A DNA stretch of 63,393 bases, filler included, from Syncephalis fuscata S228 (GCA_025786725.1; 5 parts of 5 records of this genome joined end to end with filler, not necessarily neighbours in it); one strand, 5' to 3'. Positions 1 through 63,393 are shown, counted from the first letter of the whole stretch. Made by a program: numbers and translations. Notes: a model not told the origin generated them from the letters alone.

Positions 1-1439
1 CACCACCTTATTGTTTAGCGACAACTGCATAGTGTTGCTGCCGATTGTAACTGTGTCGTTGCACAGCATATTATTGACACTAGCGATGTTTACATATATT
101 GTGGCACAAACATCGCCAGTTTAACGTTTTTACAGGTCGGTTTGTATTCCCCTTTCAAAATTATTTTTGACCAGTTGGAGGTAACATCACCGCAAACATA
201 TCGACCGCTAGTCGAGTAATGATCTCAACTGTTGTCTATGATTTTATGGTTTACATATTAGCATATAATTTAAAAGCATAATAAATGTACCTACATGCAA
301 TATTTTGGTATTTACATGGTTATAATTCAGTCGCTCCTCAATTGCTGCATGCTCAAGTGACGGCTCAGCAACAGTTTGCATTAGCCTGGTCAGCCACTAA
401 CCATACACACCAGATGGTGACAATAATACTTGTGTACAGATAAATTAATCAAATTTAAACACTAATTTTTGTATATAACAGTTACCTGACTACTAACAGT
501 GTACATGTTATTGTCATAAGTAACCATTGTTGTTCTGTGGCGCAGCAATGACACTCTGCGAGGCTCGAATGCATTGGATTGTTAGTTATAAATACATGGA
601 TTTAGTATACTAATATGCACAAAATGCAAACAATTAACATTATGTTAATAATATATATAACAAAAACGCGGCTACAATTGCAAACAAAAGTCCAAACCGC
701 TAAGCAGCACTTTATATACAAGTAATAAAAAAGTATACGGCGCAAATCAAAATGCACACAACAAGCAGCAATTATAAAGGCAATATATGTGTATTCTCAA
801 TTACTTGCTTGTTAAAAGATAGTGTTAAACAATAAAACAGCAGTGGGTTTGTTGTAAGCAAAAAGAGAAGCAATTGTATGATGGATAATGTATTGTTTGT
901 GTCGCTACACACAAATTGCTCTATAAAAATTAATATGCTGTGTCAAAGCACTAATAAGACTAATGTATTATGTACAATACCGATATAGCATATATTTATT
1001 AGCATATAGGTAACGTTGGCATTATATGGTGCTACACAGTATTGTTATTACTTGGATGCAAGTATGCCTGTGCAGTATCATGATTAGGTAACATGTGTAA
1101 TCGAGTTTAGGCTGTACATGGTATGACTAATGAATGCTGTTAATAGCTCATTAATCTGTACCATATGGTTGATAGTACTTCAAGCCCCAAATAACGACAA
1201 TGAACGTTAATACCAATTGAACAGGCACGCTTTTAGGCAAATACTAATTGTATTAAATATAGTAGCTATAGTTAATTTGAATATTTATTATTTGCCGTTT
1301 GCTGTTAAATCGAGCTGCTATTATATGCAGCAATGAAAGCAGTTAATTATTATTGTGTTGTAAACGTTGACGATTATGCCACACTATGACAACCACTACT
1401 GATAATCCTATTTTGGTTTGTCTATATTTAGTCCTTATG

Positions 1440-1830
1440 TTTGAGCATTTGTAAAAGTAATGCATAGCTATTTTGAAATAGACAATATATTAATACTGCC
1501 AAATAATGATGGCATTATAAATAATAGTAAAAGAGCTATTGTGTGTGTGTATATAGGGTAACGAGCAAAAGAAACCAGCGGTCGACTGAAAATAGTCTTA
1601 AATATAAAATAGCTGCTATGAGAGATAACTATATGCAATATAATAGCTATGCAATGAGAAGATGCTGTATTTATATAAAACATATGCATAGTGACAGGGA
1701 TGATGAATTTGTAATGGCAAGTATTTTAATGACTGACGTCACCCACCACTCAGTTTTATATCAATAAAATAAATATGATTAATTTATCCATTCAATCCCA
1801 AATCATACTAAATGAATAATAAATTGCTTA
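1440..1830. mobile_element. Degenerate copy of dispersed MITE-like family 1 (one arm)
   Basis: Shares the GTCACCCACCA...TCAATA...AAATCATACTAAATGAATA..AAATTG motifs with the copies at 5.6, 8.5, 13.0, 22.6 and 25.5 kb. Boundaries approximate. Confidence 0.5.
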
Positions 1831-2306
1831 TAGAGGCAAATTATGTAGCGCTAAATGCAATTGAGCAACAGAAAGTGTTATATACTTGCTATTACTATAC
1901 AGTATAGCTTGCCAATTGTTCAAATAAATCAAATATAAATATCGCATAATAATTCTTTGTACTCGTCAATCGATTATATATTTGTACAAAGTAATACAGT
2001 AGTTTCCAGTTGTAAATCTAGTAAACAGTATTAATTGGATGTAAATATTAATATTCATTAATATGTTACTTACAATAAATGATCTATTAATTTAAATCGA
2101 TTAATAGTCCAGAAGTGGTGTTGTATTTTATTGCCTAAATAGTTGTTGTCTAAACATTAGTATTGGTATTAATTTGTAATAAGTGATTGTAAACTGATTT
2201 ATTAGTACAAAGCTTATAAAACAAAATAAAACAAAATGTGATTCGGCAAAAGTGGCTAGCCCATTAAAACGACAAGTGGCTACTGTTCCCAGTCCCTGTC
2301 AAGTTC

Positions 2307-3000
2307 TATAGTTGAACGACAGAGCCCGGTGTACAGTGCCGCTTATCTGTTGGCCCCGCCTTATTACAATGGTATCTAAAGTAGTATTAGTATTGCTTTA
2401 TTTGATTGATACATTTACTTACCGTACTTTATAGGAGTACGCTTTTCCGTCTATGGTAAGGCGGATTTGTGGCCGCCGAATAGCCACTTCTTGAACTGCC
2501 GGCTGTTTCCCCGCCGCATTACTACTTGTACTTGCCTGAACCTGGTCACTGGTGCCGCGCACAACACCGTGACGGCGCGGCTTTGGAGCTGCCATTTTGA
2601 AAGCTGCCCCGTTTTTGCATGCCTTTACCTTTTCAGGTTGACGCTTGCTGGTGTATTCGACACCATCCATTGGCACTGCCTCGTCAGCAGCACCGCTGGG
2701 CGAGCTGTAATGCGAGCCAAAGGTGAAGGCATCGACTGCCTCAACACCATCCATTGGGGCTGTCTCGTAAACACCCCAGTTAAGCAAGTAGTAATGGGTA
2801 GAAAAGCTGAACGTAGGTCCAGCAAAGACTGGTGTTGACAAAGTCCGTATCGATCGCGATACTGACTTTGTCACGCGGGCCTTTTTCAAGACCGTCTTGT
2901 TACCTTGCGCCATATGTGTCTCAGAAAAGGTGCGTTTCTGAACGCGCAAAGGTAAGGTGGCAGCAATTATGCCGCCGCGTGTATGACATGAAGTAGTCAT
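2307..3000 (-). CDS. Hypothetical protein, probably 2 exons, with an internal duplicated PMDGVE motif
   Basis: 193-aa ATG ORF in a GC-richer island. A GTAAGT donor near 2421 and a CTAAT..TTTAG acceptor near 2377 give a short second exon ending in TAG near 2307. No family recognised. Confidence 0.4.
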
Positions 3001-4849
3001 ATTGAACTACTTAAGCTATAGCAAAGCGCACATAACAGATAATCAATACCATGTAGCTAGCATATAAAACTCAAGTGCGAGCGCAGCATAACCAACCAAA
3101 CTATTCAGTTTAATTAGGTAGATGACTTTATGCATGTGCCAAGGATGCAATACGCGGTTGAATAAGTAAACAAGCAAAGCATGCACAGTGCAAAGTGTTA
3201 CGCAACAAAACAACTTGGTGCAGCAGTCATAGCACTATCCATTAATCAGCGCAAACGCAACACTTGCTTACCTTTAATAAACAATTTATAAACAATAACA
3301 ACAAAACTACAGCAATGTAGTAAGTAAGTAAACAGAGTTGTGAAAGGAAATAAACAGAAAGCGTTATAGAACACTACAGATTGATTTTGCGCGGCTTTTT
3401 ACATAGTAAATCGTTACTTAATTATCTTACACTCACATCCAATACTTTGTATTATCGTTTATTGTATTGAGTAGTTGTATACACAACTTGTAGCATCTTC
3501 CTGTACTCATGCAGCTTAATGCAATCTCACTAACCAAAACAGGCCTGCATCGGACATAAATATCAAATGGTCCGTGTACACCTTGCTAAACCGGTAAATA
3601 GTCCGATAAACTGGATGGCGTGATCACAACAACAAATAGACAAAGCACGTGGTCTTGTGTTTACTTTTCATAAATACGCCACCATCATGACTATCGCATA
3701 TTAATAACGCGTGTACACGGCTCAAGCAATAGCAAATCATTTACACAATACATGTAGCTGTAATAACATATAATGGTGTTTATTCAAGTCACTTGTATAT
3801 ATTCTAATATTCATAACATACAGTGTATTTCTATTTATACAATTGCTTCGTTACTTATTTGATTGATTTATATTCTAGTATATCTGTATACTTTTAACAC
3901 CATAAACAATGCCAATGCTTTATACAGCACGTTTATATTGAAACTTGGTTTAAAGGTGGTTTGTTGGTAAGTGAGTTGTAATTACCGTAGTTTTGTTACT
4001 GATGCAGATACATATAATTTAGCTTATTGTAGCCAGTTCACTACTACAACAGTTTGTAATAGCTTGTTGTTTTACATTATAAATAGCTGATGGTTTCTGC
4101 TATATGTAAAATACATGCATGGATGTGTATATCAGTGTACTCGGTAGGTATGGTTGTAGTTTACTAGACATACTAGACACAGTATTGCACAAGTACTTGG
4201 CAGAATACGACAAATAGTAATGTATATATATATCTAATTGTACACGTAGCTATACTCGGCAACATTATAAGTAAAAGTGCGACCGCTTCAAGTGCTGCAG
4301 CATAAATTACAAGTTGTCTGGCGATCAGTAATCTATTGCGCACTAAGGACTTAGCTGTTTGAACGCGTTGACATCCGTATCGGTTGATACTATGCCAAAA
4401 CATTCAGCTTGCTTACTAATCTCAAATGCCCAAGCATATCTATAATTTACTGACATTGTATTCTAAACAACATATGCTTGTTACGCTATGTATACTGTAG
4501 TAGTATGCAAATTGCGCTTAACTGTCGCTGTAATGTAGTAGAATCAATAATCAACGTGCGTCATAACTATTATTATCACCGATTCTATTGCTACTGTGTC
4601 TGTGCTTTATTATTATGCTTGAATAGCTATAAAACACTGTGATTACTTTTCAATAAACAATATAGGATAATTATAATACTTATATATATGCTACATCCTT
4701 GGCCAACACTCATCCTGCAATAGCTAGATTTACTTTAAATAATACATGATCTTGATAAAGTTACTATGCATACACTCAATAAGCAATAGAAGCAGTAGGA
4801 GTTGAATTTTTAACAAATACAGCTAGCGACAAGCAAGCAACTTTTACCA

Positions 4850-5700
4850 ATAATGCTAGCTATTAGACTATGCAACGATATAAGACAAAAACAAAACAAA
4901 ACAAATGTGTGTAAATAGTAGTATTAACATTATAGTGTATATATATGCATGAACAAATGAGCGAGATAAACAAAAACCATAATGAGCAGAGCTAACGCCG
5001 GACGGCAAAACAGTTCCAAATAAACTGCAATTACTATATACTAGAATTACATATAATAGAATGAATATACAAAGGAAAGGCATGAGTGATAGCGGTGAAA
5101 CTATAGCGCATATAGCTCAATAATCCAACTGAATTAGAATTTGTAAACAATAAAACTATTGACAAATAGACGACAGTTTTGAGTATATATTAGGTGCTAT
5201 ATAATGGAATGCATTATAATAGAATGAATATAAACAGAGAGGCGTGAGTAATGGCATTGAAGCTATAGTGCTATAGTTCAATAAGCCAACGAGCCAATAA
5301 GCGCGATAGGTTAAGTATTACTATTAATGACGCTAGAGTCAAATGAATACCGGCTTTAAGCAGCTTGCAACTTGTTTATATAGAATAGGATATACCAGAA
5401 TAGATATAAAATATAGAGTATGCAAAACGGTGTCAAAGTTATAGTGCATATAACACAACGAGTAGACTGAGTGAAGTGTGTTGAAACATATAAACAATAG
5501 AATGTGTCTAGTATATCATAGAATGATATATAATAGTATTGGATAATAAATCTATGATGATGAGTATTTGATAATTGACATCACTCACCGCCCATCATCA
5601 TGTTCAATAAAGCAATTGTTTAGTTCAACTGCATGGATGCATCAAATTTAATCGTTTGCTTTCAAAGCACATTCAATGACTTAATGGGTTGTTTATTATC
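4850..5700. mobile_element. Dispersed MITE-like family 1 copy
   Basis: AGAATGTGTCTAGTATATCATAGAATGATATA, GGATAATAAATCTATGATGA and CACTCACC..CATGTTCAATA are shared with other copies. Boundaries approximate. Confidence 0.55.
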
Positions 5701-5812
5701 AGTGCAATAACAATAGCAGAAACAACTAGTACTATTATTAAATGGGAAGATGTCTGTATTTATATGAACGCAACTAATAGTAGTATGTTAATAAATAAGA
5801 AATGCTACATTT

Positions 5813-6116
5813 GAATTTGAATTTATTAGCTTAAGTGAGACAACGGTCCGTAGGACCTAACCGCGCATTTGCAGCATTTGTCTGCCACCCCTAGGAGAAT
5901 AGACGGTTCATTTCGAACCTATCCGCGCGCAACGCAGAACCTGCCATCTACAACTGAAACCGTTGGTGGCTCTCCTCACGTGTTGGAATATCGACCATTT
6001 CTTCTACGGAAGGATCCCATCACGCATTTCCTGAAAACAAGATTCGAACTAGGCGAACCAACATTTTCCTACTTTAGGGAAGACGCGTTGACCGTTTAGG
6101 CCACCACGCCTCCCCC
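5813..6116 (-). mobile_element. tRNA-derived SINE (~304 bp) with a 20-bp target-site duplication
   Basis: AAATAAGAAATGCTACATTT is repeated at 5793-5812 and 6117-6136. The minus-strand head has an A box TGGCCTAAACGG (6092-6103) and a B box GTTCGAATC (~6041-6049). The 3' tail is AAATTCAAATTCAAA. The body is GC-rich in an AT-rich context. Confidence 0.85.
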
Positions 6117-8019
6117 AAATAAGAAATGCTACATTTATTTATTTAAAGAAATGCATAAATAATGATAGACTAGTACAAACCGGATGACTGTACAGCATAT
6201 TGTGGCCCTGTTCTTGCCAAATCTAAATATCGCTTAAATCTATATCTATTGAAGAGGGTCAGTAAACGAGATGAGCCACATGTGCCAATGATGTTTGCTG
6301 CTTGACTACACCGCAATAAGTAGTGGTTGTCCAAACAACATTTGCTCTGCACCATCAGATATCAGATATCTTCAAGCGCAAACCTTATGTCGCCTCAACA
6401 GCCAGATACTCAGCAAGGCAACCTCGCAAACAAACACACGGTAAGCGTACCAATGTTACTATACAAAAGACCAATCAACTATGTGCAGACAAGCGCCTTC
6501 TACAGCATGCTGGGGTACACACTGCGTGATATATAGCTTCTAGAACACTGCATATCCAGTGCTTCATAGCCAAAAGGCACAACTGCATCGCACCTCCCAC
6601 GCCCGTTTACCGACCTTAGTACATATAGCAGCAACCAGCAGTGATCTTGTAATCATTAGACGGCTAGCAAGTGCAAAGCATATTGGACAACAAATGGCAG
6701 TAAGGGCGAATGAGTGTAGTGTATATCGAGTGGTAAAGAGTAGAAAGAGAAGATAAAGGTGCAGTGTTGGTTTGGAGGAGCGGTAAAGCCAGCTTATGTA
6801 TTGTGATAGTTGTGGAAAATGTCGTAATAAAACATGAGTCGTCTAAAACCGTCTATGACCAATGTACTACGCAATTGCTCTTAGTCTTCCGTATAAGCAG
6901 CTACAACCATTCCAGTAGAATCTTCAGTACATGTAACTATTAGTGTAATATGTAGTAAACCGTGTGTTTTCTTGTACACTTATTGCAAAAGAGTCTTTAT
7001 TGCTGTCATTATATTGTCTGAACATTAATATTGGCAAGCTCTTTACAACGCGATAAGCTGATGGATTAAATCTAGATTACACGGCTTAACCGACTAAGCG
7101 TAAAAATGATCTATGCTAAACTTTACATGTAACATAGCAAGTAAATCTGTCTATTTGGCAATATCAGCTATGGCTTTATTTCAAACAATGCCGATCATTT
7201 AGGCGGCACGCAAAGCAGCTAAATGGGACCAGTTTCAAGCTTGTAGCTACAGTAAATACCAATGGCTTATATGTTGAATACTAATGCAATCCATCTAATA
7301 AAATCTTTAAAGCAAATTGTTTTTGGCCAAGTCTATTATTGCTTTTAACTGTGTCGAATAGAGTAGCCAGCACTGTCTACGGCCACATGGTAAATATATG
7401 TACACTTTGTCCTTATGCTCAAGCAGCTATAGCGCAATACATGATTACCCTGCAATAAGCTATACGACACTTTTAAAGCACGTATACATAACACCCATAG
7501 CGAATATCTATTTTGTAATAACAAGCTTTATTTGGTATAATAGCTTATACCAGTTCATCGCTGGCCCGTTCGATACCATTGCAACATATCAGCACTGGAA
7601 AACAGCAAAAAGAGCACTAGCAGTGTAAGAAGGCTATTCTACTTGCGCGTTTGTGTGCAAAGAGTAAAAGAAGTGCTCAGAGCTAAATTTTGCAACAAAC
7701 AGCTAACAAGAAACGTATAGCTTCTGCAAATAAAGCATAGCCATTAAGCATACAATAATATGGAGCAAATAAAATACCAAAAGTAATTGTGTGAGTAGCA
7801 GCATTAAGCTATAGTGCGCCTTGAGAAGGAATGACTAAGCGGAACGAGTCAAACTTGTCAATATTAAAGCTGGCGTCAAGCTGGCAGTAGTTATTGATGG
7901 CGCATAGTAACTGTACGGTAAAATAGCATAACAGCTATCAGCTATGCTAGTTAAAAGACAACTAGCTTTGTTAAAGCTATCGAGCATATATGCATGAGCA
8001 GATAAGCAACTTGCGTGAA

Positions 8020-8550
8020 CTTTTCTAATAATGGTGCTAGAACCAAACAGACAACGGTAATAGCTAGCGCGTATTTACTGGATAATAAAACGAATATACA
8101 AAGTAAAAAGTATGGACAGCAGTGGTATAGCTACTGAGCATATATGCATGATCAATGAGCGACATTAGTCGACAGTTGTTAATAATAACGCTAGAACAAA
8201 AATAAAACCAGTTTTGGATTGAGCATAGATGGGCGAGTGTAAAATGACATATAAACGATGTCAAACTATAGTGCATATAACGCAAGGAGGGAATGAGTAG
8301 AGTGTGCTGGTGTGCTTAATGAACAGAATGTGTCCAGTATGTCGTAGAATGATACATAGAAGTGCGGAATAAAAGGGAGTGGTGTAGGTAGATAGAGATA
8401 TATGCATACTGGATAATAAATCTATAATGACAAGTGTTTTAAACTTTGATGTCGCTCACCACCCAGCTCCATGTTCAATAGATTGGTTGTTATTAGATGT
8501 TAGTCATTTGACCCTTAAATCACACTAAATAGTCAGTAAATTGTTAATAT
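8020..8550. mobile_element. Dispersed MITE-like family 1 copy
   Basis: TATGCATACTGGATAATAAATCTA, GCTCACCACCCAGCTCCATGTTCAATAGATTGG and GTCATTTGACCCTTAAATCACACTAAAT match other copies. Confidence 0.6.
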
Positions 8551-8688
8551 AAGGAGTACATAACAACGTTAAATGCCACACACAATATGCTATGTGATTA
8601 ACATAGTTTATTTAACTTAATAAACGTATAATAAGGTCCACAAGCTCATAACAATTAATAAAAAATAAACAAAATAATATAGAAAGTA

Positions 8689-10478
8689 TTAGGCATTAAA
8701 AGAAACTGGAGGGAGAGGCCAGTCTTCGTCATCAATGTACACATCATTCATTTCCATAGCAAGTGGGCTCATTGGAAGATCATAGGCAGCCTCGTCGAGT
8801 GTGGATGGCTGTGCATTATCTTTGGTGGCAGTCCGTTGACGATCGTTAGCAATCACTTTGCTAATGATTGACTGTGTGGCAATCATTGCTTCAGCCGTAA
8901 TGGTCATTTGCAGTGGATGATCTCGAGTCGAAGCTGTTGTAGTGTCTCGTTTAGTTTCGTCTAATCATTACATTACAACAATTAGTATTTACTAAACAAA
9001 ATAACAAATGTTATTACCGAAAACATCTTTTACAAATGTTGCTTTAACCGGTGAAATAGAACTGGAAGCACATGTGGATGTTGAATTTATATGACGATGT
9101 TTCGGTATCCATTTCTTATTCGTTGATAGGCTGTCGGATGGTTGCAATGTTGACACTATTGATTTTGGCAATTGTAATTGTTGCCAGCTTTCAGCCAAGT
9201 TAAATTCATATTCATCTGTTATTTTTTGGTGTTTATGCGATAGGCCAGCATCACTACGCGAGTGCTGGTGATGTGGCCGGTGTGGACGTTCTCTTAGTCG
9301 TTGCGCGTTAGAGCGGGCGATGAAGGCATCGATTTTGTCGTTAGCTTCCCGCCCTTTTCTAATGGTAAAGATGAATCATCTGGTGCGTCATACAATAAGG
9401 GCACCGATGAAGGCGGCTGTCGAGTGGACGACCACAAGTGAGTACCGGTTACAAATGAACCCACTTGTGTAGTTAATGTGCCAGCAATCGAAGGAGAGCG
9501 GCGCGTGCGCAAACTTGCTACACCATCCATGCTTGATGCCACCACAGTCAAAGCCGTCAAGCTACTGGATGTTCTTGTAGCTGATTTTGGTAAAACGACT
9601 GAAGTGGCAGTCGATGTGCCAATTGATTTAAACGACTGTGGCGATAATTGCCACTGCGAACTCGATTGACGTGCTGAGCTTGACAGCAGCAAGGATGATG
9701 TGGTAACGGTAGATGAGGACTCTTGCCAAATGCCACCATTAGCCATAATGTTTCTAACTTGTGGTTTATCTGTACGTTGATATGGCAACGGTCCATAATC
9801 AGGACGCGATAACTCAAGACTGGCCGCGCCACGACCACCAATACTGTTTGAATGAACTCTATTAATATGAGTAATCAAAGTAGGTGATTGAAGTGCGCTA
9901 TCCATTTCGCCATCTTGTCCATGTATTGAATCATCTGGCGGATTTGTCGTTGCAGTGGAATTGGTTCGTTTACAAAAAAGTCTATTTAAAGGAAGTTGAG
10001 TCAGTTTGCGTGTACGATCGCGTAACTTCATCGAAAGGCTAGATTTGGCATATTTAGGCATTTTGTAGATATTGTGCTCCCGTTGTATGGGCGACGCAAT
10101 CACATCAGCGCTGTGACGAGAAGAAATGGCCGTCATTTTATCACTACCATGGTCGATAAGTAGTACAAGATTGTCGGGACGTGAAAAAGAGGGACGTTGA
10201 GAAGCATTGACAGCCGGAGAAGAACGTGACGAAAAAAATGAAGACGAAGACGAAGAGGTCGACTCTACGTAGCCGGTATAGTTTGAATAATTAGTTAGAT
10301 TGGTTTTAACTGAAATGACTGGACAGCCGGTATAATCACGATTATTAACATCATCTATACGAGGTTTTATCACTTTGGGATTCATTGATGTATCGGTATT
10401 AGCACTACCGAACTGTCGGTGGCGTCTATCACGATGACTATGACCGAAGCGAGGCCAGCGATTCAAGACAGTAGGCAT
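8689..10478 (-). CDS. Ser/Thr-rich, probably disordered hypothetical protein (multi-exon and/or frameshifted)
   Basis: A 394-aa ATG ORF (9294-10478) is followed by same-strand ORFs at 8992-9198 and 8689-8907 with coding-like composition. Junctions are unresolved and no family is recognised. Confidence 0.55.
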
Positions 10479-11229
10479 AGTGCTAGAATGAACGATATGA
10501 TCGATAGAGTAGCCAATAACAGGTTAAAATAGGCCAGCAAAACAAGCTGTATTAAGAGGCCCTTGCGTTTGAAATAAAGGTAAGTGCAAATGATGGTGGT
10601 AAATGTGATATATCAATGCGCAGCAAGAAAATAAGATCAAAAAGTCGTAGTAGTATAATGAAAAGAGAAGTAAAGATGGCCAAGAAAAGTACTAACGAGA
10701 CCTGCTCGAAGGCAATAATGAATTAAATCCCAATAAGGATAAGTTAACGAAAGAAGAAATCGGAGTATGCCTATTTAATGATATTCGAAAAAGCCAGCAA
10801 AAAAGCTCAAAATAGCAGTAATTTATTTAAAAAGTGACATTAAATGGTTGTAAAGCAAATGAAGACAATAAACGAATAATTACTGATAAGACATAGACTG
10901 CGTGTGTGTATTCCATGATACTCCATTTAAACTGCGCAACAAAGCATTTATTTCTGGTGTTACGGCTGCCTTGTCTATAATGGAATGTATATAAAAGGCA
11001 ACGGAGATGAGAGTAACGCGGGAAGTTCCGACTATGTCTTATTAGTCAAGCCATGCACGCTTATGCACGTATCCATTCATCCATCCATCTATACACATCA
11101 AGCCGTTAAACACAAACATAAAGACATATATACACACAGAATTAGAAAGCAATAATAAAAGAAATCAAACAAATATTGGTTGTCTCGTCTTTTGTTGGAC
11201 GATAAGAATAGAGTTAGGCTAAAAAACAA

Positions 11230-12085
11230 TTATGAGCTACAGGCTTCACGTGATGTGCACACGGCAATGGGACCTTCAGCTTTGACGGCCGTATCGAAAT
11301 CCTCTGTGGCCAGCTTTTGACCAGATGCATTTTCACAGGCCCGTATAATGTTCTCGAGTGAAGCGATATCGCCAAATTGGCTTTCTACATGTTCGTATTC
11401 AATACCGGCATCTCCAGGCTTTACTACATAAAGACCGCCTAGAATACGGCCTTCTCCTTTCAGGTTGCCGGATACCTCTGTATAAACTTGTTAGCTAAAC
11501 AGACTCACTGCGAACAATACAAATCGTGCTACTTACTTCGGCCTTTGTTACGCTGGTAAATTGACCAGAAAGATGGCTTCAAAAAGGTGGATAGACCGCC
11601 CCAGCGCAATTTACCACCACTAGATTGTAACAATAATATTAGTATACGGTATAGCAGCCTAACGATGATACTTGCCCAGTAGCCTTGTAGAATCCTTTAC
11701 TTTCATCAATAAAGACGTCGTTGGGGTGCGGGAAGTATTCTTTAATGAACTCTTCAACACCTGGACGTTCGTGGAATACTACGTAGATTCGAGTGTTCTA
11801 GTGTAAAGTGTCATCGATGAATGTGTTATTATGAGTATGCCTTAACGATCGATTATTATTTACCAGTTTATCTTCGATAGTAGCACGACGCTCGTCAATC
11901 AGTGCGGCTTCCTCGCGACAAAACGTGCAGCCTGGTCGACGAGCAATTTGCAACAAGGCTGGCTGGTTTTGCCATAGTGTGGGTGCTGCAATCTGTGAGT
12001 TGTCCGAGAATCGTGTCAAGGTAATGCCGCGCAGTTGTTCATAGGTTGCTTTAAAAGCAGTTGAAGAAGTTTTAGCTGCTGCCAT
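11230..12085 (-). CDS. Peroxiredoxin-like 2 (PRXL2/FAM213/SelU family, AhpC-TSA_2) redoxin, multi-exon
   Basis: RRPGCTFCREEA CxxC motif. The last exon reads NLKGEGRILGGLYVVKPGDAGIEYEHVESQFGD...VCTSREACSS with TAA at 11230-11232. Short GT-AG introns. Confidence 0.85.
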
Positions 12086-12789
12086 TGTAGATTTGCAGAA
12101 TAGAGCAAAAGATAAGCGAGAAATAGAAAGCAGAGAGAGAGAAAGAGTAGAAAGTAAATAAGCAGGAGCGTAAAACGTATACTACTTGGTTTGACAGCAG
12201 CGGTTCTGTCCAGATTAAATACTCATCTAGATGGATCGCGAGGTGTAAGACCTGATGACGCCATCGATGGAACATGGTTCATTTTTCTCCGCCAATAGCA
12301 TCATCAGATAAAAGAGATGTAATTGCCGAAGATACCGTCATATCGGCATTAGACAATGAAAATTGCTGAAAAAAATATCTTTTTTTAACTATTGACCACT
12401 ATAAACGTATTGACCAGTCATTGTGTGACAGGTGGTATGCTGGTGTAATTTAAAAAAGATTGGCGGCATAGGTGGATGCTGAGTTCCATGCCGAGGTCAT
12501 CATTACTAATACAGGTCCTAAACACGACTGACTGAGCAATAAAGCGGCGCATTTCGGCCCGATATTCTTGGCACAAATCCTCTTGCGGGTTGGATAGAAA
12601 TAATCAATTCTAAATAGCATTAATGGCTCGCAGATAACAGATGCTTATTCTATTTGCTTCAAAGTGGCTAAAGTATGAAATAAAGTAGACAGTCAAAGAA
12701 GTAGATGTATTAATGATAAATTAGGTATGTATGTATATATGTATATGTTTAAGTGAGCCGATCTAAAATCCACAAAGAATATAGCTAGT

Positions 12790-13040
12790 AACACAAATGC
12801 AGCTTTTATCAATAAAGCATGGCTAATAAAACATAGAATATCATAAAATAAAAGCTAGTTAGTATATGATCGAATGGTATATGCGTAGTACCTGTATGCA
12901 TACTAAATACTAAATCTATGATGACGAGTATTTTAATGGCTAATGCCATCCACCACACAGTTTCATGCTCAATAGATTGGATGTTGTTAAATTTAGCCAT
13001 TTATCTTTCAAATCATACTAGATCATTAGCAAATTGTTTA
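12790..13040. mobile_element. Dispersed MITE-like family 1 fragment
   Basis: AAATCTATGATGACGAGTATTT..CATGCTCAATAGATTGGATGTTG..AAATCATACTA matches the family arm. Confidence 0.55.
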
Positions 13041-15789
13041 ATATTATTATACTAGGCTTAACACAATCAAACCAATCAAACGAACCACTATTGCTATTAT
13101 TAAAATGACCAGTGTGGGTGTAGCTTTATAGAATGTAACTATTTTTAGTATACTAGCAGTATAGTACAATTCAAATAATTGAATGGCATAACAAAGCTAC
13201 TAGACACTATACTAATGTTGATTTATAGCATATTTATTTAGTTAAAGAATGCTAAATGTTAAAGCGTTTATAAAAAAGTAGCTGTATTTGCTACTACCTA
13301 TAATCAGGTTAGGCATGGCATTACAATGGGAATCAGCACTATGATATAAGCATCATGTCAAATAGTTGACCTCCATATACACACACATTCAACGATACAA
13401 GAAGGCAACAGCAATGGCAATGTCTATCAGCGAGTATAAGTACGACAACCACCGCTCGTTATAGTTGCAATGTTGGTGGTAATATTCAACTGACATCAGC
13501 GGCGATCAATGTCAATACACGCCAGCAAGCTGCACATATTAGCTACTGTATTAATAAGCAGTATAGTTAAGCAACATACAGCAACATACAGCAGCATACA
13601 GCAACATACAGCTGTTGAAACGCATGTTAGTACGCATGCAACACCAGCGATTGATTCTATGCTATAATTACAAAATAAATAGTAGCGTCATTATGGTTGA
13701 TTGTAATCAAAATACGTGCCGACGGCCAATATATATTAAATATTGTTAATATTTAATGCTAATATTGCCATTTCTATTTGTGGTGCCTTTTCACGATTTT
13801 TCCAACATATGTCAGTTATATGCGCCAATGCGTCAACGCCATGCGGTTATAGTAGATGCTATTACGTATTTCTAGCTGTATGATTGATAGAATCAAGAAT
13901 TGGTAAAGTTAATTAATAAAGGCTATAATAGTCCTTTTTTTGTTATTTTGACAATAAAAGCCCACACAAATACTAATTAAAAAATGTATCGATTGCTTAA
14001 TAGATAGCCAATTGCAACTTGACAGTATCAATCCCTGTAGCCATAATTGACCGTTAACAATTGCTGTCGATTTGCTAGTTATGTCGGCCAACCAACAGCG
14101 TCGGTGACATGATATAATTAATAAATATATTAATGATTGGTATTGCATATAGCTACAGTATGTGTGTAATAGCACAATAGCACGCAATGGTACACCGTCA
14201 GCCACACGTGCTGTGAACGGTATGCTAATCATGTACATTGGTTGTTTTATTAGCATTGGTGGTGGCGTGTATCAAGTATAACCGGCATCATTGGTAGATC
14301 ATGTTATGCGGCATTGCCACTGGCAACTATACAGATGCTATCAGTCATCCGTAATAGTACTGACAATGTTAATGGCTGTGAATGTGTTATACAGACAATG
14401 GCGATTTTGGCTACATACCGTATACAATTATGTAGTGGAGTGTATAACAATAACAGCCATTGGTATAGTATTGTCTATTGGTGCGCACTCCATACTGTTG
14501 CCGGTATACAAAAGCAAATCTTATGCATAGTCATCAGTTAGTAACAGTGCATATTATGCTGCCACTTGCTAAACGAGCAGACGTTAACTGTCCATGTTAT
14601 TTGTAGATATGTTTCAAATTGGCAAGTACCAACACTAGGTTTACTACTTGTGTCGCCAATTACCCAGTAACAACTGGCATGACAATTCTCAATAGCCAGC
14701 ATTAGTATACATGTTTATATTGACGATCGGTAATCTTCAACAGTAATTTCAATTGTGGCATTTATTAAACACAGCTCACTACTGTCGTTGGCAATACAAA
14801 TAGCAACTATTTTGCCAATTCCTAGTTGTTGCACTGCAATACATAGCATTGGTTTACAATGGTAGTAAGCTGTATAAATAGCGCTCACTAACTGTTAGTA
14901 TCGGTAGCTATATCATGCCAATGATGCACGCAGTATATTCAACACTAACTGTCGACCAGTAACCAGCAATACACAATAACAGATAGCACTAATGTAGCCA
15001 TATGATTAACTGATACCCATGTTACATGTCTATTAACCTATAGCCGGCTATGGAAATAATCAAATATCCATACTTTATCGGTGTTGACGCGCGATTACTA
15101 GCATATTGCTTAACAGAATATTGCTATACTATTATATTGGCTATTGTTAATCAGTTGATACAGCTAATCAGCAGGTATCCGTAAATACTATGCAACCAGC
15201 TAGTCGGTAAACAACATGGATTAATAGCGTTTGGCCAGCTATATATATATATTGAAAACATGCATGGTGCTTAGTTGTCCATTTGCTAATAGCGTTGCTA
15301 TTAATTTCTACTATTTAGATAGATATTAACAATACGATCTTGTCAATAGAATAATGCTAATTTCTATAGTAATCATGAGCAATATTACAATGTTGCCATT
15401 GCCAGCTAACTAATACAGCTGGCTATACGTTGATGGCAACAGTAATTTAATGTTTTCATGTTCACTACTGACCATTGACGGCTGCTTGATTGTTTATTAA
15501 TGCTTATATATATATTATACAATTATCCGTGTTAGTAATGTAGCTGTTTATATATTATAATCGAACATATTCATTATATAGCGCTCTGTAATAACGTTCA
15601 TTGGCACTATTCCAGCGTCAAAACTATTAACTTTGTCATAACATCGTTGCAAACTTTAAATAGCTGTATTAGCTCAATATCGATCTGTACCAAAATAGTT
15701 GCCATGTACATGCACAATAGTCTTTTTGTAATGCTCTATAGTCTGCAATACATTAATCGAATGATCTATGTCAAAGTATCACTATCATA

Positions 15790-15889
15790 NNNNNNNNNNN
15801 NNNNNNNNNNNNNNNNNNNNNNNNNNNNNNNNNTTAATTAATTAANNNNNNNNNNNNNNNNNNNNNNNNNNNNNNNNNNNNNNNNNNNN
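15790..15889. other. Assembly gap with six-frame-stop linker
   Basis: An N run containing TTAATTAATTAA. The same linker occurs at 31490-31589, 56110-56209 and 61409-61508. Confidence 0.98.
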
Positions 15890-16199
15890 GAAGTGTTATT
15901 AATACGTTTATTGCTTTGTAATTAAAACAACGTACAATTGAAATAACTAAAAGAATGACAACCAATTTTTAATTTCATTAATAATATTATTAATAGAATA
16001 ACATTGTATCACTATTAACTACACGACTTTTATTAAATAATTCATTTTTTGTCTTTTTTAAACACTGCAGTCTTTGGCTTTATTGCGTCGTTTTTCTTTT
16101 CCCTTTCTCTCTTTTCTCTTTCTTTCTCTCTACTTCAATTTCACGGTTAGGCTTGGTCTTTTTTGATTTTGAATTGTGTGTATCTCTATCTTATTTACA

Positions 16200-17309
<1,110 letters not shown>

Positions 17310-17543
17310 GCTTTTTATTATACGCAAAAATGAAAGGGCGTAGACGCGATAACGCGATACTAATCATTCGTTGTCAAATTATTGTGGATGACGTCCAAGT
17401 AATTATGGTGTGGTGCATGCCTCTTTTTTGTACAAGCTTAAATAAATATATTTAAAACGTAAACATTTATTAACATTATTACATCGATCCTTTCTAGTCA
17501 TTATTATTACTATATTATTACTACTATATTATTTACTATTATT

Positions 17544-19141
17544 ATGCCTCGTTCAAGGTCAAATTCGCCGCAGGGACGTTCACGTCGGCGGTCTCCCTCG
17601 CCCGAAAGACGAGAGTACGTGTTATACTGCAAGTAAAATGACCTACCATTCACTGATCGGTTTGTGGCCAGGCGTCGAGATAGAACACCGCCACGTCGAC
17701 GGGAACGCTATGACGACACCAAAAACGACGATAGATCTCGAGAGCGCCGATTGTCGCCGTCGCCGTCGTCTTTGTCCAAAAAGGCGTAAGTAATCTAAGT
17801 GATTTTGGCTATATATGATATTTATAAAACATGGCGTTAGTTCTAGGCGCGATCGTTCACATAGTCCGTAAGTATTTGCAAGAATGTAGATAAATAGAAA
17901 TTAAATTGTAGTAGAGAGCAAGCTACACGGCGGTATCAAGGCCGTTCAACCAGTGCCGATCGACGAGTGTAAGTAAAGATGCTTTTTAGTGGTCTATTGG
18001 CTTATTTATCATGTATATAATAGGCGAAGTCGGTCTCGTAGTCCTGACCGACGTCGTCACCGCCATAGACATCGTTCTAGAAGTGAAGAACGTCGTCGTC
18101 GTCGTCGTCATCGGCATCGCCGGCACCGTCGCAGAGATGATTCAGATCAGGATGATGCGTCGAGTGCTACAGATAGTGAATCGGACAGTGCTAGCTATGA
18201 CAGTGACAGTGGCAGTGGCAGTGATTCAGCATCCTATAAACGCTCACGTAAACATAAAAAGCATAAAAAAAGTAAAAAGGTAAGATAGTATTACTATTGA
18301 ATAAGCTATTATATTAACATTATTTATAAAGCGCAAGTTAAAGAAGGATAAGAAAGGTAAAAAATCATCTCGCTTAAGTGGTGTGATTGGAGAAGAGTTT
18401 GGCAAACATGGTATTCTTCGAGAAACCGAGTAAGTAACAGCTAGTGACAAGAATAAAAATAATATAATAGACGTGGCTAATAGAATATAGTGTATATACA
18501 AAAGAACAGGTAGATCTATAGTCTATGTATGATTGTTATTTCTAAATCAAGTATTTGACAGGAATTCCACGCTTGGCTTATTGAGGTCAAGCATTTATCG
18601 CCTGAAGTGCTGAATCAACAGCAGATGAAGCAACATTTCAAGCTATACATGGAAGGTAACGTGTAACATTTATTTATTATGAATTAGCATTAATGACATA
18701 TAGTAGATTATAATACGGCATCAATGCCCCATGAAAAGTATGATAATAATGATGGTTGTTGTAAATTCACTAATATAACTTTATTAGATATTATAATATG
18801 GAGAAATGGGAAAAGAGTCAGTATGGATCAGAAGATGCATGGGGCCAGAAAATGAAAGGCAGTGGCGGTGATAGTGTATCGGCCATTGGCTCATTAAATT
18901 TGTTACGAGATGAAGAGCAGCTTCGGTAAGTAAATGGATCAATCAATGCAATCTAAAGATACTAATAAGCTTTTTTAGACGACAACGTGCTTCCGGTGGT
19001 ATGGCACGCTCGGCCGCTCCAACCATGACAAAAGAACAAGTGGAAGATTTACGACGTGTTCAAGGTGAACGAATCGCTGCTGAGAAATTGCGTAAAATGG
19101 GATACCAGCCTAAAGAAAGTATGGGTGTGCGCTACGAGTAA
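17544..19141 (+). CDS. Arg/Ser-rich nuclear protein with a conserved C-terminal domain, many short exons
   Basis: N-terminus MPRSRSNSPQGRSRRRSPSP and RS/K-rich exons, then EEFGKHGILRET..EFHAWLIEVK..YMEDYNTASMPHEKYYNMEKWE..KESMGVRYE*. Canonical introns. Confidence 0.8.
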
Positions 19142-21834
19142 ATACACTCAGTTCATTTATTTTTTAGTATATATGAAATAAAAAGTTTTCTACAAAATTA
19201 AAATATTGTAATATAAATTAAATAGATAATAAATTGTTGCACATCAAAATACTACGAGTAAACTATTACTACCAAGTAAAGACCGTCATGTTGTTATATA
19301 GCAGTAATGTTTTATCTTTTAATCTATAGGCTAGAGTGCTAGTTGAACAAGAAGTAGATAATATAAGACAAAAATATTGATAAATCAAATTGCCTAGGAG
19401 GTAAAGAAGGCAATTGATAGAGAGTTAGCAGTGTTATAATTATTATAATTATTGCACACTTTGACTTGTTATAGATCTGCAATGATCCAAAGTAAAAATA
19501 AAACATAAAACAATTGCTTGCTGCACATATGTTAAAATGGTATAAAAAAGCCAAAATACATTTACTATATAAATTGAAGCACCGACGTCAATGATTGGAA
19601 TAAAAATGATTAGCAATAAAGATAGGATTAAAAAAGAGCAATGTAAGGACGTGTTGTAAAGAGTGTTTGTAATTCAACTAGTGGTTAATCAACTACTGAC
19701 ACAATTTATTCTACAAATACTTAATGTTATGTTTATTACGGCATATTCCGCTTCTCAATGTTACAATTCTGTTCATAAATTGTATAGCAAACTATCGTAT
19801 TTACTGGTATTTTAGATAATTACTCGGTCATGCATGCATGTGCTACATTATTCTGGTTTTTATATAGACATTTGAAAGTAATATGGTTATGTATTTATTC
19901 CTGTTTTCATTCAATCAATTTTAATGCACTTGATAATACAGTATAAATAAAGCGTATTTTATTTCTATTTAGTAGCATTAAAGCTCAACTAGTGACTTAT
20001 GTGCTATACCATATTTCTAAAGGCAGCTCATTTTATTTAACTAATAAAGTAGTAGGATTGTATAGATTGATTGGTTTAATTGTATGCAAATGATAAGGCA
20101 TTTTGAAAAAGTAGGCGTATCTGATAGTATCTGAAATGCTGCTGGTATGGTTGTATTAGACAAGTTTGGGTGCACTGGCCAATTGATTTAAATTTGTGTG
20201 GAAATAACTGGCAAATGGAAGGCAAAAAGTGAGCAATGTGGAAATAAGGAAGGGATTATAATCCGATATACTAATATGATGGCATCCGACACTAGAAGGT
20301 TTTAGCTAGATGCAATACGCCAATGAGCAGCTACCACATAATCTTTACCAATATTGTTCATTCTAATGGTAGATATGTTTTGGGACAATTTTATAAGGTT
20401 GTGTAGTGATTACTTTTGCTTATTATCTCGCTTTCTTTTTTAGTTGTTAATATACTGTAAACCATTTGTTAACGGTATAGCATCAAGTCTAGTAGGCACA
20501 TCCAGTGGTGTGTGGTCCCCTGGTTGGTTGGCCATGGAGTACTGTGTTCTTACTTGGGAGCTTTGTTGAATGTGCAATACATTATTTGCAGACTATCGTA
20601 TTATACTAGCTCAGCAACTATATGGCTGCCCGTAATAGGCGGCTGTATACTAGTGTAGCGCGGAGGCATGTGGGTGTTAACTGAATTGCAGTATAGTACT
20701 AATTTCAAATATTATTTAAAAATACTTGCTTTGAAGCCATAACTTATTTTCAATGCATGTTCGTGATTGCCAGAGCATTATTACTTAATAGTATCTCTGC
20801 GGTTTGTTTTATCGCAGTAAAGGCTAGCTATTATACTGTATTCTTTAATAGCACATCGGTATATGGTGGCACGTTGTTTAATCGTAATATGTAGCGGTGC
20901 TTAAGTGATCAGCTTTGTGCAACAACTACAATTAAGCAAACCAGTAGTCTAGCAATCTTTATTGCTACATATAAGCTACCACACATGTTACGGCATTCAT
21001 TAAGGCGTAGGAGCCATCCTGGCATGGCTAGTATAGAATCATGTGCTTCTGACATATGATACTTGCGCCAAATGGTTGTATCGTCAGTATTCCGTGGTGG
21101 ACGCGTAATTTTTACTAGTTGATGCCTCGATGGACAACTTTAATTGTGGCTTTACAAACGATTTGCCTAGTGCCTTTGTATAATGTTTAATAACATTATC
21201 GCACCAAAAATGGCCACATTACATGCCCGCTATAAAAAACGAATGGATAGCAATTAGCTAAGTATATGAACGTTACCACTACTAAATAATATTGACACAC
21301 TTTTGTTATAGTTATTCAAGCATTGGTGCCGGGACAACAAGTATATACAAGCTGTATTTATCAATGTGCATCATTATTTTTTGCATGCAATTTATAATAT
21401 CAATTATTGTCTTCATTAATAGGAGTAACGGCAGCAGTATAATATACTGCTGCTGGTAATACCGCTTAGTATGGGTTTCCAAATGAGAGTGTATACTCGT
21501 TTGGTTTTTATCCTGCCAAGTAGTAATTGGTATTGTAACTGCGCATCTGCTAAATGTGCTGGTTAGGTATTTGAAGTGGTGGCAATAAAGAGGGAGATGA
21601 AGGCACTTTTATACACATATACATCTAAGTGGTAGATTTTAATAAAACATGTATGAAATGTTTATTTTAATGACATCGTATTATAACGATGGTTCTATTA
21701 TTATTGTTTATATATTTGTTTATTATATTCATTGAATTTGAAAAGTGTTATTAATATTTAAATGGCTAGATTACAATTAATTATACCTAATACAATTATA
21801 AAAGAGTATATAATTTTTTATAATTGACATAAAT

Positions 21835-22720
21835 TAGTTTAATTTGAGAGACAAATGACTAATATTTAATAACATCCAATCTATTGAACATGGTGATAAA
21901 TGGTGAATGACATTAATCACCAAATACTCGTCATCATAGATTTACTATCCAATATGCATATATCATTACAGTATGCGTTATTGCTATATATACCCATCGC
22001 TTTGCTTGATTAACATTAAACCATAACTAGTTAGCATGATCTAGTTTATTTATAAATAATCTTAATAAAACAACTCCGTTCATATCCATATTATTTGTTA
22101 TACCAATATAACTCAGTGAACAAACTAAGTGCGATAAATCAATTCTTATTAATAAAAGGGTTAAAATCATATTGACAACGGTTATAGACAGTGTATGGTC
22201 AATATATAATAAAATGATAAACATTATAATGAATACGCAATATTGAACGAGATTAGCAATGTTAAAGTTATTGAGCATATATGCATGAACGGATGAGTAG
22301 AATTAGTCGACATTTATTAATGATAGTGATAGAACAAAAATAAAAGTAGTTTTGGATAGAGGAAGACTATGCGAGTATAGAATGATATATAAAATGATAA
22401 ATGTACGGTGAAAAAGCATATAAAGCAATGTTAAAGCTATAGTGTATATAATGCAATGCGTGGAATGAGTGAAGTATATTGGAATATACAAACAACAGAA
22501 TGTGTCTAGTATATCATAAAATGATATATAGTAGTGTGGGATGGAATGGAAATGATATAGGTGAATATATTATATATGCGTACTAGATAATGAACCTACA
22601 ATAATGGGTATTTGCTAATTAAATAAAACTCACCATTTGTCCCCATGTTCAATAGATTAAATATGTAGTCCAATTGCGCGAATGTTATTAAAAATAATCA
22701 TTTGACCCCCAAATCATAAT
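21835..22720. mobile_element. MITE-like family 1 copy with both inverted arms
   Basis: The left arm CAAATGACTA..AATCTATTGAACATGG..ATGGTGA..AAATACTCGTCATCATAGATTT is the imperfect reverse complement of the right arm CTCACCATT..CCATGTTCAATAGATT..TCATTTG. Non-coding. Confidence 0.65.
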
Positions 22721-23659
22721 ATAATTTAATGATTTGATAATTTAATGAAAATGATTATTCAATAAAATAAACGTTTAGTTTGACTGGGCGAGTGCTGTCA
22801 AACAAGTCAATTGGTACCAATCATAATAATTGTTTATTTTTATTACATCAGCACTTGCACCCACACTATAAAAACAGACTGCCGATCGCATAGCACACGA
22901 TTTACGTCACACCTTCCTCTTTCTCTTCCTCCACACCTGACAGCATTTATCCACTAGCCACCTCCCCCACTTGCACTTGTTTCCATAAGTTTAGTATATG
23001 CCTTGCTTGCTATATGTCATTGTTGGTCTATTAGTATAAGCATGCCTAGTCTCGGTACTACATACCGCCCTGCTGTATGGCGCCATACAGCAGTGCTAGC
23101 AGTGTCGTTTTGCCTTGTGAGCAGCTGCTAGTATGCTAGCTATGATAAATATATGCTGCCAAGCATACAATGTTTTCTTTCTCTTTCTCTTCCTCTTCCT
23201 CCTCCTTCTTCTCCTCCTCTTCCTCTTCCTCTTCATCCTCTTCTTCTCTAACCTTCCATTACTCACCGTACTAGCAACAGTGTATGCTGGATATATGCTA
23301 CCAAGCATATACTGTTCCTTTCTCACCCTCTACCTCATCCTTTCCTCTATATCTTCCATTGCTCACCGTGCTAGCAATAGTGTGTTTAGCTACGGTAGTA
23401 GCATATGGTGGCACTCTGTACTGGCCATACAGCAGTGCCACTATATGCACTGCCTGTAAACACCTGCCAGCATGATGTTGCATTGGCAGCACACCTCTTT
23501 TCCCTTTTCCCTTTTTCCTTTTAATAAACCACTTACCGGTCCTTCTTTATGGTGCACTGATCGTGCAATGGTAAGTAACTAGCTTAAATCTGTCACTAAC
23601 TCTGCATATAATACTTTAGATTCACAAGCCATCAAGTATCAAGTTCAAGAGCAATGGCG

Positions 23660-24690
23660 ATTAGTGTGTTAGCGGCCGGCTACCAAGCAATATAATAATC
23701 AATGTTATATTGATGACTTTAGATTTTGTTTACTAACTTACTAACCTGTATTGATAATTACAAATTTATATCATAAATAAAAATCACCAAATTGTTTTAG
23801 TGTGCTAGCGGCCGGCTACACAACATTGCAACATACTAACTTTATATGTATTGTTTTAGATTTAGGTACTTGGACACTAACACTAACACTTGTTGATTAT
23901 TATAGATTGTAGATAGCCGGGCACCGGCATAAACACTGGCGCCAACACCAACATCAGCACCGACACCGACACCAGTACCAACACCAATGCCAACATCAGC
24001 ACCGACACCAACATCAGCACCAACACCAACAGCAACATCAACACCAACACCAACATCAACATCAGCACCAACAACAACATCAGCACCAACACCAACAGCA
24101 ACAGCAATATCAACACCAACAGCAACATCAGCACCAACACCAACATCAACATCAACATCAGCACCAACAACAACATCAACACCAACACCAACATCAGCAC
24201 CAACACCAACATCAACATCAGTACTAACACCAACATCAACATCGACACTAAACACCAGCGCCGACGCTAACATCAATACCGACATCACCATCAACAACAA
24301 CATATACAAGTAATTTGTCATCAAGTTCAAGCATCAAGCATAAAGCATAGTTGTTATCACGTACTTTAAGCACACATGATCTTAAGTACCATATCCTTTT
24401 ATTTCTTATTCAACTCCCATTGTTTTTATTTCATATATTTGCACTAACAATATAACAATGATTTTAGATTCTAGACTGCCGCCTACTAACATACTAACAT
24501 CATTAATATTATTTTAGATTTTAGATAACCGGCCATGGACACCTAGCGTAAGTATTATTATTATACATAGCCGGCCGCTAGCACACTAAAACCAAATACA
24601 AAATATCAATTCAGGACAATTGTCTACTAACGTACTAACATTGTATTTATTGTTTTAGAATTGTAGGTAGCCGGCCGCTAACACACTAAT
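23660..24690. repeat. Two nested perfect 25-bp inverted-repeat pairs enclosing a CCAACA/TCAGCA minisatellite
   Basis: 23660-23684 is the exact reverse complement of 24666-24690, and 23794-23818 of 24568-24592. The minisatellite spans ~23940-24300. Confidence 0.85.
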
Positions 24691-24869
24691 ACGCTCACAT
24701 CAAATAAGTAAGTAATGTGATACAGCAGTTGTAGCAGTATCCATCATACTTTGTATGTGGTGGTATACCGCCATCAATAAACGGTAGTATACCACCACAA
24801 CAATAGCAACAAACAAGTACTTGATGTGACATCATCAAGATTAAAGTTATATTAAATCAATTTAATAAT

Positions 24870-25560
24870 ATTTTATTTATTATCCAGTACGCATATATCC
24901 TATATCCATATGTATCATTCCTATTCTATCCCATGCTGCTATATATTATTCTATGATATACTAAACACATTCTACTGTTTATATGTTTCAATATATTACA
25001 CTCATTCCTCTCATTATGCTATATGTACTGTAATTCCAGCACAGCTCATCGCACACTTACCATTGCATATCAGTAATACCATATATTATTTTATCGTATA
25101 GTAACTACCTTCTGTTAAAAACTGCCGCTTGTTTAACTTTAGCTTTCTTAAATATAAAAGTCGACTCATTATAATTTAATGAGTCGAAATGAGCTGAGAT
25201 TTACTAACAATATATCTATACTCGAACCGATGACTATTTTAAATAGAGCAAAACCAGATGAGCATAAAATGATATACAGTAAAACGATTATACAATAGTA
25301 AATGTGCGATGAGCTGCATTGTAGGTATAGCATATGTAAAGCAATGAATGGACAGAATGAAATGTATCGAATTATATAATAAATATAATGTGTCTAACAT
25401 AGCATAGAATGATATATGCATACTGGATAATAAATCTACAACGCTGAGTGTTTTAAACTTGGATGTCAGTCACCATCCATTATCATGTTCAATATATTGA
25501 ATGTTATCAAGTTAGCCATCTGACCATTAAATCATATTAAATGAATAGCAGATTGTTTAT
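24870..25560. mobile_element. MITE-like family 1 copy (left arm truncated)
   Basis: TTATTATCCAGTACGCATATATC (~24877) is inverted relative to GATATATGCATACTGGATAATAA (~25411). A central hairpin TCGACTCATTA-TAATT-TAATGAGTCGA lies at ~25161-25187. Confidence 0.6.
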
Positions 25561-25688
25561 TGCAATAAAAATAGTATATACATTAAAATGGTATACAAGC
25601 CAAAAGATTAAATGACGTACTGTAGCCATACGCAGCTGTTTTGTAGCTTTGCTTCTTTTAATATTTATTTTATAAATTTACATTCAGA

Positions 25689-26617
25689 ATGAACAACAAC
25701 AATAATTGTTCTACACCAGCTAGCCAGAGCACGGTCATAGCTGTGGATTCGGACTCGGCTCATTTAAATCTGGTCAATGCAGTTGAGGTATTGCATACTA
25801 ATTCGTGGCTGGAACTAGCAAAGCTAACTTACAAACAACACATTCGGGAGCTACTTTACTTGGGAGGTAGTGCGTCGTTTACCAATTGGATATGTCCTAA
25901 CAAAACAGAAACAGCAAAATTGCCGACAGCATGGCCGGTATATGGATGGTAAAAAAATAAAGGCAATAATAGCGATAATAAATGACTAATGCTTGTAATC
26001 AATAGCGGTAGACATTCATGCAGTCTTACGTGGAAGCAATACACCGCCGCTATTGCTGCTTGTCCTCATATAGACCACCAATCGATGCCTATGTATTGGA
26101 TTTCCATCAGGTAATAGTTTGATCAAATGATAAAGTCTATAAACTAAACAACGTATTTTAGGCCTAGTAGACCCTGGAGAAATAGCAGCTAACGCAGCTC
26201 TTCGTGAGTTGTTGGAGGAAACGGGATACCGAGGACGTGTAACGCATATCGGACAGCTTATTGCTTATGAGCCAGGCCTAACTAACTCGGGTACTCGACT
26301 CGTTCGCGTGGAGGTAGTCTATTATTACAATATTCAGGCTATAGCGCTAATAGATTTTAAAGGTAATCTGGATGCGCCGGAAAATCAATCGCCTAAACAA
26401 CAGCTTGATGGTGACTATGAACAAGGGCTTGAAGTTATCAAGCTACCTCTACACAATCTTCTGGGCCACATCGAAGGTACTAATTATTGTAGTTATTAAT
26501 TATTATCTAACAATGTTACATATATGACTAGATTTACAAAAAACACGTCCTAATCTTACTGTGGATTCTCGGCTATATACATATGCCGTTGGACAACAAT
26601 ACCATGTCGAGCAATAA
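25689..26617 (+). CDS. Nudix hydrolase, ADP-ribose/ADP-sugar pyrophosphatase (NUDT5/YSA1-like); apparent frameshifts in the 5' part
   Basis: YRPPIDAYVLDFPSGLVDPGEIAANAALRELLEETGY Nudix box, then PGLTNS, PENQSPKQQLD and VDSRLYTYAVG. Introns present. Confidence 0.85.
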
Positions 26618-26652
26618 GCAAATAAATGATTTATTTAGTATAACATATCAGA

Positions 26653-27909
26653 TTACTGCTGAAGATAGCGATGTAGTGTTTTTGCCGGCTGTCGTCGAGA
26701 TAGACCGACACGGATTGGTGTGCGTGGACTGTTAATACTGGACATGGCATGTGAGCCTGTATTGCTTGCCATTGGTTTACGTAGTCCTGGCGATTTAACA
26801 GCACTAACTGGAGTAGGTGGGGAGGCCACTTTAGCTGTTTTTACCTTGGTATTTGTATTAGAAGCTAAAGTGGATGCAGTATCGGCTGTTTTAGATGTTG
26901 TAGGCTTTTTAACTTGTGCTTTCTTATTAGTAAATGTCGACTTTATTGTTGCAATATCCGCTATAATCAATTCCTCTTCTTCTTCATTTACAATTGTTTC
27001 TGCCTCTTCTTCTTCACTATCCTCTTTTTCAACGATAGTTTGTTTGTTATCAGGCTGCTCTTCAAATTCTTCATCTTCAATTTGCTTTTTATTTGCTTTG
27101 CTTTGTTTTTTGCTTTGTTTTTTGCTATTCTTTGGCAGTTCGTCATTTCGCTTTCGTTTTGATGGTGCTGCTGGTTGCTCCGTTTCACCCATAGTATTGG
27201 ATTCCAAATCACTAGCTGTTTTCGTCTCTTCACCGCCATCTTCTACTTCGGCAAGATATGCTTCTAAATCAAAAACTGGTGCTACTTTTCCTCGACTTGC
27301 ACGACCTGATCGTCGTCGTGATCCATCCTCATTGCTTTCATTAGAGGCTATTTGCACAGCCATTTGCCAATCCATTTTTTCTTGTTCGGTCATATCTTTA
27401 GATACATCAGCGGCTTTTTCTACTTTGTTTTTTGAACGTTTTATTGGCTCCTTCTTTTTTTTAGTTGTTTGCTTGATCTCTTCATCTATAAATGTAAGCT
27501 TATCTGCGTCTTGTTCATTTTTAGGCTCATCCACGTCCATAAACGCGTCAGTTAATGTTAGTGAACAAGCAGGTTTTGAAATTGCCTGCTTAACTGGCTC
27601 TTCGGTTGTTTTTGTTGTTGTTTCTTCTACTGGCGATGGTTGATTTTCATCATTAGGCTGGTTATCATCTGTTTGTTGAGAGCCTTGAGTATCTGAAAGT
27701 GACAACTGTATAGCTTTGCGAATTGCCTCCTCTTCTTTACCGTTCTCATCTTCGGACAAGTTATCGCCATGTTGCAATCCTGCTGCTGCTGGTGCTTTTT
27801 GCATACTGGCAGTTCGACGTGGTCGCTGTGCAGTCGTGGCTTCTTTACGTCCAACAGAAGGTGCGTGTTTTGTAATTACAAAGTCGTCAAAATCAGAATC
27901 AGAGTCCAT
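26653..27909 (-). CDS. Acidic/Lys-rich disordered protein with UIM-like motifs and a RAD51AP1-like C-terminal motif
   Basis: 418-aa single ORF with EEEAIRKAIQLSLSD (UIM-like) and C-terminal SPRTPIRVGLSRRQPAKTLH. Confidence 0.75.
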   Translation of the reverse strand: MDSDSDFDDFVITKHAPSVGRKEATTAQRPRRTASMQKAPAAAGLQHGDNLSEDENGKEEEAIRKAIQLSLSDTQGSQQTDDNQPNDENQPSPVEETTTKTTEEPVKQAISKPACSLTLTDAFMDVDEPKNEQDADKLTFIDEEIKQTTKKKKEPIKRSKNKVEKAADVSKDMTEQEKMDWQMAVQIASNESNEDGSRRRSGRASRGKVAPVFDLEAYLAEVEDGGEETKTASDLESNTMGETEQPAAPSKRKRNDELPKNSKKQSKKQSKANKKQIEDEEFEEQPDNKQTIVEKEDSEEEEAETIVNEEEEELIIADIATIKSTFTNKKAQVKKPTTSKTADTASTLASNTNTKVKTAKVASPPTPVSAVKSPGLRKPMASNTGSHAMSSINSPRTPIRVGLSRRQPAKTLHRYLQQ

Positions 27910-28760
27910 AATTTAAAAGTTGTCTGTTATAATGAATTGTCAATAACTATAGGCTAGAAAGGAAGAAAGGAATGAGCGTAAAAACTCTTTCCTACACCAC
28001 ACTGAATAAGTTGGTCAGTAAATGTTATTCACTGTCACGTTAAATATGCGTCAAAATGACAAATACAGCATAAATGTTAATAGAAATGAGCGCGTTTTTA
28101 TTATTATTAATAAAAATGTAATCAAATAAATTCGTGTTGGGAACGAGCAGCGGAGTCACAATAATAAAAGCATATAAATGATTTAAAATATAATAATCAT
28201 TAGCTATTTTACTATTTATTAGATATATAATTCATAATTATGTTAATGGGCAATTAAAGGATACTAGTGACATTTTAAAAGTGAGCAGCATAGGTTAACA
28301 GTTTGACTTATGAAAAGAACAAGTAAAATAACAAAAGCCGAATAAGTGGATTATTAATACATGTTATAGTTTAGCCTTTTATTACTATACCACAAATGCA
28401 CTTTAATAAACAGCAATTTAGAAAACATTATAAAATATATTAAAACAGCTTGTATATCAATATGAATGACGTTTAGAATAGGCACAAAACAAGTACTTAA
28501 TGTTATTTGCTATAAACATGTAGTAGTGACTTGGCGCCAATAAAATACTAAAATCAAGAAATGCAATAGGCACACTAATAAATGGGCAGCTTATTTATTG
28601 TTTATTAAATGTCATGGGATTTAATGATACGAAGTGGCATCTTTACAATTTATTTAATCCAAAAATAATACAGCGATTTTGATTAAAAAATTATATTTAT
28701 GCAATAAATTGCATACGATATAGTTTACTCAACCAAAAATACTTGTTGGCCGGCTTGTTA

Positions 28761-29619
28761 TTAGGTGAGCTTAGAAACAACAAAGCCGATAATCGTGTAT
28801 GAAAGAAGATTAAGACAATAGCTGATGCCTGTAAAATGCTGGGCTGAGTTGTTGGCTGCGTGTAGTGCTGATTCATTAGTTTTGTCGGAGAATGAGGTTG
28901 AAACTTGAGTGACATTAGGCCCTTCGCCTGAACGCCACCCTACATCAAACTCGACTACTAAGGGCTCAGTTGCGTTGGAGCGATTGCCCGCAATAATGCA
29001 CCACTGTGCAAGTTTCAAGGGAGTTACACCTGTCTTTAACGCTGAATCATAGGCACATTTTTTTATATTGCGCTCAGTGCAGCTTAAGGGTGTCCAGGTG
29101 TCGATGAAAGTGCCTGTCATCAACATACCGGGCTTAGTAGCAAATTGATCGTATGCAGCTTTACTAACTAGCAAAACATTCTGCATTGTGTCTGATTTTG
29201 ATTTGACAATATAACGTAAATTGTCGGTTAGTCCATCGGAGCAAACACCGCGCCAGGATGCTTTCTCAATAGACAGTTTCGTTTTGATTGGTGGTGATCC
29301 CACAGACGTTAATGGCTCGACTGGCGCAGCCGGTGGCGATCCCATGGACATTAATGGGGTCGCCGGTGGAAGTGGAGGAGATCTTATAGGTGTTAGTGGC
29401 GCAACTGGCAACATTGATGTCACTGGTGCTGTGATTGGCGGTGATGTGTTTTGTGCTACCTGCGCACTAGTTACACCAATCTGGGTGATCAAACAGACTT
29501 GATTTAGCAAAAGCGCCATAACATTGTATTTTGAATAGAATATTGCTATTCGCACTTACCATCGATAGACATGCCAAAATAGTAGCCGCCTGAATGGCAA
29601 CACTAGCAAATAAGTTCAT
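28761..29619 (-). CDS. Secreted, putatively GPI-anchored Pro-rich surface protein, 2 exons
   Basis: ATG at 29619 gives MNLFASVAIQAATILACLSM. An intron at 29559-29481 (GTAAGT..CAG) joins it to IGVTSAQ, completing a signal peptide. A Pro-rich linker, a Cys-containing domain and a hydrophobic C-terminal tail follow. Confidence 0.7.
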
Positions 29620-30691
29620 ACTTTTCGTAGTTATTTCTGTACTTTGTACTAAAACATCAACTGAGTACTAGGTCTGAAGTTGTTCTTTCAACAACGTAAC
29701 GCCGCTACAAGTGATGAGTATTGAACAGCAGTTGTTGTTAATAACGGTAGCCAGCCCGTTATTCGTGGGGAAGAGTCTAGTGTGAAAGTACAGCAATAGT
29801 GAAAATGGACGCAAACAACACGTCAGTAAGTCCAAATACTGTCAGTGGTAGAGACGTAAAACAAGACAATTGGCAGGAAATGGAGAAATGGAGTTTTCGA
29901 CGTGGCCAGCGCTTATTTCAATGATTTTTACCTGTTGTATGACTATTGGTTTTGAAGGTTGCTACAAAGTCGGAGTCCATTGATGGAGTGCGAATTTATA
30001 TGAAACAGCCTTTCTCCCTAAGTGCGGGTGAGAAAAGGGCGACATGAAATATGCACAAAAACTACCAAGAAAGTCGAGTTCTACTAGGTGTATTTCTATA
30101 TGCTTGACTGTGAGTGGTCAAGCGTTATGCTTGAATATGTACTACTGTGTATTTGCCACGCATAATCATGTACAAGCATTTCTAAGTATAGAGCAGACTG
30201 CAAAAGTACCACGAATTATCTTTGTTGGTCATTGTGTCAATTTACGCTGAATATGGACAGCCTGTTTTATAGTATCGCTCGGACACTGGTTCTAAATAGA
30301 AACACGAAAGATGAGTCCTTCAATGAGCAACACGTGTAATAATGCCAGTAATAAAATATTATAGCTTTGTGCTATCAGATTAAATGTCGTATTACAACGT
30401 GATACTTAAAAAAGTTTTAATCCACCTCTTCTATCTTTTTTACGTTTTATCTTTTACGTTCCGCTTATTCGCTGTTCTATATCCGCTGCATTGTGGCATA
30501 ATAGGATAAGCTTACACTCTTTTGAACATAACGAATTTTCACTACCGACGTAACGATATTAATTCCCATTGATTTTATGAGTAAAATATTTTGTTGCTAT
30601 CATTAACTACGTACTGACGTGTTTGATGCAATATAATATCACGAATTATTTTTTTAAACATTTTAAAAATCACAAACGCAGCAAATTCATT

Positions 30692-31489
30692 ATGCCATCT
30701 TCCAATAATGATGAGATAAATATAGCTTGGTCAGATGTTGGCATTTCTGCATCGTTTATTGTCGTTAACATTATCGTATCTCTTTGTTTTCGCCTGGGCC
30801 TGGAACGGTCGTTGATTGTCTCCTCCATTCGTTGTACTGGCCAGTTGGCAGTCATGGGCCTAGTGTTGCGCCATGTACTTACCTCGGAAGAAGTTGGCTG
30901 GATTCTTAGTCTAGCCGTGCTTCTTACTGTCCTAGGTGCATGGAGACCGTCTATCATCAATGCAAGATCCGGCATCGTGGTATGTTTTGGACAGTGCTGC
31001 TTGCAACAGCCGGTTCGACCATTATTATTGGTTTATTAGGCTGTGCCTACTTCACTTCAAACCAGTATGGACAGCGCGTCTTTTTATTCCAACTATCGGC
31101 ATGTTGCTTGGTAATTCCATTTCTGGTATTGCACTTGGCTTGCGAACCTGTTTAAACGAGGTCCATGCACACCGCGATCATATCGAACAGCAGTTATCGT
31201 TTGGTGCAACACGTTGGGAAGCATCGCGTAATATTCTTCGATCATCTGTCCGCATGGGTATGCTACCTACCGTGAACTCTATGAGCGTCATGGGTATTAT
31301 ATCGATTCCTGGTGTTATGTCGGGTCAGATTCTTGGTGGTGTTCCGGTAGATCAAGCTGTTCGCTACCAGATATGTATTATGTTTATGATAGCTGCCTCG
31401 ACGACCTTAGGTATTGTTACTGCAGCACTGGCATGTGTCCACACCTGTGTCGATCATCGACATCGTACGCGGCCAGAGCGTTATCATTA
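30692..31489 (+). CDS. UPF0014 (FetB/STAR2/ALS3-like) membrane permease; two apparent frameshifts, truncated by the gap
   Basis: LGLERSLIVSSIRCTGQL, FIPTIGMLLGNSISG, LSFGATRWEA, MSVMGIISIPGVMSGQILGG..AVRYQICIMFMI. Confidence 0.88.
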
Positions 31490-31589
31490 NNNNNNNNNNN
31501 NNNNNNNNNNNNNNNNNNNNNNNNNNNNNNNNNTTAATTAATTAANNNNNNNNNNNNNNNNNNNNNNNNNNNNNNNNNNNNNNNNNNNN

Positions 31590-34071
31590 AATCCAACAAA
31601 AATCGACCAAATATACGGCTAAAAAAGTTAACTAAAAGTTAACTAAAGTTAAGTAAAAAGTTAAGTAATATTTGACTAAAATGTAAGGGTATCCCTTGCT
31701 ATTTTGTTAATAAATATAGACTAAAAGTTAATTAAAAGTTAAGTAATTTAGTTAATTAACTAATGGTAATGATAACCGTTTAACAACTTAGTTAACTTGT
31801 TAATTACTTAACTAATTACTTAACTTTAGTTAACTTTTAGTCTATATTTATTAACAAAATAGCAAGGATACCCTTACATTTCTAGTCAAATATTACTTAA
31901 CTTTTACTTAACTTTAGTTAACTTTTAGTTAACTTTTTTAGCCGTATATTTGGTCGATTTTTGTTGGATTTTTGTTGGATTTTTTGGGAAAAACGGCCCA
32001 ACTCCCCGTATTTTTAATTCCACGGATACTTGACCTAAAAATACACGGTGCCACTTGTTCGAACCGCAAGAAGCAGGCGCGTCGATCCTAATATGCTAAA
32101 AAATCGCCAAAAATCGTGGGAATGCGTGAAAAATACGCGGAGTTGGACCTCCATACAAAAAACGGCACTTTTTGCATGTTTTGATTTTTAATTCATTGGA
32201 TAAATTTTTGGCGATTTTTTCAATATATAGATCGACGCACATATTATTGCGGTCGAACGAGTGGTCCTGTGTATTTTTAGAGCAATATCCGTAGAATTAA
32301 AAATACGGGAGTTTGATGACTAGTTTATAGGGGATATTTCACGAATCTGAAATATCCCCTATAACAGCAACTAAACTTCGCGTATTTTTAACTCTACGGA
32401 TACTTGCTCTAAAAATACACAGGACCACTCGTTCGGACCGCAATGATATGATGCGTCGATCTATATATTCAAAAAATCGCCAAAAATTTATCCAACGAAT
32501 TAAAAATCAAAACATGCAAAAAGTGCCGTTTTTGTATGGAGGTCCAACTCCGCGTATTTTTCACGCATTCCCACGATTTTTGGCGATTTTTTAGCATATC
32601 AGGATCGACGCGCCTGCTTCTTGCGGTTCGAACAAGTGGCACCGTGTATTTTTAGGTCAAGTATCCGTGGAATTAAAAATACGGGGAGTTGGGCCGTTTT
32701 TCCCAAAAAATCCAACAAAAATCCAACAAAAATCGACCAAATATACGGCTAAAAAAGTTAATAAAAGTTAACTAAAGTTAAGTAAAAAGTTAAGTAATAT
32801 TTGACTAGAAATGTAAGGGTATCCTTGCATTTTGTTAATAAAAATAGACAAAGTTAACTAAAAGTTAAGTAATTAGTTAAGTAATTAACAAGTTAACTAA
32901 GTTGTTAAACGGTTATCATTACCATTAGTTAATTAACTAACTAATTACTTAACTTTTAATTAACTTTTAGTCTATATTTATTAACAAAATAGCAAGGGAT
33001 ACCCTTACATTTCTAGTCAAATATTACTTAACTTTTTACTTAACTTTAGTTAACTTTTAGTTAACTTTTTTAGCCGTATATTTGGTCGATTTTTGTTGGA
33101 TTTTTGTCGGATTTTTTGGGAAAAACGGCCCAACTCCCCGTATTTTTAATTCCACGGATACTTGTCCTAAAAATACACGGTGCCACTTGTTCGAACCGCA
33201 AGAAGCAGGCGCGTCGATCCTATATGCTAAAAAATCGCCAAAAATCGTGGGAATGCGTGAAAAATACGCGGAGTTGGACCTCCATACAAAAACGGCACTT
33301 TTTGCATGTTTTGATTTTTAATTCATTGGATAAATTTTTGGCGATTTTTTCAATATATAGATCGACGCACATATTATTGCGGTCGAACGAGTGGTCCTGT
33401 GTATTTTTAGAGCAAGTATCCGTAGAGTTAAAAATACGTGAAGTTTGATGACTAGTTTATAGTGGCATATTTCACGAAATCCTAAGATATCCCCTATAAC
33501 CAGCAAACTAGAACTTCCGTATTTTTAATTCTACGGATATTGCTCTAAAAATACACAGGACCACTCGTTCGACCGCAATAATATGTGCGTCGATCTATAT
33601 ATTGAAAAAATCGCCAAAAATTTATCCAATGAATTAAAAATCAAAACATGCAAAAAGTGCCGTTTTTTGTATGGAGGTCCAACTCCGCGTATTTTTCACG
33701 CATTCCCACGATTTTTGGCGATTTTTAGCATATCAGGATCGACGCGCCTGCTTCTTGCGGTTCGAACAAGTGGCACCGTGTATTTTTAGGACAAGTATCC
33801 GTGGAATTAAAAATACGGGGAGTTGGGCCGTTTTTCCCAAAAAAATCCGACAAAAATCCAACAAAAATCGACCAAATATACGGCTAAAAAAGTTAATAAA
33901 AGTTAACTAAAGTTAAGTAAAAAGTTAAGTAATATTTGACTAGAAATGTAAGGGTATCCCTTGCTATTTTGTTAATAAAATATAGACTAAAAGTAATTAA
34001 AAGTTAAGTAATTAGTTAAGTAATTAACAAGTTAACTAAGTTGTTAAACGGTTATCATTACATTAGTTAAT
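31590..34071. repeat. Palindromic satellite, left array: ~565-bp arms alternating head-to-head and tail-to-tail
   Basis: AATCGACCAAATATACGGCT occurs at 31601, 32731 and 33866 (period 1130-1135) with reverse-complement copies between them. Symmetry axes lie near 31780, 32345, 32905, 33478 and 34045. Confidence 0.95.
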
Positions 34072-34200
34072 TGCGGCTATTTAAAAATTTTAAATAGCGC
34101 TTTATTGTCGGGACAAAACAACTATAAAGGAAGCCGAGGAATCCAATTCATCGGATTCCACTACTTTTCTCCTTTATTTTAAGTTGCTTCGTCCCTCCAC
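34072..34200 (+). repeat. Terminal direct repeat A1
   Basis: Identical by eye to 38199-38327. Contains the palindrome GCTATTTAAAA-A-TTTTAAATAGC and the hairpin GGAATCC..GGATTCC. Confidence 0.95.
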
Positions 34201-34292
34201 AAAGCACTCAAAATAAAGCGTTCATATTTGATTAAGCAAAGTCAAAGGTTTTTATTCTTGTTATTTACAAATAAGATATACTATCTTTAAAC

Positions 34293-35321
34293 ATGTCTGA
34301 AGATCAGAGCCAGAGTGGTTCAGAGGAACCTGAGTCATCAGTGGTACGCCTGCACGAGGAGGATTTGGCTGCCATTGTTACCCAGCTTGCCCAAGCCATG
34401 AAGATCGGATCGAACCGCCCCGTTGAAGACCATGATCAGACTGACACGCCTGGTCATCTGTTGGAAGAGCCGAGGGCAGGTGCAAATCAACTGGTCGAAG
34501 CATCCGGCCATAACGCCACTGCTCGGCAGGACGTGAATCGCATGCGACATATCATCGCCACCAAACGACTTGGTACGGGTCGTTCGACGCAAAACGACGG
34601 GGACCCTAGGGAACCAGACGAGGAATCGGAAGGAGAGGATCCGCGGGTCCGGGTGGCGCGAACGGATGTTGAATACACGGATTTGCCGGAAGAGTTGGAT
34701 CCCAATTCACCTGATTTCGTGGAGTTATTGCTTAGAGGAACCCGTTTTAACGAATCGCCTTCTGAATTTGCCCAAACGGAAGATTTATTCATGCCGTTCG
34801 TGGGTTTTATTCCCATCGTTAATTACATGGATCCTAAACCACAAAATCTCAACACTATTCAAGACGACGTCTTCAACAAGCTTACCGGTGAAGGGCAAAG
34901 GGAAGGACGTGCTGTGTTATCCATGGTGCTTTACCTGGTAAAGACTATCCAAGCCTTGTCATTGTGGAATGTGGACATGCGTGAGGGTACATCCGCGTAT
35001 ACGGTGTTAGCCTGCGTGTTGCAAGTATTGGAACGGACTATATTAACTCGTTATTCAATGGTCCGGGCCAGGTCTGAATTGAGTGATGAGGCCATCCGCC
35101 AGGTGGAATCGCGTATGGATACGGTTGGCATGACCCGATACACCAGCAACATCCAATCCGAGATTTTGCGGGCCAAACGGAAGACAGAGACAGCGCAAAC
35201 TTTCAAAAGTTTAAGTCATTCCACCACCAAGCTTGGTAAAGGCACGACGGCCACCGACCCCAAGAAATCCGCCCCGCCACAGCGCGGTGGTGGTCCGGCG
35301 GGCGGGGCCGGAAATGCCTGA
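34293..35321 (+). CDS. ORF1, gag-like protein of the YR retrotransposon
   Basis: 342-aa intronless ORF directly upstream of pol. Called by position; helical C-terminal half and basic Gly-rich tail. Confidence 0.75.
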   Translation: MSEDQSQSGSEEPESSVVRLHEEDLAAIVTQLAQAMKIGSNRPVEDHDQTDTPGHLLEEPRAGANQLVEASGHNATARQDVNRMRHIIATKRLGTGRSTQNDGDPREPDEESEGEDPRVRVARTDVEYTDLPEELDPNSPDFVELLLRGTRFNESPSEFAQTEDLFMPFVGFIPIVNYMDPKPQNLNTIQDDVFNKLTGEGQREGRAVLSMVLYLVKTIQALSLWNVDMREGTSAYTVLACVLQVLERTILTRYSMVRARSELSDEAIRQVESRMDTVGMTRYTSNIQSEILRAKRKTETAQTFKSLSHSTTKLGKGTTATDPKKSAPPQRGGGPAGGAGNA

Positions 35322-37230
35322 ATCCTACCGGCCACCTCCGGTCGATCAGCCCCTGCATTTACGTGTAAGATCGGCCTGGAAAAGGTGGCATTCTATAGGG
35401 GCAAGTCGAAGAGTGATGAAGTGGATCCGGCATGGCGTAGCGGTACCATGGGGCGCGCAAGGGCCTCCTGCTCCGTTCCGCTATCGATCCTACCAGACCC
35501 GCGATCCTGCGGAGGTCCTGTTCTTACAGCAGGAAGTTCATCGATTATTGCAGGCCGGTGCCATAATCGAAATCCCGGCCAGCCAAGCCATTCACGTGTC
35601 GCCGTCGTTTATCATCCCTCGCAAGCCGCAGGGATACCGCCTAATAATCGACCTGCGACATCTAAACCAACACTGTTCAGAATCGCCGATGCGTTACGAA
35701 GACTTAAGAGTGCTCAAGTACTTGGCTCAACCGGAAGACCGCGCCATAGCCTTCGATCTGAAGGATGGTTATCTGGCGGTGGGCCTACGTCCCAATCAGC
35801 AAAAGTATTTTCAAACGGAAATACTAGGTCGGTATTACCAGTACCAATCCCTCCCGTTCGGGTGGAGTCTGTCCCCGTATTTCTTCGTCAAGACAATGCG
35901 GCCCATGGTGCAATATTTGCGCGAGCAAGGATTGCGTTGTCTGGCGTACCTAGACGACTTTCTGATTCTGCTCAATCACGTGCAAATGGCTCAGGAATGG
36001 CCGCTCAAGACGCAATTGCTGTTAAGAAGTTTAGGATTACAGCCACATCCGACGAAATGTGTGTGGGAGCCGACTCAGCTTACCTTGCTAGGAGTTTTAA
36101 AGATGTGCGCGAAGAAAGCCAGGATGGTGGTGGCGCGGGAGGTGGCGCAAGTGACGGGGGTGGTGATCGCGGCGAGGCATGCAATCCCGTATATAATGTT
36201 GCACCTAAGAGCATTATACAACGATCTGAAAAAGAGAGGGGATTGGCAAGCCCGGATCAAGGTCAGCAATGCAAGCGTCAGAGAGATGAGGCGAATTTTG
36301 AAAATCGTGAGCAATCAGCCTGCCGCGTCGATCATTCAGCGTCCGCCCGACTACGTTATTACTACGGATGCATCAGACGAGGGATGGGGGGCAACAATCG
36401 TGGACGGGCAAGGAGAAGAGAGATTGGCTTACGGACAGTGGGGGGCGGAAGAGAAAGAGTTGCACATAGTGCACAGAGAGGCGTTGGGATTGCTATACGC
36501 AGTAAAAAACTTCCAGACGATCATTCGTCAATCGGTGGTGCAGGCCATGATGGACGCCCAAGCTTCTCTCGGCGCGCTCAATGCTTTCGCCTCGTCCAGC
36601 GCTTCTTTGCACGCGATCGTTCGTCGGGTTTGGAATCTCTGTCAGCAAGAAGAAATACATTTGATGGGGCTAATCAAGTACTTACCCGGTCGATACAACG
36701 TGGCGGCGGATTTCCTGTCGCGAATCGTCCAAAAGTCCGATTGGCAACTACCGGCACCTATGTTCCAAGAGATAGAAGAAGCATTCGGCCCTCATACCAT
36801 AGATCGTTTCGCGGCGGGCTGGAACGCATTGCTACCGCGTTACAATTCACTCAACGCAGACGATGGGTGCGAGGGGGTAGATGCCCTGTCGGTTACGTGG
36901 CGGGGAGAAAACAATTTTATCAATCCCCCTTTCGGCCTTATGGGCGTAATCTTAACCAAGTTAATACGAGATCGCGCGCAAGCTACCGTCATCTTGCCTC
37001 GTTGGACCAGCCAGCCGTGGTGGCCTCTCGTGCAGTTGATAACAACCGCCGTGTTGCCAGTAGATTCCGTTCGGGTTTGGGCGAATGTAATGACAAGGTC
37101 GGACGTCATTCCAGAACCGGCGATCAATCCGAGTTGGAAGATCTTGGTGGCGCGCATGGACGGAGCTCGTATTTGCGCACGCAGCTATCACGCGCCTGGG
37201 CGGAGCAACTACAGTTGCCCGTCAATTTAG
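35314..37230 (+). CDS. ORF2: reverse transcriptase, RNase H and DNA N6-adenine methyltransferase domain
   Basis: RT motifs YRLIIDLR, DLKDGY, LPFGWSLSP and YLDD. RNase H motifs TTDAS..GWG, HIVHREA and YLPGRYNVAADFLSR. MT motifs IDRFA..N..LPRYNS, GVDAL...W, INPPF and PRWTSQPWWP. The ATG at 35314 overlaps the ORF1 stop. Confidence 0.95.
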   Translation: MPESYRPPPVDQPLHLRVRSAWKRWHSIGASRRVMKWIRHGVAVPWGAQGPPAPFRYRSYQTRDPAEVLFLQQEVHRLLQAGAIIEIPASQAIHVSPSFIIPRKPQGYRLIIDLRHLNQHCSESPMRYEDLRVLKYLAQPEDRAIAFDLKDGYLAVGLRPNQQKYFQTEILGRYYQYQSLPFGWSLSPYFFVKTMRPMVQYLREQGLRCLAYLDDFLILLNHVQMAQEWPLKTQLLLRSLGLQPHPTKCVWEPTQLTLLGVLKMCAKKARMVVAREVAQVTGVVIAARHAIPYIMLHLRALYNDLKKRGDWQARIKVSNASVREMRRILKIVSNQPAASIIQRPPDYVITTDASDEGWGATIVDGQGEERLAYGQWGAEEKELHIVHREALGLLYAVKNFQTIIRQSVVQAMMDAQASLGALNAFASSSASLHAIVRRVWNLCQQEEIHLMGLIKYLPGRYNVAADFLSRIVQKSDWQLPAPMFQEIEEAFGPHTIDRFAAGWNALLPRYNSLNADDGCEGVDALSVTWRGENNFINPPFGLMGVILTKLIRDRAQATVILPRWTSQPWWPLVQLITTAVLPVDSVRVWANVMTRSDVIPEPAINPSWKILVARMDGARICARSYHAPGRSNYSCPSI

Positions 37231-38198
37231 ATCCAGAACAACAACAGCGTTTGTTCCAATTACTCGACAAACAATATACGGAAGCGTCGTGGAATACTTA
37301 TAGCTCCCACGTTTCCAGTTACGCGCGTTTCTGTCGTGAGTATGGGCAACACCCTTTTCCACTAAAAATTGGTGCGATGGCCGTTTATATGGCCGCATCC
37401 AGTTTACGCGCGTTGGCACCTGCAACTATACAAGCACGGATGTCGGCGTTACGATCAATTAATAATCACCTCGGCTTCCCTGAAGTTGAATCAACACTAC
37501 TCACACAATTATCCAAAGGGTACGCAGCTTGGACTTTTGCTGAAAATCCAACCGTATCAAAAAGTAATTCATTTTTTCCTTCCTCCTGGTTGGCTCCTTA
37601 CGTATCGAATGATGGCTTGTTGACCGACGAGGTGGCATTACGCGACTTAAACATCATTCTGATAGGCGTGTTATGCGGCCTGCGTGCCTCTTCTCTACTC
37701 AAGATAGAAAAGACCGATTTACAAGTAACGAATACAATGCTTACCATCACAATTAACGGCGCGAAACGACATAAGCATGAGGCAGGACGTATTCTTGCAA
37801 TCGATTTAACACGCACAATAGTTGGACCACTCATCAGACGTTATTTGGAATCAACACAATTTATTAGTAGTAATACAGAAACAATATGGAGCCCGCCTTT
37901 TACTGAAAAGGCTATATTTCAGAGCCATTATACCGTCACGCAAGTATTACAACGGGTAATGAAGACTGCGGGTGCCCCAGCAGCGGTGGTTAAGACATTA
38001 ACATCGCATAGCGTACGACGCACGTTTGCGTCCGCCACCCACAGCATTGGTATCAGCAGCGCGAAGATAATGTATCAAGGCATATGGTCGAGTTTGACGT
38101 CAATGCAAAGGTACATACGAATGGAGTATGTAGCCCAACCTTTCGACTTTGCCCTGTTTGATTTCATGCAACAGTCTACTCCAGACATAAGGCAATAA
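35448..38198 (+). CDS. ORF3: tyrosine recombinase, with a long N-terminal part overlapping pol in another frame
   Basis: SAM-like region WNTYSSHVSSYARFC..LAPATIQARMSALRS and a full catalytic set GLRASS, K (GAKRHK), SHSVRR, QGIW, MQRY. First in-frame ATG at 35448; the true start may be later. Confidence 0.92.
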   Translation: MGRARASCSVPLSILPDPRSCGGPVLTAGSSSIIAGRCHNRNPGQPSHSRVAVVYHPSQAAGIPPNNRPATSKPTLFRIADALRRLKSAQVLGSTGRPRHSLRSEGWLSGGGPTSQSAKVFSNGNTRSVLPVPIPPVRVESVPVFLRQDNAAHGAIFARARIALSGVPRRLSDSAQSRANGSGMAAQDAIAVKKFRITATSDEMCVGADSAYLARSFKDVREESQDGGGAGGGASDGGGDRGEACNPVYNVAPKSIIQRSEKERGLASPDQGQQCKRQRDEANFENREQSACRVDHSASARLRYYYGCIRRGMGGNNRGRARRREIGLRTVGGGRERVAHSAQRGVGIAIRSKKLPDDHSSIGGAGHDGRPSFSRRAQCFRLVQRFFARDRSSGLESLSARRNTFDGANQVLTRSIQRGGGFPVANRPKVRLATTGTYVPRDRRSIRPSYHRSFRGGLERIATALQFTQRRRWVRGGRCPVGYVAGRKQFYQSPFRPYGRNLNQVNTRSRASYRHLASLDQPAVVASRAVDNNRRVASRFRSGLGECNDKVGRHSRTGDQSELEDLGGAHGRSSYLRTQLSRAWAEQLQLPVNLDPEQQQRLFQLLDKQYTEASWNTYSSHVSSYARFCREYGQHPFPLKIGAMAVYMAASSLRALAPATIQARMSALRSINNHLGFPEVESTLLTQLSKGYAAWTFAENPTVSKSNSFFPSSWLAPYVSNDGLLTDEVALRDLNIILIGVLCGLRASSLLKIEKTDLQVTNTMLTITINGAKRHKHEAGRILAIDLTRTIVGPLIRRYLESTQFISSNTETIWSPPFTEKAIFQSHYTVTQVLQRVMKTAGAPAAVVKTLTSHSVRRTFASATHSIGISSAKIMYQGIWSSLTSMQRYIRMEYVAQPFDFALFDFMQQSTPDIRQ

Positions 38199-38327
38199 TG
38201 CGGCTATTTAAAAATTTTAAATAGCGCTTTATTGTCGGGACAAAACAACTATAAAGGAAGCCGAGGAATCCAATTCATCGGATTCCACTACTTTTCTCCT
38301 TTATTTTAAGTTGCTTCGTCCCTCCAC
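38199..38327 (+). repeat. Direct repeat A2
   Basis: Starts immediately after the YR stop codon and matches 34072-34200. Confidence 0.95.
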
Positions 38328-38496
38328 CCACCCAGCCACTGACCCTGGTGCCTGTTGTTTGGAACGTTCTGAAACTTTTCTCCTTTATTTCTACCTTTCT
38401 TTCCTCTTTGGCCCTAGTAGCCTAATATCCATTTAAGTGCAATTAGTAACATCACCTACATTTCGAGAATAAAAGTTTTGTCAACAGGCAATAATG

Positions 38497-40680
38497 TAAA
38501 AGATATTTTTGCCATTTTTAACAATAAAATATAAACCAAAAGTTAACTAAAAGTTAAGTAATAATTAACTGGAAATGTAAGGGTATCCTTTGCCATTTTT
38601 GATAATAAATATAGACTTAAAGTTAACTAAAGTTAAGTAATTGGTTAGTTAATTAACTAATGATAATGATAACCGTTTAACAACTTGGTTAACTAACTAA
38701 TTATTAACTAATTACTTAACTTTTAGTTAACTTTTAGTCTATATTTTATTAACAAAATGGCAAGGATACCCTTATATTTTTAGTTAAATGTTACTTAACT
38801 TTTTACTTAACTTTAGTTAACTTTTAGTTAACTTTTTTGGTCGTATATTTGGTCGATTTTTGTTGGATTTTTGTCGGATTTTTTTGGGAAAAACGGCCCA
38901 ACTCCCCGTATTTTTAATTCCACGGATACTTGTCCTAAAAATACACGGTGCCACTTGTTCGAACCGCAAGAAGCAGGCGCGTCGATCCTGATATGCTAAA
39001 AATTCGCCAAAAATCGTGGGAATGCGTGAAAAATACGCGGAGCTGGACCTCCATACAAAAAACGGCACTTTTTGCATGTTTTGATTTTTAATTCATTGGA
39101 TAAATTTTTGGCGATTTTTTCAAATATCAGGATCGACGCATCATATTATTGCGGTCCGAACGAGTGGTCCTGTGTATTTTTAGAGCAATTATCCGTAGAA
39201 TTAAAAATACGCGAAGTTCTAGCTTGCTGGTTATAGGGGATATCCTTAGGATTTCGTGAAATATGCCCCTATAAACTAGTCATCAAACTTCACGTATTTT
39301 TAACTCTACGGATAATTGCTCTAAAAATACACAAGACCACTCGTTCTGACCGCAATGATATAGTGCGTCGATCTATATATTCGAAAAAATCACCAAAAAT
39401 TTATCCAATAAATTAAAAATCAAAACATGCAAAAAGTGCCGTTTTTTGTATGGAGGTCCAACTCCGCGTATTTTTCATGCATTCCCACGATTTTTGGCAA
39501 ATTTTTAGCATATCAGAATCGACGCGCCTGCTTCTTGCGGTCCGAACAAGTGGCACCGTGTATTTTTAGGACAAGTATCCGTGGAATTAAAAATACGGGG
39601 AGTTGGGCTGTTTTTCCCATAAAATCCGACAAAAATCCAACAAAAATCGACCAAATATACGACTAAAAGAAGGTAATTAAAAGTTAACTAAAGTTAAGTA
39701 AAAAGTTAAGTAATATTTGACTAGAAACGTAAGGGTATCCTTGCCATTTTGTTAATAAAATATAGACTAAAAGTTAATTAAAAGTTAAGTAATTGGTTAG
39801 TTAATTAATGTAATAACGTAACTTAGTTAATTGTTATGTTAGTTAATTAACTAATGGTAATGTAACCGTTTAACACTTAGTTAACTTGTTAATGATTAGT
39901 TATTAACTAATGGTAATGGTAACGTTAACTTAACTTTTAATTATTGACTTTAGTTAACTTTAGTTATATTTATTAACAAAATGGCAAGGATACCCTTACA
40001 TTTCTAGTCAATTATTACTTAACTTTTTACTTAACTTTAGTTAACTTTTAATTAACTTTTTTAGCCGTATATTTGGTCGATTTTTGTTGGATTTTTGTCG
40101 GATTTTTTGGGAAAAACGACCCAACTCCCCGTATTTTTAATTCCACGGATACTTGACCTAAAAATACACGGTGCCACTTGTTCGGACCGCAAGAAGCAGG
40201 CGCGTCGATTCTGATATGCTAAAAAATTGCCAAAAATCGTGGGAATGCGTGAAAAATACGCGGAGTTGGACCTCCATACAAAAAACGGCACTTTTTGCAT
40301 GTTTTGATTTTTAATTCGTTGGATAAATTTTTGGCGATTTTTTTGAATATTAGATCGATGCATCATGTCATTGCAGTTTAAACAAGTGGTTTGTGTATTT
40401 TTAGAGCAAGTATTTGTGGAATTAAAAATACGGGGAGTTGGGCCGTTTTTAAAAAAACAAAATCCAACAAAAATTGACCAAATATATGGCTTATAAAAGT
40501 TAACTAAAAGTTAAGTAATATTTAACTAGAAATGTAAGGGTATTCCTTGCTATTTTGACAATAAATATAGACTAAAAATTAATTAAGAAGCTAATTAAAA
40601 AGTTAATAATTAGTTAATGTAAAAAATCCCCTTGCCATTTTAATAATAAAATATAGACTAAGAAGCTAAGTAAAAATGTA
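38497..40680. repeat. Palindromic satellite, right array, decaying towards 40.7 kb
   Basis: Same unit as the left array, with axes near 38675, 39250 and 39860. Loop orientations mirror those of the adjacent left array. Confidence 0.93.
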
Positions 40681-42302
40681 TCAATTAGTTAATAACAATA
40701 ATACAGCTAATAGTAACTAATAATTAATTAATAAAGCGTTTTTAGTTCTATCTGAAAAGTCAGCTGCTAAAAATCTGCTCTGTAGATTGGACAAATAAAA
40801 TAAGTTAATTAGTTAATAATAATTGCTGTTTATAGTTGATTAATTAACTAATAATGTTATGTTTAATAGTTAGTTTATTGGTTATTTATTAATGAGTAAT
40901 ACGGCTCATTTGTTTATATTGATTAAATAATGTCGCAATATTATGGTTAGTGTATCAGTGCCATTAGTGGTATATGATTGTGTATTGCAGCATTGATGCT
41001 AGACAATGCACAAATCATTAGCAGTATATATGCTGGACACATCCAATGATGATGGCGCTGCTAGCTATTGCATGGTCATAGCAATTGTATTAATTGTTAA
41101 CATTGTGTGGGCACTTGCATATTCATCAGTAATTGTAGATTAGTGTATACTATACCTAAAGTTTAGGATATATAAACTACACAATTGTATAGTACTAACT
41201 GCTATGGCTGGACCAGAGTAGAACAATAAAAGCAAATGAATGTTTGGCAAAATAATGGTTTCTATTTAATGTGATAATTGTTTTTGTATTTATAGCAATG
41301 TTGGATATAGAGAAAAGGAGAAAAGAAACCAATTAGTAAGTATTTGTAAAGCTGTGATAGACTTTTGTAAAGTGTTTATTGATATCATAAATATGATAAT
41401 TGCTGTATATATAACACAGCTAATCACACTTAACAATGGACTGACTTATTGCCTGGCATTAGCAAAATACCATATTAATGATGTACCATTTATTTGCTAA
41501 TTAACATGACACTAATATTGGATTTTTGGTAACAGTATACACCAGTATATACTAGCTATTGATGCATCGATTGTTATACAATCAATAAACATATGCATTA
41601 TTGTAAGCAATTAATGTATAAGTCAGTGTCTGCTGTTAGATAGTTGTTATCAACAGTATCGGCAACTGAAGACAAAGTTGGTTCATTAGACATAGTGCAG
41701 ATGTGTACTAACTATGTTTATACAATTTGCATGTCTTGCCAGCTGTAGTCAACAGTGGTACATGCATGCACATCAATAACTATCTAACATACTACATTGC
41801 TAACCACATTGGCTTAGTAATCACTACTAGCGTTGTTGTCAATATTACAATATAAACGCCATATCAGACAGCTGATATTTATATACATACGCATCTAGTG
41901 ATACATAGCAACAACAACACTAGCATTCATCAGTAATAAATACGAGTATAAAACTGCTGCCTAGTATGCTTACAGTATTATCGGTAACAGCCAGCCTACA
42001 TTACTAGTGGCTAATGCTAATACGCTAATAAGTTGTACATACTGGCTGCTGTATTAGCAAACAATATAGTCAAGCAATATGCAATTGTTGCGATATATGT
42101 TAATGCACATGTAGCACCATCAATTGATACTATTTCTATAACTATTCATTGCAATCAAATACATGCTAATAGTTATGTATATCAATAGTGTCAATATTGT
42201 AATGTCTAATCATATGCTACTAATCAATGTTAATAGACCAGCCATGGCATTAACAAAACTAGCTAGGCAACATGAAAAATTAATAAGTGCTAACAAAAAT
42301 CT

Positions 42303-42851
42303 AATTGACTGTTTATTAGATAACTGACTAATTAATGCAGTTTTTGATTAGTATTTGTGTGTTTTTATTACCAAAATGACAAAAAAGATTATTGCTGCTT
42401 TTTTGATTGATTAAGCAATTTTCGCTAATTTTTAATTCCATCAATAATATAGCTATAAATACACAATAACATTTATTACAATTGCATAATCTTGGGGCGC
42501 TGATACATATAAATTATGTATTTTTGAAAAATCACGGAAAGATGTTACAAGCAGAAGCAACAATATTGTCCCAAAAAATGATATTTTCAAGCACTTTTTA
42601 GCTGTTAGTACTTTTGCATAATTTTTTAAAATACATCATTTATATGTATCGATGCCCTAAAACTATGCGGCCATAATAAATGGCATTACACACTTTTAGC
42701 TAAATTAATGATGGAATTAAAAATTGGTGAAAATTGCTTGATCAATCAAAAAGGCTGTAACAGTCCCCTTTGCCATTTTGACAATATAAGCCTACACAAA
42801 TACTAACCAAAAAGTATGTTAATTAATCAGCTATTTAATGCATAGTCAATT
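42303..42851. mobile_element. Degenerate fold-back/MITE-like element with ~240-bp inverted arms, distantly related to the satellite unit
   Basis: TTTTTGATTGATTAAGCAATTTTCGCTAATTTTTAATTCCATCA (~42400) is the near reverse complement of TGATGGAATTAAAAATTGGTGAAAATTGCTTGATCAATCAAAAA (~42709). TTAGTATTTGTGT pairs with ACACAAATACTAA. Confidence 0.75.
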
Positions 42852-45828
42852 GTTAATTGTTAACGTTAATTTATATAGTAATGACTGGCCATTAGAAACT
42901 GTTGTCGTTTTTGCTAGCCATAATAACTAATTAGCAGTACCGTTAATATATTATTAATTAAAAAAGATCAGTAATTAATGTTACATGTAGTTGCAATGTA
43001 TATGCAATACTAAAATATCACATTGCTAAATCATCAAGCAATGCCCTAGTCTGGCGTTGTCCTATAGTTTTAGTTTTTGATACTTGCTGATAATTAACAC
43101 TTATATTACTGCTTCTTAATTGTTTACTATCAAATAGGCTATTAAGCTATTTTATAATAAGTGAAATAATTATATACTGTTATATGATAAGGCCTGATGA
43201 ATGCACGTTTTGTCTTATTTATAGGTTATACAATCTTGATAGGCTTACGTCTTGTTGTACATGTAACAAATTTGCTATTTCACAATAAAATTTACAACTT
43301 TGGCATGCCTAGCGGCAATCTAATTACTAACGCTAAGTACGGTATCTAATGACTATAATATAGCTTAATGGACACTTCTTTATTTTTGTTATTCTATTTA
43401 ATAGTATTAAGTATGGTGCAGGACAAAATATTATAAGTAAACACAAACTGTAAATAATAAAAGTAATTGTTATCGCGTTTTAGCTAGGTTTTATTTTCAT
43501 TTGTTACGTAGCAAGTGTCTACATCTTTGTGATTTACAAATATCTATTTATAATTAGTAACCAATAACAATGACACTTACTGTTCAATGTCGACCGTGTC
43601 GCTTTATCCTTTATTCGTTCTTTTCTGTTTTTCGGCACTTTTGTTTGTCGCAGCCTTATTATTAACTAGTATATATGCCTAGTTCATCCACTACATGGCT
43701 TTATTGCTAAAGATAAATATTGTTATGCTTAACAACATTAACGTACAAGCATGTAATGTTCAGTAAACACAACTATCTTCGATCTTGTAGCTCATATTTA
43801 ATAGTAATACATGCAGTCGAAATAAGCAATAACATAACATCTACACACCATTTCCAACTGTAATATATAGTATATATTATTTATGAATAAGCAACAATTT
43901 ATTCAGCCATTGCGCTACTTAAATGCCGGTTTTATTATTATAGAGACATTATGCCGTCTAATTCATTCAAAAGTAATGCAGATGATAAACGTTCTATTTA
44001 GTTATTAAAAACTGAAAACCATTATTGTGCTAATGTTATTGTACTGCTATGCTGGCCATAATACTTTTCATAGTATTTTTGTAGATGTAGCTGATTGCCG
44101 TAGTGGCATATACATTTGTGAAAAGTTATGTTTATTATTTTATTTGGTTAATACTTGCTAACCATTGGATAAAATAAAGCATGAGCATGGCTGAAACAAC
44201 TTAATAAAATATAATTAAACGAGCTATATATTTGCTGCAAGCTTTTGCAGTTTAATAGATATAGCTGAGCTATGACTTCTTCCTGGAATAATAAAGTTAT
44301 TGACTAAAGAGGCGAATAATGCAAATCATTGATTAGGATTTGATGTTTGTATAAGCTAAATAGTAGCTGTCAAACATAGATAAGCCACTTTACATGGCTA
44401 CCTATACAGCAAAGAATATATTATACTAACAATATGCAGCACGTTAATTTGTTTGCATAGTATATTGATATGCTGTAATTCTTATACACGCAATCACAAT
44501 ACCAACAGTGGCCAATAAACTTTAATATAGCCTATAGTCACTCATACATTTATAATCACTATCAAATGTATCTTCTATATAATTATATTAAAAATTAGCT
44601 GGTCACAATATCTGACATTTTTGTACCGTCTAAATACATGGCACATCATTAATTATAAGTCGGCTACAAAATTTATGCTTAGTATTGCTTGCATAAAATA
44701 ATTATCTAATGCACACCGTTACATTTACAATATTACCGTAGAGTTTTATTTTAAATATAGTAAGTTTTACTGTAAGTTATCTACTATGGCAATAAAGTAT
44801 AGTATTTTACGACTAAATCGTACACAGTCGATAGCTTATCCAGTACTGTTTAAAATCAACGGTGGTTATGTATATATAACAGCTATAGTAGCATTATTAT
44901 TACTGTTTTTTAATATCAAGCACCTACACTATTGCAATCTGATAGCTTACCATTTCAGTATTACTACAATCGATACTATTACTGGTTAATTGTTGAGTTT
45001 TACTTTGAATATTACATTTGGAGTCTCCAAAGCAAACTTTGTTTTAATTGGAGTTATGCTATTGCTATACGCAACATAGTTATATTGCTTCCTATTAAAA
45101 TATTGCTAATAAATTGATTTAAATGATGTAACATACTATTTGATTTCTTTGAAACATTTGAGGCTGATCATTGTTGTTGTTGACCGTGTGTAGAAAGCTT
45201 GATCGCGTATTAATAGAAGCCATATGATTGTGATTCCATATCATTTTTCATGTGTTGTTATTGTATCCATGTACAGCATGGTTTCTTGCATTTGAATGGT
45301 TTGTTCTATTTTCTATTCTTCTACTATTACATTTGGGCATATTTGTGATGCAAGATCAATACTAATATAATTGTTATAAAAGTCGTTTATTAAACAGCCA
45401 CCTTTCCTATAGCCAATCTGACTAAATAAATGACATTTTGAACAATTAATATCATAATGACAATATATATATATATTAAAGCAATAATAAAATAACTAAT
45501 TAATTACATTATTGTACTGATAATTACACATGGATCAATTAATGTTGGATGTAATATTATATATGTTATAGTAATAAATAAGTGTTTAATTGTGTTTAAA
45601 AGTATTAAGAAAAGATGGTGAAATGAGTCAATAAAAGATATGAAAGTGCAATAGTTCTGATTAGTTAAACAAAGGCTTCTGTGTGTAAATCATAATGAAT
45701 TAAATGACAGTTTTCAACTTGGCAGTTTATCACCACTAACGTAAAGTGGGTCGTCATCATTTTAGATCTACGCTTTTCTCTATTTTCTATTTTCGTTGAC
45801 GCGACACACTGACCACGATTTATCCATC

Positions 45829-46961
45829 ATGTCGAATGCGGCAGCTCAAACCGTTAACACGCTTATTAAGTATGCTCTTCCTATAACGCTGGGCTTTGCT
45901 TTTGTCCAGTCCTCCTTGTTTGATGGTAAGTGTCGGTGCGATTGAGAATGCAGCTCTACTGCTGCGTTTAAGCACATGAAACTCAGACTAGCCAATTCAC
46001 TGACATGCACACTCTGGTCTATTGTTATTTGCCACGATAGTACGGGGCGGATATAGAGCAGTAATCTTTGATCGTTTGAAGGGTGTCAAGCAACAATCAG
46101 TAGGAGAGGGCACGCATATTCTTATGCCATGGCTACAACGCGCGGTGTTATTTGATGTGCGCACTAAGCCACGTAGCATTTCAACGACCACGTCGTCCAA
46201 AGATATCCAGCAAGTGTCGCTAACACTACGTGTGCTACACCGACCTGACCAAAGCAAGCTATCAGTAATCTATCAAAACCTTGGCCAGGACTACGATGAA
46301 CGTGTTTTGCCCAGTATTGTAAATGAAGTGCTTAAAAGTATTGTGGCTCAATTCGATGCCGGTGAATTGATCACACAGCGTGAACTGGTACGAATGAAGC
46401 GTATAAATACTAATAGCAATACAATATTAATATTATTTTGATAACCACCCAGGTATCATCGCGTATTCGTGAGGATCTAGTACGTCGTTCTAGGGAGTTC
46501 CACATTGAATTGGAAGATGTCTCCATTGTAGGCTGCAGTTTTAGTTGAGCAGTGACTAAGTACTAATTCTATTGACCATGATAGACGCACATGACATTTG
46601 GCCGTGAATTTACCAGTGCTGTAGAGTCCAAGCAAATCGGTTGGTTAAAATAATTGTTTCTAGCCACATTAATACTAATATGTCATGACTATCAGCGCAA
46701 CAAGAGGCAGAGCGCGCCAAATTTGTTGTCGAGCGTGCTGAACAGGAGAAACTAGCCTCTATTATCCGCGCGGAAGGTGAAGCACATGCTGCCGAACAAA
46801 TTTCGGCTGCGTTGGCAAAGGCCGGTCCAGGTCTTATTGAGTTCCGACGCATCGAAGCATCCAAGGAGATTGCACAAGTGTTGGCAGCATCTCGTAATGT
46901 CACTTATCTGCCATCCGGTGCTAATAATGGCGCCAATATGCTATTCAACTTGGGAGTGTAA
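45829..46961 (+). CDS. PHB1: Prohibitin 1, multi-exon
   Basis: [96 protein letters not shown]. Confidence 0.95.
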
Positions 46962-47464
46962 ATCCTTTCAAAAGCTGCTATATAAATGAATGCATTTCAA
47001 ATAATTAATATGCATCGCTAAATCTTATTGATATACATAGCACTAATGTTTTAAAATTACATTGATACTAAATGAAAAACAAAGCATTGATTTAACCTGA
47101 TGTATATTGATGTACTATTTAATATGGATTACAAGTAAACACACTATTTAATAGATTTCAAATCTATTGAATGACGAAAGCTTTATTAACACGTGACCAA
47201 TGATTATTCGTTCGCAACTATCCCCATTGTTTTTGCTGCCACTTTACCGACTATTACTGTTATCACGCACTTCATTGCTTCGTTATCGCTACTTCTACTT
47301 TTTCTTCTTCTTCTACGCAGGCATCTACTTGACTGAATATCGAGCCGCCTTCTATATTGCTTGCATCGTCCTAACTAGTATTGGTTTAGCGCCTGTATCT
47401 ATTTGACCTTTATTGGTTATCTTTTGTACGCATACCACATTCTACTACATAGCATCAGTTCAAT

Positions 47465-50400
47465 ATGCTAGTTTCCAGATTATTCGGCGCTAGTCCCTTT
47501 GACGATCTTGTCGGTAAGTATTGGTTTGACAGCGTGCATTCTGTCTATTATGATGACCGCTTATAGCCAGTACTATTTGCTATGGCGAGTCTATCGGTTG
47601 TTGAATGCTCTATAGTAGCGCAGTATACCCCTTATATATACATACATACAAACATACATACATGCATATATATATATATATATATATGACTGTTGATTAT
47701 CAACTAATCACTTACAATTGCCACTATATGCATATCTATCTATTTCTATATAGACCGTGCTACTTCCGAGTATTTGCCAGCAGGTCAGGAGGATCTGATT
47801 TTAAGTCTAGATGTATGCGATTACATTCGAGGCAAGCAAGTCGAGCCACGAACGGCTATCCGCGCACTTAAGCGGCGTATTAGTCATCGCAATCCCAATG
47901 TTCAAATGCTAGGCTTAAAGGTAGCTAGGGAATATTACAGTCCAACTGGTTGCTAACTATGCTTAATATTTAATAATAACCATACTATAACGGATTACAG
48001 CTTACCGACACTTGTGTCAAGAATGGTGGACATCACTTTCTGGTCGAAGTGGCATCCAGAGATTTTATGGATTATCTTACCGAGTTGTTAAATCAGCCTG
48101 TAAGTTGACTGACATAATAGCCATTTTACGTAAATATATATCTGACCCGTTTAACACGATTACTTCAGTCCACCACAACCGAAGTACGTAATAAGATTCT
48201 TGCTTTGATTCAGAATTGGTCACATACTTTTCAGTCACGATCAGATTTGACATATGTCTGTGATGTTCATCGTGCACTTGTATCATCAGGTATTATCTTT
48301 TAATAAGAATTACGAATTTAATTAACTAGTTACTTATTTTATTCCATCTAGGACATATCTTTCCTAAACTAGAAAAGACGAATGCATCCATGATTGATAC
48401 TATGACAGTAAGTAATAGTAGTATATATACATATACATATATATATTGACTGTATCTAACCAACTGTATTAGCCTCCTGACTGGACAGATAGTGATGTAT
48501 GTGAACGATGCCGAACACAATTTACGTTTACCAACAGAAAGGTAAGTTAATAGCCGTACAATGTAATATACAATATCATACAAATACTTACCAATTAAAC
48601 CAATATATGTTCATATAGCATCACTGTAGAAATTGTGGTAAAACGTTCTGTCAGCCATGTTCATCGTATGAACTAGCACTTCCTCATATTGGTATTCACC
48701 AAGAAGTGCGAACATGCCATGGCTGTTATCATTCTATTAAAGGCATTAGATCCACTTCAGGCAATACCTCAAATACTGGCCATTTATTACTTGGATCTCA
48801 ATCTGCCTCTGGACCTTCTGGCACGACTGGAGAAGGCCACGACAGTGATGATGAGGATATGAAACGGGCCATTGAACTATCTCTTAAAGAATCACAAGCC
48901 CACCGACCTGTCGCACCACCACCTCGACAACAACAGCAACAACAACAACAACAACAACAAGTACATACCAAAGTAAGTATATTCATTGTAATATCTAATA
49001 GTACAGAGTAATAACCAAAAGTAGAAGAGTGACGAGGAAGAAGAGGATCCAGATCTAGCCGCGGCCATTGCTGCATCATTACAAGAAACACATATATCAC
49101 AAAGTAATGATACTCGTATCCGTACGTCTTCCCGACCACCAAGTCGATCCACCTCTACTCCTCAGGTAATAGATAGAGCATTACAATAATATAGCCTAGT
49201 CCATTAACATATTAGTGTATGATATAGTCAACACAGAAACGTGATCCCAATGATCTAACTGCTATAGATGCCGAGAATATTGTATTATTCTCAACACTTG
49301 TAGAACGACTCCAGGCAACTAATGGGTCAGTTATGGGAGATAGTCAAGTACAGGTATGTGGATATTAATATAGATTACAATAAATTAATAATCATCACCA
49401 TTATCATGGCTATTAGGCATTAAATCACCAAATAGGATCATTAAGACCAAAATTGATTAAAGGACTTGAAGAAAGCGCCAGAAAACATCGTAAGTTATTT
49501 ATTAGCAAGCCAATAACCATTTATACAGTTTATTAATCATCAATTAATAATATATTAGGTGCCTATCTTGAATTACACGAAAAGCTGACTGCTTCCCAAA
49601 AACAATATGATACAATGTTAAAAGAACAACAAATGGCCGCTTATCACGCACAACAACAACAACAACAACAGTTACGATTACAACAACAACAACAACAACA
49701 TTTAATACAGAATGGATGGGCAGTACCACAACCAATGCCTAATCCACCTTATGCCAATATCATTTATACACAGGCCCTACCTATAAATGATACACCATAT
49801 CCACCTACTTATGCCAATACCAATGCCAATTATCCTAATGGACAACCACCACAGTCGATGCACATACCACAACAACCACATCCACAACCTCAATTATCAC
49901 CAGCTGTATCAGCATCTTATGTAGCCACACCCATGCCATCACAACCACCTATTGGTTATCCTCAATCAACGGCATCAACATCCATTGTTCATACCAATCC
50001 AATCTATTCAATGGCTTCTAATCAACCTACCTACACTACAGCCAATACGGTGACTGATCATCAAATGAATGGATTAAATACACCTACACCTACTACTAAT
50101 AACAATAGTGGAGGTGGATATACATCTAATCCTGTCTATGTTAATCATCAAGCCACTTTATCTACAACACCTACACATCAAACAACAGCAACAGCAACAA
50201 CAGCAACAACAACAACAACAACAACCGCTGTACCCAATGCACCACCACAACCACCGATTAATACAGTCAATACAACCACACCCACCAGTGGATATACGAC
50301 CAATGAACATAGTAGTAATAGTCATCCTACTGGCCAATCAACAGCATCATTTACCGATCCTACATCAACAGGTGGCTATACAACAGCCAAGTAAGTTTAT

Positions 50401-50848
50401 CTAATAAACACCAATTAATTAACTAATATATCATTTATCTAGTTCATTGCCTACACTTCAATCTACCTATACTATGCCATCTGCCACTACCAACACTACC
50501 ACCACACCTGTGCCACAATCCATTCACTCGACCAATAACCATAATCAACCACCACAACAGTATACTACTATGGAATCAAATAAAGATGCAAGTCCCCATA
50601 GTAATACACGTACACAACATCAACATACACCTTCTAATCCATTTCATCAACAAGGATGGAAGGTAAATAATGGTGGTACTATTGATCAAGTATTGGCCAA
50701 TGCACCTACTGCACCCAATCTACCACCACTACCATCTGTGCCTCAACCAGCACCTATTGGCACACCCAATACATACAACTATCCACCACCACCACCACAA
50801 GAACAACAACAACAACATACAATTAGCCCATCACTTATTGAACTATAA
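47465..50848 (+). CDS. VPS27: ESCRT-0 subunit Vps27/Hrs (VHS, FYVE, two UIMs, Q/P-rich tail)
   Basis: [36 protein letters not shown]; [37 protein letters not shown]; UIMs [14 protein letters not shown] and [16 protein letters not shown]; C-terminal clathrin box LIEL. Confidence 0.93.
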
Positions 50849-51555
50849 ATAACTAGTCATTAAGCTATATGGTTGCATTATAAGTGATGATTTGATATGC
50901 TGCTTATTTGTTTATCTCTCTCTCTCTCTATCTATCTATTTTACTCACTTTCTAGTATCAATATACAAGTATAAATAAATATATCTATTAGCCATTTCTA
51001 CTAGAGTAGAAACTGTGGCCATGATTTGTATATATATATATATGTAAACCCACACAATTTATAAAACTATAATAACATGAATAGATAATGAAAATGGTAA
51101 TTTTTATAAGTGCATTATAAATAAAACTATGCTTTGAAAATGAAGAGCAATGAAATGATATAGAAAGAAGAAGAAGAAGAAGAAAAGGACCATACTAAAA
51201 AGAAGCGTCATTGAATTCTTCTTATTAATATGACACACACATGTTTAATGTCATATCATTGATGAATAACCATTACTATATCATATAATAAAATAGAAAG
51301 GTGACGACAATGGATGCAATATTGTTGTTGTTGTTGTTGTTGTTAACACAAATGTAAATAATAAACGCATAATAATAATAGAAGACAATAAAAGTGTAGT
51401 AGTAGTAGTAGAAGTAAAGAAATGTCACCGCGTCTATACAACCACCATAACCATAACCAAGAAACAGTATAAGTAATTGGTATTGATAGATTATTGCAGA
51501 TAATACACACACACACATATATATATAACTATAACTATAACTATATATACAACTA

Positions 51556-54483
51556 TTATGCTAATAGGTGAGTGTAGATGCGCGAATCTTCATGAACGGC
51601 CATTTCTTTCGCTTTAAATTCGTTGAGTTCCATTTTAATCGCTTGGGCTAGTGCAGGGGTTAATCTAATAATAGATTCACCACGACGGTCATATTCAGTA
51701 GCTGGCCATGTCTCGCCTACAAGAACACGTTCATTAAATCGGAATCGCTTAGGTTCTTTGTCCACCACCACCACCACCATGGATTTAGAAGTAGTACTAT
51801 TGTTATTGTTATGTAATTGTGGTGGTGGTGGTTGACTACTAGTCTGAAGGGTCGTGGTCATATCACTACCACTACCACTACCACTAATATCTTCATCATT
51901 GTTACTAAGTGTAGATGAGGAGACCTTTAATGGTCCATCTGCTTCATTCACAGTGGATACGGCAGTAGATGAAGATGCCGGGGTTAGTAGTGCTTCACAG
52001 GAAGAAGAGGCCGATGATGAAGTAGAAACAGATGACTCGGCCTCTTCATTCGATAGTGTAGATGAAGATGAACCAGATTGAGATCGAGTAACATCCAATA
52101 CAGATAGTTCAGATGCTGATGATGTCACTTCATTACTACTACTATCATTCTTATAACTAGAATTTCTATTAGTCCATGGGGCAGGTGAAGATGGCATACG
52201 AGCCATTTCTGGACTAGTACCAATACCACTAGCTATAAACAAACCCCTAATTAATACTTATACTATGTGGATGTCTATTAATTACCTTTTAGAATACTAC
52301 GACTGGGCATGGGTCGGTCTTTTGTACTGCCGGTTGATATTAACGATGATTTGGAATCATTTTGATTATGTTCATGATGTGCAAATAGTAACTGATTACC
52401 TAATGGTTGCTCATCTTCATCGTCACTTTCCTCATCCTCCTCCTCTTCACTACCTTCTTCTGTTGAATATACATCATCGTCATCTTCATTTAATTGATTC
52501 ATTAGTGTGGTCTTTTCCGCTTCTTCTTCTTCTCCTTCAGAAATAGTCAATGTATTCATATTCTGACGATGAGTACTGTCATTAGATGTGCCATTGGATG
52601 GGGTTGACATGCCTTGTCCAGGTACCATTAATGAAGGGTTGCCAGTAGGACAGGTTCTTAGAATAGGCTCTGATAAGTTTCTCTGTCTATAGGCTTCCCA
52701 TTGTGCATTGTTATGGTTGTTATGGTTGTTGTTATTGGACTACTGGGAATGGTGGGTTATCGTGTATTAAAGGCAACATTAACATGGCCACCATTCACAT
52801 ATTATGAACGGAGTGCATTTGAGATGACATCACAGAATTAGAATACATATTATTTGACATACTATTTGCATTGGCGGGAGAGAAATACGGAGATGCTGGA
52901 CGGCCCATTTGAGGCATCCACGAATGACGTTGCATCATTTGATTTGCATTCATTACCGGTGCAGGTTGTGGATGGAATGGTGACTGTGGTGACTGTTGTT
53001 GGCCATTGAATGGTAAAGATGCACCAAACATGTGTTGTGGTGGAGGTGTTACCATTATTGAGGTGAACATAAAGGTCTAACTACTACTACTACTGCTAGA
53101 TGGATGTATAGTGGTGGGTGTTGTCATCGTCATCATCATTTGCAGTATTGGCAGTAGTAACGGTTGTAGTGCCACTAAATGACTTTGCTCTTGAATGAGA
53201 AGCGGATGATGATGATCCAAGTGGTGAAGGGGCCACTGGACGTCGATAACACCATTATTGCCATTGCCATTGCCGTGGAATGAGGCAGATCTAGATTCAC
53301 GTGTCATATTGGCTATATTGCCACTGGTATAATGGTTATTGTTATGGTTATAGTGGGCTATATTGGCCGGTGCGGAGGCTAATGAACTAGATGACCCATT
53401 TTCACCACCGTACATCGCGTAAATGTTACCATTGGCCATACCAGGTGAATCGTGTCCACTACTACTACCACCACCATTATTATTGGTGTAGGTGCTGCGA
53501 CGTGAACGGTGAGTACCATTGCTACTAGCACTGCCACGTCTTTGTTGTTGTTGTTGATAGGATGCTACTGAATGTTGTCCAAGTGAACTCACCGATCCAG
53601 TAGACGATGTATGTATCATGCCATTGCCATGCCTGATCTATATTGAACTGAACAAATGGATGATGATGACGATGAGAATGAAGGACGGCCACCGTTAAAT
53701 GGTTGGTGATGACTGCCGCTGCTATTGGTGCCTTGATAAATAGTGGTACGTTCGTTGTTGCTGGAGCTGCCGGCACGACGACGTTGACTACTAGAACTGT
53801 GGCCATATTCTTTATTGCGTGTACTACCACTACCACCATTGCTGGTGTAGTTGGAGTGTTGAGAGGATGTAGATTTACGCGATGCCGATGCCGTATAATG
53901 ATCTACACCTTTGCCTTTAATATGATCGGGTGTATCGGGTCGTGATCCAGGTGCTGATGCAATAGCCTTTTTTACGATCACTTGATTTACCTTCTGAGTC
54001 ACTGCCACGGCTTTTATCAAACATATTTGATGCACTGAAGACACGTCGGAGACGCTGGGCAATGTTTGAACGTACACTTGAATTGCTACGAATACTCGCC
54101 GTGTCTGAATCCTTTAATCGTTGATTGACCGATGAAAGTTCTGGGGTAAATGTACCTGATGCCATTGTTGTATTCGTTGTAGTGGATGTGCCACTATTGG
54201 ATGCTGTATCCATGCCGGCGGTAGATTGAGCATGGCTGTTGGATGAAGCGTTGTTGTTTTGGTTGCGTTTAAATAAATCACCGGCCATAAATAAACTGCG
54301 TCGATTGCTGTTACGCCCTTGCGACGCCTGCGTTCGCATATTGGCGTTCAAATCCGTTAGAACAGCTGCGGTGGCTGCCGATGAGCTGGCTTGTGACTGT
54401 GGCTGGTGTTTTCCATTAGTGGCACTTTTGTTTCCTGCTTCTTCACGTCGATTCGATTGCTTCTTTCCACTGGAACGAGCCAT
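51556..54483 (-). CDS. BNI4/PHACTR-like protein phosphatase 1 targeting subunit, low complexity, with introns and/or frameshifts
   Basis: C-terminal KRFRFNERVLVGETWPATEYDRR..RLTPALAQAIKMELNEFKAKEMAVHEDSRIYTH, an RSILK motif upstream, and a chain of same-strand ORFs from 54483. Confidence 0.8.
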
Positions 54484-56209
54484 AACGAATAGCGATGCAG
54501 ATGACTGTTGTAGTTAGTGCAGGTATGGTTGCTATTGCTGTTATAGTTGCTATTGTTTGGTCGTCCGATAGTAGTGCTCGATATAAATGCTTTTATCAAC
54601 TTAATCTTTGAAATCCACGTATATAAAAGACCAATACGTATAGTAAATAGTCAACAAGAATAAGTAACAACGGCTGTTGTACCAGCAACAACAACGACTG
54701 TAATACTTTAACTGTCACTGTAACAACAGCCTATGTTTAATAAGTAAACGCGTCAATGTTGGCTATTCAAATAATAACGTTAGTATACTGCCAATAATAA
54801 GAATAATAGCAATCGTTATTCGTTTTAATTAATGTGTAGCTTATTGGCTATACTTTTAATATAGCCAATAGTTCAAATTAATAGCTATATAGATATATCA
54901 TATATAGATATATTATATAATAACTATCAATCGCTTATAAATGTACTATTAATAATACGGCTATTACTATTCACTATTAAAGGAGATATATCGTAGTAAT
55001 AATAAAAAAGATAGAAAAGGGGCGGTCATACAATATATGCTCAATAAACAATTTATACAAATAGATTCGGAAGTAGATCAATTCGTTCCTGCCACTCAAC
55101 CAACCAATGACACTTCGGAGAATGAAATGAAGTGCCGTAATGATCTAAATAACATTCATGCGCCACTTCAATCTTAATAAACTTCTTAGAACATCAACAC
55201 TTAAATAATACCTTTGTTAAACAAAGCATATCCACCTAGACAAACAAGCGGAGCAATTGACTGCCGTGTTTAGTTGTCATCAAGGAGCAATCAAGGAGAA
55301 TGGTGGCATTAAACAAGTACCGCTTGCCGTAGTGGAAACAGTGAAGCATGTTTATATGCACTTCAAGGAGCGAGAAAGTGAAAATAGGATCGGATATTAA
55401 AATATCATGATTTGGTTACTATATTGAGTCATCGACTATTTGTCTCACTAGTCTATTATTATACTCTAAGCGGCGACAAATAAAAGCAATATTCATAAGC
55501 TACAAGCACTAATAATAAATGGATAAATAGATAGATAATAGATAGATGGATCGATCGATAATAATAGACAGATACAGATATGTACTCACGCATAGTCACC
55601 TACAGTGTCTGTCATCTTGACACTCCATAATCACGCCCCTATATGACTTACATAAACAAAGATAATTCGCTAGGCAATAGACGCTTTAACTTGACAAAAT
55701 TGAAATGAATGAGTCACAGACAAGGAAGGGGCACGGTGTGCACGGGGTAGAGATAAGAAGTGGTAGAGATAGAGATAGTGGTGGTAGTAGTGGCGGTAAT
55801 AGCAAAAGAGAAGGAGTGAAATAAAAAGGATTGAGTACTTGGCTAACTGATAGACAGACAGACAGACAGACAGACTACTGAAAAACAAGTTAGATAGTTG
55901 TAGTTAACCGGTTTTATTGTTGTAGTGGCGACTATAATGGTTGGTGTTTTGTTGTTGTTGTTATTGTTCACCAAGGCCGTTGAAAGGAGAAGGACAATTG
56001 TGCACGCAAAAAGAAGGAAAAATGAAAGGAGGAGAAACGTTGAAGGTCAATATGGAGGTGGCAGTTATAGTGATGACAGTATAATAAAGGTGTTTAATAG
56101 TAATAGTCANNNNNNNNNNNNNNNNNNNNNNNNNNNNNNNNNNNNNNNNNNNNTTAATTAATTAANNNNNNNNNNNNNNNNNNNNNNNNNNNNNNNNNNN
56201 NNNNNNNNN

Positions 56210-58713
56210 CAGCTTAAGGTGAAAATCCGCTTCGTTGGAGAATATTCGTCGTCCAAATCTATTAAAGCCTTCTTTATGTTCCTCCTTTACAAATTCATCC
56301 CACTTGTACATAGTAAACACTTCATCCATATAAAGGTCAACAAAAGGCGCCACATTTCCTGGTCCAAGACGATGAGTACAGAAATATTGACAGGCTTTAT
56401 CAAAATGATAGTGTTCAGTCTTAATATGCTTGTGATATTGGCAGTCATCCACTTCTAAGTTGAATTTATAAACTGGGCCACTCGGCAGACTATTAATGAT
56501 AGGCAATGATTCGGCTACATCAGTAAAAGTATCAGTATCAGAGGTATTAGTTAAAGTTACAGTAATCCTGTCAGTTTCGAATTGGCTAAATTCAAAAATG
56601 GCTTTCAGTTTATCAACAGTATAAATGTCACTTGTTGACCAACGATTATCATCTGAATTAGACTCGATAAGGTTAGGAAGAAAACAAGCACTAAATCTAG
56701 ACGGCGATGGTTTTTTAACGTTTGGCCGACAGTGTCGCGCCACTGAGATCTGTCCATCGGGCGGTGGAATACTGCCGATAACATATAGCTAAGCTGGGCA
56801 ATAAAAGACAGGTGTTGATCTGAGTATCTGTTGCTGACCGAAAGATAATTTGTCTCTACCAGATACCACAAAGCGTTAATTCTATTGCCAGCATAGGACC
56901 AAAGCTGATCAGAATAATTCCAAACAACTTTTTCGTACACTTCAACTCTATAAATAAAAATGTTAGCAAGTATAGTAATTTAAATTTATATATTACCCAA
57001 ATTTGTCTTCTATGTTTTGAATGTCGGTATTAAACTCGGTCATAATTAACCGGAATTCAAAACGAACACCATAATTCTTCTTTTTCATCAATTCAATATT
57101 TTTTTCGATTAATTTCTAAAAAGAAATTAATTACAAATCAATAATTGACCATAATTTTGCAAGCACTTACTATAAACTTAATGGCACCTCTGCCTTTTTC
57201 AAGTACTTCATTTGGGCTGAAATCACGTCCATGACGATCAGAATTGCCTGAAGCTCGTGTATAGAAGGCGTGTTTGCTCAGGCTGTAGACTTGCATATTT
57301 ATCAGCCTCGAGCGAACAGTGTTGGTGTGTTTAAAACCACCAAAATTTTCAAAGTTGCAAAAACTATCATAACGACGAGTTGCTATGAATATAGGTGAAA
57401 AAGTCAGTAAACAATAAAATATGATTTGGCAAAACGCATATATATATATATTCTAGCTTACCACTAGCCAAACGGATGGGATCATCACTAAAAAAATGAA
57501 AAGCAATGTCATCATGGTCTTTAACAAAACCAGTTAACGGATAATTACATTCGATAGGTAAAATAGAAAATCCAACATCAATATATGTTTTATCTAAAGG
57601 GATAATGTCCCAATTCAAGTTGAAAGTTTCTAATATTTTTCTAGGCGAATGCAGTGAAATAATACCTTCATCAGGGTACCTTTTTTTAAATCCTAGTCCC
57701 CAAACGATGAAAAAAAATGAATCAAAGTCCTTGGTATCAGGATTATTTAATATTATTCTACGCATTTGCGTAAGAAGTTCGTCTACTGTATCGGAATATA
57801 AACTAACGCTAGTGTTTACTTGAGTAGAATCGTATGATAAAGGAACAGACAAAACTTCACTGTCAGATAAATTATTAAGGGCAGGTATAAGTACCGAATC
57901 CACAAAAAGCTTATGAGTAGCTTGATCAACAGCATATGTATGCTTTGTTTGATTCAAGGATCGCTTATAATACAAGGCGGGAAAACATATTACAACCTAT
58001 AATTAAACAATAGTAAAATCACCAATGATTAGCTTAAATAAAACGTATTTTTGTATACATTACCTGTAATTTACCGAATTTAGCAAAATTTAAATTTGGT
58101 ATATGGAATATTTTAACGTCTTCACCTTTTGTTAATGTATGGTGATTATAAACAACGCCGGTATCAGACTTGTAAGAGAAATTGTAATTGGCCCTGACCA
58201 TTATATCGATGTCACAAGATGTGACAGGTATTGTTTTAATTTCATCGCAAACTATCGCAATTGAATCAATGTCTCGACGTATTTTAGTTTTGGGGGATTC
58301 ATCAGAAAAGTTTTTAACACAATATTTGTCTTTTAAATCACCAGACACTCCTTGAATATGTGTACGGACATAATTAATATTTCTAAGATGATAAGGGGCA
58401 TCGCTTTGCTTATGATCATGCTCTTGAGTGTATCCCTCAAACACGCTGATATTCATACTGCCTATAGTGAAGCTGAAGTTAGAGTCGTTGCTACAAATTG
58501 TACAATATACAGATTAAAATGATACTTACATGTTGAATCATCAGAGGTTATAGGCACGGGACTACTATTCAATTGTTTGACACGAGCACGCTTGAATAAA
58601 GAAGTAGTATTAGGCTGATTAGCTACACTAGAAGTAGATTGCTCAGCTACACTAGAAGCTGGTTGCTCAACGCGAGCACGCTTGGCAAAATACGTAGTAA
58701 TGAGAGAGAACAT
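56210..58713 (-). CDS. Uncharacterised multi-exon protein, 3' end lost in the gap; possibly associated with a mobile element
   Basis: Same-strand exons separated by short GT-AG introns. Motifs YIDVGFSI, FGGFK..NMQVYSLSK and NYGVRFEFRL. Duplicated N-terminal KRARV NLS-like motif. Confidence 0.65.
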
Positions 58714-59279
58714 TTGAGTATTTTTTGCTTAATGTAACCTGATGAGATACACTGAGTATGCAGATTACTTGGACAAGTGACAAAGCACAAGTTAGAGAGA
58801 AATAAACGTAAATTTGTATAAAAATTGATCATGTTTTTATTTGTGATAACTGGTGTGTTTATATATTGCTCTAGTTGATAGCTAGTATTAGAGTAGAACA
58901 ATATACAAGAAAATAAAATAATAAAAATAAAAATAAAAAATAAAAATAAAAATAAAAAATAAAAAATAAATAAAAATAGTATTTGCCATGTGTGACTGAC
59001 TAGTAATTTAGTGGCCACGGAAATGGCCACTTTGTTACAATGTTACTGTAACAAAATGAAGGTGTATGCGCATGTTATTTTGCTAAAATAATAATAACAT
59101 ATTTCAACACCACCACTCATTTAACAATAGTACTAGTATTTTATTTAAACGTCATTTATATTGTGTTACGTTAATATTTAATAAGCTGTTAATAATTTGG
59201 TAATCAAATCATTACATTTAATAATACTTATTTCATTGAATATAATGCTAGGTGATGAATAACATCAATCATCAAGCCA

Positions 59280-59560
59280 TTTAATTACAATCCGATTTAT
59301 AATAAAATGACTAATTTAATAATATTTGTCCCATTAAAACCTGCCATTCGTTCTATTGGATATAGAACTGGTGGTGAGTGGTACCAGCTGTCAAAATACT
59401 TATTATCGTGGATTTATTATCCAGTACACATCTATATTTTATTTACATATATCACTATAATTCTATTGAAACACTACTATATAGCATCATATGATACACT
59501 AGACACATTTTGTTTATTATATGCGGCAACACACCTCACTTAATCCACTTATTACGCTGT
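59280..59560. mobile_element. MITE-like family 1 fragment in reverse orientation
   Basis: GGTGGTGAGT..GATTTATTATCCAGTA..ATGATACACTAGACACATT is the reverse complement of the family arm. Confidence 0.55.
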
Positions 59561-59703
59561 ACATTCATTATATTGTATGCCATTTATTGTATAATGCGTA
59601 AGAGCTATGCAACACCATTGCTGTTTTGCTTCTAGATCTATTATTAAATAAGCGCGTGTTTATGTTTTAGGGCTTTTTATAACAAAAACGTACCTTAATG
59701 TTA

Positions 59704-61408
59704 AACCCTTTTGTGAGGGCACTTGAAATGGCCATAGTGGTACACTGTAACTTATCACTGTAAATTTGACGTTGTATACCATATGTGTTTTATTTTATAG
59801 CGTGTTGTTGTATATTGTTATACAGTATAATGGCCACGCTCTATCGATTGGCGCTGTCCATTTTACGCTAGCTTTATAGTTGAAACTGGCCATTCCTTAC
59901 ACTCAGTTCGCTAATTACCATATTACGCAGTCACAACTGGACACACTAAAAAATTAATAGTAAATTAACGAAAAAATATACAGCAAATCCGATTGGTTCT
60001 GCGTACTCAGACGACAATTCTGGTTATAATAAGCCAATAAAATGCGATGTGTAAATATTTATTGTTTTTATTCAGAATTGTATATGCATATCATAGCAAT
60101 ATTGGTCAAATATTGGTAAAAATAATAAGTATACAAATAAATTTGTTTATTTATTGCTATAATTTGTTTATTATGATAGTGTGTTGATTGGTGTATGGTA
60201 TACTGGCTACTGGGGGTCAATTCGGCCTATTCTAGTGCAGTCATTGCAGTCATTGCAGTAATTTCAGCTAATGACCAGTCAGTATGGTTCTTGCAGGTCA
60301 TTACTCGTAGTTCAGCTACCGTATTTTGTTTATTTTACGTAGTTTTACGTAGTTTACGCATCACTTGCTTCCCCAGCGTTGTTTTTAAGTATTTATCTAT
60401 GTAATGGTCACTTTACTCGTTGTATTTTACTCATATTGGCCTCAATCTGCACAGCACATTGCCACAGCACTACTGCTTGAGTGGCACCTTCCTAATATGA
60501 AGCCATTAGCGTGACCGTTTTTCGAACTCCAATACTAGGTCCCGTAGTGGTAGAACCCTTTTGTGAGGGCACTTGAAATGGCCATAGTGGTACACTGTAA
60601 CTTATCACTGTAAATTTGACGTTGTATACCATATGTGTTTTATTTTATAGCGTGTTGTTGTATATTGTTATACAGTATAATGGCCACGCTCTATCGATTG
60701 GCGCTGTCCATTTTACGCTAGCTTTATAGTTGAAACTGGCCATTCCTTACACTCAGTTCGCTAATTACCATATTACGCAGTCACAACTGGACACACTAAA
60801 AAATTAATAGTAAATTAACGAAAAAATATACAGCAAATCCGATTGGTTCTGCGTACTCAGACGACAATTCTGGTTATAATGGATCAATAAAATGCGATGT
60901 GTAAATATTTATTGTTTTTATTCAGAATTGTATATGCATATCATAGCAATATTGGTCAAATATTGGTAAAAATAATAAGTATACAAATAAATTTGTTTAT
61001 TTATTGCTATAATTTGTTTATTATGATAGTGTGTTGATTGGTGTATGGTATACTGGCTACTGGGGGTCAATTCGGCCTATTCTAGTGCAGTCATTGCAGT
61101 CATTGCAGTAATTTCAGCTAATGACCAGTCAGTATGGTTCTTGCAGGTCATTACTCGTAGTTCAGCTACCGTATTTTGTTTATTTTACGTAGTTTTACGT
61201 AGTTTACGCATCACTTGCTTCCCCAGCGTTGTTTTTAAGTATTTATCTATGTAATGGTCACTTTACTCGTTGTATTTTACTCATATTGGCCTCAATCTGC
61301 ACAGCACATTGCCACAGCACTACTGCTTGAGTGGCACCTTCCTAATATGAAGCCATTAGCGTGACCGTTTTTCGAACTCCAATACTAGGTCCCGTAGTGG
61401 TAGAACCC
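59704..61408. repeat. 850-bp direct tandem repeat, two copies plus the start of a third running into the gap
   Basis: AACCCTTTTGTGAGGGCAC at 59704 and 60554, and AACCC at 61404. The copies differ visibly only at 60031-60034 (AAGC) versus 60881-60884 (GGAT). Confidence 0.92.
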
Positions 61409-63393
61409 NNNNNNNNNNNNNNNNNNNNNNNNNNNNNNNNNNNNNNNNNNNNTTAATTAATTAANNNNNNNNNNNNNNNNNNNNNNNNNNNNNNNNNNNN
61501 NNNNNNNNATTTCTGTAATTAAAACCGAGAAACGGTGTATTTTCCAAATTGCCCTTTAACTATTTCGTAAAAAAACATTATTTAGCTTGTAAACAGGGTA
61601 AAAATGCCTTTGCTGTCACTTCCACTGCTTTGGCTTTCAATATCTGCATACATACAAAATAACACACAATGTTGATGCAAAAACAAGTTTAATGTATCAA
61701 ACTGATACTTTATACAAGTTTTTACTGCTATATATAAATCAATTGTAATTTTTAAATTAGAAAGTGCATTGATTAGTACATGTATGCATTCCATTTGACA
61801 CTATGCCCATTGCTATGGGGTAATCGTTGTTTCGAATTCACAAATCCATCACATTCAAGCATATCATGCTATATGTTGTGCAACTACCATAAGTCACATG
61901 GCGGCTAATCCAAATTATTTGAAATCGACTATACAATAAGTACTATTTGTAGGGTGATGCATCACGGCATTTTGAGTAATGGAACATTCCAACAAATCAC
62001 TTTTATCAGTTTCTCAGCTGTAGACTAAATTGCATTACATAAATTATATGCAATACAATATGTAGACACTAGACTAGACACAATAAAAGCTCTGGCCAAT
62101 TACCAGCAATTCGAGTGCATAGTGGCTGTGGATCGTATACTAACCGGTAATCATCCAAAACCTAAGTGCTGTCCACATTTCTGAAACCACTTCTGACAAG
62201 TTAAGCAAGATGGGATGTAGAAGAACAAGTTAAAGCAGAAACCAAGGGAAAACAATTAACAGCTCAAGGGCTTACTGGTTTAGCTTATAGCAAACTATTA
62301 TTGTCATACAATGTTAGACTGAGTTTATCAACGACCCAACTGTTGATGATGCAGCTAGAGCAATAGCGCTAAACGAAAGTAACGCATTAAAGCAATAGCA
62401 TTGTACATAGCATTTAATAAAACTGCAAAATACACACATGCTGTTATGCTTTGAATTGTATAAGGGTAGTATTTGAGGCGAGGGTGAACAACCGACAAGA
62501 AATTAGACAATAGTGGATAATATTGTCAACAAATAGCTACTCATGAGGGCATTAATAGGTTAAAATAAAGATTAATATAGTTACATATCATAAGCAATGA
62601 TTCCATAATGTTGTAAGTTATTAAACAGGAGAAAAGGAAATATTTATCTATTAGATCGAAATGCGTACTCAGAATCATTTATGTCGGTCATTTGTTTCAT
62701 AAAAGCATATACAACTAAAGTAAATTGTAAAGTAGTATTAGCACCATTTTCAACTATAAATATGTAGTTTATATTATGTGTAAATTTGTAGTAATTTAAT
62801 ATCAGATATTGTACTAATAAGATATCAGTTTAACTGTTATAATGTCGGTCCTCTGTCTAATTCACTTGACAATAAAAATGACAGGATGTTGTTACGGTAT
62901 TGAATTACGGTATTATGGTCACATAATTATCTATCATACGATGATCCATGACATCCATCATGTAATCGAACAACATGCCGATGGTAACATGTGAATAGTC
63001 ACAACAGCAATATACTAAATACTAGTACTAACAATCATAAACAAACAGCTATCCAAAGACATAACCAGTAAATAACAAGTATTTACTAACACATGATCAG
63101 TCATATGAACAAAGGTCAAGTTCCATTAACAATGGTATTTACTATAAACAACTAGCTTTATTGGAATTATAATAAACATATCTATATATTTGGTTATATG
63201 TTATTTTATCTACTTTAATTAAAAATGCTATTCGGCTATTAAAAGCTTAACTGGGGTAATTGATAATTAAAAGGAGAATCAGTTATTGACTATTTTATAA
63301 TAGCATCAGGTTCATGTTATACTAAGGCAAGCAATTAATTAGTAATTACTAACGATTAAATGATAGAAATATAAACAAGGCGATAGCCATTAA

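Follow-up and report, generated by a model that had tools for sequence, protein, structure and literature searches.

What kind of DNA is made of long arms that alternate in orientation around asymmetric spacers, and did the retroelement that sits in the middle of such an array create the symmetry around it? Both questions arise from a 24.5-kb piece of the window, i.e., of the whole 63,393-nucleotide stretch of DNA that was analyzed. The first-pass annotation of the array had left three answers side by side, namely an integrated concatemer of a small hairpin-capped DNA, a target of the element's recombinase or a substrate for it, or a fold-back satellite. We find that the array is probably the edge of a block of a high-copy, dyad-symmetric satellite, that its host, an AT-rich eukaryote, is probably an early-diverging fungus, and that the known recombination between mirror-image repeats explains the striking design.

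Organization and palindromy of the array

The alternating-arm array annotated at 31590–40680 is present (Table 1), with arms of ~535 bp where ~565 bp had been claimed. Its unit of 1.13 kb comprises two inverted arms of ~535 bp each and two short, asymmetric spacers, A (~55–65 nt) and B (~55–70 nt), and this defined monomer, with its two long related subunits in inverse orientation, is repeated head-to-tail. The period is 1129–1135 bp in the left flank of the element and 1152–1223 bp in the right one, with ~4.5 periods in the piece. Each arm contains a nested inverted sub-repeat of ~115 nt as well as 11-nt repeats. The spacer-A sites are the most variable part of the unit (one triplication, extra 80-nt units), and the ~80-nt units at 38497–38660 represent the spacer-A-proximal portion of an arm.

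Only eight spacers are visible in the array, and all of the orientations listed for them before were recovered, both for A (+ at 31764, − at 32898, − at 34037, + at 38661, and + at 39855) and for B (+ at 32314, + at 33446, and − at 39268). The site at ~39855, described as a single loop, holds three tandem A motifs, and the array ends near 40700 within a truncated, rearranged arm. Its orientation switches at an irregular junction formed by 34037–34071 and 38497–38660. The spacers are oppositely oriented across the element, as had been noted, but the proposed mirror pattern is broken by the leftmost spacer A.

Table 1. Features of the satellite array and of the inserted element, in positions of the window
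Feature	Position	Orientation	Remarks
Satellite array, whole	31590 (piece edge) to ~40700		arms alternate in orientation, spacers A and B between them
Left satellite part	31590..34071	.	continues beyond piece edge
Arm0, partial	31590-31763		left part
Spacer A core	31764-31789	+	left part
Arm1	31790-32313		left part
Spacer B copy 1 (B1)	32314-32365	+	
Arm2	32366-32897		left part
Spacer A	32898-32923	-	left part
Arm3	32924-33445		left part
Spacer B copy 2 (B2)	33446-33500	+	
Arm4	33501-34036		left part
Spacer A	34037-34061	-	plus 10 nt of flank, up to element insertion
Insert, predicted DIRS-order retrotransposon	34072..38496	+	4425 bp
A1 repeat	34072-34200		
gag-like ORF (ORF1)	34293-35321		
RT/RNase H/Dam-MT ORF	35233-37230		
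YR frame, open	35385-38198		937-aa ORF
RT domain	~35617-36096		Pfam RVT_1 3.5e-17
RNase H domain	~36283-36564		Pfam RT_RNaseH 1.4e-6
Dam-like methyltransferase domain	~36733-37035		Pfam Dam 2.7e-8
YR domain	~37632-38123		Pfam Phage_integrase 7.7e-12
A2 repeat	38199-38327		
Unique 3' part	38328-38485		
Terminal 11-mer	38486-38496		identical to 38190-38200
Irregular junction piece	38497..38660	.	two diverged ~80-nt units, then spacer A
Right satellite part	38661..40700	.	orientation opposite to left part
Spacer A	38661-38686	+	right part
Arm6	38687-39228		right part
Spacer B copy 3 (B3)	39229-39284	-	orientation listed at 39268
Arm7	39285-39808		right part
Three tandem spacer-A motifs	39809-39937	+	listed at 39855
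Arm8	39938-40440		right part
Terminal arm, truncated, more diverged	40327-40700		tandem 85-nt units inside

Aligned with its own reverse complement over 1151 columns, the period at 31778–32912 shows 95.7% identity, and single inverted pairs extend over 215 nt with 100% and over 339 nt with 94% identity. When treated as single-stranded DNA, 31857–32833 (977 nt) is predicted to fold into one hairpin of −546.7 kcal/mol (−105.8 ± 6.1 kcal/mol in the shuffle control; z = −72), the one-period hairpin having a 6-nt tip. A tRNA scan found none, and the sole notable match of an Rfam scan was MIR8007 on the spacer B hairpin, which scored 38 bits and so fell far short of the gathering score (195).

An unrelated structure of ~550 bp at 42303–42851 is MITE-like, with the look of a small inverted-repeat transposon.

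The unit itself may have begun as a fold-back (long-inverted-repeat, non-autonomous) transposon that was later amplified in tandem, with spacer B as the loop and spacer A as the junction of neighbouring copies. Fold-back elements have arm ends of short tandem repeats, and the arm ends beside spacer A are likewise built of short 11-nt tandem repeats; the variability concentrated at the spacer-A sites and the occurrence of the MITE-like structure would also fit. We nevertheless consider this origin very unlikely, as neither target duplications nor solitary, dispersed copies occur in the 24.5-kb piece, where no sequence beyond the array resembles the satellite. It concerns the origin of the unit only and does not conflict with its being a satellite now.

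Abundance and divergence of the satellite

Depth was taken from the short-read contigs (mean ~48 nt), in which molecule ends are not visible, of four runs of one public sample, which may be the assembly's own source. Relative to the inserted element, which served as reference in place of a single-copy gene, the k-mer depth of the arms is ~1000-fold, the summed arm depth amounting to ~2,200–13,800 where coverage is best in each of the four runs, and the depth of the element to ~4–8. Between 1,600 and 5,100 arm contigs were present per run, split about evenly between 99+% and 95–99% likeness, and the spacer-containing bins still had depths of several hundred to several thousand. An excess of this size, spread over thousands of variant contigs, points to a high-copy satellite and not to a local oddity.

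The scattered substitutions previously noted among copies amount to 11–22 differences per ~510 nt among the left arms and 23–48 for the right arms, and neighbouring copies diverge by 2–9%, with private indels. Divergence grows toward the array edge, the right arms, and the edge arms above all, being the most diverged, as would be expected at the edge of a satellite. At the same time, a run of 215 nt in arm1 is 100% complementary to arm4, another of 128 nt is 100% identical to arm3 in direct orientation, and variants are shared mosaically among arms of both orientations. Each right arm is about equally distant from every left arm, so that the flanks are not the copy-for-copy mirror images that had been proposed, and a recent inverted duplication of the flank is ruled out on the same grounds. 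With the depth excess over variant contigs, the divergence at the edge, and no protein-family match for any arm ORF (≤ 114 aa), the fold-back satellite is the one of the three earlier suggestions that the data bear out.

Flip and flop termini and concatemer junctions are typical of replicons with hairpin ends, parvoviruses and poxviruses among them, and fungi can carry small hairpin-ended linear plasmids. The array could accordingly be read as an integrated concatemer, or a chromosomal master copy, of a hairpin-ended or dumbbell DNA (~0.57 kb as a duplex, 1.13 kb as a single-stranded circle) whose spacers flip by rolling-hairpin replication and whose extrachromosomal copies contribute part of the depth. 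The head-to-head and tail-to-tail duplex arms, with two asymmetric turnarounds that occur in both orientations, do look like such a concatemer, a single period forms one hairpin whose tip is 6 nt long, and the depth excess pools chromosomal and any other DNA. However, the unit has no initiator gene or other coding capacity, and its copies, which are heterogeneous and show decay, lie in a chromosomal array beside ordinary genes; thousands of variant contigs and the divergence between neighbours suit a chromosomal satellite better, as do the gradual decay at the edge, the triplicated spacer A, and the truncated last arm. Exact-pattern scans with conserved arm patterns returned no match either, both for two patterns against JGI metagenome contigs and for one against IMG/VR. 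Taken together, this speaks against the integrated concatemer suggested in the first-pass annotation, which we regard as highly improbable. Also highly improbable is that the 1.13-kb unit is a self-propagating hairpin-ended (dumbbell) DNA to this day, with extrachromosomal copies making up much of the excess and the chromosomal arrays being integrated concatemers; it would then be a hairpin replicon without genes, in what is probably a fungus.

Spacer inversion in a dyad-symmetric satellite

Both spacers occur in the + and in the − orientation. Copies brought into a common orientation align together with their inner flanks, B2 and the reverse-complemented B3 almost perfectly, which identifies the changes as true inversions of the whole asymmetric segment. 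The inner-arm variants flanking B1 are swapped relative to those of B2, though both spacer cores are in the + orientation, and the centre of B1 is shortened and more palindromic than those of B2 and B3 (a stem longer by 4 bp and a loop of 6 nt vs. ~17). In the public sample, one contig contains an opposite-strand joint at 34026–34061, so both spacer orientations exist among near-identical flanks.

We judge it likely that this is a dyad-symmetric satellite whose spacers and sub-arrays were inverted by recombination between the inverted arms. Each spacer is flanked by long, nearly identical inverted repeats, and homologous exchange or template switching between them would invert the DNA between the exchange points; exchange between neighbouring arms would flip one spacer, while exchange between distant arms would flip a whole sub-array. 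Because the arms are symmetric, the breakpoints would leave no trace. The array may be viewed as three sub-arrays, i.e., an unseen one to the left of ~31790, a second at 31790–34071, and a third, opposite in orientation, at 38497–40700. Between primate species, recombination of palindrome arms inverts the spacer at a frequency of ~50% (PMC8327919). As in primate palindromes, exchange between arms would flip the spacer while conversion would keep the arms alike, and rearrangement is focused at the centre of symmetry (the reshaped B1, the triplicated spacer A); the units described here are, however, ~100 times smaller, chained in tandem, non-coding, and apparently present in very many copies.

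The relative orientation of spacers ~565 bp apart comes solely from the assembly, and the alternating arms may be real while errors of assembly account for these orientations and perhaps for the way in which the two flanks are connected through the element. Contigs of ~48 nt give no linkage between neighbouring spacers, the piece ends inside the array, and contigs at the right end of the element leave the assembled path at 38496; mixed orientations, as in the opposite-strand joint, could also mislead an assembler. Such errors are nonetheless unlikely, given that the divergence and private indels of neighbouring copies suffice to place accurate long reads and that spacers 565 bp apart fit within single reads of this kind. 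Moreover, the flipped spacers bring with them co-inverted flank variants, which consensus errors would not produce, and the ends of the element obey the circle-junction rule (see below) exactly at both array boundaries.

The closest known cases for the satellite are those of Tribolium beetles with inverted subunits, among them the major satellite of T. brevicornis (1061 bp with two inverted segments of ~470 bp), TAUD2 of T. audax (inverted subrepeats of ~700 bp), and TmSat2/MAD2 of T. madens (inverted segments of ~300 bp), whose arrays consist of inverted sub-arrays joined at conserved inversion sites into macro-dyad symmetries (PMC13081366; bioRxiv 10.1101/2024.12.02.626372). The T. brevicornis satellite has been called the most prominent one reported (PMC13081366). 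Shared with these is the tandem repetition, apparently in high copy number, of a monomer on the kilobase scale whose two long inverted segments could fold as a hairpin and which has smaller inverted repeats nested inside it. In length the arms equal or exceed those of T. brevicornis, and they are ~95% complementary, with stretches of 100%; unlike those of Tribolium, they are not separable into left and right types, and the spacers occur in either orientation. As in the macro-dyads, the array has a left and a right part of opposite orientation, which meet at a short irregular junction, but only ~2.5 periods are seen on each side, and the switch can be seamless within a symmetric arm. The likeness is one of structure, and the host looks fungal and not like a beetle.

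In literature searches, we came across no report of such a satellite in a fungus. If the assembly is right, the monomers are among the longest and most perfect palindromic ones seen in a satellite, apparently outside insects and probably in an early-diverging fungus. Their asymmetric spacers A and B are built-in orientation markers, with which long reads could be used to count the inversions arising from arm recombination directly, and one may ask whether switches occur at fixed junctions, whether cruciforms form, and whether the satellite marks centromeres.

The retrotransposon and its insertion site

Judged from its predicted domains, the insert is a tyrosine-recombinase retrotransposon of the DIRS order, of PAT type. 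The DIRS/PAT domain set (RT, RNase H, Dam-like methyltransferase, and tyrosine recombinase) is complete, and the gag-like ORF, RT, RNase H, methyltransferase, and YR follow each other in the order known from PAT-type elements, together with a YR ORF in a shifted, overlapping frame, terminal repeats that are direct and not inverted, and the lack of a target duplication. The A repeats are direct, 129 nt long, and 100% identical, and a palindrome at the start of A grows to 43 nt at the B1–A2 junction of the element. If the ends are joined in a circle (38486–38496 to 34072 onward), the junction equals the internal one at 38190–38210. Unlike in the textbook layout A1…B1–A2–B2, the B repeat is only 9–11 nt long (11-nt identity between 38190–38200 and 38486–38496) and lies 158 nt from A2. 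A self-comparison of the element revealed no inverted terminal repeats of the Dirs1-like kind, and neither a CCHC nor any other Cys/His motif occurs in its gag-like ORF1, unlike in the Pat1-like subgroup with its zinc finger.

The closest RT proteins found with the RT ORF share only 31–34% identity. A protein search with the whole 937-aa ORF of the YR frame returned nothing, its query words having come from the overlapping, non-homologous first 500 residues, and exact look-ups of ORF1 and of a host ORF in public assemblies gave no record. In three runs, contigs of the 3' end cease to match at 38495–38496, two of them continuing into non-matching sequence, and variant 3' ends are present in the public sample, which indicates that other copies of the element exist; the exact right junction at 38496 is given by the assembly and not confirmed by reads.

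A distance of 10 nt separates the insertion point from a spacer A, and the orientation switch of the array is no more than ~10 nt away, a proximity that could exceed coincidence and counts against a merely incidental role of the element. The end of the element and its target share TG, possibly TAATG (a core of 2–5 nt). The tyrosine recombinase of the element could thus prefer the satellite as its target or substrate, as the first-pass annotation had suggested; it would cut or recombine at sites of the spacer-A type and so cause the switch at the insertion, perhaps other spacer flips as well. DIRS-1 is reported to be enriched in Dictyostelium centromeric heterochromatin (PMC7192593), and further copies of the element exist in the public sample. 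Even so, we find such a role quite unlikely. Beyond the short core, the element termini and the satellite share only matches at chance level; no recombinase site is required for the flip at 31764 or for the swapped variants beside B1, which are 1.7–2.3 kb away from the element; and, at ~1000 times the depth of the element, almost every spacer of the satellite is far from any element copy. No palindromic array was found near two related elements (L001 and L002), only the first of which, a distant relative, has readable flanks, and these contain no inverted repeats nearby.

When the flanks are rejoined with the element left out, the empty site resembles the natural unit junction at 40607–40625 and has the look of ordinary satellite. 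The orientation switch is therefore most likely older than the insertion of the element, which looks like a simple insertion into an already irregular junction. The element would have entered at a later step, by means of its tyrosine recombinase and without target duplication, at the TG/TAATG core; it appears not to be the maker of the mirror arrangement, and its link to the array appears incidental.

Ordinary genes adjoin the array in the piece, among them a prohibitin gene at 45826–46958, 5 kb off. Searched one by one, its exons gave matches that narrow the host to broad taxa only. In view of yeast Phb1, a fungal origin may be indicated by one exon, which is closer to PDB chain 9urz_B than to human PHB1.

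Architecture of the palindromic array

The 31590–56109 piece of the window (JAHLTZ010000129.1), which is AT-rich (27–39% GC outside genes), begins inside a palindromic array that is real and well past chance expectation. Repeat finding and self-BLAST gave a period of 1129–1135 bp to the left and 1152–1223 bp to the right of an embedded retrotransposon, each period being made up of two oppositely oriented arms of ~535 bp (numbered from left to right, arms 0–4 left and 6–8 right of the element), joined by two asymmetric spacers, A and B. One period (31778–32912) aligned with its reverse complement at 95.7% identity. Among the single inverted pairs of the array, the longest stretches were 215 nt (100% identical) and 339 nt (94%). 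As single-stranded DNA, 31857–32833 folded into one continuous hairpin of −546.7 kcal/mol (shuffles: −105.8 ± 6.1; z = −72), and the full period reached −619.5 kcal/mol. The arm interior holds, next to spacer A, 11-nt repeats and a ~80-nt unit, followed by two mutually inverted ~115-nt sub-repeats (80–83% alike) that contain small hairpins.

Coordinates of the array, its spacers and the neighbouring genes
Feature	Position	Orientation	Remarks
Palindromic repeat array	31590 to ~40700		Piece starts inside array; repeat finding and self-BLAST
Spacer A	31764	+	
Spacer B (B1)	32314	+	
Spacer A	32898	−	
Spacer B (B2)	33446	+	
Spacer A	34037	−	
Spacer A	38661	+	
Spacer B (B3)	39268	−	
Spacer A	39855	+	Three tandem A motifs, 39809–39937
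Prohibitin-1 gene, fungus-like	45826–46958	+	Four exons, short introns; exons searched singly
Gene with ubiquitin-interaction motif, then long Gln/Thr/Pro-rich exons	48706–50848	+	
Ser/Asn-rich gene	51556–54483	−	

Spacer orientations were determined by pattern search and alignments, which recovered all those listed in the first-pass annotation. For copies in a common orientation the alignment extended through the core and the distinct flanks on both sides, so that an entire asymmetric segment of ~55–70 nt was inverted, more than a few bases. B2 and the reverse complement of B3 were nearly identical, flank variants included, and their centres are asymmetric (~17 nt), whereas the more palindromic centre of B1 (32314–32365) has a stem longer by 4 bp and a 6-nt loop. 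This suggests a template switch inside a hairpin, and the change resembles a 'quasi-palindrome correction', a templated mutation.

By architecture, the repeat is of the same kind as the long-palindrome satellites of Tribolium, i.e., those of T. brevicornis (1061-bp monomers containing inverted segments of ~470 bp), T. audax (TAUD2) and T. madens (TmSat2), a genus in which arrays built from sub-arrays in inverted orientation, joined at defined inversion sites, have also been described (PMC13081366; bioRxiv 10.1101/2024.12.02.626372). In comparison, the present arms are somewhat longer and more perfect, the spacers make single inversions visible, and the host is probably a fungus instead of a beetle.

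Depth and heterogeneity of the repeat

Contigs (~48 nt on average) of four public runs from one sample were placed on 33400–39399. Depending on the run, summed depth was ~2,200–13,800 in the best-covered arm bins and several hundred to several thousand in the bins holding spacers, compared with ~4–8 in the patchily covered element (14 in its repeated A segment); the arm/element ratio of ~1000 is a relative figure from a stretch without a single-copy gene and not an absolute copy number. Between 1,600 and 5,100 different contigs were placed per run, in roughly equal shares at 99+% and at 95–99% likeness, a large heterogeneous population in keeping with a chromosomal satellite whose very numerous copies have diverged, and not with a homogeneous small replicon. 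Within the piece, differences per ~510 positions numbered 11–22 among left arms and 23–48 for right arms, and the last one (40327–40700) is truncated and the most diverged, as expected for a satellite edge. No ORF of the arms matched a protein family, and neither tRNAs nor curated RNA families were found by the respective scans.

An earlier proposal, an integrated concatemer of a hairpin-ended replicon, fails on coding capacity and on the homogeneity of copies, and the high-depth, heterogeneous, palindromic repeat supports the fold-back satellite proposed beside it. We consider it likely that the array is a palindromic satellite, that recombination among its arms has shaped it, and that the PAT-type retrotransposon inserted into it incidentally; the main weakness of this reading is that the relative spacer orientations, like the exact right junction of the element, are known from the assembly alone. 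Another public run with the same species label (X5, 2019) contained almost none of the words sampled from a 10-kb stretch, in contrast to the abundant satellite of the 2017 sample, which may reflect another strain or another type of library, or a satellite varying between isolates.

Orientation switches and proposed exchange between arms

The flanks of the element had been described as mirror images. With the first spacer left out, the left part is in the state B+ A− and the right part in the state A+ B−, i.e., the array of the left part as seen on the opposite strand, and to this extent the description holds; the right arms are not copies of particular left arms, and the leftmost spacer A (+) departs from the left-part pattern. 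Arm 6 differed from arms 1, 2, 3 and 4 at 24, 27, 24 and 23 positions, respectively, and with distances so nearly equal a recent inverted duplication of the flank can be ruled out. The array is most simply described as three sub-arrays separated by two switches of orientation, the first being seamless, somewhere within arm 1, and the second an irregular junction (34037–34071 plus 38497–38660).

Every spacer is flanked by long, nearly identical inverted repeats, and exchange between inverted arms within one chromatid would invert the intervening DNA. In large primate X palindromes arm exchange inverts the spacer, and about half of the scorable cases show different spacer orientations in different species (PMC8327919). 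A human Y palindrome, too, is known to have undergone inversions and arm-to-arm conversion (PMC3723533). Here, arms 1 and 4 are 100% complementary across 215 nt, and arms 1 and 3 are 100% identical across 128 nt in direct orientation. In the final ~30 nt adjoining spacer B, arm 1 matches arm 4 and arm 2 matches arm 3, though both spacer cores are in + orientation, the trace expected of two inversions, one nested in the other, whose exchange points differed. Such variant sharing fits repeated exchange in both orientations.

The retrotransposon and its insertion site

The element (34072–38496) gave Pfam matches to reverse transcriptase (RT), RNase H, a Dam-like methyltransferase (MT) and a tyrosine recombinase (YR), with a 342-aa ORF without zinc finger upstream of the RT. 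Its 129-nt direct repeats, A1 (34072–34200) and A2 (38199–38327), are 100% identical, and the terminal 11-mer (38486–38496) repeats the 11 nt before A2 (38190–38200), so that joined ends would recreate the internal junction, following split-direct-repeat logic. Published criteria (methyltransferase present, repeats direct and not inverted; PMC4157794, PMC3783388) place it in the DIRS order as an element of PAT type, its B repeat being unusually short and displaced. The closest RT proteins among those found had 31–34% identity. Among fungi, DIRS elements have been reported from early-branching lineages only (PMC3783388), which fits the fungus-like prohibitin gene.

The YR reading frame (35385–38198, +) runs through 635 codons without a stop along the entire RT/RNase H/MT ORF (35233–37230, +), the longest open stretches in shuffles being 292 (2000 codon shuffles) and 347 codons (2000 synonymous shuffles). 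No homologues of its Arg/Gly/Ser/Ala-rich overlapping part were found, and an overlap of this length seems to be maintained and not an accident. The A repeat starts with a 13-bp inverted repeat (34072–34110), which at the B1-A2 junction of the element grows to a 43-nt palindrome (38193–38234), a candidate recombinase binding site or priming hairpin, within the left arm of which we infer the crossover point.

The insertion point and the second orientation switch lie within ~10 nt of each other, a proximity that may not be accidental and would speak for a link between switch and element. No target duplication was found at the element ends: the last bases of the left flank are TTAAT, the first of the right flank TAAAAG, and TG, possibly TAATG, is common to the flanks and the element junction. 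The rejoined flanks resemble the natural junction of tandem 85-nt units at 40607–40625, so the irregular junction probably predates the element's arrival. This ordinary-looking empty site, together with only chance-level matches between element termini and satellite, and no inverted repeats near the element of L001 (a distant relative with 78-nt direct repeats, the only one with readable flanks), argues against the array as the recombinase's target or substrate, as had been suggested.

The exact right junction is known from the assembly alone. In public-sample contigs with the element 3′ end, the match to the window ceased at 38495–38496 in three runs, two of these contigs continuing for 122–133 unmatched letters; of the variant 3′ ends (38243–38496), one contig differed at 38419, 38421 and 38453 and another at 38289. 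Other copies or alleles of the element with a different right flank therefore exist. In a metagenomic contig carrying another distant relative (L002:1-4407), the same 59 nt stand at both ends, at a distance of 4348 bp, which would fit a split-direct-repeat element that was assembled from a circle or a tandem.

Host genes begin 5 kb beyond the array edge. An inverted repeat of ~550 bp, with a sequence unrelated to the satellite (42303–42851; arms of ~230 nt, 76–81% complementary, 91-nt spacer), may be a MITE or fold-back element.
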